From a virus (lineage: Duplodnaviria > Caudoviricetes), in the IMG/VR virus record IMGVR_UViG_3300001848_000569, positions 1 through 53,369 of that record: a DNA stretch of 53,369 bases; one strand, 5' to 3'. The position numbers and the translations under genes were made by a program. Below are positions 1-53,369 of the stretch, piece after piece. Every line of letters begins with the position of its first letter. Positions within the stretch are counted from its first letter, which is position 1. The notes below the pieces were generated by a model that ran no database searches, was not told the origin of the DNA, and worked only from the letters and a program-made list of their open reading frames with translations.

Positions 1-668
1 ACTTCTCTAATACTATTCCATTCTTTAATAAAATTACCATTTAGGTCATATTGAAGAATTATTTTTCTAGTATTACTAAGTAATCTTTTTTCCAAAACTT
101 GTTCTTGTGATAAATCATATGTTTTTCCTTTAAACTTAGAAATTCGACCTATATTTGCTCTTCTTATCTTTTCTCTAGTCTCTTGAGAGACTATTTTATT
201 TGTATGAATTTTTCGTAATATTTCTTTATTAATTTCAGTCATTTTTCTACCAATATTGCCTTTTGAAATTTTTCTACACGTTTCGATAGAATGTTTTCTT
301 CCTATACTTTTTAATCGTATTTTTTCTATAGTATCAATAGATAATTTTTTACCGAAATTAGGGTGATTTTTTCCACTTAAACCGGGATTTCCATTTCCGC
401 CGGGTGAAATATTATAACCATAATTATTATCTGTACTATTATAAACCTTAATCCAAAACTTTTCAAAAAAATCTAATTGCTTTTGATTTAATTTATTACA
501 TGATACAAGTATTTCTCTTTTAACATTATCATATCCATATTTTCTAATAGCTCTATGAATAACTTGTGAATTACCATTTTTATATTCTTTAAATCTTCTC
601 TCCACATTTTTACTTTGCCCAATATATACTTTACTATTAGGAAATAATAATATATATATTCCTATCAT
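1..668 (-). CDS. GIY-YIG homing endonuclease with NUMOD3-like repeats (runs off the window edge)
   Basis: Not in the ORF track. Manual translation from ATG 668 gives MIGIYILLFPNSKVYIGQSKNVERRFKEY...LDFFEKFWIKVYNST...GYNISPGG...GKNHPNFGKKLS...GRKHSIETCRKIS...ILQYDLNGNFIKEWNSIRE. The start overlaps the upstream stop (TAATG). Confidence 0.9.
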   Translation of the reverse strand, partial: MIGIYILLFPNSKVYIGQSKNVERRFKEYKNGNSQVIHRAIRKYGYDNVKREILVSCNKLNQKQLDFFEKFWIKVYNSTDNNYGYNISPGGNGNPGLSGKNHPNFGKKLSIDTIEKIRLKSIGRKHSIETCRKISKGNIGRKMTEINKEILRKIHTNKIVSQETREKIRRANIGRISKFKGKTYDLSQEQVLEKRLLSNTRKIILQYDLNGNFIKEWNSIRE

Positions 669-1408
669 TACGCCATTAGATATTTAACTGTTAAATAATT
701 ACAAGTAACTGAGCCAGCTGTATAAGCAGTCATTCTTGTTTTTATAATATTTGCATTACTAAAATTAACTACTGCTGTGGTTGGAACTATTCTATTAATA
801 GCTATTAAAGCAGTAGAACTTGAATAAGCTTCAACTGTGCCATAATATTGAATAGAAGTATTAGAAATTCTATTTATATAAATAGTACATTTGATACCTG
901 CAACTGGACTAGCTGTACTGGAAACCAAATTAATGTTTAATACATCAAAATATACAGATAAACCAATATTACTAGCACTAGCTAAAGAAAAATCTGCTTC
1001 AACTACCAGTTGATCACCATTTGTATCAATAGTATTACCAACTAGAGTATATGACTGAAAATCACCAATTGTAGTTCGAGTTACCCCAGATTGAGTATTA
1101 TATAATATATTAGAATAAAGGTTAGTATCTAAATTTAAAGTTTGATTACCATTAACATCTGTATTAGTGGTAATAGTAATAGTATTGCCAGTAGAAGTAA
1201 ATTTATTAGCTAAATAATCAGCTAATGAATCAGACGAACTAATTTTAACTTTACCATTATTAACATTATTACAAAAAGTATTTATTAAACTCTTTAAAAC
1301 AGAGTTTAAATCATCTCCATAACATATTTTTATAGGACAAGTTGGAGAATTAAAGGTATCACCAGTATATATAATTTGTCCACTATTTACAGTAATTAGA
1401 GCAGCCAT
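668..1408 (-). CDS. Putative virion structural protein (beta-rich)
   Basis: 246-aa S/T/N-rich ORF, translationally coupled within the late block. Confidence 0.5.
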   Translation of the reverse strand: MAALITVNSGQIIYTGDTFNSPTCPIKICYGDDLNSVLKSLINTFCNNVNNGKVKISSSDSLADYLANKFTSTGNTITITTNTDVNGNQTLNLDTNLYSNILYNTQSGVTRTTIGDFQSYTLVGNTIDTNGDQLVVEADFSLASASNIGLSVYFDVLNINLVSSTASPVAGIKCTIYINRISNTSIQYYGTVEAYSSSTALIAINRIVPTTAVVNFSNANIIKTRMTAYTAGSVTCNYLTVKYLMA

Positions 1409-1695
1409 TAATAATTTATTGTTAAAAGTTCAGCTTTTTGTAATATACCAAATGTAGTACCAGAAGATAATAAGATATAATTATTAAAATTAGTATTATT
1501 AATATAATAGTTTAAAGATAAAGTATTATCAATAAACTTCTTATATCTAAATGCTTCTTTTAATCTATCTTTATCCATCTGATATGAACCAAATGCATAT
1601 TTTTTGTCATTAGTAAATCTAGTCCCATTAAAGGATATGTATTTATCTAACTTATCTCTAAGTGTTAAAAGATCTATATAATTATAACTTGCCAT
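1408..1695 (-). CDS. Hypothetical protein
   Basis: ORF with 1-nt stop/start overlaps on both sides. Confidence 0.6.
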   Translation of the reverse strand: MASYNYIDLLTLRDKLDKYISFNGTRFTNDKKYAFGSYQMDKDRLKEAFRYKKFIDNTLSLNYYINNTNFNNYILLSSGTTFGILQKAELLTINY

Positions 1696-1982
1696 TAACA
1701 GTTAGTTGTATTTGTTATCATTGCTACCTCTTGAGATATATAATATATATAAGCATTGTATCTACAAGAAGTAGGTATTGCAATTTTATCATTTATAATA
1801 TCAGATAATAAATCTATGCGAGCTTGTATATACGCACTTGTATAGCCAGTTTGCGCATAATAATTATTATCCTTAACACATTGAAATTTAGCTTTATAAC
1901 CAATTAATATTGTAGAAGTTATATCGCTACAATCTTCACTAATAGGATTAGAACTATTATTTCCACCACATCCACAACCCAT
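1695..1982 (-). CDS. Small Cys-rich protein (MGCGCGG start)
   Basis: 95-aa ORF in a tightly packed operon. Confidence 0.6.
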   Translation of the reverse strand: MGCGCGGNNSSNPISEDCSDITSTILIGYKAKFQCVKDNNYYAQTGYTSAYIQARIDLLSDIINDKIAIPTSCRYNAYIYYISQEVAMITNTTNC

Positions 1983-1985
1983 AAC

Positions 1986-2504
1986 TTACAAAGTATTAAT
2001 TTTATTACTAATATAATCTAATTTAGAACTAGCTTCATTGATTTTATTACATCTAGCATCAGATTCAGCTGATTCTAAAATCAATAATAAATCTTCTATT
2101 AATTTGATATTTACCTCAGTTTTAGGTAAACACCCCGGAGAATCCCTCATTAATATATTCTTACTATATGCACAAACTAAGAATAGTCTAGTTTGATAAC
2201 ATCTTAGGAATCTACCTCGTATAAATACATCTTCATTTGGACAAACTGAATAAGTATATTCATATATGCCATCTGGAAGAGATTGAATATCCATTCCAAT
2301 TGGTGTTATAAATAAATCACCTGAAGTATAATAATTCGTATTATTTGGTTCAAAGTTTACAAATATATCATTATTTATCCCCGGAACTCTTAATTTCAAC
2401 TGAGGATTAGTAATAGTTAAATCAGGATCATATACACTTATATCCCTGATAACCAACACATTAGAATCTTCTGGCTTTGGTATATATAATGATAAAATAT
2501 GCAT
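1986..2504 (-). CDS. Putative structural protein (Ig-like N-terminus, LPDGIYEY motif, helical C-terminus)
   Basis: ORF composition and position in the late block. Confidence 0.5.
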   Translation of the reverse strand: MHILSLYIPKPEDSNVLVIRDISVYDPDLTITNPQLKLRVPGINNDIFVNFEPNNTNYYTSGDLFITPIGMDIQSLPDGIYEYTYSVCPNEDVFIRGRFLRCYQTRLFLVCAYSKNILMRDSPGCLPKTEVNIKLIEDLLLILESAESDARCNKINEASSKLDYISNKINTL

Positions 2505-2525
2505 TATTATAGTTTATATTTATCT

Positions 2526-2537
2526 AATATACAAAAT
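2526..2537 (-). promoter_or_regulatory. Putative late promoter motif ATTTTGTATATT
   Basis: Identical 12-mer in three intergenic gaps (2526, 9087, 16169), each just upstream of a minus-strand start. Confidence 0.55.
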
Positions 2538-2538
2538 A

Positions 2539-3198
2539 TTAGTATTTAAAATCAAAAATATGTAAAAGAGTGTAAGTAATAGGGGGATTGTCAAATTTCT
2601 CCAAATATGGAATAATCTCTTTTTCTACAGATTCATCCATTACTTGACAGCCAGCCGATAAATTATCTACTGTTATTATATTAAAATTAGCCCATGTATG
2701 AAAATTTATTCCAAATAACCCTGTTTCTTTTGGACTATTTCTATTAATAAAATCTTCCCCCATTTCTCTATAAATGGTACACTGATTAATCTGTTGACAG
2801 TATGGATCGCCCGTCCATCCATTGTATACTTCATTAAATTGCCACAATCCTCTATATTGTCCTTCAACTAAACAAGCACATCCTTTGTGATCTTCTCCAT
2901 GTTGAGATAACCAATATTTACCGGGCTTAGTACTAATAGGAAATCCGATTAACTCACCATTTAAAATAATACATCCCCAATCTGTAAATTCATTTGTATA
3001 AATATCAGACATTCTAATACCTATAATTTGATTTCCTATATCTGAATATCCCTTACTAGTTATAATTTTAAATAACTTATCTTTAAGCATTGAAATAGCA
3101 ATGTTACTCTTTTCACCTATATCCCCATCAACATCTAGTTCTGGGTTTATCAATGCTTTACATATACTTTGTGTAAATTTAGCTAATACCTCAGTCAT
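2539..3198 (-). CDS. Putative endolysin / YkuD-like (L,D-transpeptidase fold) peptidoglycan enzyme
   Basis: GINFH...SAGCQV matches the H-x(n)-S-x-G-C signature; adjacent to small membrane proteins. Confidence 0.6.
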   Translation of the reverse strand: MTEVLAKFTQSICKALINPELDVDGDIGEKSNIAISMLKDKLFKIITSKGYSDIGNQIIGIRMSDIYTNEFTDWGCIILNGELIGFPISTKPGKYWLSQHGEDHKGCACLVEGQYRGLWQFNEVYNGWTGDPYCQQINQCTIYREMGEDFINRNSPKETGLFGINFHTWANFNIITVDNLSAGCQVMDESVEKEIIPYLEKFDNPPITYTLLHIFDFKY

Positions 3199-3200
3199 AA

Positions 3201-3764
3201 TTATTTTAATCTAATCTTGTATTTAAAACCAACCTCATATAGTTTATTTACTGGATCATAACCACCAGATAGTATATTACCAAGTTTATTTTGATATGAT
3301 AAGTTTAAAAAACAGTTTGGATGAATACCATCATCACTATAAAGATCTATTCCTATTAGTATAGCCCGATTTTGTTTATTAACTATTACTTTAACGGGAA
3401 TTTTTAATTTATAGTTAATTCCCTGATTTATTAGCTTTCCGGCAATAGTATCATTAGTATATATTACAATATTAGTATCTTCATATTTATTTTGTATATC
3501 TCTAACTGATACTTTTTGTCCCGATATAATTATAGTTTTTTCTTTAGTAACTGTATCTATTAGAGTTAAAGTATCATGTTTCCATTTATATATAAATCTA
3601 TTAGAAACTAATGTATCTTCTTTTATTTTTGTTTTATAAGAAGTTAATACATGAATTTTATTATCTTTTACTACTAATATTTTATGGTTGTTTTTACATC
3701 CAATATATAACCCTAAAAATATACCTATAATTAATACCCAAATATAATTATAATACTTATTCAT
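3201..3764 (-). CDS. Membrane-anchored or lipoprotein-like lysis-cassette protein (spanin candidate)
   Basis: N-terminal hydrophobic helix ending YIGC; beta-rich C-terminus. Confidence 0.4.
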   Translation of the reverse strand: MNKYYNYIWVLIIGIFLGLYIGCKNNHKILVVKDNKIHVLTSYKTKIKEDTLVSNRFIYKWKHDTLTLIDTVTKEKTIIISGQKVSVRDIQNKYEDTNIVIYTNDTIAGKLINQGINYKLKIPVKVIVNKQNRAILIGIDLYSDDGIHPNCFLNLSYQNKLGNILSGGYDPVNKLYEVGFKYKIRLK

Positions 3765-3988
3765 TATTTATTATTTTTTAAATACGTCATAAACTCCCAA
3801 CTAGTACTACCAAAGAAAAATGATATTAATCCTATTAAATAATAAAATATTTGTGAATCAACAGATTTACAAAATGTATTTATATAACACAAGCTTATAA
3901 ATACTAAAAGCAATAAAGTTCCATTTACTCTTTTTGAACTAGTAGATCCATCTGGACCACTTAACATATCTTTTATAAAAGTTTTCAT
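3764..3988 (-). CDS. Putative holin
   Basis: 74 aa, SSKR followed by two transmembrane segments. Confidence 0.55.
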   Translation of the reverse strand: MKTFIKDMLSGPDGSTSSKRVNGTLLLLVFISLCYINTFCKSVDSQIFYYLIGLISFFFGSTSWEFMTYLKNNK

Positions 3989-4299
3989 TATTTTGATTCT
4001 TTAAAATCATTTTCTAGTCTATCCTGATTTTTTTCTAATCCCTTTATTTGTTCTGATAACTTAATTATACTACCATTTAATTGTTCAAGAGTTGTTCTTA
4101 AGCCACCATAAATAATATTTAAATTATTTACTTGTTTATCAAAAAAATCATGTTTTTCTTCAAGCTTTGTTATCCTGTTATCAAAATGATTAGCTTTACT
4201 ATTTAACCATCGGAATGAAAGAAAAAGTGTAACAATAATACCAAGTAATAAATAAATATCATTTAATGTAATTGGTATATTAGTAATATCTAAGAACAT
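3988..4299 (-). CDS. Single-TM coiled-coil protein (holin/antiholin-like)
   Basis: One hydrophobic helix, then heptad repeats. Confidence 0.45.
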   Translation of the reverse strand: MFLDITNIPITLNDIYLLLGIIVTLFLSFRWLNSKANHFDNRITKLEEKHDFFDKQVNNLNIIYGGLRTTLEQLNGSIIKLSEQIKGLEKNQDRLENDFKESK

Positions 4300-4316
4300 T
4301 TTATAATAATTTTAGT

Positions 4317-4520
4317 TTAAAAATCAGTATCAGAATCAAGTTGTATAATTTGTGGAAGATTATTTGGGTCAAATAGTTCAGGAAAATCATTTAATGTATT
4401 TGAACTACAAACATTTTTATTGTCCTTTGTTTTTCCAAATCCAATAATAGAACACCCAGATTTATATCCAGTATTCTTATCTACAAAGTCTTGCGTTACT
4501 TCTATATAAAATGATTTCAT
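4317..4520 (-). CDS. Hypothetical protein
   Basis: 67-aa ORF in operon. Confidence 0.5.
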   Translation of the reverse strand: MKSFYIEVTQDFVDKNTGYKSGCSIIGFGKTKDNKNVCSSNTLNDFPELFDPNNLPQIIQLDSDTDF

Positions 4521-4522
4521 AT

Positions 4523-5302
4523 TTATACTTGTCTACCTAATGTTGTTTGAAATGTTTGTACTCTAGAATATAAATTACTCATATCTGTCTGACTTAAACC
4601 AGATCCAATTGATGCCCAAGCTAGATTTCTAGGGGCCGCATTAAAATCATTATTTCTACCACCAACCCAAATAGAATTGGTAGGAAGAGATGTACTAGCA
4701 ATAGATCCAGTATAATACGTTGAATTTCTTTGACCTTGAAGGGTAGTAGAAGATTGTCTTGAACCTATATATAAACCACTTCCATCTCCAATTGTTTGTC
4801 CGGGTTCAGTGCCACCAGAGCCATTAATTTGATAATAAAATTTGTTATCAGTCCACATACACTCTAAATCACATATTATAGTTGTAGATTGCTTACATCC
4901 CATATCTACTTTAGCAAAGCCACCAGTAGTTCTAGAATACACACTCATATGAGTATTATTTAAACTCAGAACGCTATTTGGTACTAATCCACTATCTGTA
5001 TATTGAGTGGTACCATTAAAGGTTATGCCATTACTATTAACTGTAGGACTACCACCCAATGTTAAATCATAAGTACCGGGGGTTTTTAAATTTCCAATTA
5101 CTGTATTGTTTGTCCCACCCACCATTGGGTATATGGCAGTCATTTTTGCCCAAAGACTATCATTCTTTAATCCAATGACTAATGTATTAACAGCACTAAT
5201 AATGGTCCCATTTGTTATCCCATAATAATTAAAAAATGCTTGAGCATTAGTATCATTTTGGGATATAGAACTAGCTATTATTCCTATAGATGCAGAAATC
5301 AT
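4523..5302 (-). CDS. Putative tail/fibre protein, LamG/ConA-like beta-sandwich
   Basis: G/T/N/S-rich; ITFNGTTQYTD motif; ends FQTTLGRQV. Confidence 0.55.
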   Translation of the reverse strand: MISASIGIIASSISQNDTNAQAFFNYYGITNGTIISAVNTLVIGLKNDSLWAKMTAIYPMVGGTNNTVIGNLKTPGTYDLTLGGSPTVNSNGITFNGTTQYTDSGLVPNSVLSLNNTHMSVYSRTTGGFAKVDMGCKQSTTIICDLECMWTDNKFYYQINGSGGTEPGQTIGDGSGLYIGSRQSSTTLQGQRNSTYYTGSIASTSLPTNSIWVGGRNNDFNAAPRNLAWASIGSGLSQTDMSNLYSRVQTFQTTLGRQV

Positions 5303-5304
5303 TA

Positions 5305-6375
5305 TTATGTAGTTATATCACCACTTAAATACCATTCATCAGTTCCCCTCTTAACTAAAGTTGCTAATGAGTATTGTCCAGTAAGTTTATTTTTACCAGA
5401 TGCACTCCTCATAGTTACACCGCCTGTTGGTGAAACAGTAACTTGTCCAGCACCATATTGAGCTATTACTATTTGTGTACCTATTGGGAAAGAAACAGAA
5501 GTATTTGTTGGAATAGTTAAAGTAACTGCTGAAGCTTTATTCATTTCGATAAGTCCATCTATACCATCTGTTAATACTAAAGTATAGTTATTTGTTTGAG
5601 TATTAATATTAACAGTAGTTAAACCAATTGTTCCAGACCTATCTTGTAAACTATAAGTACGGTTTGCAGTTAATGTTTCACTTCCTATTTGTCGTTGATA
5701 AGTATCATTACTTACAAAAATAAGTGCTTTTGGTTGTTTAAGATATCCAGAAGAATCAAGAGCAGTTACTCCATCTGAAACTGGAGAAATATATGGCAAT
5801 TTAACACCAGTTGTGTCCCAAGCTAATTTTGGAGTTCCACTAACTCCATCCATTAAATATCTATTAGCCCAATTAAGCGAAGTTGAACTATTTGCTGCTA
5901 AAAGTTGTCTATTACTTGGATCTAAACAATATGATCCATCTGATAAAAGAAATTTAGTACTATTTTCAATTATTAAAACAGGATTATTATTAACAAAAAA
6001 CTTAAATCTTTCATTAGAATCATCTATCCAAAAGTAAGTACCATTATCATAGAAGTCTATATCCCCTATAGCATATGTATCTAGACCTACATTTATTATT
6101 AAACCCTTATAATTTGGTCTACCAACTTTAAAAACAACACCATCATAATAAAAATTATCTGATCCTTGAATGCTATTTATCCCCGATCCATAAGCAACTT
6201 GATTTGTACTAATACTACCAGTAATACCATTTTGGTCTGTATTTTCCCAGCAATTAGTACTTTCATTATATCTCAAAACTTCTCCTGAAAGTGGATCAGT
6301 TATACAAAAAGAAGGTAAACAACAAACTTGTCGTTTAAGTTTATTAAATAATACTTCTAATTCGGAAGTTGACAT
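5305..6375 (-). CDS. Putative fibre protein
   Basis: C-terminal YTLVLTD...VTLTIP...FPIGTQI...QYGAGQVT...WYLSGD domain typical of phage fibres. Confidence 0.6.
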   Translation of the reverse strand: MSTSELEVLFNKLKRQVCCLPSFCITDPLSGEVLRYNESTNCWENTDQNGITGSISTNQVAYGSGINSIQGSDNFYYDGVVFKVGRPNYKGLIINVGLDTYAIGDIDFYDNGTYFWIDDSNERFKFFVNNNPVLIIENSTKFLLSDGSYCLDPSNRQLLAANSSTSLNWANRYLMDGVSGTPKLAWDTTGVKLPYISPVSDGVTALDSSGYLKQPKALIFVSNDTYQRQIGSETLTANRTYSLQDRSGTIGLTTVNINTQTNNYTLVLTDGIDGLIEMNKASAVTLTIPTNTSVSFPIGTQIVIAQYGAGQVTVSPTGGVTMRSASGKNKLTGQYSLATLVKRGTDEWYLSGDITT

Positions 6376-6393
6376 TTTGTATTTCTTTTTAGT

Positions 6394-6428
6394 AAAAAAG
6401 CCCGCCCTACACGAAGGGACGGGCCTTT
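6394..6428 (-). terminator. Intrinsic terminator
   Basis: Minus strand GCCCGTCCCT-loop-AGGGCGGGC followed by TTTTTT. Confidence 0.75.
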
Positions 6429-6452
6429 AAAAGATAAAAGTAAAAGTATAAA

Positions 6453-7664
6453 TTAAGCAATTCTAAATAATACTGCTGCACTAGAACTAGTAAATACTAA
6501 TCTAAATACACCAACTTTATTAGTAGTAGTTACAGTAAGTGTGGTGCCACCTGTAATAGCACCTGTTGGTGCAGTAATACCAGCACCTAATGCAACTGTT
6601 ACTGTATTAGAACCTGCACTATTATCTACAATAAAGTCAAACATACTACCTTGTACAGCACCTAAAGTAGTTGCAATATTAGTTGCACTATCAGTAGTGA
6701 GAGTTACTGCTGCACCAGATGTAGATGTAAAATATCCTTTTACAAAATTAGCAGCAGCAACAGTTGCAGAAGTATTTACTGCAAAAGTAGTATAGTTTTG
6801 TAATACCCCAGCTGCTATGGTCATAAAGTTAGCTGATAGTGGAGTAATTTTATTTACAGATGTACCACTAGAGTTCCACTTTGCATATTGAACTCCTGAT
6901 CCTGCAAATGATACTTCGCCTGCCGAACTTCTATAAAAACCTGTAGTAGTATCACCTGTAAAAGTATAAGATGGAGTACCAACTGCCCCAACTGGATTAA
7001 CGTGAGGTAATGTACTAGTTATAGCAGTAGTAGAGATATCAAAACGAAGTGTACCATTAGTAGTAAAACCAATATCATTTGCTGCAACTCTATACATACC
7101 CGTATTAGAGTTAGAATTAAAAGTTACAGTTGGATTAGCTGCTGTACCATTTCCACCACTATATACTGATTGATTAGTATCCCAATTAGTAGTAGAATCC
7201 CCATAAAAAGTTTTAGTATCTCCACCCGGAATAGTAATAGAAGCATTAGCACTACCACTGTTAATAGTACCACTTGTAGCAGGAAATACTGCTAAATCAG
7301 TAGTAGTATTATTTTTTATGATAAATATTTTACCTATACCAGCTACAGGTAATTTTACAGAATCACCTGCTGTAGCAACAGTATCAACTCTATTATAATA
7401 AGTAGTAAGTAATACTGCACTTCCTTGACCACCACCTGCATGAGCGGTAATACCAGTAGTAACAGTAGGTTGAATTGGTGGTACAAAACCAGTAGAGCAG
7501 CATGGATCACTCATAATACCATAATCAATAAGTCTGGATATAAGCCAGTCACCCATTGTTATAGTAGTTTTATTTTCACCTAAACCCTTTTTCCAACTTC
7601 TCAAGGGAGCAGTTGCAGGAGTTTTAATATCAAAATCGTTAATATAAGGTGTTCTATTTGCCAT
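6453..7664 (-). CDS. Putative head or tail fibre structural protein
   Basis: T/G/A/S-rich; two internal repeats (GTAANPTVTF..NTGMYR and GAVGTPSYTF..TTGFYR). Confidence 0.6.
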   Translation of the reverse strand: MANRTPYINDFDIKTPATAPLRSWKKGLGENKTTITMGDWLISRLIDYGIMSDPCCSTGFVPPIQPTVTTGITAHAGGGQGSAVLLTTYYNRVDTVATAGDSVKLPVAGIGKIFIIKNNTTTDLAVFPATSGTINSGSANASITIPGGDTKTFYGDSTTNWDTNQSVYSGGNGTAANPTVTFNSNSNTGMYRVAANDIGFTTNGTLRFDISTTAITSTLPHVNPVGAVGTPSYTFTGDTTTGFYRSSAGEVSFAGSGVQYAKWNSSGTSVNKITPLSANFMTIAAGVLQNYTTFAVNTSATVAAANFVKGYFTSTSGAAVTLTTDSATNIATTLGAVQGSMFDFIVDNSAGSNTVTVALGAGITAPTGAITGGTTLTVTTTNKVGVFRLVFTSSSAAVLFRIA

Positions 7665-7690
7665 GAGAATTTATTAATTATTTTTAAAAT

Positions 7691-7726
7691 AAAGGGGTAG
7701 TCGTATTACACAAATACCTACCCCTA
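7691..7726 (-). terminator. Hairpin, probable terminator
   Basis: AGGGGTAG/CTACCCCT inverted repeat with T-rich tail on the minus strand. Confidence 0.55.
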
Positions 7727-7751
7727 ATATAATATAAGCAACAATCCGCTA

Positions 7752-9059
7752 TTAGTTAGCTTCAAAAGTTATACTAGTACCAGTAGAAAGATTTGTGAAA
7801 GCAGTATTAAGAGCAGTTACAGCACCACCAGAAGTAGGAGTAGCTATGATAACAATTTTATCTGTTCTATCATAATCCCCACCCATTTCAGTAGTAGGAT
7901 AAGCTGAACTATAATGAATATAGTATAAAGTATAAAGAATACCTGATGTAATAGAAGTGGTGTATTGATTTGCACCAGCATTCATAGCACAATCTTGGAA
8001 CCATTCTCTTACTTCACTATAACCAAGAGCATCCATTTCTAAGTAAACAAGTTCTCTTGAACTACCATTACCATAAGTAAGATCTTGTGCAGGAGGATTA
8101 GATACGGTAAAGCTACAACCTAAATCATCCGAAGCAATTAAGAAAGTAACACCTTCAAAATCAAATGGGAATGGAGGAAAGCAGCAACAACCATCAGTTA
8201 TACTTAGGAATTTACCTGTCCATTTAATACCTACATGAGTGCCATCAGTAGCAATATGACCACTATTGGCCGCTACCACTGTACCTGAAGCACCTTGATA
8301 TGGAGTATTTAAAGTAAGAGTTAAACTATTTACAGCAGTAATTTTATAAATAGGAGAGGTAGCACCAGTACCACCAATTCTAATTAAATCACCAACTGCA
8401 TAAGCTGTACCAGTATTATAAGTAGCAGCAGTAGCAAATACAATTTGATCACTACCATAGGTAACTGTCATATCATTATCAGATGCTAAGAAACTACCAT
8501 CATATACTAATTCTGCTCCAATGAAATTATTTAAAATCATCATTGAATTTGCAGTAGTAATAAACTTATAAGTTTCAACAATAGGATCAGAAGTACCACA
8601 ACCAGTATTGCAGCCCGTGCAACATTCTGTATGGATATCAATAGTCTTAATAAGACCAATCTTACCATAGAATTTATTGATATATGGAGAACTATCCAAA
8701 ACCACTCTCATAGAATAATCAGAATCACAGTTATATGAAAGAGTAGCTGTATTACTACCATTATAACCTGCATATCTAATCTGAGGTAAAGGAGAAGCAC
8801 TAGTCTTTCTTTCTAGTTTTGTAATTCTCTTAGGATCAATTACATCCGATTTAAGAGAGGGTTTGGTAGCATCAGAATACTTCTTTTCAGCAACATAGAA
8901 AAGAGTATTACCAATAGTAGATAACGAGCTACTTGCATTAGTATTATCAGATACTTTGAAAAACCCAATTTCACCTTGAGTAAACCCACTACTAGGGTTA
9001 GCAGCAGATGTTTCAAGATTAGTTCCCACAATTAATACGGGCTTCTTACTATAATTCAT
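7752..9059 (-). CDS. Crass-like virion structural protein (auxiliary capsid protein candidate)
   Basis: 435 aa, own promoter motif and terminator, three genes downstream of the MCP. Confidence 0.5.
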   Translation of the reverse strand: MNYSKKPVLIVGTNLETSAANPSSGFTQGEIGFFKVSDNTNASSSLSTIGNTLFYVAEKKYSDATKPSLKSDVIDPKRITKLERKTSASPLPQIRYAGYNGSNTATLSYNCDSDYSMRVVLDSSPYINKFYGKIGLIKTIDIHTECCTGCNTGCGTSDPIVETYKFITTANSMMILNNFIGAELVYDGSFLASDNDMTVTYGSDQIVFATAATYNTGTAYAVGDLIRIGGTGATSPIYKITAVNSLTLTLNTPYQGASGTVVAANSGHIATDGTHVGIKWTGKFLSITDGCCCFPPFPFDFEGVTFLIASDDLGCSFTVSNPPAQDLTYGNGSSRELVYLEMDALGYSEVREWFQDCAMNAGANQYTTSITSGILYTLYYIHYSSAYPTTEMGGDYDRTDKIVIIATPTSGGAVTALNTAFTNLSTGTSITFEAN

Positions 9060-9086
9060 GTTTTATATTATTTTATTAGTTATTTA

Positions 9087-9098
9087 AATATACAAAAT
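9087..9098 (-). promoter_or_regulatory. Putative late promoter motif ATTTTGTATATT
   Basis: Second copy of the 12-mer. Confidence 0.55.
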
Positions 9099-9117
9099 AT
9101 TTTCTATTGTAAATTAT

Positions 9118-9843
9118 TTATTCTTGTTTTGATACTTCTTTTTCTGCAATTTGATAACCTTCAACATTAGAAATTGTAGCTTGTGCCAATCTAACTGCTA
9201 ATGTTACTATATCTAAAAGAGAATAATCAGGAAGTTCAGAATCAATTGTTTGACTTGGATCACCATTAAATTTAGTATAACCAATTAAATCTATTTCCTT
9301 TGGATACTTTATATATTCTATATACAAAGTATTTAACTTAAATGTTCCATCTGTATATCCATATATTTTATTTTGAGATATAACAATTGGAATTTCTTGC
9401 CACTCAAAACTTGGATCTCTAGTTGGATCTACTAATACCTCATCTAATTCATCATGTGTAACTTGGGTATTCCAAAGAACTCTATTTTTACAAGCTCCCT
9501 TATCCCCATAACTTAAGCTACGTATTAAATGAAGATATTTACCTTTTTTAAGATTAGATATATCTGCGTAATATCTAGGTTCTTCTATATTAGAGTCATT
9601 CTGATATTGTATCTGAGGCTCATCTTTTACAACTAAGGCTGATAAATCATCAATTCTTTTTTGATCACCTTCAAAACCTAAATTGTAATTATTATTTAAA
9701 CCATAGCATTTTTGAACATATAAAATGATAGCTTTATTTAAAAAAGTTAATATTTGAGGAAGTGGGACATCTGGATAATCTTGAGAGTCTAACTTATCAA
9801 ATTCTAACTTAAATCTATAAACTAATTCATTTGTAGGTATCAT
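9118..9843 (-). CDS. Putative head-tail connector / tail ring protein
   Basis: DKLDSQ...FLNKA...FEGDQKRIDDL...YIKYP...ELP pattern of crass-like ring proteins. Confidence 0.6.
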   Translation of the reverse strand: MIPTNELVYRFKLEFDKLDSQDYPDVPLPQILTFLNKAIILYVQKCYGLNNNYNLGFEGDQKRIDDLSALVVKDEPQIQYQNDSNIEEPRYYADISNLKKGKYLHLIRSLSYGDKGACKNRVLWNTQVTHDELDEVLVDPTRDPSFEWQEIPIVISQNKIYGYTDGTFKLNTLYIEYIKYPKEIDLIGYTKFNGDPSQTIDSELPDYSLLDIVTLAVRLAQATISNVEGYQIAEKEVSKQE

Positions 9844-10715
9844 TATCTATTACAGTCAATATCTATTTGTTCTAATAAATCTGCATTTTTTGGAGAAGAT
9901 AATGTGGTAACTATTCCACTTATATCCATACCTAAAATAACTCCTTCCGAATTATCTGGCATTACTCTATAGAATCTATCATTCTTTCTTCTAATAACTC
10001 CCTTTTCAATTGCCTTACGAACCATTGCTTCAATAGCTACTCTTGTTTCATTTAACTTTGTAGCAGCTATAAATTTACTTGGGTTCTTCTGACAATATGT
10101 AAAAAGATTCTTTTTAACTACAATATCCTTTTGATTATCAGTTGGTAAACCAAGTACCCAAGATAGGTTTCTACGTCTTTCTGGAGTTAATTCAGTAAAT
10201 ATAGTAATTGCTTCAGCAAGTAATTCCTGTTCCTTTTCTTCTTTTTCTGCTTCTGCAACTGGATCTTCTATATAAAATAAAGCATCCTTTTCACTTCTAT
10301 TATCAAGAGCTTCAGATAAACTTGAGGCAACTACTGGAAGAACTTTACATACATGATATATTAGTTCTTCTTTTGGATTATCTAGATCTAAGAGCATTGT
10401 CTTATTCTCCAGTTTAATTTTGTAAGTATCCCAGAAGGATGAATGAGGTGCCAATTCTCCTTCTCTTAGTCCCATTTTTCGTTCCATTACCCTAGCCAAA
10501 AGTATTGTTTTTGGTTCAGTTGAACCCTTTTGATAAAAGGGATTTGAAACTTCATATTCCAAACCTGTATCTAGTCTATTTAAACTAAGTTTAAATGGTA
10601 CCGCCCAAGTTCTTACGGTAGAGGGGACCATTTTATAACCATAGTTTTCATACCCCTTTGCTACTACCTCACCTTTAATTAAAGGAACTACATTTAATCT
10701 TACAATATTAGCCAT
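9843..10715 (-). CDS. Conserved crass-like protein downstream of MCP
   Basis: 290-aa ORF; synteny. Confidence 0.55.
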   Translation of the reverse strand: MANIVRLNVVPLIKGEVVAKGYENYGYKMVPSTVRTWAVPFKLSLNRLDTGLEYEVSNPFYQKGSTEPKTILLARVMERKMGLREGELAPHSSFWDTYKIKLENKTMLLDLDNPKEELIYHVCKVLPVVASSLSEALDNRSEKDALFYIEDPVAEAEKEEKEQELLAEAITIFTELTPERRRNLSWVLGLPTDNQKDIVVKKNLFTYCQKNPSKFIAATKLNETRVAIEAMVRKAIEKGVIRRKNDRFYRVMPDNSEGVILGMDISGIVTTLSSPKNADLLEQIDIDCNR

Positions 10716-10767
10716 AGCTTTGTCTTAAATCTCTTTTAAATCTTAGTATATTATTATTTATATTTTG

Positions 10768-12225
10768 TTATGCAAGAACTACAGATGGTTTTAAAATACC
10801 AGTTCTAGTGACATCTTTTACCCAAATACCACATCTATCACGTGCTACAAGAGTATAGGCATCTTCAGTATTAGAGAGAACAGAGCCCTTTAACTCCCAA
10901 GGAGCAGAAGTACCAATTACATAACCATACTTTAAAGTATTTGGCATTCTAACCATGTAAATATTATCAGCACCTTCACCACTCAAATCAGTAATATAGA
11001 AAGTCTTAGATTCGATAGGATATCCATCTCTAGGATCTCTCATATTATTGGTAATATCTACATCTAAGTAAGGTAAATGCTTTAATGTAACAGTACCGCC
11101 ATTTACAAGTCTATATGCTTTAATTTGATACCCATAGGTAAGATTCATATTATCTGTACCTTGAATAACATTTTGTGCAGGAATTAAGAATTTATTTGCT
11201 TCATCCTTAAAGGCTTCATCAAACATTCTCATACCAATTTCACCTGTCATAAGCTCAATATTTCTATTTTCGCCAGCTACACGACCAAAGTGAACATCCA
11301 TAAGATAATCACGAATTAACTTAGCATCAAACTTACCATAAGTTTCAACATTACCCCACTCAAGTTGTTGTTTAAAACCATATGGGGAACGAGTCTTATA
11401 GCCCTTTTCACCATCTAAGTCCTGAGATCCACGACCCCAGAATAACATATTGCCCTTCTGTTTATCAAGTTCTTTCCAGAACTTTAATTCAGCACGACTA
11501 ATCCACTTAGTATCAGTAACTTTAATTACATTACCTGTCGAATCATCAACCTCAACTTGATCAAATTGAAGCACACGATCATCCACATAACCAGTTACTT
11601 TATGTTGTAATCTGATCATATCAGGAAGTTGATCCTTCAACTCGATCATTTGTTCAAAGTGCAAGTTTGTAGCTTGACTTGATTGCTCAGAAAACACACC
11701 GTGAACATTTACATATTCAGAGCCGGGGCGCATTAACCACTGTGGATAATAATCCAAAGCATTATCTGTAACTAACTGAACAGTATACACCCATCCACCA
11801 GACTCTTGATAAGGAGCCATTTGTTGTGATATACGAACAAAATGTTGTTTATCCGTAGTTAAAACTTCACCGGGAGAAAACCAGTCTTGGTCTAATTTTA
11901 ACTTGAAATACTGACGATCAATACCAGCCTTACTATTAGTAGATTCAAGATTTTCAAGAACTACAGCTGGGCGAGGTCTAATAGCCTGTTTCCAAGTCCA
12001 AGTATCAGTTGTACCATCCAATTCACGAACCTTCATTCTACCCTGAGTTAACTCACGAATAGGGTCATTTGGATATTGCATAAAACCAAATGCCATTTGA
12101 AGAGCATCATCAAACATTTGTGGATTGATGTTAGCAAAAGTTGAAAGGTGATTGCTATCAATCATACCAGACAATCTTTTGCCTTCTCTTATAACAAGTT
12201 TATTAGATGTATTAGTATACGCCAT
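10768..12225 (-). CDS. Major capsid protein
   Basis: 485 aa; terminase-portal-acidic protein-MCP order; crass-type motifs (DSNHL, MTGEIG, GGTVTLKHLPYLD). Confidence 0.85.
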   Translation of the reverse strand: MAYTNTSNKLVIREGKRLSGMIDSNHLSTFANINPQMFDDALQMAFGFMQYPNDPIRELTQGRMKVRELDGTTDTWTWKQAIRPRPAVVLENLESTNSKAGIDRQYFKLKLDQDWFSPGEVLTTDKQHFVRISQQMAPYQESGGWVYTVQLVTDNALDYYPQWLMRPGSEYVNVHGVFSEQSSQATNLHFEQMIELKDQLPDMIRLQHKVTGYVDDRVLQFDQVEVDDSTGNVIKVTDTKWISRAELKFWKELDKQKGNMLFWGRGSQDLDGEKGYKTRSPYGFKQQLEWGNVETYGKFDAKLIRDYLMDVHFGRVAGENRNIELMTGEIGMRMFDEAFKDEANKFLIPAQNVIQGTDNMNLTYGYQIKAYRLVNGGTVTLKHLPYLDVDITNNMRDPRDGYPIESKTFYITDLSGEGADNIYMVRMPNTLKYGYVIGTSAPWELKGSVLSNTEDAYTLVARDRCGIWVKDVTRTGILKPSVVLA

Positions 12226-12250
12226 GTTAAATAATTATATTTAAATTTTA

Positions 12251-13423
12251 TTATTTTCCTATTAGAACTTTTGTTTTATCAGCAAAAAGATTTTTCCAAG
12301 TATCTTGGGTTTTCTTTTCAGCAGTTATTTTTTGATCATCTTCAACAGTTAAACCAGTTGACTTGACTCTTGCTGCTCCTCTTGATGCGCTTTTTAATTT
12401 ATCTGCTAATTCAGATGTAGCCTCAACTTTAGCGGCTTTTTTTATACCCTCAACATTATACTTATTAAAACGCATCATATTGCGAAATATATAAGACTCT
12501 ACATCATTTTGTTCAGCTAGTTCATCTGCATATGCCTGACTTACAAATTGACCATTATCTAGCTTAACTGTGGGTTTAAAAAGATATTCTTCAAACTTCT
12601 TTTTAGTTCTAGCATCTTTTATATTAAAAAGACCTTTAACAGAATCATTTTTAGTTATAAAGTCTTTAACTGAACTAATTGCCTCATCCTTTTGTTTTTG
12701 GATAAGTTTTTCACTTTCTATTTGTTGTTTTTGAAACTCAGCTTGTTCTTTTTCTTGAACATCCTTTAATGCTAATAAGGCATCCTGAGCTTCATCCGCT
12801 AAAATACCAGAATCTTTAAATTTAGTAATTTTAGCTTTTATTCTTTCATCATTTAAACTGGTAGTCCTACGTAAAAAAGCCTCAACTACCTGTTCCTGAT
12901 CATTTTCATTCTTTAAATCCACATCTTTAAGTGGATCAGAATATACCTCAACAAATGAATTTAAATCACCCCCATTTTTAATATAATTAAAAAGATTAAT
13001 GGCCATATCAGCCTGTGGGTGACCTTCAAATATTGTCTTAATTGTATTATTTACTCGATTATTAACTGTATTTTCAAATGACTTTATAAATGAAGTCTCA
13101 TCTTCAATTTTATCTTCATCTGAAAGGTCAATAATGCCCTTAGTGGCAAGTTCTTTAGATAATATAGAAAATGTATTATTTTCTGGTTCATCTTCCTCTA
13201 CATCTTCCGTAGAAGTTTTTGTACCATCAATTTCAATTTCCTTAGTTAATTCTGTTTTAGGATCCTTTGGATCTTTTTCTACCTTTGGTAGAACAATTTC
13301 ATCATCATTAACTTCTAAAGCTTCTTGGCCTTCTTTACCTTTCTGAGATTCTTCACTATTCTCAGTTTTTGGTGTAATGATAGATGAAAAACTTGGAGTT
13401 AATTCAAAAAGTTTTTCTATCAT
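12251..13423 (-). CDS. Acidic coiled-coil protein, probable capsid scaffold
   Basis: E/D/K-rich; lies between portal and MCP. Confidence 0.6.
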   Translation of the reverse strand: MIEKLFELTPSFSSIITPKTENSEESQKGKEGQEALEVNDDEIVLPKVEKDPKDPKTELTKEIEIDGTKTSTEDVEEDEPENNTFSILSKELATKGIIDLSDEDKIEDETSFIKSFENTVNNRVNNTIKTIFEGHPQADMAINLFNYIKNGGDLNSFVEVYSDPLKDVDLKNENDQEQVVEAFLRRTTSLNDERIKAKITKFKDSGILADEAQDALLALKDVQEKEQAEFQKQQIESEKLIQKQKDEAISSVKDFITKNDSVKGLFNIKDARTKKKFEEYLFKPTVKLDNGQFVSQAYADELAEQNDVESYIFRNMMRFNKYNVEGIKKAAKVEATSELADKLKSASRGAARVKSTGLTVEDDQKITAEKKTQDTWKNLFADKTKVLIGK

Positions 13424-13492
13424 AATACTTAAATTTAAGAAATTTTATTTAATATAAAGTATTTATTATCAATTAGTTATATAATTAGTATA

Positions 13493-13517
13493 TAAGTCAT
13501 TGATTATCAATGAGTTA
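13493..13517. repeat. Dyad TAAGTCATTGAT-T-ATCAATGAGTTA
   Basis: Near-perfect 25-bp palindrome; related copies at 22494, 23686, 23782. Confidence 0.6.
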
Positions 13518-13523
13518 AAATTT

Positions 13524-16130
13524 TTATTTTTTATTATTCTTATCGGTTTTAGCTGACATTTTTCGTATTTTTAGTTTTTCTAATTTACTTTTAGCATTTA
13601 ATTCTTTATTTTTAAATGCTAATTGATCATCGGCCATTTGCTTTTGTATATCAGTTTGATGTTTAATTGCTTCTGTTCTTTTATTCTCAGTATCTTTTTT
13701 AGACTGAATATCTTTTTCCTTTAATTTAATTTCATGTTGACGTTGTTTTTCTTTATCTATTACTTCATTAGTATGTTCCAATTGTTTTTGTTGTAACTCT
13801 GCCTGTTGAATTATTAAATCAGAAGAATCTGGATTTTGAAATTCAACTTGACCTAATGTTTTCATTTCAGCTATTTCAAGTTCAACTTGACGATCTTTTT
13901 CTTTATTAGCATCTTCTCTATCAAGTTTTTCTATTTCTAAATCCTTTTTATCTTGAATAACTTGTTGCTCTTGCTGCATTTTTTGTTGTGCCATTTGAGC
14001 ATTAAGTTCCTTGAGTTCTTCTAGTTTTTCACGTATTACTGCAATAGAATCTTCTGATAATATCATGGCCACATCTGCTAAAGGAGTACCATTTTGTAAA
14101 GCAGGTTGAGCTAATTGTCGTAATGCCTGCAAAGCCTGTTGATCTTTAGCACTATCGGTAATATATACAGATAAATCAGAGAATGTAAACTTTTTACCAT
14201 CTATTTCTAGAAAACCTATACTCATATCATCTAAGAAAAAGGTTTCTTCACTAGTTTTATCAGCATATAAAGACTTAGCTTCTTCTAATAAATTAGTTAA
14301 AACACGAGCTTTAATATTATCATGTGTTCTAAAAAAATCATCTGTTTGATTAAAACTTCTATTTAATGCTGCATTAGTAGCAGTAGCAGTCTCACTTTGA
14401 GTAGCTTGTCCTAATCTTTGAACATTAAATCCTACTTGTTGCCAACACTTTTGTTCTAAAAGATTTAATAATTCAATTTTAGTTTGTATTGCTTGACCAA
14501 GAGTTGCATCAATTGAAGTAAATTGATTAAAAGTAGCTGGTTTTCCTTCAGCAGTAGGATCAACCATTACAATTTTCATTTTCTTAATCCAATATAACCA
14601 TTTTTCTAAATCCCACCCTTGCTTAGTTGGAATTTGGTTTGGATCCATTAATAATAATTGCCCTAATTCACTATTAAAATCTTCTTCTAGTTTATCTAAT
14701 ATAATATTATATAAAGCCTGATGAGGTTTCATTTCATCTACTATAGACACTGGTTTAGTATTTAAGGCATTGTAAACACCTCCAGTATATCCCAATTTAG
14801 TACCATATAGACGATTCATTGATCTATATTGGTTTTCTTTAGGTTGAACCTTTATATAAATATTCTGCCCTATTTTAGTTCCCTCCCATGCCTCATTAAT
14901 CCAAATTTCTTCAGACTCCCATCCCATTTCTTTTTGTTGCTTAGATAGTTTAAATTCACCATCTAATATCATTACTTGAGGATTACCATCATTATCTAAA
15001 AAGGTTATTTTATTTAATAATCTTCTAGACATCCACTCTGCATGGACTACTAATATATGATTTCTATAGCCATAAAGATTATTATAAGCATACTGATTAG
15101 AACTAGGACTAAATTCAAATATTCTATAGTCAGGACTAATAGGATACCTAGAATCATTCATAGCTGCCATTAAATATGGGTATCCATATTCAGTATATTG
15201 TTCAACGGTAGAAACATTAGGGTTAGTAGTAGTACCACCATTTCTATCATAATTCTCAATAGTTTTTACTTCCTCATCTGTTAGATACATTTTATATCTA
15301 TCAATTATATGAGCTTTTGTCATATAAACTCCTCTTACTACCCAATCTGCTTCATCTATATATGATACACTATCAGATTTATCATATACTATTTCAACAG
15401 GATTTATGTTTTCAACTATAAGTTGATCATTTAATCTACCAATCCAATAGTATTCTTCTGCTACTATACTAGCATGTTTAATACCAGTTTGAAATTTTTC
15501 CTTTAATAAAAGTTGTTTATTAAATTTATTTAAAAGAACAGTTCCAGTTTTTTCAATAGTAGTAGTATATTTTCTACGCATAAAATTTTCAATATCAGGT
15601 GGACTCATGGAATTTTGAGTATCTTGATATTGTTTATCATTTGGGTCTGATAAACCCATTGATTGTAATTGTTGAGCTACTATATTTTGTATATTACTCA
15701 TTACATAATGTTGTAATAAAGTAGTTTTATATCGTATATACTCATTTTTATTTTCCTCATCCTCACCTTTAACAATGAAACTAAATGGTCGTTTAGTTTC
15801 TTCTCCCCATAAATCTTTTAATGGTAAATTAAGTATAGGATAATGTTTAACAGGTTTATTCATATCCCCTAAATCCATACCTTCATAAGTAGTGGATAGG
15901 GCATTATATAATTCAGGAGTAAATTCACCAGCAACTAGTTTATAATTTACTATTTTTTCTCTTCTCCTATATGAATTTGTCATCCATTGGGTAGTAAAAA
16001 AATCCATACAATCTTTTTGCCAATTCTCATCTTTCTGAGTATATGGAATAGTTTGTATTGGTAAATAAAACTTATTACCACTAGTTGTTCTAGGATTAGA
16101 TAATGCTGGAAAAATATCAATAAAACCCAT
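13524..16130 (-). CDS. Portal protein
   Basis: 868 aa directly after terminase; LPIQTIP...KDENW, HYPI...LWGEE.KRPF, EAWEGTKIG; Q/K/E coiled-coil tail. Confidence 0.85.
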   Translation of the reverse strand: MGFIDIFPALSNPRTTSGNKFYLPIQTIPYTQKDENWQKDCMDFFTTQWMTNSYRRREKIVNYKLVAGEFTPELYNALSTTYEGMDLGDMNKPVKHYPILNLPLKDLWGEETKRPFSFIVKGEDEENKNEYIRYKTTLLQHYVMSNIQNIVAQQLQSMGLSDPNDKQYQDTQNSMSPPDIENFMRRKYTTTIEKTGTVLLNKFNKQLLLKEKFQTGIKHASIVAEEYYWIGRLNDQLIVENINPVEIVYDKSDSVSYIDEADWVVRGVYMTKAHIIDRYKMYLTDEEVKTIENYDRNGGTTTNPNVSTVEQYTEYGYPYLMAAMNDSRYPISPDYRIFEFSPSSNQYAYNNLYGYRNHILVVHAEWMSRRLLNKITFLDNDGNPQVMILDGEFKLSKQQKEMGWESEEIWINEAWEGTKIGQNIYIKVQPKENQYRSMNRLYGTKLGYTGGVYNALNTKPVSIVDEMKPHQALYNIILDKLEEDFNSELGQLLLMDPNQIPTKQGWDLEKWLYWIKKMKIVMVDPTAEGKPATFNQFTSIDATLGQAIQTKIELLNLLEQKCWQQVGFNVQRLGQATQSETATATNAALNRSFNQTDDFFRTHDNIKARVLTNLLEEAKSLYADKTSEETFFLDDMSIGFLEIDGKKFTFSDLSVYITDSAKDQQALQALRQLAQPALQNGTPLADVAMILSEDSIAVIREKLEELKELNAQMAQQKMQQEQQVIQDKKDLEIEKLDREDANKEKDRQVELEIAEMKTLGQVEFQNPDSSDLIIQQAELQQKQLEHTNEVIDKEKQRQHEIKLKEKDIQSKKDTENKRTEAIKHQTDIQKQMADDQLAFKNKELNAKSKLEKLKIRKMSAKTDKNNKK

Positions 16131-16168
16131 TGAGTATAATATATATTATTATAGTTATATTAAATACT

Positions 16169-16180
16169 AATATACAAAAT
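16169..16180 (-). promoter_or_regulatory. Putative late promoter motif ATTTTGTATATT
   Basis: Third copy of the 12-mer, upstream of portal. Confidence 0.55.
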
Positions 16181-16188
16181 TATAACTA

Positions 16189-18234
16189 CTAAAAATTTTT
16201 ATTTTTTAAACCCATTCTTACCATCCTAGCTCCTATTAAAAATTTATCTGCAAGTTTAGCAGCTGCGGACATTGGAGAGTTAACTGATTCTTCTTTGATT
16301 ACTCTCCTTTGATATAAAGCCTGCTCATATAATAAACATCCACGAAAACTAGTAATTCTATCAAAGTTATCTTCATCATTATAAGCTATAAGTTCTCTTA
16401 TAAGCCCCTTATCCTTAATACGGGTATATCCTAATATCTCTTTAGCTATAGTAGTTTTGGTATCATCAGTATATATATACCCTATTACTTCAGTAAGATA
16501 TTTAATAATAAGATTATCTCCATTTAGTATAACTTCTCTAGTTGGATGAAAACCATAACTTCTTGAAACTTTAGAGGTTGGGTTTAAACCTTTAATTTCA
16601 TCCATTTGTTCTTGAAGTATATATTCTTTATTTTTATTTCTAAAATGATTAACTATACCCACATTGGCATTTTCCACTAATAATTTAGCATTATAGTATT
16701 CACAAAGATTAATTGCTATATCATACATTTCCTCAGCAGTTGGCCTTCTACCATTATAAGTAGCCACTATTTTTCGATCTGTTTGATCTAGTGCGTTATT
16801 ATTTGTACGTTTATATATAGTCAATGAAAATATAGAGCTAGAAGTAGGGGCAGCATCTTGATCTACACTATCTACCATAGCTATATAAAGACCAGTTTGT
16901 TTTTCAGGAGAAGGTGGTTCATAAATCCATATAGATCCCTCTATTCCATCGTCAGTTTGTTCAATTGGGTATTTTTCATAAGGAGAAGATATTCCTAATA
17001 TTTTAGGTTTAACTACTCCTTTATCATTTAATAACTCTAACCCATATCCAACATTCCCTATTGAACCAACAGTTTCTAATTCAGCTAGCCATTTGGTTAA
17101 AAGTTCAACTGGAAATTTATTTACCGACTTAGATAAAAATGCTTCTTGTGGTTTAATAGGGTGCTGCGAAATATAAGTTAAATATTGTCTTACCGATTTT
17201 TTCTTTTGTTTTGCTCTTTCTCCATCTAAATATTTCAAAGAAGAATCTATATCTGAATTACCATTATCATCAATATAAGGCTTTAAACATATATACTCTG
17301 GAACAAAATAACCACACTTTTTATTTTTAGCTATTTCAACATCATCCCATATATTATCATAAGCCATAAAATCATTAGCCTCTGGCTCGTAAAATATTTT
17401 CTTTAACCCCTCGCACTTATCCAAGTCCCCAACTGAACCATACGCTATAATTAAACCAGTAGTAAAGGAACCATCCATAGTAGCTGGTTTCATAAACTCA
17501 AGTACATCTAGTAAATTAGGAAATACCCCTGCTTCTTCTATAACTGATAAATCAATAGCACCACCTACAGATGATTCTGCTCTATCTTTAAATGTAAGTT
17601 TATGAAGTTCAGATAAATAACCAGATTCCACTTTTTTACCATCTATTATTTCTTCAAAAGCCATACGAAGATATGATGCTGTATCTGGTAATCTATTTTT
17701 ATAAAAATCAGTAAATTTATTTATATGACTTAAATAGTCTTTAGTAAAAACCCATGTTTTAGTAGCATATTTTTCATAAAATGATCCTAAATAATTCATA
17801 GACTTTCTATGAAAATGAAGATTATGAATTATAGGAACTGCATCTTTTAACGAGAAACCTTTCTGACGGGCCTTTAATGCAGCTAAATGCCTACCTACTT
17901 TTTTAGCCTTATCTATTTGTAAAAACCAATCAGCATCTAAATCCCAAAAATCTGGAAATGTAAATAACTTTTTCTTTTTATTATATATTGGACAATAATT
18001 TAAATACATATAATGAAGGCCAGATATTTTCTGACCATCCACAGTTATACCATTTTTTAATCTATCTTCTTCTATATCCCAAAATTCTTTATAGGCATAA
18101 GTTCCCGAAGGGTAAGTACAATAAGTACCATCCTTTAAAAAACGCATAGCTGGCTCTCTAAACTTATCTACATCTTTCCAAAGAGAGTTACCATCTAAAC
18201 CGTTTAAAGGATAATATCTAGTTGTCCAACCCAT
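16189..18234 (-). CDS. terL: Terminase large subunit
   Basis: Walker A LKARQKGFS, Walker B VIEEAG, nuclease motifs VDSVDQD, LVEN, NFDR. Confidence 0.92.
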   Translation of the reverse strand: MGWTTRYYPLNGLDGNSLWKDVDKFREPAMRFLKDGTYCTYPSGTYAYKEFWDIEEDRLKNGITVDGQKISGLHYMYLNYCPIYNKKKKLFTFPDFWDLDADWFLQIDKAKKVGRHLAALKARQKGFSLKDAVPIIHNLHFHRKSMNYLGSFYEKYATKTWVFTKDYLSHINKFTDFYKNRLPDTASYLRMAFEEIIDGKKVESGYLSELHKLTFKDRAESSVGGAIDLSVIEEAGVFPNLLDVLEFMKPATMDGSFTTGLIIAYGSVGDLDKCEGLKKIFYEPEANDFMAYDNIWDDVEIAKNKKCGYFVPEYICLKPYIDDNGNSDIDSSLKYLDGERAKQKKKSVRQYLTYISQHPIKPQEAFLSKSVNKFPVELLTKWLAELETVGSIGNVGYGLELLNDKGVVKPKILGISSPYEKYPIEQTDDGIEGSIWIYEPPSPEKQTGLYIAMVDSVDQDAAPTSSSIFSLTIYKRTNNNALDQTDRKIVATYNGRRPTAEEMYDIAINLCEYYNAKLLVENANVGIVNHFRNKNKEYILQEQMDEIKGLNPTSKVSRSYGFHPTREVILNGDNLIIKYLTEVIGYIYTDDTKTTIAKEILGYTRIKDKGLIRELIAYNDEDNFDRITSFRGCLLYEQALYQRRVIKEESVNSPMSAAAKLADKFLIGARMVRMGLKNKNF

Positions 18235-18662
18235 TACTCATTTGTTTTACACATTATATTAGATATAAAAGCATTATCATAATTTTGAGTATATACTTTT
18301 ATAACTTTATGAACAGTATGTGGAAAATCACATAACTTTTGAAAATTACTATTTAATTTATCTCCACAGACTACTGTATCTTCATTACATAGATTTTGTA
18401 CTTCAACCCAACCTTTATTAGTAGTCATTACTTTTTGATCACAAGTACATACTAAATAAAATCCATTTTCAAGATATAGTTCTTTTAAAGAAATAGTCGG
18501 ACCAAAATTCTCACCAAATATTACTTCTATATCTTTTATATTATCCTCAACTATATTAAGATTTGAATCATAACATGGTATAGTTCCTCTATAGTTAAGT
18601 GAACTTAATAACTTAGTTAATCTATAACTAGTATTAATAAACATTTCTTGCCAAATAGCCAT
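18234..18662 (-). CDS. Free-standing degenerate Hint (intein-like) domain protein
   Basis: LYLENGFYLVCTCDQKVMTTNKGWVEVQNLCNEDTV resembles intein block B; VYTQNYDNAFISNIMCKTN resembles blocks F/G; 142 aa. Confidence 0.6.
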   Translation of the reverse strand: MAIWQEMFINTSYRLTKLLSSLNYRGTIPCYDSNLNIVEDNIKDIEVIFGENFGPTISLKELYLENGFYLVCTCDQKVMTTNKGWVEVQNLCNEDTVVCGDKLNSNFQKLCDFPHTVHKVIKVYTQNYDNAFISNIMCKTNE

Positions 18663-18671
18663 TATAATTTT

Positions 18672-19196
18672 TTATCTTTCTCTTGAACCTACACTACCTT
18701 TACCTCTCTTAACCCCTTGCTTAGATACTTCTTTTTCAACAGCCTCTTTAATTTGATCATATGAATTTAAAGAGCTTGCTAAATTTTTAATAGATGCTAT
18801 TACGGATTGTATATTTCCATCTTTACCATCTCGAATTTTAGTAGTATCAAGCCATTGACTAACTTTAAATAAAGCATTTCTAGCTGATTCTAATAAGTAA
18901 TGTTCTGGAACTTTAACTAATGAATTATATTTTAGTATAGCAGATTTAATTAAAGGGTTAGATTCTTTTATATCTTTATCTCTAATAAAATCCTCCCGAA
19001 TAAATTTTTCTTTTTTATCAGGAGGATAGTTATTATACGGTGATTTAGGATCGCACATAAAATAAATATACTCAAATGTAGAATAAGCCAATTCTTTACT
19101 TTTAGAACTATCAGATTCCCATATTGCTTTAAATTCTGGTATAGCCAAAAGATCAGGATCAATAATTAGTTTATTACTTGAATCTATTTGAAACAT
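18672..19196 (-). CDS. Conserved protein upstream of terminase (small-subunit candidate)
   Basis: 174-aa helical ORF (YIYFMCDPKSPY); position only. Confidence 0.45.
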   Translation of the reverse strand: MFQIDSSNKLIIDPDLLAIPEFKAIWESDSSKSKELAYSTFEYIYFMCDPKSPYNNYPPDKKEKFIREDFIRDKDIKESNPLIKSAILKYNSLVKVPEHYLLESARNALFKVSQWLDTTKIRDGKDGNIQSVIASIKNLASSLNSYDQIKEAVEKEVSKQGVKRGKGSVGSRER

Positions 19197-19346
19197 TATT
19201 CTTCTCTTTTTAAATCATTTTGTATCTTAATATATTGCCATTCAATTGCTTCACGAATACATTCAATAATTACTTCATACTCATAACAATTTTCTCTTTC
19301 AAGATAAACTTGTAACAAATCTTTTAGTGCTTGAATTTCTTTCATT

Positions 19347-19604
19347 TTATACTTCTTTTACATAATTAGAATCAACATCTTTAATAATTGCTTGTTCTCC
19401 AGAGGTAATTTCATCATTTACAAATGATGTATTAATTGATATATCATAAAGAACTTTTCCATATATAGTAAATTTAACAGCTAATATGGTTGCTCTTTCT
19501 ACTAATCCTGAATTATAGAATTGTAAAATACATTTATCTCCCGGTTGAAAGTGGCTAGGTAATTTAGGTGTTGGTAAAATTAAATCATCAAATTGTTCTT
19601 CCAT
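19347..19604 (-). CDS. Hypothetical SH3-like small protein
   Basis: LPSHFQPGDKC...KVLYDI beta pattern. Confidence 0.5.
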   Translation of the reverse strand: MEEQFDDLILPTPKLPSHFQPGDKCILQFYNSGLVERATILAVKFTIYGKVLYDISINTSFVNDEITSGEQAIIKDVDSNYVKEV

Positions 19605-19619
19605 TTTATTTTTATTTAG

Positions 19620-19691
19620 AGCCTATAGATAGAATCGAACTACCAAATGAGGTTTACAAAACCCCTGTTTTACCATTAGAACTATATAGGC
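19620..19691 (-). tRNA. tRNA-Thr(UGU)
   Basis: Acceptor GCCTATA/TATAGGC; anticodon arm GGGGT-TT TGT AA-ACCTC; T loop TTCGATT. Confidence 0.9.
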
Positions 19692-19699
19692 AAATTAAA

Positions 19700-19945
19700 T
19701 TATTTATTTTCTTTTAACCATAAACCTTTTGGACATTCAGATTCCATACTTCTTATTTTAGCTTCTATAATACATTTACAAATCTTACACTGTTTTACTT
19801 TCATTACTGAGTTTAGATTTTGGTAGCTTGGGCATCCTATACACAAATCCTTCCGTCTTTTGGCTACTATCTCTATCCTCATTTTTGGAATTAGGAGATT
19901 CCAATAACCTAGTATTATCTGATATATAAGTTTTAATATTCCCAC
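19700..19945 (-). CDS. Small zinc-binding protein
   Basis: CxxC...CxxCxC...K...CPKGLW. Confidence 0.65.
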   Translation of the reverse strand: MGILKLIYQIILGYWNLLIPKMRIEIVAKRRKDLCIGCPSYQNLNSVMKVKQCKICKCIIEAKIRSMESECPKGLWLKENK

Positions 19946-20279
19946 TTTTTAAATATTGATTTAGATATTTGTGATATAAATCCTTAACTCTTTTATATTG
20001 TTTTTCTGCAACCATTCTTTTAAATTCCCAAGGTGCATAATAATATTTCATTTTAATTAATTCTAAATACTTTTTCCAAAGTGTAAAAAAATTAATAGTC
20101 ATAGAACCAACCCCATGTATACGCATAGATGTGTACTGATTTTTACGGGCAGCCCTCGAAAGTTCATAAAAATATCGGGAATATATTTGTTCACAAGTTG
20201 TTTTAGGAAGATTGGACACTTCCTGCACTTTTGGTGTGAACATCCTCCAATTCTCTAGGATTGGTGGTTGTCTCTTCAT
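19785..20279 (-). CDS. HU/IHF-like DNA-binding protein (divergent)
   Basis: N-terminal helix-helix-strand pattern ending MRIHGVGSMTI, resembling the HU v.i.GFG.F motif. Confidence 0.45.
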   Translation of the reverse strand: MKRQPPILENWRMFTPKVQEVSNLPKTTCEQIYSRYFYELSRAARKNQYTSMRIHGVGSMTINFFTLWKKYLELIKMKYYYAPWEFKRMVAEKQYKRVKDLYHKYLNQYLKSGNIKTYISDNTRLLESPNSKNEDRDSSQKTEGFVYRMPKLPKSKLSNESKTV

Positions 20280-20637
20280 CTACTGTAATTCTAAATGTTA
20301 AGATATACTCTTTAATCTCTGATGAAATTGGAAGTTCAATATCTGGATTAATCCGATATTCTCCCTTACTATCTTGAATGAGTAATCTCTTATCTTTTAA
20401 TTTTTTCTTATAATTATTAAGGTTTGGTCTACTAATTCCAATTGACTTTTCCAATTTAAATAAATCCCAAACATACACATTATTTCTAATTGAACAAAGT
20501 ATCTTTAACTCTGTTTCTGATAAATCTAAACCTGATCCACATAATAATTTTTTAAGATAAAGCTTATATAAATTATTCTGTTTAACCTTTATTGGTAATT
20601 CTCTATTAATTGATTGATCTTCTCTTTTAACTAACAT
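20203..20637 (-). CDS. Winged-helix DNA-binding protein
   Basis: LSETELKIL...LEKSIGISRPNLNNYKKKLKDKRLL...GEYRINP. Confidence 0.7.
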   Translation of the reverse strand: MLVKREDQSINRELPIKVKQNNLYKLYLKKLLCGSGLDLSETELKILCSIRNNVYVWDLFKLEKSIGISRPNLNNYKKKLKDKRLLIQDSKGEYRINPDIELPISSEIKEYILTFRITVDEETTTNPRELEDVHTKSAGSVQSS

Positions 20638-20649
20638 AACTCTTTACTT

Positions 20650-20985
20650 TTATTTTCTACCTTTATATTCAAAACCTATTCTATTTATTTCCTTTTCTTT
20701 ACCATATACAATATCGGAGATTTTATTTTTAGAACCTTGAACTTTTAAAAATTCACCTTGTTCTATTTTAATTAAACAAGTATTTTTTTCTACTTTTAAA
20801 CTATTAGGGTTAATAAATTCTTTAATATATTCTATTTTGTATCTGGGTATATTTAGTTTACTTTTAATTACTTTTACCTTACTCTGTATTTTTGAATCCT
20901 GAGTCTGTTGAGTAGACTTCACGAATGTCTCTATTACTATCAGTTCTATAATATCCTCTTCGCTCCTTTTTATCTGCTTGATCAT
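20650..20985 (-). CDS. Hypothetical protein
   Basis: 111-aa ORF in operon. Confidence 0.55.
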   Translation of the reverse strand: MIKQIKRSEEDIIELIVIETFVKSTQQTQDSKIQSKVKVIKSKLNIPRYKIEYIKEFINPNSLKVEKNTCLIKIEQGEFLKVQGSKNKISDIVYGKEKEINRIGFEYKGRK

Positions 20986-21232
20986 TTTTTCTACGCTTTA
21001 AAGCTTCTAAAGCATTTTTACAATAATTAATAAACTCAGTATTGTAAAAATTATACCTCTTATTATTAAGAGTTTTCATTCTAGATATAAGAGTATATAA
21101 AACTTCTTCGGTTGTTATACCATCAAGGATTTTTCCAGTTTCATCCTTTTCTATAAATTTAAGTTCTTGACACTTAGTCTTGTCTAGATAATTTGTTAAT
21201 CTAAAATGAACTCCTTCTTTAATTACTTCCAT
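20879..21232 (-). CDS. Hypothetical phage protein (GITTEEVL helical-hairpin family)
   Basis: Q.LKF...DGITTEEVL..LISRM..LN motif. Confidence 0.55.
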   Translation of the reverse strand: MEVIKEGVHFRLTNYLDKTKCQELKFIEKDETGKILDGITTEEVLYTLISRMKTLNNKRYNFYNTEFINYCKNALEALKRRKNDQADKKERRGYYRTDSNRDIREVYSTDSGFKNTE

Positions 21233-21515
21233 TTACTTTAAAATAAATTATACCACCATTAATTGTTCTATATCTGTTCTTGTCTAATCCGTCACAATTG
21301 TATCTAAAATTTTTAATACCTAAATCATTTATTAAATTAGTTATTCTATTTAAAAAATTCTGTGAACAGTTTATAATAACCTCATTATTATTTTGAAGAA
21401 CTATTTTACCAAATGTTAAATCCATTAAATTATTTCTAAATTCCAATTCAGTAAATATATCTTCATTTAAATTTAAATCTTTTTGTTGTATCTCAAACTC
21501 TTCTACTTTATCCAT
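21219..21515 (-). CDS. Hypothetical protein
   Basis: ORF overlapping both neighbours. Confidence 0.5.
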   Translation of the reverse strand: MDKVEEFEIQQKDLNLNEDIFTELEFRNNLMDLTFGKIVLQNNNEVIINCSQNFLNRITNLINDLGIKNFRYNCDGLDKNRYRTINGGIIYFKVNGSN

Positions 21516-21894
21516 TGTCTATAATACTTTTTAAAATCTCATTAATATTATTAAAATCTTTTTGTGGTATACGAATTAAATTTATTTTCTTTTGAATACA
21601 ATAGTTATCCTTTACTTTATCCTTAGCTTGATATTTTTTAAACCTTTCTATTGTTCTATGCATCTTTCTTATAAATCTTTCATGTTGTTCACCATCTAAC
21701 TCTATTATAAGATTTAATTCAGGAATCCAGAAGTCAAATATAAGTTTTTGTTTTGTTAATGGGTTAATACAGTCTTTAAATCTAGCATTGTAAATGTAGT
21801 TTATTTCATGTTCTTTAAGCCATTTACTTACAGTTATTTCTATTTTACTTGGTGGGTTACTCTGAAAGTATGGCTTAGTTTTTTTCTTAGCCAT
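21508..21894 (-). CDS. Vsr/DUF559-like PD-(D/E)XK endonuclease
   Basis: SKIE...FDFWIPELNLIIELDGEQH...D..KD.YC....INLIRI. Confidence 0.85.
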   Translation of the reverse strand: MAKKKTKPYFQSNPPSKIEITVSKWLKEHEINYIYNARFKDCINPLTKQKLIFDFWIPELNLIIELDGEQHERFIRKMHRTIERFKKYQAKDKVKDNYCIQKKINLIRIPQKDFNNINEILKSIIDNG

Positions 21895-22109
21895 TAATTA
21901 TAATTAAGTCTAAAAATATTTTCATCTGGTTCCATTGCTTCAAATCCTTGAAGTAAAAGAAACTTTTCATTTTCATTTGTAGTAATCTCCTCAGCCCCCA
22001 CTATTGATTTTAAACACACCAAAGATTCATCTTTACTAGTTGATTCATATACTATCTCCATTTCTTCGGGCAATAAGGATAGGATATTTAATAATTCTTT
22101 TACTATCAT
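21894..22109 (-). CDS. Hypothetical protein, first gene of the minus-strand block
   Basis: MIVKELLNILSLLPEEMEI motif. Confidence 0.6.
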   Translation of the reverse strand: MIVKELLNILSLLPEEMEIVYESTSKDESLVCLKSIVGAEEITTNENEKFLLLQGFEAMEPDENIFRLNYN

Positions 22110-22689
22110 ATTATACAGTATTAAGTATTATTAAGTAATAGGAAATTTAAACCCCAGTAAACACTGGAGTTTTATTACCTTGGATTCCAATAAGACGAAG
22201 GATATAAGTTTATTCATTCTGTATGGTTCGGCCTATAATTTCATGGAATTACTTCTTTAGAAATTATCCTAACGTGGACCTCTACTTCGCCAGTTACCTT
22301 CCCTAAAGGGCTTTTATCTAAGGTGAGAGACCAGAACTATTCAACTTACTCACAACTGTAATCTAGTGAAGTCTTAAAAAAATTCCTCCTTTCAGATTGA
22401 AATTTAAGGCACTAGATCAGTGAGTTATCAACTTCAAGTGGTAAATATACGATAAATAAATGATATTAAAGTAAAAATCTTTTAATGGCCGTATAACTGC
22501 CTGATAATCAATATAAAAAATTTTTAAAAAATTTTTTTTTGATAACTATAATTTCATGGATGAGAACCTAGGTAGATTCATCCCCCTCCCTTTGCTTTGG
22601 CTTTGGGGTATATCCCACACCTCAAAGTTGCCAAAACGCGTTTGGTTGATAAGTTGGGATAAATCATTTTACTCACAAAATTCAATACA

Positions 22690-23145
22690 ATGAATCAAAA
22701 TCACAAGGTTCGCGTGGTGAAGAATGCCAAGAATGGCCAAATCATCACCCAAACGGCCAACCCGGAATTTGGCTTTTTTCTGTTGGAGCAATCCACACGG
22801 GATAAATTCAGCAATTTCCTCAATGGTCAGCGTGTCACTAAGGTGATGGTTGCACCAATGGAAGAGCTGAAAAAGATGGGCCTGAAGGAAGGAATGGAGT
22901 TTCCCGGAAATCTGTTCGTCACGGAAAGTCATGAGCCGATCAATTCGACCAGTCAGGTGAAGATCTATCCTGCAAATCATCCCAAAGCAGGTCAGCCTGT
23001 TCTGAGTAGTGGTAAGCAGATATATCGTACCATTGGTTGGGATACAGCTGGAACAACTGAGAATACTCTGTTGCCCACTGATCGGGTGGTTGCTCCTGCA
23101 AAGCCTGAAGTAAAGGCAACTGCTGGTGTTACAGCCGGTAAATAA
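22690..23145 (+). CDS. First plus-strand gene; GC-rich, beta-rich protein
   Basis: 151 aa; A-rich translation start; followed by a strong terminator. Confidence 0.75.
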   Translation: MNQNHKVRVVKNAKNGQIITQTANPEFGFFLLEQSTRDKFSNFLNGQRVTKVMVAPMEELKKMGLKEGMEFPGNLFVTESHEPINSTSQVKIYPANHPKAGQPVLSSGKQIYRTIGWDTAGTTENTLLPTDRVVAPAKPEVKATAGVTAGK

Positions 23146-23158
23146 GTGATCCAAAAAG

Positions 23159-23188
23159 AAAGGGGTTAGAGCAATCTGACCCCTTTTT
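23159..23188 (+). terminator. Intrinsic terminator
   Basis: AAAGGGGTTAGA-GCAA-TCTGACCCCTTT followed by T run. Confidence 0.85.
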
Positions 23189-24004
23189 AATTTACCCACT
23201 TTATACAACTATTATTCTATTATTCACCCTATTAACCTTAATAATCCCTATTCTTATAAGCCACCACTAATATCTGAAGGGTGCTAACTGGTATAAAGAG
23301 TAAGAGTAAGTCGTAATTCTTATAGCTTTAGGGCATAAGTAGAAATCTCTGAGTCAGTTCTTATAAGAATTTTTAACTACTTCACGCCGCCTAAAGCGGC
23401 GAATATGTACTATAGCTGGTTGTACTATTGCTGGCTTTTATTCTTTTTATACCTATTTTGCATTATAAGGCTCAATAACCTGGGTATAGAAGGTTAATAT
23501 TAACGGCCTAACGGCCTTTGTTATTAAGCTACCACTAAACTAAGTACACTGGAACCCAGTGGTAACCTTTGTAATCCTGACGGATTAATCATTTCTATAT
23601 ACCTAGTAATGGGTAATAATGTAAGTTGCCTGACGGTATAACAACTTATTTAATAATAAGTTCCTCTTTATACAACTATTTTTTAAAAACTATTGATTAT
23701 CAATGATTATTTTGTATTAAACTTTCAAAAATAATTGAAAGATGATTAAAAAGTTATTAGAATTTTGTTAAAGATTTTACATAACTTGTTGATAATCAAT
23801 CATTTTTCACTTAACATAACATTCAACTTTAACAAAATTTGTTTTTTTAACGGCGGTTTTATTTCATTTACAGCCATTTTATTTTTGTCCATTTCCAAAC
23901 AACTCTTATACGGTCCTTCTCAAAGAGTCTAAACAAATGAGAAAATCAGCCTGTAAACAATCAGGTGTGGTGCGTGGTAGCTCAAACCAAAAAACTAATC
24001 AATC

Positions 24005-24328
24005 ATGGATCCCAAAAAAAATCCCAACTATCAGAGGATCAACGTAGATCAACTGTTGGCCAAGTCTGATAAGATCAGCAATGCAGCCATTCGTTCAGCC
24101 ATCTCCAAGATGGAAGAAGAGAAGCAAAAGCTTCAGGAAGAAAAGCTTCTCGAACGCATTGGAGAGATACAAGCACATACTGCCAGTAAGCTGAATCATC
24201 TCCGCTTTGTACGTGAAGAAGAAAAGAAAGCAAAGAAGCAACTTCAGGTCTTTGCAGCTGCCGAACAACTATTCTATGAAACAGCAGATTTCGATCAGTA
24301 CAAAGAGTACATTGTCAAAAACCTCTAA
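24005..24328 (+). CDS. Coiled-coil early protein
   Basis: 107 aa, E/K/Q-rich, GC-richer codons. Confidence 0.7.
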   Translation: MDPKKNPNYQRINVDQLLAKSDKISNAAIRSAISKMEEEKQKLQEEKLLERIGEIQAHTASKLNHLRFVREEEKKAKKQLQVFAAAEQLFYETADFDQYKEYIVKNL

Positions 24329-24334
24329 AGAGGG

Positions 24335-24540
24335 AGTGGATTAGGCCACTATAAAGGGATAACAATCCCAGTAAAAATATATGGGTTAGAGTGAATTAAC
24401 ACTTGTAAGAGGCTTAGCTTCAATCTATATTGTCTGAAAAGGTAAAATGTGGTGTAAACTGTAACTACTTATACATAAGCACATTTCAGACTTTTACTAG
24501 CTATTTAAGCCTAATGCGTTCAAGTTTACTTGAGGTATAG
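24335..24540 (+). ncRNA. Pistol self-cleaving ribozyme with 142-nt insertion in J1/2
   Basis: P1 AGTGG/CCACT; loop ATTAGG pairs with CCTAAT (24510-15); ATAAA...TAG; P2 CTAT/ATAG; TTAAG; GCGT; P3 TCAAG/CTTGA; GG^T site. Confidence 0.8.
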
Positions 24541-24718
24541 ATGATAATTTAGATATAGAAACGAAAGCTATTCAAAGAGCTTGACTCAACGAATATAAGA
24601 AGAATTAACTTCTTAGTTCACCCCCTAATAAAATCTCTGAAGTAGAGATTAAAAAGGCTTCAAATTTTGAAGAGAGGGAACTTGTTTTCAATCAAACCTT
24701 CATGGTAAAAAATCATTT

Positions 24719-24762
24719 ACAGTAGAGTTTCTATGGAAACATAGTTTTATCTACTGTTTTTT
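24719..24762 (+). terminator. Probable intrinsic terminator
   Basis: ACAGTAGA...CTATG-GAAA-CATAG...TCTACTGT plus T run. Confidence 0.6.
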
Positions 24763-24806
24763 AAAAATAACATATCTTATCATAATCAATATAAAACAGT
24801 CAACTT

Positions 24807-25016
24807 ATGGAATTCTCATACACTAAAACTGCCTACGGCACAAACAGACTTACTATTCAAAGACAGGAGATAACCAATCCCAATACAATAGTAGCATTAA
24901 ACGCTTTTTGTATTTGGGGAGGTGCTGATAAAGTGGATTCAAGGGAGATGAGTTGGGAATTTGAAGAATCTATAATCTTTGACATTATTAATCGAGCTTT
25001 AACAAGACTTGATTAA
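24807..25016 (+). CDS. Hypothetical protein
   Basis: 69-aa ORF with A-rich leader. Confidence 0.55.
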   Translation: MEFSYTKTAYGTNRLTIQRQEITNPNTIVALNAFCIWGGADKVDSREMSWEFEESIIFDIINRALTRLD

Positions 25017-25057
25017 ATGTTACTATTTAAGCTAGTTTATGAACAGCCACAATATAC

Positions 25058-26050
25058 GTATAAAAATAGAGCATATTAATATAGGTAATATTTTTTGGTA
25101 TATTGATTTAGTAACCAGATAATTTTTATCATGGTGAACATAAGAGGTGAGATGCCTTATAATGGAAAACTAATATTTACTTTTAATAGTAAATATAGTT
25201 AGTGGGGAGGGATTCCCATTTAGATCGGTGGTTTTCATGTTTCAGCCAGAAAAACATGATGTTAAAAGTACCTATAACGGGATACTAGTATTGACGCGGC
25301 ACTTAAATGTTGACTGCCTCTATACAGTGGTGTGCAAAGCCCGTTTTTATACAAATTAAGATGTGACCTTTTATAAGATTGGTCATTATGTATATATAGT
25401 AAACAAAAACTTTAGGAAGGGCGGCCAACCAAGTTCTAGGAAGAGTGTTATCTAGATACCTAAAGATCCATTTCTCACAATGGAAAACACGACTGCATAC
25501 ATAAAACCTTAGTGAGACAAGGTTTTAGCTCAGGTAAACCTCTGAGTTTTTTATAATATTTTAAGTGGTAATATAATATCGTTAAATAGGGTTCGAGTCC
25601 AAGTGAGAACACTTAATAAAATAAAAATTTAGTGCCAATTTATTAGTCGTTTAACGACTGGGGTATTCTGGTAAGATATCATACAAAGGGTAATAACCTT
25701 AACTAAATTTTTAATTAACTAAGTAATTGTTTTAACGGGGGTTGAAAGTTCTAATGGGTCCAGTGATCCGCTAAATTATAGCTAGTGAGGGGTAAATTTT
25801 AGTAAATTTTACTAGAGGATGTACTATATCGAAAGATATACAAGCTTAGTTACTTAGTTAATTTTTTTAAAATCTGCGTTATTTGATACTTGAGCAAGTA
25901 TAAAACAATAGAAGTCCAATAGATTTTTGGGTACACACTTCTATAAACATATAGGGTTAAAGTGACATCAGTAATATAGCGTACTAAAAGCAGTAGAGTT
26001 AAATCTATAAGGAGACATCGTTATATGAAAGTCCACTTTTAATATGTTTA
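25058..26050 (+). ncRNA. Tandem structured ncRNA modules (unassigned)
   Basis: About 1 kb without an ORF; at least seven abutting units, each closed by a terminal inverted repeat. Confidence 0.55.
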
Positions 26051-26069
26051 TTTTAAACAATTTTGTAAT

Positions 26070-26276
26070 ATGGAACTAAAGCGAGATAATAAAGGTAATT
26101 TTTATAAAATAGAGAAAATATATACTTCTGTTTTAAATACTACTCTTATTTCAAAAGAAGAATATCTTACTATATTAGAAAAAAAATTATTTTTATTACT
26201 AAAATACAAAAAAGAGTTAGGATCTTTTTGTAATATTAAAGAACTACAAAAAGAAATTAAATCTTTAAAGAACTAA
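26070..26276 (+). CDS. Hypothetical protein
   Basis: 68-aa ORF. Confidence 0.5.
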   Translation: MELKRDNKGNFYKIEKIYTSVLNTTLISKEEYLTILEKKLFLLLKYKKELGSFCNIKELQKEIKSLKN

Positions 26277-26710
26277 ATTTATCAATTTTAAAATAAAGGC
26301 TAAACATTGATCCTTTGTGAATTATTATGATAGCCCAGAGCATGAATGGCATATAAATATTAAGGAGGGTTTCCATACTTAACGATGCAATAATTCACAT
26401 AAAGATACTAATCCTGAATTGACAGGTTATTAATTTGATATCTACTGAAGTAATCACACTACAATTGCATAGTGGAAGAGATTGTTAATTAATATGGAGT
26501 AATCCTAGACTTGTTGTTCCCTTGAGAAAGGAATGAAACATAACAAATCCGACACCCTACAATGGAAGCAAAGCCTTGAAGGAGATGGACTCACAACAAG
26601 AATGTGTTCTCAGCTTGACCCTACTCTTATCTATCAGTGCTTGCACGGTACGTTTAAGACAAGAGGGTGCTAATAAACTAAACTTTAAACTTAAAATTAA
26701 AAAACTACAA

Positions 26711-27058
26711 ATGGATTTCAAACTAATTTTCGTAATTGTCATTGTAGCTTTCAGTGGTTTTCTCATTGTAAAATGTGGAAATGACATGAAAGTTGAGCAC
26801 GTAACTAATTGTAAAGTTATTCATTTACAACAACAGCAAATTATTTCTGGTCAAAATAATAATTTAAGTACTAAAATTCGTTACTTAGTTATTACTAATA
26901 AAGAAACTTTTGTTTGTGAATCTTCCTTGATTAATAATAAATTCGATAATTCAGATATTTTCTTTCGATTAAAGGAGGGAGAAACATATAATTTTAAGGT
27001 ATGTGGATGGGGTAAATCAGTTTTAACTGATTATCGTAATATAATCCAAATTGAATAA
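26711..27058 (+). CDS. Membrane-anchored OB-fold-like phage protein (start reassigned from 26576)
   Basis: MDFKLIFVIV TM helix; YLVITNKETF...LKEGETYNFKVCGW...YRNII. Confidence 0.65.
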   Translation: MDFKLIFVIVIVAFSGFLIVKCGNDMKVEHVTNCKVIHLQQQQIISGQNNNLSTKIRYLVITNKETFVCESSLINNKFDNSDIFFRLKEGETYNFKVCGWGKSVLTDYRNIIQIE

Positions 27059-27177
27059 AATAAACTATAAATATAGAATATCAATGGTGGTATGTTATGG
27101 TAACGTAACAGAAACTAGAGTGAACTGGTCTAAATCACTTTAGGAGAATTGTTAAAGGGTCTATATTTATAGTAAAT

Positions 27178-27249
27178 AGCGGGATAGCGCAGTGGTAGAG
27201 CAGAAGTTTCATAAGCTTCAGGTCGGAGGTTCAATTCCTTCTCCCGCAA
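27178..27249 (+). tRNA. tRNA-Met(CAU)
   Basis: Cloverleaf; GAAGT-TT CAT AA-GCTTC; A1:A72 mismatch. Confidence 0.85.
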
Positions 27250-27398
27250 CTAGTAAGAAAAGTTTATTATTTATACGAATAATATTAAAACAATGTGAGT
27301 ACTTCATAATTTCAACTCTTAATTAATATGAGAAGTGGAGAGGTAGCTGAATTAACAGTAGCGAAGCTTTGTACTTTTCTTATTTTAAAAATCAAAAC

Positions 27399-27698
27399 AT
27401 GGAAACACAAAAGCATCGTTCTGTTTTAGAACTATTACAATTAATGTTAGATAATAAGATTCTTTTTGAAAGTTGATTATGTTCATGGGTATATAGATTA
27501 TTTCATAAAAGACTTATTTCAGTTGAAGAATTTAATTGTTTATTTACTTATATACAGTTAAATAGACCATCAAAGTATTCTTCTTTTGGAGCTTATATTT
27601 GCAAGGAAAGATCATATTATTGGAATCTGGGTAATATTAAGCCAAGAATTAAATGGATAAAGAAACATATTAAAAAATTAAAAGAACAAACAAAATGA
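27399..27698 (+). pseudogene. 100-codon frame interrupted by in-frame TGA (27474-76)
   Basis: METQKHRSVLELLQLML...FES*LCSWV...YYWNLGNIKPRIKWIKKHI; frame continues past the TGA. Confidence 0.6.
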
Positions 27699-27952
27699 GA
27701 GAACAACATTTCCCCATTTCTATCCCTTTTATGGATACAATGTTACCTATAATGCTTCCTTCTTCACCAATTTTTCCTCCTAAACGTCACACTAAAATGA
27801 GTTACAGGACACAAAATAAGCTTGCTAAAAAACGTAAGCATTTTAAAAATCGTGAGAAGTAACAAAATATAACTTCTTTTAAATCCCTTTGGCTGTCTTT
27901 TAGATAGTATCCATTAAATTTGAAAGAAGTTTATTTTTTAATTAGAATAATT

Positions 27953-28396
27953 ATGAAAAAGAAATTATATTTAGACGATATAAGGATTCCAAAAGATGAA
28001 TCTTGGAAAGTAGTAAAAAGTTTTGAGAAATTTGTACAAGCTATCGAACAAGAATTTCCAGATATAATTTCGTTTGATCATGATCTTGGCAAATTTGCCA
28101 TGAACGATTATTATAAAAACCAATATAACGGGGTTGATAAAATTAATTATTCATATATTAATAAAAATGGTGAAATGACTGGTCTTGATTGTGCCAAATG
28201 GTTAATTGATTATTGCATGAATAAATCATTGTCATTACCAAAGTGTTATGTTCACTCAGCTAATCCAATTGGGTCTGATAATATTATGGGCTTATTGAAT
28301 AATTTTTTAAAGAAGGTTGAAAACAAAGAACCCAATGTTATTAGAACTTTCTGGGAATTAGATGACGAAAAAATGCAAAATAATCTTTTAAATTGA
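27953..28396 (+). CDS. Cyclic-phosphate-processing receiver-domain protein
   Basis: LYLDDIRIP...ISFDHDLG...TGLDCAKWL...VHSANPIG; ATG at 27953 preferred over TTG 27920. Confidence 0.8.
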   Translation: MKKKLYLDDIRIPKDESWKVVKSFEKFVQAIEQEFPDIISFDHDLGKFAMNDYYKNQYNGVDKINYSYINKNGEMTGLDCAKWLIDYCMNKSLSLPKCYVHSANPIGSDNIMGLLNNFLKKVENKEPNVIRTFWELDDEKMQNNLLN

Positions 28397-28403
28397 TTAT
28401 TAT

Positions 28404-28476
28404 ATAGGATTAGTTCAGTTGGTAGAACGCTTGCTTTGGGAGCAAGAGGTCGGTGGTTCAAGTCCACTATCCTATA
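28404..28476 (+). tRNA. tRNA-Pro(UGG)
   Basis: ATAGGAT/ATCCTAT; CTTGC-TT TGG GA-GCAAG; TTCAAGT. Confidence 0.92.
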
Positions 28477-28496
28477 CTTAAAATATTAGGTTTAAA

Positions 28497-28901
28497 ATGA
28501 AAAGTGTTTATAGAGTAGAACATAGTACTAAGAAGTGTCCGAAAAATAACAAAATTAACACTGGCCCTTATTATTATGCACAAGGATATAAGTCAATAAA
28601 AGATAAACGTATAATTTCGGATAAAGCCAATTATAGTTTAGAACATCCGGGACTTAGACAGGATTATGATATCGTTGTTATAATGTCGAAAAATATTAAA
28701 AATCCACTTTTTGCTTTTCCTTCTATTAATAAAGTCAATGAATGGTTTGATGAAGAATGCAAAAAAATCTTAAAAAGAAATAACTATATTTTAAGAAAAT
28801 ATTTTCTAAAAGATGAATCTATTGTATTATTAGGAGAAAGTAAAAAACAAGTAATATTTACAGAAGATTCTGTAATAAGAAAAAGAAAAATTAACTGGTA
28901 A
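28497..28901 (+). CDS. Conserved phage protein (YRVE...GPY...HP...F.S...WF family)
   Basis: Motif pattern in translation. Confidence 0.55.
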   Translation: MKSVYRVEHSTKKCPKNNKINTGPYYYAQGYKSIKDKRIISDKANYSLEHPGLRQDYDIVVIMSKNIKNPLFAFPSINKVNEWFDEECKKILKRNNYILRKYFLKDESIVLLGESKKQVIFTEDSVIRKRKINW

Positions 28902-28912
28902 AAAAATTAAAG

Positions 28913-29122
28913 ATGGTAACATTCTTAATAGTACTAATATATAATATTATTTATATACATAGTATATTTAACGGAAATATAAAAGATTATTTAAAAGGGT
29001 ATTATTTTAAATCTTCAATTACAACTAATAAAATTATGTATTGGAGATACGGATGGACACCTTTTATTTGGTTATATAATATTTGGGGTATAAGTAGTTT
29101 AATATACTTTATTTTTAAATAA
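28913..29122 (+). CDS. Small membrane protein
   Basis: Two hydrophobic segments. Confidence 0.45.
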   Translation: MVTFLIVLIYNIIYIHSIFNGNIKDYLKGYYFKSSITTNKIMYWRYGWTPFIWLYNIWGISSLIYFIFK

Positions 29123-29129
29123 AATACTT

Positions 29130-29502
29130 GGGCCATACAGGATTCGATAGTAATGATTAAGTAATTGGTTTATACATCGGTTTGGAATATCCCGATTAAT
29201 AAATAAGTTCTGAAAAATAGATGCTAACAATGTTAGACCTATGTTTGCTAAAAAGAAGGTAGCTACTACTTTCTATGCAAAGCGAGTATTGGCAGCTGCT
29301 TAAGTAATTAAGTAGTTCTTAGGAACAGAAAGCCAATAAATAGTTTACTAGTTCTATAAAAACTAGTTGGTGGAGTTTGCTCAATTTCAGGGCAGCCTTT
29401 TATTCTTTTGGAGAGTTAGTAAGATAAAACTCTATCCTAAGTATATAAATAAAACCAATTAATTAGCTTTGCTAGACCCCGGTTCAATTCCGGGATGGTC
29501 CA
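29130..29502 (+). ncRNA. ssrA: tmRNA
   Basis: GGGCCAT/ATGGTCC acceptor with G3:U wobble; GGATTCGA 5' motif; T arm CCCGG-TTCAATT-CCGGG; tag frame 29223-29303 ends LAAA-stop. Confidence 0.93.
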
Positions 29503-29517
29503 CACAAAATTTCTAAT

Positions 29518-30474
29518 ATGAAAAAATTAAATGAAAAATTTAAATTAGGAAAATACGAATGTAAAATTGTATTAGTTAATGATAAAATACCCCTTTTGGG
29601 ATATTTTTTAAGTGAAACTTCTTGGAGAATGTCTAATTGCCTTTTTATACAGTTTGATTTAACATCAGATGACTTGAAAAAAGTATTTCCTAATATAATA
29701 CTTGGAAGTTTTAACCATACTCCTCAATTTAAAACTTTGAAAGAAATTAATGAACTTATTGAGTATTTACAATTATTTGAATTAAAAGTAGGTGATAAAA
29801 TTCAAATGGGAATAAATTTAAAAAATCTGATAAATACAACTTGGTTTTTAAAACAAAAAGAAAAGCAATTAAGTATGAAAAAAGAAAAAAGAGTAATTAC
29901 TCCAGTACAAGCTCAATCTATTATTGATTCTGCTTGCCGTGATTGGAAAGAGAGACTTTGTCTTATATGGGCTGTTAATATTGTTTTGAAAAAGGATATA
30001 GAAATTGCTGAATCTTTTTATCAAGAAATGCGAGCTGCTTGTACCAAAGAACAAAACCTCTTGTTTGATAAAATTTTTGGAAAAGATGTTAAAGTAGGAG
30101 ATAAAGTAATAGTATTACCCGGATCTAGTTATTTTCACCAAAGAAAGATTGGTGGTATATATACTATTGGTTTTTTAGATAGCAACTATTGTCGATTAAC
30201 TAATGAACTTAATGAAATAGATGATAATGGATATATTGAACAAAAATATGTTCGTTTAGCTACTCAGGAAGATATAAATAATTATTGCCCTTATGAAGAT
30301 GGAGAACCCATTTGGGTTCTTGATTTTAATGGAACATGGCTATTCCGTTATTCAAATGGTAAAAGAATTGGTGGTTCAATTCAAACGTATCAAAATCAGA
30401 AAAAGAATGGAGATGGTGCAATTTGGGATAAACATATGAAATTTGATCCTGATAATTTACCAGTTAATGAATGA
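29518..30474 (+). CDS. Hypothetical multi-domain protein
   Basis: 318-aa ORF; LKVGDK and VKVGDKV SH3-like modules. Confidence 0.6.
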   Translation: MKKLNEKFKLGKYECKIVLVNDKIPLLGYFLSETSWRMSNCLFIQFDLTSDDLKKVFPNIILGSFNHTPQFKTLKEINELIEYLQLFELKVGDKIQMGINLKNLINTTWFLKQKEKQLSMKKEKRVITPVQAQSIIDSACRDWKERLCLIWAVNIVLKKDIEIAESFYQEMRAACTKEQNLLFDKIFGKDVKVGDKVIVLPGSSYFHQRKIGGIYTIGFLDSNYCRLTNELNEIDDNGYIEQKYVRLATQEDINNYCPYEDGEPIWVLDFNGTWLFRYSNGKRIGGSIQTYQNQKKNGDGAIWDKHMKFDPDNLPVNE

Positions 30475-30602
30475 TATTTAGTTCTTAATTACTAGTCTGA
30501 CGAACTATCTTATTACTGACTAGTCAAAGGGTAGGTGTGATAAAAACCTTGAACTTATTAGAGTTCTAGTAAGTGGTGAAACCTACATAAACTTGCATTT
30601 TT

Positions 30603-30676
30603 GGTCCCTTAGTTCAGTTGGTTAGAATAGTTGGCTTATATCCAAACGGTCCTAGGTTCAAGTCCTAGAGGGACTA
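30603..30676 (+). tRNA. tRNA-Ile(UAU)
   Basis: GGTCCCT/AGGGACT; TTGG-CT TAT AT-CCAA; TTCAAGT. Confidence 0.85.
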
Positions 30677-30711
30677 CATTAAATACTTTAATAATATTAA
30701 ACTAAAGTACA

Positions 30712-30918
30712 ATGAAAATAGAAAACACTTTAAGGAAAAAAGATGGAGAAGATAAAGAAAAATGCAAAAAGATAACCAAGAATCTTCGTAGAGATATTAA
30801 AAATATCTATAATAAATATAAAGACGTTGATATAGATTATGATATGTTTCATTTAATACTTCTCGATTATTCAAATATGGAAAGAGTAATGAGAATAACA
30901 TTGAATTACAAAAAGTAA
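30712..30918 (+). CDS. Hypothetical protein
   Basis: ORF track; co-directional early cluster. Confidence 0.5.
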   Translation: MKIENTLRKKDGEDKEKCKKITKNLRRDIKNIYNKYKDVDIDYDMFHLILLDYSNMERVMRITLNYKK

Positions 30919-30948
30919 AATATTGGTAAACAACTAAAAACAAAACAA

Positions 30949-31140
30949 ATGACAGTACTTACAGTATTTGGAAAAGACAAATCAGTTCGGGTTGTCCGTA
31001 TTCCCGGTAAAACAAATAATCACTTTAAAGGCGATGATAAAAGTAAAGATTATTTTACAGTTACTACATCAGAAGTAGATAAACTTGCAAAAGATCTTGA
31101 AGGACTTAATTATTTTAGTCATACATGGCAAAGTCATTAA
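30949..31140 (+). CDS. Hypothetical protein
   Basis: A-rich leader; 63 aa. Confidence 0.55.
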   Translation: MTVLTVFGKDKSVRVVRIPGKTNNHFKGDDKSKDYFTVTTSEVDKLAKDLEGLNYFSHTWQSH

Positions 31141-31448
31141 TATGGACTTTAACACACATTATCATTGGCTTAAAGAATGGGGAATTAATCCCATTTTAAT
31201 AGATGAGGATATTGTATTAGAATATAATGCAATAGAATCTTTTGAAAGTGTTTTTTATACTAAACAGTTAAGTGAAAATGTTATTTTACTTGCTAATGAA
31301 GAAACAAGTGATCTTATCCACTATAGATTCTCAGCCAATTGAACCTACTACAACTGATAATATATCTGGATAAATAATTTAATAGAGTTTTATACAATAT
31401 AATAAATTGATGTTAAAGAGTTTTAAAAAAATAATTAAAAAAATAAAG

Positions 31449-31793
31449 ATGAATCTTTTTTATAATAAAGTAATTAATTCACTTAGAGGTGATCAAAAGG
31501 AGCAAACCGCTGCTCGTAATGCTGAATTTGCTCAGGCTGCCCTTCAAACTAAGAAGCAGCAGTTTAATATGGATAAATTGAATGCTCAACAAGCATTGAA
31601 TCAAGCTAAGATTAAGCTTGAAAATGCTAAATACCCAACCAGCAATATTACTGATGTAAGTACTTATTGGAATAACATTTCAGCTTGTCAGAGTGCGGTA
31701 GAAATTGCACAAGAGGAAGTAAATACTGCACAAGCTAATATGGATTACGTAGATTCTCTTATTACTGAAATGTTTGCAGAGGTTACTGCGTAA
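31449..31793 (+). CDS. Coiled-coil protein (start reassigned from 31407)
   Basis: A/Q/N-rich helical sequence from MNLFYNKV. Confidence 0.65.
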   Translation: MNLFYNKVINSLRGDQKEQTAARNAEFAQAALQTKKQQFNMDKLNAQQALNQAKIKLENAKYPTSNITDVSTYWNNISACQSAVEIAQEEVNTAQANMDYVDSLITEMFAEVTA

Positions 31794-31874
31794 TTAAAAA
31801 AATTGTATAAAACTCTTTGTTTTAATGGGGATGAGATATTCTCCATTAATTCTTCACATTTAAATTAAACTAAA

Positions 31875-32099
31875 ATGATATCTAAAACTAAAAATGTTCG
31901 TTCCGTCTATCTTGACGAAAATAATAACTTACGTGTAGATTATACTTGTAAGAATAATAAAGAAGTTCGATCTCTTTCTTATACTTATATAAAAAGGATA
32001 AAAAGGATACCGCCAGCTTTACAAAGAGATATTGCGGGGTCTATTAGTAGTAAACATTGGTCACATTTAATCGGTGTTTTTCAAAAAATATTAAATTAA
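31875..32099 (+). CDS. Hypothetical protein
   Basis: ORF track. Confidence 0.5.
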   Translation: MISKTKNVRSVYLDENNNLRVDYTCKNNKEVRSLSYTYIKRIKRIPPALQRDIAGSISSKHWSHLIGVFQKILN

Positions 32100-32118
32100 T
32101 ATTTAAAAATCATTTATT

Positions 32119-32349
32119 ATGAAAGTAAAACATATTGACAAGCATTTAAATGTTACTGAGATAGATATCTCTTTAACCAAGCCACAACTACGTAGAGAGC
32201 AAAAACACGGTAAATTACAAAATATTTATACTGAAGCTCAATATCAAAGAGCTTTGTATCATCATAGATTTCTTAACCACTTAAAGGATCTAGTTAATGG
32301 TAAAAAGTATAAATATGTGCCAGTTCATATAAATAATAGTGTTCTATGA
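32119..32349 (+). CDS. Hypothetical protein
   Basis: ORF track; ATGA overlap with next gene. Confidence 0.55.
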   Translation: MKVKHIDKHLNVTEIDISLTKPQLRREQKHGKLQNIYTEAQYQRALYHHRFLNHLKDLVNGKKYKYVPVHINNSVL

Positions 32350-32582
32350 CAAAAAGAAACATTTTAAAGTGGCTATTATTTAAAATAGTACTGTCTTTAA
32401 TTTTCATATTGTGGGGAATAGTTGGTTGGAATAGTTATTCAATTGACATTACTAATTCAAATAATAGTTTAAGTATATTTATAGATACTTTAGCTATTGT
32501 AACTGGTGTAGTAAGTGTTATATTTTTAATAGCAAATTTAATAGTTGATATCTCACTATATAAAGAAATAGAAAATGAATGA
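32346..32582 (+). CDS. Two-TM membrane protein
   Basis: Two hydrophobic helices. Confidence 0.55.
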   Translation: MTKRNILKWLLFKIVLSLIFILWGIVGWNSYSIDITNSNNSLSIFIDTLAIVTGVVSVIFLIANLIVDISLYKEIENE

Positions 32583-32636
32583 TTGGTTTACTTTTAACCC
32601 TATTGATTATATAGGTGAAAAGATATGAATAATAAT

Positions 32637-32710
32637 CTTCCCGTAGCTCAGCTGGATAGAGCAAAGCCCTTCTAAGGCAGAGGTCGGGAGTTCAAATCTC
32701 TCCGGGAAGA
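32637..32710 (+). tRNA. tRNA-Arg(UCU)
   Basis: CTTCCCG/CGGGAAG; GCC-CT TCT AA-GGC (only 3 anticodon-stem pairs); TTCAAAT. Confidence 0.85.
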
Positions 32711-32724
32711 CTAAAATTTAAAAT

Positions 32725-32976
32725 ATGATTTATTTAATTCTATACTTTATTCTTACTATTATAACTTACATATTCATTAAAAGATATATAAGGGGTAATG
32801 ATTCTAATTTAGTTAAATGGGAAATATTTGATGGTAATTCTAACTGGGAAAATGTATTAATAACTTTAATATTTTCTTTATTATTTCCTGTATTTTGGAT
32901 TATCCAAGTAATTATTAAAATATGTATTTTTACAAATAAAATTTTAGATAAATATGATCCCCCTAAATGGCTTTAA
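32725..32976 (+). CDS. Two-TM membrane protein
   Basis: Hydrophobic helices; ends PPKWL. Confidence 0.55.
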   Translation: MIYLILYFILTIITYIFIKRYIRGNDSNLVKWEIFDGNSNWENVLITLIFSLLFPVFWIIQVIIKICIFTNKILDKYDPPKWL

Positions 32977-33047
32977 TCTATAAAAATTAAAAAAATGAAA
33001 CATAATTTTCCTGGTTTAAATACTAAAGTACTAGATAAATTTACATT

Positions 33048-33302
33048 ATGAGTGTTGAAGAGTTTAACAATAAGTACAAAGATTATCTTGAAGATAGATA
33101 TTATGGCTTAGCTGTGGATATACCAGAATTTACAGAATGGTTAGATAATAAATTTCAAGAGTTTATTGAATATCCAGGCTTTAAGTATAGACAAATTAAG
33201 TCTAAGTTTAATTATGGGTGTTTTTACTGTACGGGTTTATCACAAGAACAAGTAATAGAAGTTCAAAATAAATTAACAAGTTATTTAAATCAAAAAACAT
33301 GA
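33048..33302 (+). CDS. Hypothetical phage protein (QIK.KF motif)
   Basis: ORF track. Confidence 0.6.
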   Translation: MSVEEFNNKYKDYLEDRYYGLAVDIPEFTEWLDNKFQEFIEYPGFKYRQIKSKFNYGCFYCTGLSQEQVIEVQNKLTSYLNQKT

Positions 33303-33466
33303 TGTGTGGTGTTATTTTATTAATTGTTTATTTAATAGGAATTCCAATTGCATGGGGACACCATCAAGTCCGAAAGGATTAGTTCAGAAAATGGATAGGC
33401 ATAATGCAGGTTCGATTCCTGCCATAACCACAAAAACATAAGTATTTAAAACAAAATCAGTCAGTT

Positions 33467-33730
33467 ATGATAATATTATCTGTAATATTAAGCATTATAA
33501 TTATATTTGGGTCTGCCATATTTTTTGCTAATGGTGCGGCTGCGCTTGTAATAGTAAAGAAAGAAAATCCCAATGTGCTATGGCCTTCTTGGGTATTAAT
33601 TACAGGAGGAATATGTATGCTACTACTTTTTTCTTTAGGTGTAATATTTTGGGTCGAGAAAATTGCAAATACTCCAGATGGTCCTAAATATGAAATTGTA
33701 ACTGAACAATTATATAGACAGGTTAATTAG
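33467..33730 (+). CDS. Two-TM membrane protein
   Basis: Hydrophobic helices. Confidence 0.55.
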   Translation: MIILSVILSIIIIFGSAIFFANGAAALVIVKKENPNVLWPSWVLITGGICMLLLFSLGVIFWVEKIANTPDGPKYEIVTEQLYRQVN

Positions 33731-33803
33731 TAAAAATGAATACACTAATTCGATTATTATTTCCTATTTGGTTTATGTTTGAAGACATTGGTAAAAATAA
33801 GCC

Positions 33804-34046
33804 ATGAAAGATAATTTACAAATATTAATTAAAAGGTTAGTTAAAATTGGCGTTAATATAGAAATTGTTAGCAATGTTCCTTGGGTATATCTATATTCTA
33901 TTAATGGTAAAAAAGTGACAGAAAAAACAGAAGATTCTAATCATGGTTTTAATATTGCTTGGATACCAATTAATCCTAATAAAGAATTGTATTTAACTAA
34001 TACTAAAGAACTATTTCAGTTAATACGAAAATATTTGAAATCATGA
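33804..34046 (+). CDS. Hypothetical phage protein
   Basis: NVPWVYL..INGKKVTE...NHGF motif. Confidence 0.6.
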   Translation: MKDNLQILIKRLVKIGVNIEIVSNVPWVYLYSINGKKVTEKTEDSNHGFNIAWIPINPNKELYLTNTKELFQLIRKYLKS

Positions 34047-34208
34047 ATATCATTAGAACTAGTCATTCAAAACGGTCCAACTTTTATTGGTTAGTTTGTG
34101 CATTAACCAAATTAGTAGATAGTTTAGTTATTTTATGTTCGTTAGGATTTCTATGGAGTGATCTGGAATTTAAGTTTAAAACATTTCATATTCTAAAGGT
34201 TCATAAAA

Positions 34209-34658
34209 ATGATAATAAATAATAATATTACAGAGGCTTATTGTTCTTTTGAAGTAAGTAAATTACTTAAAGAAAAGGGATTTGATATACCTTGTTTTTA
34301 TTACACTGGAAAACATAAGGGTGTGGTTGGATGGAAAGATGTGGAGAATATAGATACTACCTCAGATATATATGAAAATTTTCTTTCAAAAAACTCAGAA
34401 ATAGAAGAGTATTGTTCTTCTATACCAACTCATGCTTTAGCTATTGAGTGGATAAGAGTGAATTTTGGAACACAGTTTCATTTAATTCCTCACTGGATAA
34501 ATGGAATTTGTTATTATAGAATCGGCTGTACATTTATCAATTTTAAGAATGAAGTTGATATGTGGTTATCAAAAATAATTGATGAATTGGTAAATTATAC
34601 TTCTCCACAAGAAGCAACAGAAGCAGCACTTTTACATACACTTCAAAATTTAATCTAG
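34209..34658 (+). CDS. Hypothetical phage protein (SFEVSKLLKEKGF family)
   Basis: Motif; C-terminal YTSPQEATEAAL. Confidence 0.65.
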   Translation: MIINNNITEAYCSFEVSKLLKEKGFDIPCFYYTGKHKGVVGWKDVENIDTTSDIYENFLSKNSEIEEYCSSIPTHALAIEWIRVNFGTQFHLIPHWINGICYYRIGCTFINFKNEVDMWLSKIIDELVNYTSPQEATEAALLHTLQNLI

Positions 34659-35033
34659 ATGAATAAACCCACTATATTTGTCTTTGGCTCCAATACAGAA
34701 GGGAGACATGGAAAAGGAGCAGCTTTAACGGCTAAATTAAAATATGGAGCAATTTATGGACAAGCAAAAGGATTACAAGGAAATTCTTATGCCATTATCA
34801 CAAAAGACTTAGCAAAAGGAAGTAGAAGTGTTTCTTTAGAATTTATTAAAGATCAAGTAAATGAATTTTTATTATTTGCAAAAGAAAACCCACAATATAA
34901 CTTTTTAGTTACTGAGATAGGATGTGGTTTAGCTGGTTTTAAAATAGAAGAAATAGCACCTATGTTTAAAGACTCTCCTACTAATGTTCATCTACCAATA
35001 TCATTTATTAATCAAATTACTAATAATGAATAA
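34659..35033 (+). CDS. Macro-domain-like phage protein (A1S_2505 type)
   Basis: IFVFGSNTEGRHGKGAA...SYAI.T...VTEIGCGLAG. Confidence 0.8.
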   Translation: MNKPTIFVFGSNTEGRHGKGAALTAKLKYGAIYGQAKGLQGNSYAIITKDLAKGSRSVSLEFIKDQVNEFLLFAKENPQYNFLVTEIGCGLAGFKIEEIAPMFKDSPTNVHLPISFINQITNNE

Positions 35034-35309
35034 TTACGAACTCATAAAACAACATGACGAGTCAACTGGCTTCTGTTCATTACAAAATCATCTTCTTTAC
35101 AACCTTCTTATAGAATAAAAATTATTGATAAAAAAGTATTTGAAATTTAATAATCTTAAAAAAGACTTAAAAATGATTAAATATAGTTATTCTTACTGTT
35201 GAAGGCGGCACACTGACAGGATAGAATGAAATGCGAAGAATAGTAGTAAGTAATTCTATTGCCAGCAAGCAAGGTTTGTAGAGTACCGTTAGTAAGAAAC
35301 TCTATATTT

Positions 35310-35390
35310 GGCTCTATGGTGGAATTGGTAGACACGATAGTTTTAGGAACTATTGCTTCAAGCGTAAGAGTTCGAGTCTCTTTGGGGCTA
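35310..35390 (+). tRNA. tRNA-Leu(UAG)
   Basis: ATAGT-TT TAG GA-ACTAT; variable arm; TTCGAGT. Confidence 0.9.
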
Positions 35391-35412
35391 CTAAAAATAA
35401 AAAAATAATCAA

Positions 35413-35769
35413 ATGGGAAATTTATTAGATAATGATTCAGCTTTTTCTAAAAGTTATTTAAAACACTTTTATAAAACTCATCAGGTTAAAAATACTAGTA
35501 CTAATGAAAGTGGTGTTTCTATATATATAGCTCAAGTACAACTAATTAAAAAAGTTAAAACGGTTTTTGAAAATATAACATCTAATGAGTATGAAGAGTT
35601 AGAATTTTCATTAACTAAAATTAATAAACTAATAAGTAAGATTAAAACTATTAATGTTTATGATAAATTAGTTATGTTAGAGGAAAAATTAGATGAATTA
35701 TCATTTAATGAGTTTTTAAAGGTTTTAAGAAATACTCGTAAAACAAGAAAAAATGAAAAACCAAATTAA
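35413..35769 (+). CDS. Hypothetical protein
   Basis: ORF track. Confidence 0.5.
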   Translation: MGNLLDNDSAFSKSYLKHFYKTHQVKNTSTNESGVSIYIAQVQLIKKVKTVFENITSNEYEELEFSLTKINKLISKIKTINVYDKLVMLEEKLDELSFNEFLKVLRNTRKTRKNEKPN

Positions 35770-36202
35770 AAAAATTATATTAGAGGTTATTCCATATGTA
35801 ATATTTTTTATATGGTTTTTATTTATGACATGGATTATTAAATCTTCTGATGAGAATACATCTTATACTAGAAAATCATCTTTATCTTATTTAACAAAGC
35901 AAGATTCTATTTATATCTATATGCTTCATGATTCTATAGATTCTAAAGATATTGTTTATAATCAAATGAGATTAGAAACAGGTAACTTTACTTCAGAATA
36001 CTATAAAAAATATCATAATATGATGGGTTTTGGTGGTATACAACCTTTCAAATTTAAATCTGATAGTGAATGCATATATTATATCCATAAGTGGCAAAAA
36101 ATGGTTCCTAGGGCTTATAATGAATCATATTATGATTATTTAATTAGACGTAGATATGCAGAAGATAAAGAATATATTAATAAACTTAAGCAATTCAATT
36201 AA
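35753..36202 (+). CDS. Membrane-anchored glucosaminidase-like (GH73/lysozyme fold) protein
   Basis: N-terminal TM; QMRLETGN...HNMMG...YAEDKEYINKL. Confidence 0.7.
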   Translation: MKNQIKKIILEVIPYVIFFIWFLFMTWIIKSSDENTSYTRKSSLSYLTKQDSIYIYMLHDSIDSKDIVYNQMRLETGNFTSEYYKKYHNMMGFGGIQPFKFKSDSECIYYIHKWQKMVPRAYNESYYDYLIRRRYAEDKEYINKLKQFN

Positions 36203-36479
36203 ACTTATTTGGTTCCTTCTTTTTAAAGTAAAAATTACAGGAGTTTTAATTAAAGATGATATTCTTTTTGATACTGAAAAAGAAATAATTAAAATATTAA
36301 AAAGATCAGGGTTTACTGAAAATAATAAAGGAGATTGGGTTAAAGGATTTATTAGAGTTAGCTTAACACAAGATGGAGTAATGATTGGTATGACTACTAA
36401 TATTAATAAAAAGTTAATTTTTGTTAGTAACCCCCTATATACTTTACAATCTTGGATTAAATATTTTGAAAGAATATAA
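36156..36479 (+). CDS. Hypothetical protein
   Basis: ORF track. Confidence 0.5.
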   Translation: MQKIKNILINLSNSIKLIWFLLFKVKITGVLIKDDILFDTEKEIIKILKRSGFTENNKGDWVKGFIRVSLTQDGVMIGMTTNINKKLIFVSNPLYTLQSWIKYFERI

Positions 36480-36481
36480 AA

Positions 36482-36850
36482 ATGGAAATAATTTTAATAG
36501 TTATTGATGTTTTATTTACCCATTGAATGGCTGATTTTGTTTTACAAACTGAATGGCAGGCTATAAATAAATGGAATAATAACCTAGCTTTAATAAGTCA
36601 TACTACTAATTATAGCACTTGTTGGCTACCTCTTATTGTAATAATACAATGTATCCATACACACCCTAATTTAGTATGGTTTTTACCTATTACGTTTGTA
36701 TCTCATACTATTACAGATTATTTTACAAGTAAACTTAATCATAAATTATGGGAAAAGAAAAAAGTCTATTCTTTTTTTGTATCAATAGGATTTGATCAAT
36801 TTTTACACATAGTTCAGTTAGTATTAACTTATTATTTTTTAACAATTTAA
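36482..36850 (+). pseudogene. DUF3307-like membrane protein with in-frame TGA at 36524-26
   Basis: MEIILIV...FTH*MADFVLQ...H...SH..TD...GFDQFLH; the family motif H-x-x-A-D-F-x-L-Q spans the stop. Confidence 0.7.
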
Positions 36851-36860
36851 AATATAGAAA

Positions 36861-37232
36861 ATGGTACTCACTAAAATGCAGATAGAGGCATTAACTCAAA
36901 AAATATGTACAGAAATAAATACTATTATTAATAATAAGAATAATATATTAAAGAAAAACAGAGATAAAGAATTTAAAACACATCCTATTCATAAAATAGC
37001 TACTGAATATAATAAACTTATAAAGCAATATAATAATCTATTATTACCTGAGCGTAAACTTTTACAATCACAACGTGAATTACCTACTATTAATCCACGT
37101 AACTTTATCCAAATTGATGAAATACCTTTAGTAAAAGATTCAACCATTAGAAATGATATTGTTATTGCAACGATAGAGTGTGAAAATATTGATGAGATTA
37201 TTAATAAAATCAAAGATAAATACACTAAGTAA
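36861..37232 (+). CDS. Hypothetical protein
   Basis: ORF track. Confidence 0.55.
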   Translation: MVLTKMQIEALTQKICTEINTIINNKNNILKKNRDKEFKTHPIHKIATEYNKLIKQYNNLLLPERKLLQSQRELPTINPRNFIQIDEIPLVKDSTIRNDIVIATIECENIDEIINKIKDKYTK

Positions 37233-37435
37233 TGCTAAATACAAGAAACTTTCTTTTGGTTCTATTATGTATTTTATCGGTAATAATATTTACAATAGGG
37301 CCGGTTAATATAGCAATAATTCTATTCAATCTAAGTGATTATATTTATCTAGTTTTAGGTTTAATAGAATTAATAATAAGTATATATATTGAAATAAGAT
37401 TTTTACAATTTATTATTAAAAAATTAACAAATTAA
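37232..37435 (+). CDS. Two-TM membrane protein
   Basis: Hydrophobic; precedes SPFH gene. Confidence 0.55.
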   Translation: MLNTRNFLLVLLCILSVIIFTIGPVNIAIILFNLSDYIYLVLGLIELIISIYIEIRFLQFIIKKLTN

Positions 37436-37460
37436 AAGTTTAATCATTAAAACAAGAGTT

Positions 37461-38315
37461 ATGAAAAAATCATTTTTTCTTTTTGTCATTCTTGCAATTT
37501 TTATTACTGCTTGCACTCGTATCACTCCCGGTAATGTAGGATTTAAAGTATCCTATTCTGGTAATTATCGAGGAGTAGACTCCATTCCTCTTGAAAACGG
37601 TTGGGTATGGTATTTTCCTTTTACCTCTCATGTTGTGTCTTTTCCTGTTAGTATGCAGCACGTTGTTTACTCTAATTCTACTCAAGAAGGGGGAGAAGAA
37701 AATCAAGAACTTACATTGGGTTGTAAAGGAGGTTCTGGCTTTTATGTTAATGTAGGTCTTAACTACACTATCATAGCCTCTAAAGCCTCTCATATCTATC
37801 TTAAGTATAAAACAGATGATCTTGATGTCCTTAATCAAGGTTATATCCGTAATACTGTTAGAAAAGTTATGAATGATTTAGCAGGTACTTACACAATGGA
37901 TAGTCTCTTATCAAATAGACCTTCTTATGAAAGAGAAGCTGAAGCACAGCTTAAGGTTATCCTTGGAAAGGATGGATTTGATATTAGTCAACTATCAATT
38001 CTAGACAATCCTCGTCCTACCGATAAGATGATAGCTCAATCTATTTCTAATAAGATTAGAGCCAAGCAAGATGCTGAAACTGAACAGATGAAAGTTCAAC
38101 AGTCTATTGCTCAAGCTAATCAAAAGATTGCAGAAGCTAAAGGTGATAGTGCTAGTAAGATGATTAATGCCGCAGGTACAGCTAAAGCTAATGCTCTTAT
38201 ACAACAGAGCTTAACAGATTTACTTATCCAAAAATTGTGGATTGAACGCTGGAATGGACAAGTTTCTCAGTATAATCTTGGTGGATCAACTCCCTTGATT
38301 CAAATACCTCATTAA
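37461..38315 (+). CDS. SPFH/band-7 (prohibitin-like) lipoprotein
   Basis: Lipobox ITAC; RITPGNVG; A-rich coiled coil; IERWNG. Confidence 0.88.
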   Translation: MKKSFFLFVILAIFITACTRITPGNVGFKVSYSGNYRGVDSIPLENGWVWYFPFTSHVVSFPVSMQHVVYSNSTQEGGEENQELTLGCKGGSGFYVNVGLNYTIIASKASHIYLKYKTDDLDVLNQGYIRNTVRKVMNDLAGTYTMDSLLSNRPSYEREAEAQLKVILGKDGFDISQLSILDNPRPTDKMIAQSISNKIRAKQDAETEQMKVQQSIAQANQKIAEAKGDSASKMINAAGTAKANALIQQSLTDLLIQKLWIERWNGQVSQYNLGGSTPLIQIPH

Positions 38316-38361
38316 TAAAATAATGGGCCGAAGTGGTGAAAATGGTAGACACGCAAGACTT

Positions 38362-39070
38362 TAACTATAATTAATTTTTTTAATGTTTTATAAGGAACAT
38401 AAATTATATGGACCATATCTTTCTAAAGATGGTAGATTAAGAATATATTTGAAATATCTAGATGGTACTAATACTACCATTTCTTACCCAAAGTATTTGG
38501 TGGAAAAAGAAATAAATAGAATTTTAAATATTAATGAAACCATTGATCACATTGATGGTAATCCTCTTAATAACGATCTAGATAATTTAAGAATAATAAA
38601 TAGAAAAGAACATTCTATTCAGGATATAAAAAGACTTTACGATATCAAAGTAAAGTGTATATATTGTGGGACTGATTTTATAATAAAAGGTAACAAAATT
38701 AGAGACAGAAATAGAAATGGAAAATCTGGTCCATTTTGTTCTAAATCTTGTACTGGAAAATATGGAAGAGAACTACAACTTAATAATATATCCAAATTAT
38801 CTTCAATACCCATTGAAAGAAAGAAATATAAAAAGAAAGAATTAATAGAAATTGAGCCTAATATAAGAAATTATATTAGTGAACAGTAGAATATCGGCGA
38901 AAGCTTACTTGAAAGGAGTTGCTAACACCGAGGCATAGGCTATAAATTTATTATAGATTCAGCCGTAGAGACTAAATGCTACTGCACCTAAAATAGAAAT
39001 ATCATGGTGAAGAAATAGTCCAGACCACAAATTTATATTTATATAAAGTAGTGAAAACTATAGTGGTAAG
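38362..39070 (+). mobile_element. Group I intron with homing endonuclease
   Basis: Exon ends in U, intron ends in G; TTGAGCCT guide (38852-59); P/Q-like ATATCGGCGAAAGC and GCTAACACCGAG; R CCGTAGAGACTA; S AAGAAATAGTCC (P7 GACTA/TAGTC). Confidence 0.9.
38383..38889 (+). CDS. Intron-encoded HNH homing endonuclease with zinc finger
   Basis: IDHIDGNPLNNDLDNL...H; CIYC...FCSKSC. Confidence 0.9.
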   Translation: MFYKEHKLYGPYLSKDGRLRIYLKYLDGTNTTISYPKYLVEKEINRILNINETIDHIDGNPLNNDLDNLRIINRKEHSIQDIKRLYDIKVKCIYCGTDFIIKGNKIRDRNRNGKSGPFCSKSCTGKYGRELQLNNISKLSSIPIERKKYKKKELIEIEPNIRNYISEQ

Positions 39071-39151
39071 AAAATCTTGTTGTCCGTAAAAGGCAGTGTG
39101 GGTTCGAGTCCCACCTTCGGTACTAAATTTAAAATATAATAGCTAAAATAA

Positions 39152-39583
39152 ATGAATAATTTGTATAAGCCTTTAAAACCTTATCTTTATTTAGAAGATG
39201 AGGAATATGAAGAAAAAAGAAAAGAGTTATATTCAGGAGAAGAAATGACTTTTAGTATAATAAATGAAGTTATTTCTAATTATAAATTAGAAGATGGGTG
39301 TGTTTTAAAAGATTTTATTATTTGTTGTAGAGGATCATATGAAGACTTTGATAAAGAAATGTATTTATCTGTTATTTATAAAAAACCTTTATCTTCTAAT
39401 AAAAAGAAGCAAGTTATAAGAAATAATAATATACGAAGAAAAGAATATAAGAAAAAATTAGAGGAATTTAAAGTGAGATACAAGGAATGGAAAGAATGGG
39501 AATCAAAAAAATCCGAAAGAAAAAAAGAATACCGTAAACAAACTTATATAAAACTTAAAAAAGAATTTGAAGATGGTCAATAA
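39152..39583 (+). CDS. Hypothetical K/E-rich protein
   Basis: ORF track. Confidence 0.55.
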   Translation: MNNLYKPLKPYLYLEDEEYEEKRKELYSGEEMTFSIINEVISNYKLEDGCVLKDFIICCRGSYEDFDKEMYLSVIYKKPLSSNKKKQVIRNNNIRRKEYKKKLEEFKVRYKEWKEWESKKSERKKEYRKQTYIKLKKEFEDGQ

Positions 39584-39788
39584 ATATGTAGATCGCTTAG
39601 CTTCTGAATGAAAAACTCGTGGTATTTTTAGTAAGGGATTAGACAAATTATCTAACTACTTTGATGGTATTTATTGTACAAATGGCGTAAAAGATTTAGA
39701 TGATATTGATATTGAACTAGGAGAACCAAGTAGCCAACGCCAGATAAATTTTCTTAATGATAAAGTTAAACAATTAAATATTTATTAA
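39573..39788 (+). pseudogene. Chimeric remnant with PRPP-synthetase-like C-terminus and in-frame TGA (39609-11)
   Basis: MVNKYVDRLASE*KTRGIFSKGLDKLSNYFDGIYCTN. Confidence 0.5.
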
Positions 39789-40044
39789 ATAAAAAACTAA
39801 AGCAAGGGGAAGTAAGAGACTGGGGGTGTCCTCGATCAACTTTTCCTTGCTTGTTTTTAAAACTAAAAGATATAAGTATAAATGAAATATGAAACTTTAA
39901 GAGCTAATACATTTGAACTCCTTTGGGATGAATATCAAGATTATTTAAAAAAATATCCTGTTGCTGGGTATGGAACTACTGTAATTAATATAGGTAAAGT
40001 ATTACTTAACGGACCAAATACATATTGGTTACAACTCTCTAGAA

Positions 40045-40290
40045 ATGCATCATCTGACTAAATTTATTAAAAAGTTAAAAGAAGACTTTAAAACTTTTTT
40101 ATTTGATAAGGATAATTCAATAGAAGCAATTCAAAAAAATATTAATTACATTGATATACAAAAGGTAATTAATAAACTTGAAGGTTATTCTGATGATATT
40201 TTACACCATGCTTATCTTATTTATAATGAACATGGATTTTTTAAAGCAATAGTTTATTTAAAATCTAAACGTATACAAAATGCCGCATGA
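40045..40290 (+). CDS. Hypothetical protein
   Basis: ORF track. Confidence 0.5.
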   Translation: MHHLTKFIKKLKEDFKTFLFDKDNSIEAIQKNINYIDIQKVINKLEGYSDDILHHAYLIYNEHGFFKAIVYLKSKRIQNAA

Positions 40291-40477
40291 ACCTTTTAAA
40301 TGTGTTAAGGCACGTACAATGGAAGAACAAAGATTAGGAGAATATGTTCTTTATCATGAAGATAACCCAAAACAAGTTCTCGCATTTCACCCAAAGCATC
40401 TTTCTGAAGCTCAAAGATTGTATTTGGTTAATACTCTTAATGGAATTAAAAAATATAAATGGCCTAGTAAAATCTAA
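40280..40477 (+). CDS. Hypothetical protein
   Basis: ORF track. Confidence 0.5.
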   Translation: MPHEPFKCVKARTMEEQRLGEYVLYHEDNPKQVLAFHPKHLSEAQRLYLVNTLNGIKKYKWPSKI

Positions 40478-40480
40478 ATT

Positions 40481-40804
40481 ATGAAAGTAAAATTTAAAAC
40501 TGGTGAAAGTATTATTGTTCAATTTGAACATTTTCAAGGTGAAAAAATAAGAGAAACTTATTGTCATATATCGGAATGGGATGATTTAAATAAAGAGAAA
40601 AATCTTATTTCTGAAGGAAGGTCTAAATGTAATAAATTAGATAGTTTTAATAAAAACTTTGCTCGTAAATTGTCTCTTCGCAGAGCTTTAGAGAATACTC
40701 ACTATACAAAAGAAGAAAGAAAACAAATTTGGTTTATTTATAATAATGAGGTTTCATCAAAGTATAAGTGGAAATGGCAAGAAGAAAGCGAGGTAGCTAT
40801 GTAA
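40481..40804 (+). CDS. Hypothetical phage protein (G.S.C...D.F.K...R..SL.RAL family)
   Basis: Motif in translation. Confidence 0.6.
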   Translation: MKVKFKTGESIIVQFEHFQGEKIRETYCHISEWDDLNKEKNLISEGRSKCNKLDSFNKNFARKLSLRRALENTHYTKEERKQIWFIYNNEVSSKYKWKWQEESEVAM

Positions 40805-41030
40805 AAATAAAGGAAAAAATTAATTCTTTTTCTTTAGAGAAAAGGCTATATGTTAGTGATATAATAAAATCTTATAAAACTTTATCTCCTGATCAAATAG
40901 TGGTTAAATTAAGAATGGAACATCAAATTCCAATGAATAAGGAAATGGTTGAAGAAATTATTAATGACCCTATGGAAGCAGAATATTATGATATTGCCTT
41001 AAATAAAAGTATAAATAATATATTTTACTA

Positions 41031-41591
41031 ATGATCAAAATTAGTATTGAAAATTTAAATAAACATTTTTTAACCCCAGATGAAATATTATTTTTATATC
41101 TTCTTACTACGGAGTTTCAACTTTCTTCTTCGATTAATCTTTCTATTAGAGATAATTTTTTAATAGATAATCGCCTAATTATAAAAAGTTCTGATAATAA
41201 AATAAGTATTACTAAATATGGTTTAGAACTACTTAAAGACTTTGAAATAATTGAGGGTGAAAAGATATTAATGGCAGATGAATTAATGGAATTTTGTCAA
41301 GAATATAGAAATTTATTTCCATCTGGGGTTACAAGTGGTGGAAGATTGGTTAAAGGAGATAAGGCTGGGGTTTATCGTAAAATGAAGAAATTTATCTTAA
41401 ATCATCCCGGAGTATCTTTTGAAAGTATTTTAAATGTTACTAGATCTTATATTAGTAAATTTGAAGGTAATTACTCTTTTTTAACTTGTGCTGATTATTT
41501 AATTGAAAAAGATGGATTAAGTCAATTATCAGGATTAGTTGAGCAAGGACAAGTTAATGTTACTACTAGTATAGAAGAAAGGAGGTTATAA
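41031..41591 (+). CDS. Putative replication initiation / helicase-loader-like protein
   Basis: Coupled to the helicase gene; wHTH-like N-terminus, helical C-terminus. Confidence 0.45.
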   Translation: MIKISIENLNKHFLTPDEILFLYLLTTEFQLSSSINLSIRDNFLIDNRLIIKSSDNKISITKYGLELLKDFEIIEGEKILMADELMEFCQEYRNLFPSGVTSGGRLVKGDKAGVYRKMKKFILNHPGVSFESILNVTRSYISKFEGNYSFLTCADYLIEKDGLSQLSGLVEQGQVNVTTSIEERRL

Positions 41592-42697
41592 TGATATATG
41601 ATAGAGTAAAAGAAGAATTACTCATAAATAAAAAAATAAGAAAAGATGGGAGATACATTGCTATACCTTGGCCGAATATGCCTAAATTAAGTAGTGTAAT
41701 ACCCGGTATTCAAAGGAGTAGATATATAATTGTAACGGCAAATTCAAAGGTCGGTAAAACGCAGATTGGAGATTTCTTATTTTTATATGAACCACTTGAT
41801 TTTCTTTCTTCTCATCCCGATGCTAAACTTAAGATTAAAATATTCTATTTCTCTTTAGAAATAAGCAAGGAGGATAAAATTCTTCAAATGATTTCTAACA
41901 GAATATTTAAAGATTATCAGATTACTATTTCTACTGATAATCTTAGATCTTATTTTAACGGGTATATTCTTGAAGATAAATTAGTAGAAATTATATCTTC
42001 TTATGAAGAATATTTTAGATGGGTTGAAACAGTTGTGGAGTTTATAGACCAAGTAAGAAATCCTTATGGAATTTACAAACTAATAAGAGATTATGCTAAA
42101 ACGCATGGTAAGTTCTATAAAAATGATGGTACAGAGGTAATTATGAATAATGGTGAAAATCTAATGTATGATTATTATGTCCCAAATGATCCAGAAGAAC
42201 AGGTTTTGATAATAGTTGATAATTTTAATTTATTACAACCTGAAAAAGGAGAAGATCTTTGGTCTGCAATGCATAAATTTTCATCAGATTATGCTCTTAA
42301 AATAAGAGATAATTTTAAATATACCTTAATAGGTATACAGCAACAAGCTGCTGATCAGGAAAAACAACAATTTACTTTTAAAGGAAATAGTATTATTGAA
42401 AAAATAAGGCCATCAGCAGATGGATTAGGTGATTGTAAACTTACAGCTAGAGATTGTGATTTAATGATTGGTTTATTTGCTCCTTATAGATATAAAATAG
42501 TAACATATCCTATTAATGGTGGGTATGATATAAATAAATTAAAAGATAATTATCGTGAGCTTTCTATTCTTTTAAATAGAAGAGGAGGTGGTAATATCAA
42601 TTTAGATTTATATTTTAATGGTGCAGCCAATTATTTTGAAGAACTACCAGCACCTAATAGTAAGAAAATGATAGAAATTTATAACCAATTACAATAA
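41591..42697 (+). CDS. dnaB: DnaB-like replicative helicase
   Basis: TANSKVGKT, YFSLEI, IIVDN, IQQQ, ARDCD, LLNRRG. Confidence 0.85.
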   Translation: MIYDRVKEELLINKKIRKDGRYIAIPWPNMPKLSSVIPGIQRSRYIIVTANSKVGKTQIGDFLFLYEPLDFLSSHPDAKLKIKIFYFSLEISKEDKILQMISNRIFKDYQITISTDNLRSYFNGYILEDKLVEIISSYEEYFRWVETVVEFIDQVRNPYGIYKLIRDYAKTHGKFYKNDGTEVIMNNGENLMYDYYVPNDPEEQVLIIVDNFNLLQPEKGEDLWSAMHKFSSDYALKIRDNFKYTLIGIQQQAADQEKQQFTFKGNSIIEKIRPSADGLGDCKLTARDCDLMIGLFAPYRYKIVTYPINGGYDINKLKDNYRELSILLNRRGGGNINLDLYFNGAANYFEELPAPNSKKMIEIYNQLQ

Positions 42698-42700
42698 TTA

Positions 42701-43447
42701 ATGGAAGAAACTTTTGTACTACCTACAGCTCCTATAGAAGCAAGTATAAAATCACCAAAAGTACTTATAATCTATAGCAAACCTAAGACTGGTAAAACCA
42801 CTCTTTTATCAGCTTTAAATAACTGTTTAATATTAGATACTGAACATGGTTCAGATTATGTTTCAGCTTTAAAAGTTAAGATTGAAACTGCACAAGATTT
42901 GAAAAGATGCGGAGATGCTATTTTAAAAGCTGGAAAACCTTATAAATATGTAGCAATAGATACGGTAACTGCACTTGAGGATATTGCTCTTAGTGTAGCT
43001 TTAGCAAAATATAAAGATACACCAATTGGTAAAAACTTTGGTAGTAGGCCGGGAGAAGATTCTGTGCTAAAATTACCCAATGGAGCAGGTTATTATTGGT
43101 TAAGAATAGCTATGGAATCCTTAACCAATTATATTGAGACTCTTGCTCCATATACTATTATTTGTGCTCATCTTAAAGAAAAGCTTTTAACTATTGATTC
43201 TAAAGAAGTATCAGCAGCAGATTTAGATTTAACTGGAAAAGTTAAAAATATTATTTGTGCTAATGCGGATGCTATAGGATTATTAAAACGAGAAGGAAAT
43301 AAAACGATATTAAGTTTTAAAACTAGCGATATTGTAACATGTGGAGCTAGACCCGAACACTTAAGAAACCAAGAATTTGTAATGTTACAATCAAACGATA
43401 AAAATCAAATAGAAGAAATAGGTTGGAATAAAATATATATTGATTAA
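42701..43447 (+). CDS. AAA ATPase (Sak4-like)
   Basis: YSKPKTGKTT, LDTEHG, VAIDT, ICAH. Confidence 0.8.
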   Translation: MEETFVLPTAPIEASIKSPKVLIIYSKPKTGKTTLLSALNNCLILDTEHGSDYVSALKVKIETAQDLKRCGDAILKAGKPYKYVAIDTVTALEDIALSVALAKYKDTPIGKNFGSRPGEDSVLKLPNGAGYYWLRIAMESLTNYIETLAPYTIICAHLKEKLLTIDSKEVSAADLDLTGKVKNIICANADAIGLLKREGNKTILSFKTSDIVTCGARPEHLRNQEFVMLQSNDKNQIEEIGWNKIYID

Positions 43448-43482
43448 ATAAATTAAAATTTTAAAAATTAAAAAGTTAAATT

Positions 43483-44241
43483 ATGGCAATTACAGTTAAT
43501 GAAAATGAAAGTAAACCAAAGAGTAACAAATATCATGGTATTACTACTTTTAATGTTGTGTGTGTAAATCCTACTAAGGACGAAATGAATGAAATGGGGA
43601 TTAAAACTGACAAAGATCCCTCATATTTAAACACCGAAAGAGGTAATACTAGAATTGATATTTATTTGGAAAATACTACTGTTAAAACTAAAGCTACCTT
43701 CTTTTTATCAGTTGGTAAAGAATCTACTAAAAATCCCGGTAGTTTTCAATGGGTTGATAAATTTGGTAATTTCCAGTGGGGTACTGAACCAAGTAAAATT
43801 GGTCCAAGTAGAACTGTTAATGTTGGTGGTAAAGATATTACCTTTATCTTTGATCAAGAGAGTGCTAGAAAGGCATATGCTGGCGAAGAAGCACTTACTA
43901 ATTTTATTAGAGCTATCGGTTGTGTAGAAAAGGATCAGGAATGTCGTTTGGACACTATTGAGTCTATTTTTACTAAAGGTGATATTTCTGAAATAGCTTC
44001 TATTATTAATTCAGTTAAATCCACTAATTCTGTTTGGGCAGCTGTGGGTATTACTGGTAATGGATATTATAATATCTATAATAAGAAGTTTTTACCCGGA
44101 TTTGTTAAGAGTGTAGTTTCTATTGCGAATGCTATTCAAAAAGATAGTTATGCAAAAGAAAATTATGGTGTTTATCCTTATAATTTTGTACAAGAGGGGT
44201 CTGAACAACCAAAAGTTTCTTCTGAAACTAGTCCTTTCTAA
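43483..44241 (+). CDS. Putative ssDNA-binding protein
   Basis: Between ATPase and primase; VCVNPT motif; flexible tail ending PF. Confidence 0.5.
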   Translation: MAITVNENESKPKSNKYHGITTFNVVCVNPTKDEMNEMGIKTDKDPSYLNTERGNTRIDIYLENTTVKTKATFFLSVGKESTKNPGSFQWVDKFGNFQWGTEPSKIGPSRTVNVGGKDITFIFDQESARKAYAGEEALTNFIRAIGCVEKDQECRLDTIESIFTKGDISEIASIINSVKSTNSVWAAVGITGNGYYNIYNKKFLPGFVKSVVSIANAIQKDSYAKENYGVYPYNFVQEGSEQPKVSSETSPF

Positions 44242-44260
44242 ATTTTATAAAGCTTAAATA

Positions 44261-45226
44261 ATGGTCAATATAGAATTAGCAATAACAAAGGAGTTAATCC
44301 TTAAAAAATGTTCACAAGAACAGATATATAGTCATTATTTAGGTAAATATAAAATTGGATCTGCCATGAAGTGCCCTTGGAGAGAAGATAGAACTCCTAG
44401 TTTTTCACTTTTCTATAACTCAACTGGGGTACTTCTATGGATAGACCATAGTTATCATGAAATAGGAAACGTATTTCAATTAGTCCAAAGAATATTTAAT
44501 TTGAGGTTTGTGGAGACTCTAAAGAAAATATCAGTTGATTTACATTTAAATACTATTACAAATTTTAATAATAATCCACTTGTAATAAGTTATATACATA
44601 ACAATCCGGTAGAATTTTCAGATGAAGAAAGACCATTTACTAGTATTGATTTACAATATTGGGAAAACTATGGTATAAGTCAAAAAACACTATTTAAGTA
44701 TAATATATTTGCTATTAATAAGCTATTTATTAATGGTAAGTGGAAATGGTCATATAGCAATTCTTGTCCTATTTATAAGTTTTTAGATCAAGAATCTATT
44801 AAATACTATAGACCACTAGCTCCAAAACATAGTAAATGGAAAGGAAATGGTGTTAATATTATACAAGGATGGGAACAATTACCAAAGGGAAAACTAGATA
44901 TGTTAGTAATTACCAAGGCTAGAAAAGATATAATGACCCTAGATGAGTTAGGTATATTTTCCATAGCTACTATTACTGAAAGTAAAAAATTTACCACTGA
45001 ACAAATATCTAATATAAAAGATAAGGCAAACATTATTGTGAGTGTTTTTGATAATGACGTTTGTGGCTTAAAACAAAAAGTTTACCTAGAATCATTTGGT
45101 ATTAAAGGTTTTATCATAGAAGAAAAAAGTAAATTAAATAAAAGATTGGATATTTCGGATTTTAGAAAAGAATATGGTAAAGAAAAATTAATAAATAAAT
45201 TAAAAAGTTTTAAAATTTTAAAGTAA
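44261..45226 (+). CDS. dnaG: DNA primase (DnaG-like, TOPRIM)
   Basis: CPWREDRTPSF zinc-finger-like region; ITKARKD; FDND..G; LDISD. Confidence 0.85.
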   Translation: MVNIELAITKELILKKCSQEQIYSHYLGKYKIGSAMKCPWREDRTPSFSLFYNSTGVLLWIDHSYHEIGNVFQLVQRIFNLRFVETLKKISVDLHLNTITNFNNNPLVISYIHNNPVEFSDEERPFTSIDLQYWENYGISQKTLFKYNIFAINKLFINGKWKWSYSNSCPIYKFLDQESIKYYRPLAPKHSKWKGNGVNIIQGWEQLPKGKLDMLVITKARKDIMTLDELGIFSIATITESKKFTTEQISNIKDKANIIVSVFDNDVCGLKQKVYLESFGIKGFIIEEKSKLNKRLDISDFRKEYGKEKLINKLKSFKILK

Positions 45227-45705
45227 TGAGAACAGTTAAGTATGTTAATACTTCTAATAATGCAATTAGTAAGTTTGAAAATGTTGAAAATGGATTAACT
45301 TGGGGTGAATTTAATGAACAATATCTTCATCTAAGTTCTAGTGATCTAAGCGGTAATAATTTTGCTGTTATTGAAGGTTCAATTGGTTTAGTTGGCCCAT
45401 CAACTCTTTTACCTGATGGTGATATTAGAATTGCTTCTAGTCCAAGTAAAATGAAAGCCGGTGAAGTAGATTCTAATGAAATAGTTGAGCTTAGAAAATT
45501 AAGAGATGAATTAAATAATAGAATCAATTCTATTATTTTACATCCCGAAATTTGTGAGTCACTATATGATCTAATTGAATCATTGGAAACATCAGTAGAA
45601 ATTGCAGCAGATTCAGTTGGTACTGCTACTACTACTAGTAGTAAGAAATCTTCTTCTGATGATAGAGATTTAGAAGAGGCCCGTAAGCTACTTGGGGGAA
45701 GATAA
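45226..45705 (+). CDS. Putative ubiquitin-like (beta-grasp) precursor with C-terminal extension
   Basis: N-terminal 79 aa (strand-strand, TWGEF helix, LLPDGD, terminal strand) end in KMKAG; protein ends LLGGR; directly upstream of E2/JAB/E1. Confidence 0.6.
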   Translation: MRTVKYVNTSNNAISKFENVENGLTWGEFNEQYLHLSSSDLSGNNFAVIEGSIGLVGPSTLLPDGDIRIASSPSKMKAGEVDSNEIVELRKLRDELNNRINSIILHPEICESLYDLIESLETSVEIAADSVGTATTTSSKKSSSDDRDLEEARKLLGGR

Positions 45706-45720
45706 TATACAGATATTAAT

Positions 45721-45759
45721 ATAAAGGGGAAGATTCAAATTCTTCCCCTTTATTATTTT
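45721..45759 (+). terminator. Intrinsic terminator / attenuator after the Ubl gene
   Basis: 13-bp stem ATAAAGGGGAAGA/TCTTCCCCTTTAT with T-rich tail. Confidence 0.75.
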
Positions 45760-45772
45760 AAACTTTAAAAAT

Positions 45773-47035
45773 ATGACAACCATATTAGAACCAGATACCA
45801 TTGTTAGTAAAACAGAGGATTTAGAGTTTTTTAATGAAAAAAGTAATATTTTTAATTATTATTTAGTAAATAGTAAAAAAAAAGACCCCACTTTTACGGA
45901 TATACTTAATGTTAAGAAAGTAGAAGTTTATAAAGATTCTTCAGCAGTTTATTATTTAAAGGATTTTTTTGGTGATGGGTATAGTTTTAGTGCAAAGGAC
46001 TTAAAAAGTACTTTTTCAATTATTAATGATGAACAAGTAAAAGTAATAGTAGATAAGTCTATTGGTCTTTTTAAGTCAAAATTACAAGATATTAAGGGTA
46101 TTTTTCAAACTTTTTATTTAGCAGAAAATCTCGATATTACGCAATTGGACTATCTTTTAGCGAATATAAAAACTATTAAAACTAGAGATACTAATTTCGA
46201 TATTTATATTAAATTTCCAAGTATTTTAATAAAAAATTCTAATGGGAAATCGCATTTTATAAAAGATTTATATATCAAATTTCAATTCTCTTATGATTAT
46301 GGAAATAATGTTTTGCGTTTAGCTAATTTATATGGCTATAGACCCAATAGAACTTTAGGAGAATGGAAAGCAGAATATATACATTCTCATATACAAGGTT
46401 CTGGTACTAGTAGCACTCCATTTAATTCTGGATTTTGCTTTGGGAGTACTAAGATTGCAGTTTCTTTTTCAAAATTACGTCATTCCGAAATAAATTTTAC
46501 TACGCAAGATTTAGAAACCTTTTTAATTGAATTTATAGGTTATTTATCTTGGGAATCTTTAGAGGGCGGGCCATATCGTAGAATAGGAGATATATCTAGT
46601 GCTAATTATATCCCTCTATCTGGTTTACAAAAATATAATATTGATACAGAAGAATGTGTTAAAATTATTCAAAATATTGATATTCCTATTATAGATAGAA
46701 ATGGTATTCCAGAAGTAGATTCGCAAAAGTTAGAAAAGATTTTATTAAGTTTGTCTATTCCTAATTTATCTATTCCTTTTTTAGGATTTAACTCAGAATT
46801 AAATTTATATCTAACACCAAATACTTCTGATGAAAGAGATGAAATAAATCGGTATAAAAAAGTAGTATCCCAAAGATCTTTTAAATTTAATAATTCTACT
46901 ATAAAAGGAGATGTAATTAGTACTGATTTTGAAAATAATTCATTAATTAACAAAGTTATTAATCCTAATTATCTTAATAGTCTAACAATTGGAATAAATA
47001 AAATTTTAATAAATAATTTAAACCATTTAATTTAA
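45773..47035 (+). CDS. Prokaryotic E2-like (UBC-fold) protein
   Basis: YIHSHI...FCFGS (H-x-H then catalytic-Cys-like motif); downstream WESLEGGPY; operon context. Confidence 0.6.
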   Translation: MTTILEPDTIVSKTEDLEFFNEKSNIFNYYLVNSKKKDPTFTDILNVKKVEVYKDSSAVYYLKDFFGDGYSFSAKDLKSTFSIINDEQVKVIVDKSIGLFKSKLQDIKGIFQTFYLAENLDITQLDYLLANIKTIKTRDTNFDIYIKFPSILIKNSNGKSHFIKDLYIKFQFSYDYGNNVLRLANLYGYRPNRTLGEWKAEYIHSHIQGSGTSSTPFNSGFCFGSTKIAVSFSKLRHSEINFTTQDLETFLIEFIGYLSWESLEGGPYRRIGDISSANYIPLSGLQKYNIDTEECVKIIQNIDIPIIDRNGIPEVDSQKLEKILLSLSIPNLSIPFLGFNSELNLYLTPNTSDERDEINRYKKVVSQRSFKFNNSTIKGDVISTDFENNSLINKVINPNYLNSLTIGINKILINNLNHLI

Positions 47036-47043
47036 AAAAAATT

Positions 47044-48399
47044 ATGAAACATAATAGAAAAAGAACTATTGTTAAGGGATTTACTCCCCCTTCTAATAAT
47101 ATTCAGCCTACGATTACTCCGAGATTACAAGTAATTGATCTTTATCAAAATAAACCAACTGTTATAATTTCTGAAAAACTACAACAAGAAATAGATTTAG
47201 CTCATACAAAAGTTGGTCCTATTGAATGGTGTGGAGTACTATTGTTTAAAGAGGTAAGTGGTAATATTCATGATGGCAACCTAGTAATAATGGCAGATCA
47301 TTTTCATTTAATGGATATTGGTAGTGCAGCACACACTTCTGCTTCTATTACTACTGAAACCATTAGTGAAATGATGGATAAAGGTGGTGTATTTGATATG
47401 ATAGAAGATGGGTATAAACGTGGACTTATTCACACACATCATAACATGGCTACCTTCTTTTCAGGAACAGATATGGAGGAATTACAGGATAATACTCGTC
47501 ATTATGAGTATTATCTATCTCTAATTGTTAATTTTAAGGGAGAATATACTGCTAAAATAGCAATGATTGGTAAACCTAATAAGGAGGAATCACAAGTGGA
47601 GTATACGTATCGTTTTGGTAAAGTATATACTTCTCCTACAAAACTTAATGATGTTCTATTAACCGCGGATTGTTCTATTCAATTTGAACAACCTCCTTGT
47701 AATTTAGTTTCTGAATATTTTACAAACAGATTAACTGAATTTGTAAATAGACCAAAAACCTATCCTGTTTATCAACCGTTTAAAAGTAATACAACTATTC
47801 AAACTAATTTTCCAGTTACTACGATTAGACATCTTTATATGGATAAACAAGGGTGTAAGGAACTAATTAATCTTGAAAAGAGTAATTGTGTTGAAATAAG
47901 ACTAAGTTTAGTTAATACTCCTAATAATCGTTTTAATTTAAATATTAAAGATTATCTAACATTTGTATTTGCTGATTCGGCTGATGATTTAAGTAAAGAA
48001 TTATCTTATATTCTAGCTAACTTTAATAGAAAAAACCTAGTTAAAAACAAAAATGGTGTTACTATTATCAAGAACTTATTCATGGATTATTTCAAGAATC
48101 TTGATGATTTTATTGATCAATGTTTAACTACTGCCGGTATTCAACCTTCTATCATTGATAATCTATTAGGGAATCAACAATTATATAGCGAAGTTGTTTT
48201 AAAGGTAATAATGGCCTCTATTAAAATGTTGAGTAAATACGATTATTTAGAGTTAGTTAAAGATTATATTAATGAATTAAAAGACTCTAATATTGTAGAT
48301 TTTGATATTTCTGAACAGACTGTTAAAAACTATGGAGTAGAAGAAACTCAATCATTAATTATTCCTTCTATATCTGATTTTGCTGATTTTCATGAATAA
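47044..48399 (+). CDS. JAB/MPN+ metalloprotease
   Basis: EWCGVL...IHTHHNMATFFSGTD fits E...HxH-x7-S-x2-D. Confidence 0.88.
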   Translation: MKHNRKRTIVKGFTPPSNNIQPTITPRLQVIDLYQNKPTVIISEKLQQEIDLAHTKVGPIEWCGVLLFKEVSGNIHDGNLVIMADHFHLMDIGSAAHTSASITTETISEMMDKGGVFDMIEDGYKRGLIHTHHNMATFFSGTDMEELQDNTRHYEYYLSLIVNFKGEYTAKIAMIGKPNKEESQVEYTYRFGKVYTSPTKLNDVLLTADCSIQFEQPPCNLVSEYFTNRLTEFVNRPKTYPVYQPFKSNTTIQTNFPVTTIRHLYMDKQGCKELINLEKSNCVEIRLSLVNTPNNRFNLNIKDYLTFVFADSADDLSKELSYILANFNRKNLVKNKNGVTIIKNLFMDYFKNLDDFIDQCLTTAGIQPSIIDNLLGNQQLYSEVVLKVIMASIKMLSKYDYLELVKDYINELKDSNIVDFDISEQTVKNYGVEETQSLIIPSISDFADFHE

Positions 48400-48408
48400 T
48401 TTTTTAAA

Positions 48409-49137
48409 ATGGAAGATATACTTGAATTAGAAAATCCTGATTTGCTTGTTTCAAATAGAATGACAAGGTTTAAAGATTCAGGTTGGTATCAACGAGACAA
48501 TATGCCCGCAGTTTTAGTTTTAGGCTGCGGGTCTATTGGTTCTTTTCTATCTTTGTGCTTGTCAAGAACTGAATGTCCGTTATATCTATATGATATGGAT
48601 ACCTTTGATGAAGTTAACTTTTCTGGTCAACTTTGTAAAAAAGGAGATGGTGGTAAATTAAAAACTACAGCTTTAATAGAAACTCTTGCGCTATTAAATG
48701 ATGGAGTTAATTATGTTCAAGATTCTGGTCTTGAATATAATAATTCTTGCCCTACTAATAATATTGTTTTTTCATGTTTTGATAATATGAAAGCTAGAAT
48801 TTTAGCTTTTAATAAATGGAAAGAATATGAAAATAGAGAAATTTTTATTGATGGTAGAATAAATGCAGAAAGCTTTCAAGTATTTTTTGTACAAAAGGGG
48901 AATGAAGAGGAATATATGAAAAATCTCTTTGATGACTCACAGGTTGCTGATTTACCATGCACTTATAAATCTACTACTCATTGCTCAATGCAAATTGCTT
49001 CTATGATGATGGCAGGGTTTGCTAACTATTTATTTAATAAAAGAGTTGGAGATACTATTAGAGAAATTCCATTTAAATATGAACTAATAATGCCAATTTT
49101 TAAAAATGTAATTGAAAATGTCGGTAACACTAAATAA
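48409..49137 (+). CDS. E1/ThiF-family adenylating enzyme
   Basis: GCGSIGS; YDMDTFDEVNFSGQ; K; CFDNMKAR; IDGR; PCTYK cysteine. Confidence 0.9.
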   Translation: MEDILELENPDLLVSNRMTRFKDSGWYQRDNMPAVLVLGCGSIGSFLSLCLSRTECPLYLYDMDTFDEVNFSGQLCKKGDGGKLKTTALIETLALLNDGVNYVQDSGLEYNNSCPTNNIVFSCFDNMKARILAFNKWKEYENREIFIDGRINAESFQVFFVQKGNEEEYMKNLFDDSQVADLPCTYKSTTHCSMQIASMMMAGFANYLFNKRVGDTIREIPFKYELIMPIFKNVIENVGNTK

Positions 49138-50224
49138 TCTTTTTAACAGTAAACTTACTACAGTTCCTTTATTTAGTTTATCTTCTATAAAAGATGGATA
49201 TATTCCTGTATGCAGTATAGTTAATAATTACATTTCTTCTTTAAGGGAAGAATCGGAATTTATTAATTATAAAGGAAGTGAAAAGGTTCTTATATCCTTA
49301 ATGTTAAAAAAAGATATATTAACAAAAGATGTAGTTAATTCTATGACTCTTGGGTTACTAGAGGATAACTGTTCTAATGTAAGTATATATATGCAAAACG
49401 ATTCTTTAAACAAAGAGGAATTAGTACAGTCAATTTTATTTAAAGACGATGTTTCAACTTGTAGTTCTTTTAAACAAACCCGTATTGTTAATTCTTCATA
49501 TATAAGATCTTTCGGTTCTTTATTTACTAAAGATTATAAACCTATTGTACTAGTTTTACTAAAACAAGAGTATCTTGAAAAGTTTTGTTTAAAATTAATT
49601 TTAGGTAAAAAATTAATTCCTGAAAGTAATGATGAAGTAATTATTTATATAAATAATTCTTTGTTTGAATCGGAATTAAGTGATTCTTTACAAGCTCAAT
49701 TTAAATTAGTAATTAAAGAAAATAAACTACCAACTATTATAGATAATGGTGAAATGTTTTCAGATTATTTCTTTCCTTTTAAATATCCAGACTTTAGCGA
49801 TTTAAATGCTAAATCGAAATATTTTAAAGAAATGTCTACAAAATTTCGGACAATTGTAACAAATCGCTATGAAAAACTAAAGAAGGTTAATAAATTTAGA
49901 CCGCTCACTACGGAGATTTTAAAAAAAATAATTAGTAAAGGTGATGTATCAAAACTATTATTAAAAATAAATCCTGATAGCGTTGTATTGGATCCTAAAG
50001 GTAGAATGGTATTCAAAAAATATTCCGATGAAAGGTGTGGTTCGTTTGAAACGCCAATTAATACTATAATATCAGGAATAAATTTATCAAAAATAAATGA
50101 GTATACTTTTTCCATTTATTATGTTAATGAAGAGAGCGATGTATATTCTATTAGTAATAATGGAAAAGAATACAGTTGGAGATATTCTTCTGGCAATTAT
50201 TGGCTTTATAGACTCGAACAATGA
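49112..50224 (+). CDS. Hypothetical protein following E1
   Basis: 370-aa ORF overlapping the E1 stop. Confidence 0.6.
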   Translation: MKMSVTLNNLFNSKLTTVPLFSLSSIKDGYIPVCSIVNNYISSLREESEFINYKGSEKVLISLMLKKDILTKDVVNSMTLGLLEDNCSNVSIYMQNDSLNKEELVQSILFKDDVSTCSSFKQTRIVNSSYIRSFGSLFTKDYKPIVLVLLKQEYLEKFCLKLILGKKLIPESNDEVIIYINNSLFESELSDSLQAQFKLVIKENKLPTIIDNGEMFSDYFFPFKYPDFSDLNAKSKYFKEMSTKFRTIVTNRYEKLKKVNKFRPLTTEILKKIISKGDVSKLLLKINPDSVVLDPKGRMVFKKYSDERCGSFETPINTIISGINLSKINEYTFSIYYVNEESDVYSISNNGKEYSWRYSSGNYWLYRLEQ

Positions 50225-50685
50225 TTATTACACTAGGTAGATTTCCAACACATATTCAAACTTCTAAATATAAGTTTAAAAAAATAAATGGTAATCTAAT
50301 TTGGGCAACCACTAATCATTTTATTAGAGCAAAGATAAAAGAACAAATTAGTTCTTTTATTATACCTTTTTTACCTGAAATAGTTTTTCCTTACCCAGTA
50401 GAAATTGAAATGGAGTTTCATGTTCCTTGGAATTATAATACAGTTCAAATGAGAAAAGGACGTATTATCTGGAAAAATGAAACGAATTTTCCCAATAATC
50501 AAAAATGGGATGTTGGAAATTATGGAATGGTTTGGGATAAAGCCTTTCTTGACTGTATAGTTGAGAAAGGCTTACTTCCTGATGATAGTGTTACTTATAT
50601 TAGAAGTAGTGGTAAAGTTACTTTTTTCCCAGTTAACAGTCTGGAAGAAAGAAAAATAGTTTTTATAATAAAAAAATATAAATGA
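50221..50685 (+). CDS. RusA-like Holliday junction resolvase
   Basis: WDVGN...KAFLDCIVEKGLLPDDS. Confidence 0.75.
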   Translation: MIITLGRFPTHIQTSKYKFKKINGNLIWATTNHFIRAKIKEQISSFIIPFLPEIVFPYPVEIEMEFHVPWNYNTVQMRKGRIIWKNETNFPNNQKWDVGNYGMVWDKAFLDCIVEKGLLPDDSVTYIRSSGKVTFFPVNSLEERKIVFIIKKYK

Positions 50686-51188
50686 TCAAAGAAGTTAATA
50701 TGTGTAATATATCCTTATGGGGAATATATCCACTATTGGAATTAGATAAGAAATATGATCATTTCTTATATGATACTTACATTAAATGTGAGCAATATAA
50801 TGAATTACCAGAGTGTCTATTTGTACTATTTAGTAGTACTGGAGGTGCTGATGAAATATTGGATAACTTAATAGCTACGCCAAATTATTTTTCATCTATT
50901 GATATTAGTGAGAAATATAGGTTAGTTATATTTACATTTCCTGATAAATATACTAATGATATCCATTTACTAATAGATGGTAAATATTCAAAATTATCTA
51001 TTCCTGCAAAAAACATTATTAAGAATAGAATGAAATATTCTGATATACATGGTATTCTTGATAAGAGTTTAGAAATGAAAAAATGGATAGAAAATAAAAT
51101 AGGAATGGATATTGGTGATAATGAAGTATGGGATAAAATGGATTTAAATAAAGAGACTCTAAATATTAATAATGATAGATTACAATAG
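50682..51188 (+). CDS. Conserved hypothetical replication-block protein
   Basis: GKYSKLS motif; coupled to neighbours. Confidence 0.6.
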   Translation: MIKEVNMCNISLWGIYPLLELDKKYDHFLYDTYIKCEQYNELPECLFVLFSSTGGADEILDNLIATPNYFSSIDISEKYRLVIFTFPDKYTNDIHLLIDGKYSKLSIPAKNIIKNRMKYSDIHGILDKSLEMKKWIENKIGMDIGDNEVWDKMDLNKETLNINNDRLQ

Positions 51189-52008
51189 TTTGATCAATAG
51201 TAAGAGTGATAATATAGAAAAAAATAACCTATTAATTATTGACGGGGACTTTATTTTATATATTGTTACTAATAAAAATAAGGTGTTAGATCAATTTGGT
51301 AAACCTGAATTAGATCCAAATGGTAATTATATATATTATGATAAAAATTTAGAGGAGGTTAAGGGAGCTATTGACTCTTATTTAAATACTTTATTTACTG
51401 GTTTAAATGCTTCAGAATATATAGGATTTATTGGTGGAAATATTAGAAATTACTTTAGAAAGAAATACTATCCTAACTATAAAGAGAATAGAAAAAAGAT
51501 TGAGAGACCACAGTTTATTTCTGAAGCTAAACAGTATTTAATTGATCAATATCATTTCATACCTGTTGATATTATTGAAACGGATGATGCAGTTAATATT
51601 ACTAGATTACACTATCCTAATAGTATACCAGTAGTAGTAGATAAAGATTTAAAATCTTTAGAAGGAAAATGGTATGATGCTTATCATAATGTATTCGTAA
51701 ATACTACACTTGAAGAACAAGATAAGTTTATTTGGTCTCAAATGATAACCGGGGATACTTCAGATGGAGTATCAGGCATACCAAAAAGGGGGATAAAATA
51801 CTTTGAGAAAATAGTACAAGAAAATGAGATGCGTGCTGAAAACTCTTTACCTGTTTTAATATATGAAGAATATATTAGTCACTATGGCTTAGAAAGGGGA
51901 ATAGAGGAGTTCTATGCAAATTGGAAAGCACTTCATATATTAAAATCTATTGAAGAATTACCCCAAGATTGTACTTTTACTATACCTGAACCAATAAAAA
52001 TAACATAA
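51172..52008 (+). CDS. 5'-3' exonuclease (FEN / T7 gp6-like)
   Basis: IIDGD, FRK..YPNYKENR, ETDD, DKDL, GDTSDGVSGIPKRG. Confidence 0.9.
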   Translation: MIDYNSLINSKSDNIEKNNLLIIDGDFILYIVTNKNKVLDQFGKPELDPNGNYIYYDKNLEEVKGAIDSYLNTLFTGLNASEYIGFIGGNIRNYFRKKYYPNYKENRKKIERPQFISEAKQYLIDQYHFIPVDIIETDDAVNITRLHYPNSIPVVVDKDLKSLEGKWYDAYHNVFVNTTLEEQDKFIWSQMITGDTSDGVSGIPKRGIKYFEKIVQENEMRAENSLPVLIYEEYISHYGLERGIEEFYANWKALHILKSIEELPQDCTFTIPEPIKIT

Positions 52009-52010
52009 TT

Positions 52011-52217
52011 ATGTCAAAAGTAACTATATTTATAGAGCTTTTTCCCAAAATGAGCGGAAAGGGAATAAGGGTATCTAGTGATTCTCTTGAATATCCAGTT
52101 GAAATTAAATTAATTAATTGGGGTAATCAAGTGGTTGTCCATGATGCTAGAGTTAGACAACAATTAGAAAATTTAACAAGTGAAACATTTGATTTACCAG
52201 TTGAGGATTTAACATGA
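52011..52217 (+). CDS. Hypothetical protein
   Basis: ORF track; ATGA overlap with polymerase. Confidence 0.55.
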   Translation: MSKVTIFIELFPKMSGKGIRVSSDSLEYPVEIKLINWGNQVVVHDARVRQQLENLTSETFDLPVEDLT

Positions 52218-53369
52218 TAAATAATTCATTGATATATGATATTGAAACTTTAAAAGAACTATTCTTGGTTTGCTTTAGGGATGTTAAAACACAAAAGAAA
52301 AAAACCTTTTTTGTACACAAGGATTATAGTAATTTAAAAGATCTTATTGATTTTTTAGCATCCTGTAAGCAATCTGATTATTATTTTATTGGATTCAATA
52401 ATTTACATTTTGATTCCCAGATAATAGAATTTATATGGATGAATTATATTAGTTGGTGTAAAAATTCTATTACAAATGAAAATATAATATTGCAAATATA
52501 TAATGAAGCACAACGAATTGTAAATTTACCAGATGAATCTAAATATTTAAGTTTACTTCCTGAATGGAAATTAAGTTTCAAGCAAATTGATTTATATTTA
52601 ATTCATCATTATAATAATAAAAATAAAAGAACTTCGTTAAAATACTTAGAATTTACTATGAAGATGGATAGTATTGAAGAAATGCCTATTCATCATGATT
52701 CTTCTATAACACTAGATGATATTCATACTATAGAATTATACTGTTTAAATGATATAGAAGCTACCTATCAATTCTATTTAAAATCAATAGAAGCTATTAA
52801 ACTACGAGAGGATTTTAAAGATAAATATGACCTAAATTGTTTAAATTGGAATGATGTTAAACTTGGTAATCAATTATTATTAGATATATATTGTAAAAAA
52901 GAGTTTCAAGATAAGAACTATATTAAAACTTTAAGATCTCCTAGGACATCAATTAAGTTCTCTAATTTGATATTACCAATTATTGATTTTAAAAATGATG
53001 AATTTAAGACACTACTGGCAAAATTTAAATCAACATCTATATCTAATACTAAAGGTGAATTTACATTTTCTTTAAAATATAAAGGAATTACTTATGAATA
53101 TGGACAAGGAGGTATTCATGGATGTAATAATCCTGGAGTTTATAATTCTGATGATGAGTATATAATTTATGATCTAGATATTGGCTCTTTATATCCAAGT
53201 ATAGCTGTTAATTTTAATCTATTTCCTGAACATCTTAGAAACATAGGTGAAATATATTCAACAGAAATTGTACAAAGAAGGTTAGACGAAAAATCTAAAG
53301 GTAAAGTTGGTGATAAAAATTTAATAGCAGCCTTAAAGCTTGCTGCAAATGGTGGATTTTTCGGTCGAG
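52214..53369 (+). CDS. polB: Family B DNA polymerase (truncated by window end)
   Basis: Not in the ORF track. MINNSLIYDIET (ExoI), GFNNLHFD (ExoII), YCLNDI (ExoIII), DLDIGSLYPS (motif A), LKLAANGGFFG (motif B). Confidence 0.92.
   Translation, partial: MINNSLIYDIETLKELFLVCFRDVKTQKKKTFFVHKDYSNLKDLIDFLASCKQSDYYFIGFNNLHFDSQIIEFIWMNYISWCKNSITNENIILQIYNEAQRIVNLPDESKYLSLLPEWKLSFKQIDLYLIHHYNNKNKRTSLKYLEFTMKMDSIEEMPIHHDSSITLDDIHTIELYCLNDIEATYQFYLKSIEAIKLREDFKDKYDLNCLNWNDVKLGNQLLLDIYCKKEFQDKNYIKTLRSPRTSIKFSNLILPIIDFKNDEFKTLLAKFKSTSISNTKGEFTFSLKYKGITYEYGQGGIHGCNNPGVYNSDDEYIIYDLDIGSLYPSIAVNFNLFPEHLRNIGEIYSTEIVQRRLDEKSKGKVGDKNLIAALKLAANGGFFGR

What the first reader, a model, noticed from the sequence alone, without database searches (positions are those of the whole stretch)
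24335..24540. Pistol ribozyme split by a 142-nt structured insertion
Seen: every element of the pistol consensus in order: P1 AGUGG/CCACU, 6-bp pseudoknot AUUAGG/CCUAAU, AUAAA...UAG, P2 CUAU/AUAG, UUAAG, GCGU, P3, GG^U. Predicted cut is 24535/24536. The normally contiguous AAA-UAG junction is interrupted by 24356-24497, which folds on itself (GGGAU/AUCCC; AGUAAAA/UUUUACU enclosing GUCUGAAA/UUUCAGAC). P1 starts 7 nt after the stop of ORF 24005. Inference: standard covariance models would probably miss it, and the insert could be an allosteric, aptamer-like domain controlling cleavage of an early mRNA.
Basis: partly seen in the sequence, partly recalled or inferred. Interest (0 to 1): 0.82.

Follow-up and report, generated by a model that had tools for sequence, protein, structure and literature searches.

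The report
Pistol ribozyme interrupted by 142-nt insert
A freshwater crAss-like phage carries a textbook pistol self-cleaving ribozyme whose normally short single-stranded linker is interrupted by a 142-base self-folding insert, an arrangement found in no other pistol examined, and whether it still cuts is untested.

Summary
Every pistol element sits at the stated coordinates. These are P1 with its 6-nt loop, a 6/6 Watson-Crick pseudoknot, AUAAA, UAG, P2, UUAAG, GCGU, P3 and GG^U. Residues 24356-24497 separate AAA from UAG.

- **Database models:** Rfam's Pistol model misses it at gathering score. It hits the two halves separately, at 26.5 and 16 bits against a cut-off of 34.5.
- **Insert removed in silico:** with the insert removed inside a script, a sequence profile of 33 natural pistols scores it 36.2 bits. 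Real pistols score 25.7-57.2.
- **Rarity:** none of 50 other aligned pistol matches has an extra base in this linker. Seven gapped-pattern scans of three public collections found no second split pistol.
- **Not an assembly artefact:** contigs from other studies carry the insert and none skips it.
- **Folding:** the insert folds on its own (z -2.8). It shows no predicted pairing with the core and does not change the computed cost of the active fold.

Best reading: a true pistol by descent, probably still cleaving at 24535/24536, with a new peripheral domain in J1/2. An allosteric role has no support so far. An inactivated relic is the main rival. No diverged orthologue could be fetched, so activity and the insert's function remain open.

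The parts
24005..24328 (+). Upstream protein gene (107 aa) whose 3' untranslated region carries the ribozyme
   Evidence: ORF. Homologues at 98%, 87% and 73% identity. Of the 10 population differences listed inside it, 8 fall on third codon positions (my arithmetic). No PHROG family matched.
24335..24350 (+). P1 hairpin: 5-bp stem AGUGG/CCACU with the 6-nt loop AUUAGG (24340-24345), which is the 5' strand of the pseudoknot
   Evidence: Sequence. Rfam half-hit 24335-24356, 16 bits. Pair probability 0.92-0.99 and loop unpaired 0.98-0.99 in the 24300-24580 context.
24351..24355 (+). 5' part of linker J1/2: UAUAAA-type AUAAA, with the three adenines (24353-24355) equivalent to env25 A19-A21
   Evidence: 24 of 51 aligned pistol rows have ATAAATAG in this linker. 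PMC6101554 passages describe the A-minor role of A19-A21.
24356..24497 (+). 142-nt insert. It holds hairpin H0 24356-24369; a closing helix 24370-24376 with 24492-24498; a branched arm 24379-24430; and an arm closed by 24432-24439/24484-24491.
   Evidence: Folds: -32.2 kcal/mol, z -2.81, 3 of 200 shuffles fold as well. H0 pair probability 0.87-1.0 and closing helix 0.68-0.92. No copy elsewhere in the window or in the fetched loci. No match in the phages collection.
24498..24519 (+). 3' part of J1/2 (UAG), P2 5' strand CUAU, UUAAG, pseudoknot 3' strand CCUAAU, GCGU (G24516 = env25 G40, A24508 = A32, G24518 = G42)
   Evidence: Rfam alignment. Numbering taken from the env25 sequence and residue statements in PMC6101554 and PMC6154101.
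24520..24540 (+). P3 hairpin (24520-24533), G24534, predicted scissile bond G24535^U24536, P2 3' strand AUAG 24537-24540
   Evidence: alignment places GGU on the model's GGU. P3 pair probability 0.90-0.99 in the local contexts.
24541..24762 (+). Structured non-coding tail ending in a terminator-like hairpin (24720-24756) followed by UUUUUU (24757-24762). It would be the 3' cleavage product.
   Evidence: Fold of 24536-24810: -57.1 kcal/mol, z -3.78, 0 of 200 shuffles fold as well. Hairpin and U-run read. The next ORF starts at 24807.

Best explanation
This is a genuine pistol self-cleaving ribozyme (by descent) in the 3' untranslated region of a small gene of a freshwater crAss-like phage. Its 7-8-nt single-stranded linker J1/2 has acquired a 142-nt domain that folds on its own.

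Inferred mechanism:
1. P1 and its loop form first, just after the stop codon.
2. The insert folds into a hairpin plus a branched domain closed by a 7-bp A/U-rich helix. That helix brings A24355 and U24498 back together.
3. The loop AUUAGG pairs with CCUAAU across the insert, and P2 and P3 close.
4. The RNA cuts itself between G24535 and U24536 by the usual pistol chemistry (the G40-equivalent G24516, the A32-equivalent A24508, hydrated Mg2+).
5. This separates the mRNA plus ribozyme (2',3'-cyclic phosphate end) from a ~227-nt structured tail with the terminator hairpin (5'-OH end).

I take the insert to be a peripheral or passenger domain, not a demonstrated sensor. What is shown: the sequence anatomy, family resemblance, rarity, presence in several samples and independent folding. 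What is inferred: that it still cleaves, the site of cleavage, and the consequence for the mRNA.
For: - **Core elements:** all are present without a defect.
- **Rfam:** both halves hit RF02679 separately, at 26.5 and 16 bits. Canonical pistols in fetched loci score 34.8-71.2 bits (13 hits in 8 loci).
- **Insert removed in silico:** with the insert removed inside a script, a profile HMM of 33 unique natural pistols gives 36.2 bits. The pistols themselves score 25.7-57.2 (median 43), the intact 206 nt scores 14.1 + 4.0, and 200 shuffles score at most -0.2.
- **Known functional residues:** those named in the literature passages read (A19-A21, A32, G33, G40, C41, G42, G53-U54) all have their equivalents.
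- **Folding:** the insert folds alone (z -2.81). It does not pair with core residues at p>0.15 in the two local contexts. The cost of the pistol-competent secondary structure is 6.0 kcal/mol with the insert and 6.3 without, inside the range 3.5-10.9 of 21 natural pistols.
- **Real DNA:** Logan contigs of two other DNA studies and one RNA-library run cover the junctions (X5 record 12 spans 24309-24509; X5 record 13 spans 24400-24550; X2 records 4-6; X8 record 23). No joint skips 24356-24497.
- **Population variation:** those contigs carry 2-4 differences in the insert and none in the core parts they cover. Of the 6 insert differences, 4 lie at unpaired positions and 2 keep their pair as a wobble.
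Against: - No cleavage evidence exists. All laid runs are contigs, which cannot show RNA ends, and no RNA-library contig reaches 24535/24536.
- The linker is strictly short in other pistols. 0 of 50 other aligned matches have an inserted base, and 4 are shorter. The literature passage read calls it a conserved 7-nt single strand whose adenines dock in P1. An insertion there could therefore disturb the fold, and no 3D test was possible.
- A flawless core is also what a recent inactivating insertion would leave.
- The absence of core differences is weak. About 2 would be expected in 64 nt at the local rate, and 19 differences were not listed.
- The compatibility of the 6 insert differences with the fold is also weak (my rough estimate is about 0.08 by chance).
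- No diverged orthologue was obtained, so there is no covariation test of the insert.
- In the long mRNA context, 24152-24160 is predicted to pair with 24513-24521 (p about 0.8) and P3 drops to 0.18-0.25.
Confidence: 0.5

Rival explanations
1. It is a pistol ribozyme inactivated by an insertion. A 142-nt piece of unknown origin landed in J1/2 and the RNA no longer cuts. The halves still look perfect because the event is young or because they drifted little.
For: No other pistol examined tolerates extra bases in J1/2: 0 of 50 aligned matches. Split-pistol pattern scans returned nothing in viral contigs (gaps 2-62, 63-123, 125-155, 157-217), metagenome contigs (125-155) or genome contigs (113-173, 2-62). 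J1/2 is described as conserved and docked in P1. Only one pistol is present in this half-genome, so its loss might be tolerated.
Against: The insert is not a recognisable mobile element. It has no second copy in the window or loci, no database match, and no intron-like ends (read). It is fixed in every contig that covers it, from samples of 2015 and 2025 in different studies and in two haplotypes. The core shows no listed change in the parts those contigs cover. The insert is closed by a helix that restores the proximity of the two halves.
Confidence: 0.32
2. It is an allosteric pistol. The insert is a sensor for a ligand, protein or temperature, and its folding state, for example the weak A/U-rich closing helix, gates assembly of the active core.
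For: The insert is a sizeable, significantly structured, multi-branched domain placed where it controls the distance between the two halves. Its closing helix is only 7 bp with one G-C pair, and it uses the core's U24498. Well-defined helices carry 1 of the 6 population differences, while the loosely folded interior 24440-24483 carries 4.
Against: No known aptamer family matches. No alternative insert-core pairing is predicted. There is no energetic effect on the core fold. No conserved relatives exist to show a binding pocket. Natural ligand-gated self-cleaving ribozymes other than glmS are, to my recollection, essentially unknown.
Confidence: 0.12
3. It is a chance resemblance or an assembly chimera.
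For: Only sub-threshold Rfam scores.
Against: The joint descriptor has 0 matches in 100 shuffles. The in-silico joined sequence scores 36.2 bits against at most -0.2 for 200 shuffles. Independent contigs from other studies span both junctions.
Confidence: 0.02

Closest known systems
Pistol self-cleaving ribozyme (Rfam RF02679; env25/env27 structures 5K7C, 5KTJ as cited in PMC6154101)
   Same: P1 with a 6-nt loop, 6-bp pseudoknot, AAA in J1/2, 4-bp P2, UUAAG, GCGU, P3 and a GG^U junction of the conserved length. It also has the phage intergenic setting described in PMC4604425.
   Different: J1/2 is 149 nt instead of 7-8 nt. The Rfam gathering score is not reached (26.5 against 34.5). Cleavage is untested.
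Canonical pistols in IMG/VR phage contigs (e.g. L025, L055, L095, L124)
   Same: Same order of elements and nearly the same letters. L025 even shares the pseudoknot pair AUUAGG/CCUAAU.
   Different: All have a contiguous linker. Several occur in multiple copies per contig and next to tRNA genes, whereas the window has one copy, after a protein gene.
Discontinuous hammerhead ribozymes in mammalian Clec2 3' UTRs and HDV-like ribozymes with long J1/2 or P4 inserts (recalled, no call)
   Same: A small self-cleaving core whose parts are separated by a long insertion yet can still assemble. The hammerhead case is also located in a 3' UTR.
   Different: They belong to different ribozyme classes. In hammerheads the extra sequence replaces a stem loop, whereas here it interrupts a conserved single-stranded junction.
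glmS ribozyme and engineered pistol aptazymes (recalled; engineered riboswitch papers seen only in the listings)
   Same: The idea of a self-cleaving core whose activity depends on an attached or integrated ligand-binding part.
   Different: No ligand, pocket or switching structure is evident here.

Membership tests
Pistol ribozyme (RF02679) | P1 hairpin whose 6-nt loop forms a 6-bp pseudoknot with the junction between P2 and P3 | tested here: met
   AGUGG/CCACU stem. Loop AUUAGG and CCUAAU are complementary at 6 of 6 positions. This is the same geometry as in the census pistols.
Pistol ribozyme (RF02679) | Highly conserved nucleotides: AAA of J1/2, UUAAG-type internal loop with purine 32 and G33, G40-C41-G42-U | tested here: met
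   All are present. They match the model's conserved letters in the alignment and the invariant columns.
Pistol ribozyme (RF02679) | Short single-stranded J1/2 (7 nt in env25) connecting P1 and P2 | tested here: not met
   142 extra nucleotides lie between AAA and UAG. 0 of 50 other aligned matches have any inserted base there.
Pistol ribozyme (RF02679) | P2 and P3 helices with a junction of strictly conserved length carrying the G^U cleavage site | tested here: met
   CUAU/AUAG, UCAAG/CUUGA, and GGU between them. The conserved junction length is stated in PMC4604425 section 5.
Pistol ribozyme (RF02679) | Score at or above Rfam's gathering cut-off (34.5 bits) | tested here: not met
   No hit at gathering score. 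The halves score 26.5 and 16 bits. The test with the insert removed could only be done with a sequence-only profile (36.2 bits), not with the covariance model.
Pistol ribozyme (RF02679) | Mg2+-dependent site-specific self-cleavage | not testable with these tools
   Only assembled contigs were available for RNA libraries.
Known riboswitch or aptamer classes (Rfam 15) | Match of the insert to any curated aptamer model | tested here: not met
   A cmscan of 24250-24650 at E up to 10 returned only Pistol and a noise-level SNORA21 hit.
Self-splicing introns (group I / II) | Family model match and characteristic boundary nucleotides | tested here: not met
   No Rfam intron hit. The boundaries AAA|GGG and UAC|UAG lack the usual U / terminal G or GUGYG / AY ends (read; the rules are recalled). 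No contig skips the insert.

The most novel reading that the evidence does not exclude
A natural, conditionally active pistol ribozyme. The 142-nt J1/2 domain would be a sensor, for a metabolite, a phage or host protein, or temperature, whose folding decides whether the two halves assemble. Self-cleavage of this phage transcript, and release of the structured 227-nt tail, would then be switched during infection. That would be a natural allosteric small self-cleaving ribozyme of a class for which none is known.
Probability: 0.1. Interest if true: 0.85.

Novelty: new variant of a known kind. Interest (0 to 1): 0.55.

Why it matters
Pistol ribozymes are described as compact RNAs of about 50-70 nt with a conserved, docked J1/2 linker, and their biological role is unknown.

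- **If it is active:** it would show that the fold tolerates a large domain at a position treated as invariant. It would explain why homology searches miss such forms, which suggests the class is under-counted. It would also give a natural scaffold position for engineering.
- **If the insert gates activity:** it would be a rare natural regulated self-cleaver and a handle on what pistols do in phages.
- **If it is dead:** it documents how these ribozymes are lost.

Tried and rejected
**Relatives of the phage or region**
- No DNA match in the phages collection.
- The neighbouring 107-aa protein has no relative in viral contigs.
- TerL finds only relatives at 27-29% identity (L045-L047). Their records hold no pistol at E up to 1 (0 of 3, all fragments).
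- The best cultured or named relatives are crAss-like phages at 36% TerL identity or less.
- The 87%-identical homologue P0002 exists only in sources whose contigs I could not fetch.

**Pattern searches**
- The 15-mer TTAAGCCTAATGCGT gave 42 stretches in viral contigs, only one of them a pistol (L025).
- Its 22-position form gave 2 chance matches in metagenome contigs.
- Split-pistol patterns with gaps of 2-217 nt found nothing in three collections. These patterns are strict: their contiguous form matches 25 sites in 24 of 166 fetched loci, fewer than half of the roughly 60 model hits. Variant split pistols would therefore be missed.

**Alignment and covariance model**
- MAFFT misplaced the insert, so that alignment was not used.
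- My covariance model R1, built from 5 pistols, also finds only the 3' half in the window (30.9 bits), because local alignment skips P1 instead of paying for a 142-nt insertion. No score for the insert-removed sequence could be obtained from it either.

**RNA evidence**
- RNA-library contigs stop at 24280 and 24490 and resume at 24556. Contigs cannot show ends, so this is not evidence for or against cleavage.

**Other ideas checked**
- Repeat or mobile-element origin of the insert: no copies found.
- Promoter-like and terminator-like matches inside the insert are weak consensus hits in a region where such hits are common, so I did not rely on them.
- A 9-nt complement between the ORF (24152-24160) and the catalytic strand (24513-24521) is predicted to pair in the long transcript. 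By my rough estimate it is within chance expectation (about 0.1).

**Tools and papers not available**
- Earlier findings of the scan were not open.
- Three papers were not held: the two crystal-structure papers and the discovery paper. Statements on 3D geometry rest on passages of PMC6101554 and PMC6154101.
- Supplementary files were not consulted.

Full report
**What is there.**

- P1 AGUGG/CCACU (24335-24339/24346-24350) with loop AUUAGG (24340-24345)
- AUAAA (24351-24355)
- 142 nt of other sequence (24356-24497)
- UAG (24498-24500)
- P2 CUAU (24501-24504)
- UUAAG (24505-24509)
- CCUAAU (24510-24515), complementary to the loop at 6 of 6 positions
- GCGU (24516-24519)
- P3 UCAAG-UUUA-CUUGA (24520-24533)
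- GGU (24534-24536)
- AUAG (24537-24540), closing P2

P1 begins 7 nt after the TAA stop (24326-24328) of ORF 24005-24328.

I mapped the element onto the env25 pistol, whose sequence and residue numbers are given in passages of PMC6101554 and PMC6154101. All the residues discussed there have equivalents:
- A19-A21 = 24353-24355
- A32 = 24508
- G33 = 24509
- G40 = 24516
- C41 = 24517
- G42 = 24518
- G53^U54 = 24535^24536

The insert sits between A21 and U22.

**Is it more than chance?**

Rfam finds no Pistol at its gathering score in the window. With relaxed thresholds it hits the two halves separately: 24488-24540 at 26.5 bits and 24335-24356 at 16 bits. The cut-off is 34.5. Thirteen canonical pistols in eight fetched loci score 34.8-71.2 bits.

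A descriptor that demands both halves 125-155 nt apart matches the window once and matches none of 100 shuffles.

I could not run Infernal on an altered sequence. Instead I built a sequence-only profile from 33 unique natural pistols and scored the insert-deleted sequence, which was computed inside the script:

| Sequence scored | Bits |
|---|---|
| Insert-deleted window element | 36.2 |
| The 33 pistols themselves | 25.7-57.2 (median 43) |
| Intact 206 nt | 14.1 + 4.0 (two separate hits) |
| 200 shuffles | at most -0.2 |

The element is therefore a pistol by descent beyond reasonable doubt.

**How unusual is the insertion?**

In every case I could resolve, the pistols among them have a 5-bp P1, a 6-nt loop and (A/U)UAAA abutting UAG.

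A covariance model built from five of them found 51 matches in 100 sources. It found 10 further matches in the remaining loci.

In the model-based alignment of the 51, the linker occupies exactly 8 columns. None of the 50 non-window rows has an inserted base there, and four have a shorter linker.

Gapped patterns requiring both halves with 2-217 nt between them found nothing:
- Viral contigs:
- Metagenome contigs, 125-155 nt:
- Genome contigs, 113-173 and 2-62 nt:

The contiguous form of the same pattern matches 25 sites in 24 of the 166 fetched loci. The descriptor therefore recognises fewer than half of ordinary pistols, and the negative result is not exhaustive.

My searches of the held literature turned up no description of a pistol with an expanded J1/2 (listings and abstract openings; passages of PMC4604425, PMC6154101, PMC6101554 and PMC10085705). 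The discovery paper and both crystal-structure papers were not held, and supplements were not seen.

**Is the insert real DNA, and what is it?**

Ten public runs from four studies hold the stretch or part of it. They are aquatic and freshwater metagenomes of 2015 and 2025, four of them RNA libraries.

I laid contigs of two DNA runs and two RNA-library runs. Contigs span both junctions:
- X5 record 12: 24309-24509
- X5 record 13: 24400-24550
- X2 records 4-6
- X8 record 23: 24275-24490

No joint skips 24356-24497. That excludes an assembly chimera, and no insert-free or spliced form turned up in the contigs laid.

Two haplotypes differ from the window inside the insert. One carries 24407, 24446, 24465 and 24483. 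The other carries 24427 and 24468. The records' difference counts leave none for the core parts they cover.

Of the six differences, four lie at unpaired positions of the predicted fold. Two keep their pair as a wobble. Four of the six fall in the loosely folded interior 24440-24483. These are weak signals. Nineteen differences were not listed, and only about two core differences would be expected anyway.

Other properties of the insert:
- It has no second copy in the window or in any fetched locus.
- It has no match in the phage collection.
- It has no Rfam match beyond noise.
- It has no intron-like boundaries.

Alone it folds to -32.2 kcal/mol (z -2.81; 3 of 200 shuffles fold as well). The fold comprises a 5-bp hairpin, a 7-bp A/U-rich closing helix that uses U24498, a branched arm and a long arm.

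**Does it interfere with the core?**

In partition-function folds of 24335-24540 and 24300-24580:
- P1 has pair probability 0.61-0.99.
- P3 has pair probability 0.90-0.99.
- The closing helix has pair probability 0.68-0.92.
- The pseudoknot loop stays unpaired: 0.69-0.72 in the minimal construct and 0.98-0.99 with flanks.
- No insert-core pair reaches p 0.15.

I then forced P1, P2 and P3 and kept the pseudoknot strands free:

| Construct | Cost (kcal/mol) |
|---|---|
| With the insert | 6.0 |
| Without the insert | 6.3 |
| 21 natural pistols | 3.5-10.9 |

In the nearest-neighbour picture the insert is therefore an independent module that neither helps nor hinders the core. This speaks against a simple alternative-pairing switch. 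It says nothing about 3D clashes or tertiary contacts.

The passage read in PMC6101554 says A19-A21 dock in the minor groove of P1 as A-minor triples within a conserved 7-nt single strand. So the insertion point is structurally sensitive, and this is the main reason for caution.

**Context.**

The window is a 53-kb IMG/VR record that CheckV estimates at 52% complete. It has a portal and large terminase of PHROG families 6547 and 6681. The terminase's best named relatives are crAss-like phages at 36% identity or less, followed by Flavobacterium and Cellulophaga phages. I read this as a freshwater crAss-like phage, probably of Bacteroidota.

The upstream ORF is a real gene. It has homologues at 98%, 87% and 73% identity, and 8 of its 10 listed population differences fall on third codon positions (my arithmetic).

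Downstream, 24536-24810 is strongly structured (z -3.78; 0 of 200 shuffles fold as well). It ends in a terminator-like hairpin at 24720-24756 followed by six U. The next ORF starts at 24807.

Cleavage would thus separate the mRNA, with the ribozyme at its 3' end, from a tail of about 227 nt that carries the terminator hairpin. That could change mRNA stability or release a small structured RNA. This last step is inference.

**Verdict.**

- **Observation:** confirmed.
- **Interpretation:** partly supported. It is a pistol, it is split, and models miss it. The allosteric role and the 'early mRNA' label have no support yet.
- **Probabilities:**

| Reading | Probability |
|---|---|
| Cleavage-competent pistol with a peripheral J1/2 domain | about 0.5 |
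| Inactivated relic | about 0.32 |
| Insert gates activity | about 0.12 |
| Chance or artefact | about 0.02 |

- **Novelty:** a new variant of a known kind. It is a singleton apart from near-identical population variants. It is well worth a simple cleavage assay.

Noticed in passing
window 29130-29505: A phage-encoded tmRNA gene (Rfam 63.5 bits; ARAGORN gives a 26-residue tag peptide ending in AAA), among six tRNA genes at 19619-35391.
   Followed up: no
window 24536-24810: The non-coding tail after the ribozyme is strongly structured (z -3.78). It has several hairpins and a terminator-like hairpin plus U-run at 24720-24762. It might be a small RNA released by cleavage.
   Followed up: partly
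window 24152-24160 and 24513-24521: A 9-nt stretch inside ORF 24005 is perfectly complementary to the pseudoknot/GCGU strand of the ribozyme. It is predicted to pair with it (p about 0.8) in the full transcript, which could mask the active site. By my rough estimate this is within chance expectation.
   Followed up: partly
window 23200-26500: A stretch of low coding density between the divergent arms of the genome. It holds only short ORFs (107, 69 and 68 aa) and more promoter-like and terminator-like matches than shuffles give.
   Followed up: no
window 22669-23208 (-) and 22690-23145 (+): Two long ORFs overlap almost completely on opposite strands. Neither matches a PHROG family, so which one is the gene is unclear.
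   Followed up: no
L124 4195-8159; L103 1-460: Pistol ribozymes are interleaved with tRNA genes in phage tRNA arrays (five pistols and six tRNAs in L124). In places a pistol ends a few bases before a tRNA, which suggests a role in tRNA transcript processing.
   Followed up: partly
L086 963-1032, L123 1179-1252, L128 3266-3331: Pistol variants with a short P1 and almost no J1/2 (no AUAAA between P1 and UAG). The linker can therefore shrink in nature, although it was never seen to grow in this sample.
   Followed up: partly
L137 8288-8369: A skipping-rope RNA (RF02924, 76.7 bits) lies about 2 kb from a pistol in the same phage contig.
   Followed up: no
L056, L062, L075, L085, L094, L138, L145, L160: Many phage contigs carry two to four model matches within a few kilobases, not all of them strong, whereas the window has a single one.
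   Followed up: no

What the first reader, a model, noticed from the sequence alone, without database searches (positions are those of the whole stretch)
45226..49137. Phage-encoded ubiquitin-like conjugation cassette (Ubl, E2, JAB, E1) inside the replication block
Seen: four consecutive co-directional genes between primase and resolvase. They encode a small protein whose first 79 aa end in KMKAG, a protein with HSH...FCFG, a JAB protease with an intact E...HTH-x7-S-x2-D site, and an E1/ThiF enzyme with GxGxxG, D-x-D...N and a PCTYK cysteine. No sulfur-transfer, thiamine or molybdopterin genes are nearby. Known: Ubl+E1+E2+JAB is the minimal prokaryotic conjugation set, used by bacteria in Bil and CBASS Cap2/Cap3 antiphage defence. 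Inference: the phage carries its own protein-tagging pathway, acting on host or replisome proteins or countering host Ubl defences. The Ubl and E2 fold calls are the weakest links.
Basis: partly seen in the sequence, partly recalled or inferred. Interest (0 to 1): 0.92.

Follow-up and report, generated by a model that had tools for sequence, protein, structure and literature searches.

The report
Phage ubiquitin-like tagging gene cassette
A freshwater relative of the crAss-like phages carries, among its DNA-replication genes, a four-gene set that looks like a complete ubiquitin-style protein-tagging kit, and the same set is present in cultivable phages such as crAss001, where it has so far been labelled only "hypothetical" or "thiamine biosynthesis".

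Summary
Four co-directional genes lie at 45226-49137 with the stated motifs.

- **JAB:** E61, H130, H132, S140 and D143 are each 65/65.
- **E1:** passes Pfam ThiF. C184 is 62/62.

The order Ubl, E2-like, JAB, E1 holds in 77 of 82 related loci, including crAss001 gp79-gp76 and FpV4. A terminator-like hairpin follows the Ubl gene in 54 of 63 loci against 26 of 100 control gaps.

Best reading (0.6): a phage-encoded pathway that works like bacterial Bil. It is not a Bil member, because its E1 has a single domain. Targets are unknown and nothing has been tested biochemically. My literature searches found no description of it.

The parts
44261..45226 (+). DNA primase. This is context and not part of the cassette. 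Its stop codon overlaps the Ubl start codon (TAATG).
   Evidence: phrog_12622 E 1.7e-33. Junction sequence. Primase lies within 10 nt of the Ubl gene in only 7 of 67 related loci.
45226..45462 (+). Ubl domain (aa 1-79): a beta-grasp ending in K-M-K-A-G79, the proposed activated C-terminal glycine.
45463..45705 (+). C-terminal helical extension of the Ubl precursor (aa 80-159, plus the stop codon), proposed to be removed by the JAB peptidase.
   Evidence: Helices at 83-105, 107-131 and 145-157. Among 76 homologs the tail after the Gly is 1-5 aa in 15, 22-24 aa in 3, and 52-252 aa in 58. The tails fall into many unrelated clusters, and the window's tail is a singleton.
45721..45763 (+). Terminator-like hairpin (13 pairs, 7-nt loop) followed by a T-rich tail, in the gap between the Ubl and E2-like genes.
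   Evidence: Found. The same kind of hairpin plus T-run occurs in 54 of the 63 distinct related loci whose gap is at least 30 nt, with MFE z mostly -4 to -8. It occurs in 26 of 100 control gaps. Fisher p = 2.6e-14.
45773..47035 (+). E2-like protein (420 aa). The UBC-like core is about aa 120-280 (46130-46612), with Y202-x-H204-S205-H206 and F221-C222-x-G224 in the loop between the beta-meander and the following helix. The proposed catalytic Cys222 is at 46436-46438. The N- and C-terminal regions are variable.
47044..48399 (+). JAB/JAMM metallopeptidase (451 aa). The catalytic domain is about aa 48-175 (47185-47568). The C-terminal ~250 aa are poorly conserved.
   Evidence: Pfam Prok-JAB E 2e-4, 21.6 bits, just under the cut-off of 25. 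39 of 63 family members hit Prok-JAB at E<=0.01, best 4e-8. The family profile's best PDB matches are Rpn11-like, CSN5 and JAMM1, aligned through the HxH-x7-S-x2-D motif. E61, H130, H132, S140 and D143 are each 65/65.
48409..49137 (+). Minimal single-domain E1/ThiF-type adenylating enzyme (242 aa) with an invariant Cys184.
   Evidence: Pfam ThiF E 3.9e-11, 43 bits, above the cut-off of 28.1. phrog_15670 E 3e-42. Family profile against the PDB: UBA5 4.3e-14, MccB 4e-12, NEDD8 E1, MoeB 1e-10, ThiF, Cap2 1e-7, BubCD 4.6e-6. Invariant: G39, G41, S45, D64, N70, K85, D125, R130, R150, Y169 and C184.
49112..50224 (+). Unassigned 370-aa ORF at the position of a poorly conserved fifth gene. Whether it belongs to the cassette is not shown.
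   Evidence: No Pfam or PHROG match and no relatives among the loci. In 46 of 76 loci the ORF after E1 falls into one BLAST cluster, which is itself without any family match.

Best explanation
This is a phage-encoded ubiquitin-like protein activation and conjugation pathway. It works like the bacterial Bil system and has the same gene order: Ubl, E2, JAB, E1.

Proposed mechanism:
1. The 159-aa product is a precursor. The JAB metallopeptidase cuts after Gly79 and frees a 79-residue beta-grasp modifier from a variable C-terminal extension.
2. The minimal E1 binds ATP-Mg and adenylates Gly79, probably passing the modifier to its invariant Cys184.
3. The modifier moves to the invariant Cys222 of the 420-aa E2-like protein. 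The variable N- and C-terminal regions of that protein would choose the target, with no separate E3.
4. JAB may also reverse the modification.

A conserved hairpin after the Ubl gene would let the modifier be made in excess over its three enzymes. By its position the cassette is probably expressed with the middle (replication) genes. The targets are unknown.

What is shown: the folds of the Ubl and, at lower strength, of the E2-like core; family membership of E1 and JAB; invariance of the catalytic residues; synteny; and the hairpin.

What is inferred: cleavage at G79, both thioesters, transfer to a target, the timing, and the purpose.
For: **Ubl**
- G79 is the only invariant column of 64 sequences.
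- 15 of 76 homologs stop 1-5 residues after that Gly, while 58 carry tails of 52-252 aa. That is the pattern expected of a precursor cut at the Gly.
- Hor et al. note 2-9 aa overhangs after the conserved Gly in 12 BilA homologs (passage seen in 10.1101/2023.09.04.556158).

**JAB**
- The JAMM catalytic residues are each 65/65.
- 39 of 63 members hit Prok-JAB.
- The best PDB matches are the deubiquitinase and deSAMPylase types Rpn11-like, CSN5 and JAMM1.

**E1**
- Above Pfam's ThiF cut-off.
- The family profile's best PDB hit is UBA5, followed by other Ubl-activating E1s.
- The nucleotide-binding and catalytic Asp, Lys and Arg residues, and C184, are invariant.

**E2-like protein**
- By row title, 21 of the top 50 VIA rows are E2 enzymes or E2 domains, including bacterial Cap2. 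Five more are RWD domains and one is a UEV domain.
- The predicted order of helix, four-strand meander, H-S-H loop, Cys, then helices matches the UBC layout (the layout itself is recalled).
- C222, H206, N155 and G224 are each 73/73.
- The nearest named Atlas clusters are all Prok-E2_D, at 0.85-0.87, which counts as a lead only.

**Context**
- Ubl, E2-like, JAB, E1 in that order in 77 of 82 loci. Another 4 loci end before E1, and in 1 the E2-like ORF was not detected.
- The order is the same in crAss001 gp79-gp76 and in FpV4.
- E2-like/JAB and JAB/E1 gaps are 10 nt or less in 66 of 70 and 61 of 66 loci.
- Hairpin after the Ubl gene in 54 of 63 loci against 26 of 100 control gaps, p = 2.6e-14.

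**Against a sulfur-carrier role**
- The residue before the Gly is Ser in 59, Ala in 16 and Gly in only 1 of 77.
- No rhodanese, cysteine desulfurase or ThiS family match in the window or in the relatives searched.
Against: - No sequence-based method ties the E2-like protein to any E2 family. Pfam on all 70 members found none. PADLOC found none. The family profile against PDB sequences found none. The Pfam Prok-E2_D and UQ_con models found 0 of 5 relatives at E<=1. hhalign against Prok-E2_D gave probability 0.3% and E 0.21.
- Foldseek against the PDB found nothing at E<=1e-3 for that model.
- The VIA scores (best 6.2) lie below the level at which the tool itself says a match may be only a common arrangement. 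Unrelated folds (Mediator subunits, frataxin) sit among the same rows.
- The E1 has Gly at the position of the canonical Arg of the N-x-x-R-Q motif in 50 of 62 members (the alignment to UBA5 places its Arg there). The adenylation chemistry may therefore differ.
- I could not map C184 onto the catalytic Cys of any solved E1.
- No E3, no target and no biochemical data are known.
- The host could supply sulfur-transfer enzymes, so their absence from phage genomes is weak evidence.
Confidence: 0.6

Rival explanations
1. E1, Ubl and JAB form an activation module, but the 420-aa protein is not an E2. It might be the acceptor or target, a non-catalytic UEV/RWD-like adaptor, or a Cys-His enzyme of another kind such as a peptidase or transferase. 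On this reading the Ubl is attached directly by E1, or serves another purpose.
For: - RWD and UEV domains, which are non-catalytic members of the same fold class, score as high as true E2s.
- No sequence method finds E2 homology.
- At 420 aa the protein is about three times the size of a canonical E2.
- Additional invariant residues (E261, S262, G265, P267, N155) have no recalled counterpart in E2s.
Against: - The invariant Cys, with invariant His residues just upstream, sits in the loop that holds the active site in the UBC layout.
- The gene order matches Bil's Ubl-E2-JAB-E1, as described in PMC11601596 section 5.
- The gene is tightly coupled to JAB and E1.
- Non-catalytic UEV and RWD domains lack the Cys (recalled).
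Confidence: 0.17
2. The cassette is a sulfur-carrier pathway of the ThiS/MoaD, CysO-Mec+ or QbsCDE type. JAB trims the carrier, E1 adenylates it, and it is converted to a thiocarboxylate that donates sulfur, for example to a modified nucleotide or cofactor that the replicating phage needs.
For: - E1 + JAB + small beta-grasp triads are known in sulfur-transfer operons (Iyer et al. 2006, PMC1779556, passages seen).
- MoeB and ThiF are significant PDB matches of the E1.
- GenBank annotators call the E1 'thiamine biosynthesis protein ThiF'.
Against: - The carrier ends in [S/A]-G. Gly precedes the terminal Gly in only 1 of 77 sequences, whereas ThiS, MoaD, Urm1 and SAMP carriers end in Gly-Gly (recalled).
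- No rhodanese or cysteine desulfurase was found in the window or in 5 complete or large relatives. No ThiS family match was found in the window or in 4 relatives.
- No thiamine or molybdopterin genes are annotated nearby in crAss001 or FpV4.
- This reading leaves the strictly co-conserved Cys-bearing E2-like protein unexplained.
Confidence: 0.1
3. The E1 acts like MccB or PaaA. It adenylates the C-terminus of a ribosomal product to make a modified peptide or protein-nucleotide adduct (an antibiotic-like or signalling molecule), not a protein tag.
For: MccB is the best single-sequence PDB match of the window's E1 (E 0.006) and the second-best profile match (4e-12). PaaA also appears in the list.
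Against: - The substrate is a folded 79-residue beta-grasp and not a short peptide.
- The E1 is only 242 aa, with about 30 residues ahead of the nucleotide-binding loop, so there is no room for an MccB-type N-terminal peptide-clamp domain (the clamp domain is recalled).
- The JAB and E2-like partners are unexplained on this reading.
Confidence: 0.04

Closest known systems
Bacterial Bil (BilABCD) antiphage system; operon class '6d' of Iyer et al. 2006
   Same: - Four separate genes in the same order: Ubl, E2, JAB peptidase, E1 (PMC11601596 section 5; PMC1779556 passages).
- A Ubl with a conserved C-terminal Gly that can carry short overhangs (10.1101/2023.09.04.556158 passage).
- No E3.
   Different: - It is encoded by lytic-type phages within the replication module, not by bacteria as a defence.
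[quoted passage not shown]
- The E2-like protein is 420 aa and has no detectable sequence similarity to known E2s.
- The Ubl is a single beta-grasp, often with a long C-terminal extension of up to 252 aa.
Pfam Prok-E2_D (PF14460) + E1 pairs, many of them from phages
   Same: - It is the nearest named neighbour of the E2-like core in the protein-language-model Atlas (0.85-0.87) and by Atlas structure (TM 0.46).
- A genuine member (L087) sits directly upstream of a ThiF-type E1.
- It carries a conserved C-L-G-[ST] Cys motif resembling the F-C-[LF]-G-S motif here.
   Different: - The Pfam model does not detect the gene in any of 5 relatives at E<=1.
- hhalign is not significant (probability 0.3%).
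- Prok-E2_D proteins are about 250 aa, against about 400 here.
- The H-S-H motif is not seen in the three Prok-E2_D sequences aligned.
Type II CBASS Cap2/Cap3
   Different: Cap2 is an E1-E2 fusion that conjugates a CD-NTase and has no separate Ubl (recalled, and from the abstracts listed). Here the genes are separate and a dedicated Ubl is present.
Bub (6E/DUF6527) pathways
   Different: Bub E1 and E2 lack catalytic cysteines and work through oxyesters, and Bub operons encode a DUF6527 serine protease (PMC11601596 abstract and section 3). Here both candidate cysteines are invariant, and no DUF6527 was found in 0 of 5 records.
[quoted passage not shown]
   Same: A phage-encoded beta-grasp with a C-terminal Gly, paired with a JAB peptidase predicted to cut at that Gly (PMC1779556 passages).
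   Different: That pair lies in the tail module and has no E1 or E2. The cassette here lies in the replication module and includes both.

Membership tests
Ubiquitin-like beta-grasp modifiers (conjugatable Ubl) | Beta-grasp fold | tested here: met
Ubiquitin-like beta-grasp modifiers (conjugatable Ubl) | Conserved C-terminal glycine at the end of the fold, exposed directly or by processing | tested here: met
   G79 is the only invariant column of 64 sequences and is present in 76 of 77. Tails after it range from 1 to 252 aa, and 15 of 76 are 5 aa or shorter. Cleavage itself was not tested.
Ubiquitin-like beta-grasp modifiers (conjugatable Ubl) | Covalent attachment to targets | not testable with these tools
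   This needs biochemistry or mass spectrometry.
E1 / ThiF / MoeB adenylating enzymes | ThiF-type Rossmann fold with a Gly-rich ATP loop and catalytic Asp | tested here: met
   Pfam ThiF at 43 bits against a cut-off of 28.1. G39, G41, D64, K85, D125 and R130 are invariant. UBA5, MoeB and ThiF are significant PDB matches.
E1 / ThiF / MoeB adenylating enzymes | Canonical Arg of the N-x-x-R-Q ATP-binding motif | tested here: not met
   This position is Gly73 in the window and in 50 of 62 family members. The alignment to UBA5 places its Arg at this position. The consequence is unknown.
E1 / ThiF / MoeB adenylating enzymes | Catalytic Cys equivalent to that of thioester-forming E1s | tested here: inconclusive
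   C184 is 62/62. The C-terminal half of the family has no PDB sequence match, so equivalence could not be mapped.
JAB/JAMM metallopeptidases | E ... H-x-H-x7-S-x2-D zinc site | tested here: met
   E61, H130, H132, S140 and D143 are each 65/65. The profile aligns through the motif to Rpn11-like and CSN5. 39 of 63 members hit Prok-JAB at E<=0.01. The window's own score of 21.6-24 bits is just under the cut-off of 25.
E2 / UBC superfamily | UBC fold: helix, four-strand antiparallel meander, active-site loop, then helices | tested here: inconclusive
E2 / UBC superfamily | Conserved catalytic Cys in the loop after the meander | tested here: met
   C222 is invariant in 70 of 70 and 73 of 73. It lies between strand 192-194 and helix 227-237 of the model. 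Residue-level superposition on an E2 Cys could not be done because no coordinates or alignments were returned.
E2 / UBC superfamily | Detectable sequence or profile similarity to a known E2 family (UQ_con, Prok-E2_A to E) | tested here: not met
   Searches found none. hhalign against Prok-E2_D gave E 0.21. Only Prok-E2_D and UQ_con were tested as genome-wide models.
Bil (BilABCD) | Ubl + E2 + JAB + E1 as separate genes in one operon | tested here: met
   Definition taken from PMC11601596 section 5.
Bil (BilABCD) | [quoted passage not shown] | tested here: not met
   The E1 is 242 aa with a single ThiF domain at aa 34-203. Family lengths are mostly 218-267 aa.
Bil (BilABCD) | Bacterial antiphage defence function | tested here: not met
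   The cassette is encoded in phage genomes: 152 viral contigs, plus crAss001 and FpV4. Only 4 loci were found among genomes of 185,579 species, all in MAGs. Function was not assayed.
ThiS/MoaD sulfur carriers | C-terminal Gly-Gly | tested here: not met
   The residue before the terminal Gly is Ser in 59, Ala in 16 and Gly in 1 of 77. That these carriers end in Gly-Gly is recalled.
ThiS/MoaD sulfur carriers | Match to the ThiS family model, and a sulfurtransferase partner | tested here: not met
   PF02597 matched 0 of 5 records at E<=1. Rhodanese and Aminotran_5 matched 0 of 1 (own) and 0 of 5. The host could supply these partners.
Bub (6E/DUF6527) | DUF6527 serine protease; E1 and E2 without catalytic Cys | tested here: not met
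   PF20137 matched 0 of 5 records. C184 and C222 are invariant.

The most novel reading that the evidence does not exclude
crAss-like phages and their environmental relatives, including the most abundant phage group of the human gut, run their own ubiquitin-like conjugation cascade as part of the replication-stage programme.

- A phage Ubl would be cut from a fusion precursor by JAB, activated by a minimal E1, and transferred by a previously unrecognised giant E2 family directly onto replisome or host proteins.
- The tail released by the cut may be a second functional product, as with eukaryotic ubiquitin-ribosomal-protein fusions.
- This would be the first complete, virus-encoded Ubl-E1-E2-DUB cascade in a virus of bacteria. 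It would mirror the bacterial Bil defence from the other side of the arms race.
Probability: 0.35. Interest if true: 0.9.

Novelty: new variant of a known kind. Interest (0 to 1): 0.74.

Why it matters
Ubl conjugation in prokaryotes has so far been shown only as bacterial antiphage defence (Bil, type II CBASS, Bub). This looks like the same chemistry on the phage side.

- It is conserved across a very large phage group. The E2-like family has 1,792 clusters at 50% identity, and 152 viral contigs carry a relative.
- It is present in cultivable models, crAss001 on Bacteroides intestinalis and FpV4, so it can be tested directly.
- In GenBank the four genes are labelled hypothetical, hypothetical, 'metalloprotease domain' and 'thiamine biosynthesis ThiF'.
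- The Crassvirales review I queried (PMC10136315) and Yutin 2021 (PMC7886860) contain none of the words ThiF, ubiquitin, metalloprotease or JAB.
- If confirmed, it would define a new E2 family and a minimal E1, and open the question of what a phage tags during replication.
- Lys is conserved two residues before the Gly in 67 of 77 sequences. Trypsin should therefore leave a two-residue [S/A]-G remnant on modified lysines, which gives a ready mass-spectrometry handle. This last point is inference.

Tried and rejected
**DNA and locus searches**
- blastn of the cassette against the phage collection: no match.
- The search for related loci with the single E1 protein: no relatives. This was solved by searching with the E2-like alignment.
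- The search for homologous proteins on the Ubl: only one close homolog. The family was recovered only by iterating an HMM over syntenic ORFs.

**E2-like protein**
- Foldseek against the PDB: nothing at E<=1e-3.
- BFVD: only its own uncharacterised family.
- Family profile against PDB sequences: nothing relevant.
- Pfam on all 70 members: no recurring family.
- PADLOC: none for the Ubl, E2-like protein or JAB.
- Profile search of the large protein database: no Pfam-annotated hits.
- Pfam Prok-E2_D and UQ_con models over 5 relatives: none.
- Search of 400 genomes for Prok-E2_D members to build a profile: none found.
- hhalign against one and then three Prok-E2_D sequences: not significant.

**Complex prediction**
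- E1 + Ubl(1-79) + E2-like(86-420), with the E2-like protein as partner: score 0.00, no verdict. This counts neither for nor against binding.

**E1**
- Profile of the C-terminal half against the PDB: no match, so C184 could not be mapped.

**RNA evidence**
- Four metatranscriptome runs hold shares of 0.06-0.23 of the stretch.

**Other**
- The downstream 370-aa ORF has no relatives or families.
- The Ubl tails have no Pfam match above a cut-off. One sub-threshold SAP-like hit in one lineage is a lead only.
- Yutin et al. 2018 is not held. Supplementary tables of the Bil and Bub papers, which list operons and might include phage-borne ones, could not be seen.

Full report
**What is in the window.** The window is a 53,369-base virus record, about 52% complete by CheckV, with about 27% G+C. 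It encodes a portal, large terminase and major head protein on the minus strand. On the plus strand it carries a replication block: DnaB-like helicase, Sak4-like ATPase, primase, RusA-like resolvase, exonuclease and DNA polymerase.

The four ORFs of the finding are exactly where stated: 45226-45705 (159 aa), 45773-47035 (420 aa), 47044-48399 (451 aa) and 48409-49137 (242 aa).

**Relatives.** The E1 finds 74 phage records by tblastn: 29 Flavobacterium FpV4-like phages, 29 Bacteroides crAss-like phages, 12 labelled 'uncultured', and 4 others. The 420-aa protein finds 48.

In crAss001 the matching genes are gp79 (hypothetical), gp78 (hypothetical), gp77 ('metalloprotease domain') and gp76 ('thiamine biosynthesis ThiF'), directly after primase gp80. 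FpV4 has the same run.

**Synteny.** A profile of the 420-aa family found 152 relatives among IMG/VR contigs, and 80 loci were kept. I called ORFs in all 82 loci (L001-L082) and iterated HMMs seeded from the window's proteins.
- Found in: Ubl 82 of 82 loci, JAB 82, E2-like 81, E1 78, primase 79.
- The order primase, Ubl, E2-like, JAB, E1 is exact in 67 loci.
- It holds with a split JAB or E1 ORF or a second Ubl ORF in 7, and without a detected primase in 3. That gives 77 loci with the four-gene order.
- In 4 loci the locus ends before an E1 is found, and in 1 the E2-like ORF was not detected.
- E2-like/JAB and JAB/E1 gaps are 10 nt or less in 66 of 70 and 61 of 66 distinct loci.
- The primase is adjacent (10 nt or less) in only 7 of 67. 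In the window its stop overlaps the Ubl start.

A scan of one genome for each of 185,579 prokaryote species found only 4 loci, all in MAGs. Their detectable genes are in the same order: two hold all four genes and two short contigs hold parts. The cassette is therefore essentially a phage feature.

**The Ubl.** Sequence searches alone nearly miss this family (one hit), but the syntenic ORFs align well.
- G79 is the only invariant column of 64 sequences. T25, P63 and K77 are at least 90% conserved.
- Among 77 distinct sequences, Gly is present in 76; the exception is an alignment truncation.
- The residue before it is Ser in 59 and Ala in 16. Lys stands two residues before it in 67.
- The tail after the Gly is 1-5 aa in 15 sequences, 22-24 aa in 3, and 52-252 aa in 58.

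This is the signature of a Ubl made as a precursor and cut at the Gly. Hor et al. report short overhangs after the Gly in 12 BilA homologs (passage seen).

**JAB and E1.**
- JAB: the window's protein scores just under Pfam's cut-off (21.6 bits against 25). Even so, 39 of 63 family members hit Prok-JAB at E<=0.01.
- The family profile's best PDB matches are Rpn11-like, CSN5 and JAMM1, aligned through H-x-H-x7-S-x2-D. E61, H130, H132, S140 and D143 are each 65 of 65.
- E1: passes Pfam ThiF. Its family profile hits UBA5 (4.3e-14), MccB, the NEDD8 E1, MoeB, the SUMO E1, ThiF, Cap2 and BubCD.
- G39, G41, S45, D64, N70, K85, D125, R130, R150, Y169 and C184 are invariant in 57 sequences.

There are two caveats on the E1. 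The canonical Arg of N-x-x-R-Q is Gly in 50 of 62 members. Only the N-terminal half aligns to solved E1s, so I could not place C184 on a known catalytic Cys.

**The E2-like protein.** This is the weakest link, and I spent most effort on it.
- The family is large: 1,792 clusters at E<=1e-3 and 454 at E<=1e-10. It is wholly unannotated.
- Conservation centres on aa ~140-280.
- Invariant in 70 sequences: Y202, S205, H206, C222, G224, E261, S262, G265 and P267.
- In an independent set of 73 proteins from the viral loci, N155, H206, C222, G224, E261, S262, G265 and P267 are each 73/73.

The model (pLDDT 82.1, pTM 0.76) shows helices, then a four-strand meander (139-194), then the loop carrying H-S-H and C222, then helices at 227-237 and 244-258.

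The Atlas placed Prok-E2_D clusters nearest among named clusters (0.85-0.87, TM 0.46), below the level that counts as more than a lead.

I fetched a genuine Prok-E2_D member, which sits next to a ThiF-type E1, and two homologs. hhalign's best local match aligns the two Cys motifs, but at probability 0.3% and E 0.21. Pfam's Prok-E2_D and UQ_con models detect nothing in 5 relatives.

My conclusion is that a UBC-like fold with a conserved active-site-like Cys is the best reading, supported by context. It is not proven, and the protein cannot be filed under any known E2 family.

A 13-pair hairpin followed by a T-rich tail lies at 45721-45763, in the 67-nt gap after the Ubl gene.
- Of 70 distinct related loci, 63 have a Ubl/E2-like gap of at least 30 nt.
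- 54 of those 63 contain a hairpin plus T-run. The hairpin sequences are unrelated, and folding z-scores are mostly -4 to -8.
- Of 100 other same-strand gaps of 30-120 nt in the same loci, 26 do. Fisher p = 2.6e-14.

I infer partial termination or transcript stabilisation, so that the modifier is made in excess of its enzymes.

**Rivals.**
- A sulfur-carrier system is the classical alternative for E1+JAB+Ubl (Iyer et al. 2006, passages seen). The C-terminus here is [S/A]-G and not G-G. No ThiS-family, rhodanese or cysteine-desulfurase genes occur in the window or in the complete or large relatives searched. That reading also does not explain the E2-like protein.
- An MccB-like peptide-adenylating role fits the E1's PDB neighbours. 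It does not fit a folded 79-residue substrate, or an E1 with no room for a clamp domain.
- The strongest rival is that the 420-aa protein is an adaptor, an acceptor or another kind of enzyme, and not an E2.

**Comparison with known systems.** In gene content and order the cassette works like Bil, but it fails Bil's defining E1 architecture and sits in phages. It differs from Cap2/Cap3, which is a fusion with no Ubl. It differs from Bub, which uses oxyesters, has no catalytic Cys and has DUF6527; none was found here. It also differs from the lambdoid TAPI/TAPK pair, which has no E1 or E2.

**Literature.**
- Full-text searches combining crAss or crAss-like with ThiF, ubiquitin, ubiquitin-like, JAB or phage-encoded returned nothing describing this cassette.
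- Targeted word look-ups found no mention of ThiF, ubiquitin or metalloprotease in Yutin 2021, the crAss001 paper, or the 2023 Crassvirales review. Yutin 2021 also had none of JAB or MPN.
- Yutin 2018 and all supplementary tables could not be seen.
- The crAss001 RNA-seq paper assigns replication functions to the middle genes at 10-30 min. Only passages were seen, and gp76-79 are not named. The timing is therefore inferred from position.

**Verdict.** I rate it a new variant of a known kind. It is a phage-borne, Bil-like Ubl cassette with a minimal E1 and an unrecognised E2-like family, conserved across a major phage group and directly testable in crAss001.

Noticed in passing
window 45721-45763, and the Ubl/E2-like gaps of L001-L082: A terminator-like hairpin plus T-run directly after the Ubl gene is conserved in structure but not in sequence. 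It occurs in 54 of 63 loci against 26 of 100 control gaps (p = 2.6e-14). This suggests the modifier is expressed in excess over its enzymes.
   Followed up: yes
Ubl tails, e.g. L002:3928-4797, L020:3868-4650, L053:4011-4673, L056:3725-4705: The largest cluster of Ubl C-terminal tails (19 of 58 tails of at least 40 aa) shares a conserved element starting a few residues after the Gly. One lineage (L031) has a sub-threshold SAP-like Pfam hit. The tails may be functional domains released by cleavage. The window's own tail is a singleton.
   Followed up: partly
window 49112-50224, and the ORF after E1 in related loci: A poorly conserved fifth gene follows E1. In 46 of 76 loci it falls into one BLAST cluster, and about 10 more join by HMM. 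It has no Pfam or PHROG match and no obviously catalytic conserved residues. The window's 370-aa ORF at that position is not detectably related.
   Followed up: partly
window 48409-49137 (E1 aa 70-74): The E1 family has Gly where the canonical Arg of the N-x-x-R-Q ATP-binding motif stands in UBA5, MoeB and MccB (50 of 62 members). R130 and R150 are invariant.
   Followed up: partly
L083 (640-kb contig of a Bacilli MAG), L084 (Nitrososphaerota MAG), L085, L086: The cassette also occurs on four MAG contigs in the same gene order. L083 and L084 hold all four genes, and L085 and L086 are short contigs with parts of it. L083 is embedded in a 640-kb contig and so may be a prophage or an integrated element outside Bacteroidota. 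This was not examined further.
   Followed up: partly
L087 618-2184 (minus strand): The same Nitrososphaerota MAG carries, on another contig, a genuine Pfam Prok-E2_D protein (263 aa, 61 bits) directly upstream of a 294-aa ThiF-type E1, preceded by a 400-aa unknown protein. This looks like a second, distinct E2+E1 module.
   Followed up: partly
L001 7446-8597 (crAss001 gp76): The crAss001 E1 has an N-terminal extension of about 160 aa before the ThiF domain (aa 162-357). A few other loci also have E1s of 381-418 aa. The extension is unassigned.
   Followed up: no
window 48504-48532: A second terminator-like hairpin (11 pairs, 6 of them G-C) lies inside the 5' part of the E1 coding region. Its tail is not T-rich. 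It is probably chance, since 2 such sites were found in 8 kb against 2.0 expected.
   Followed up: no
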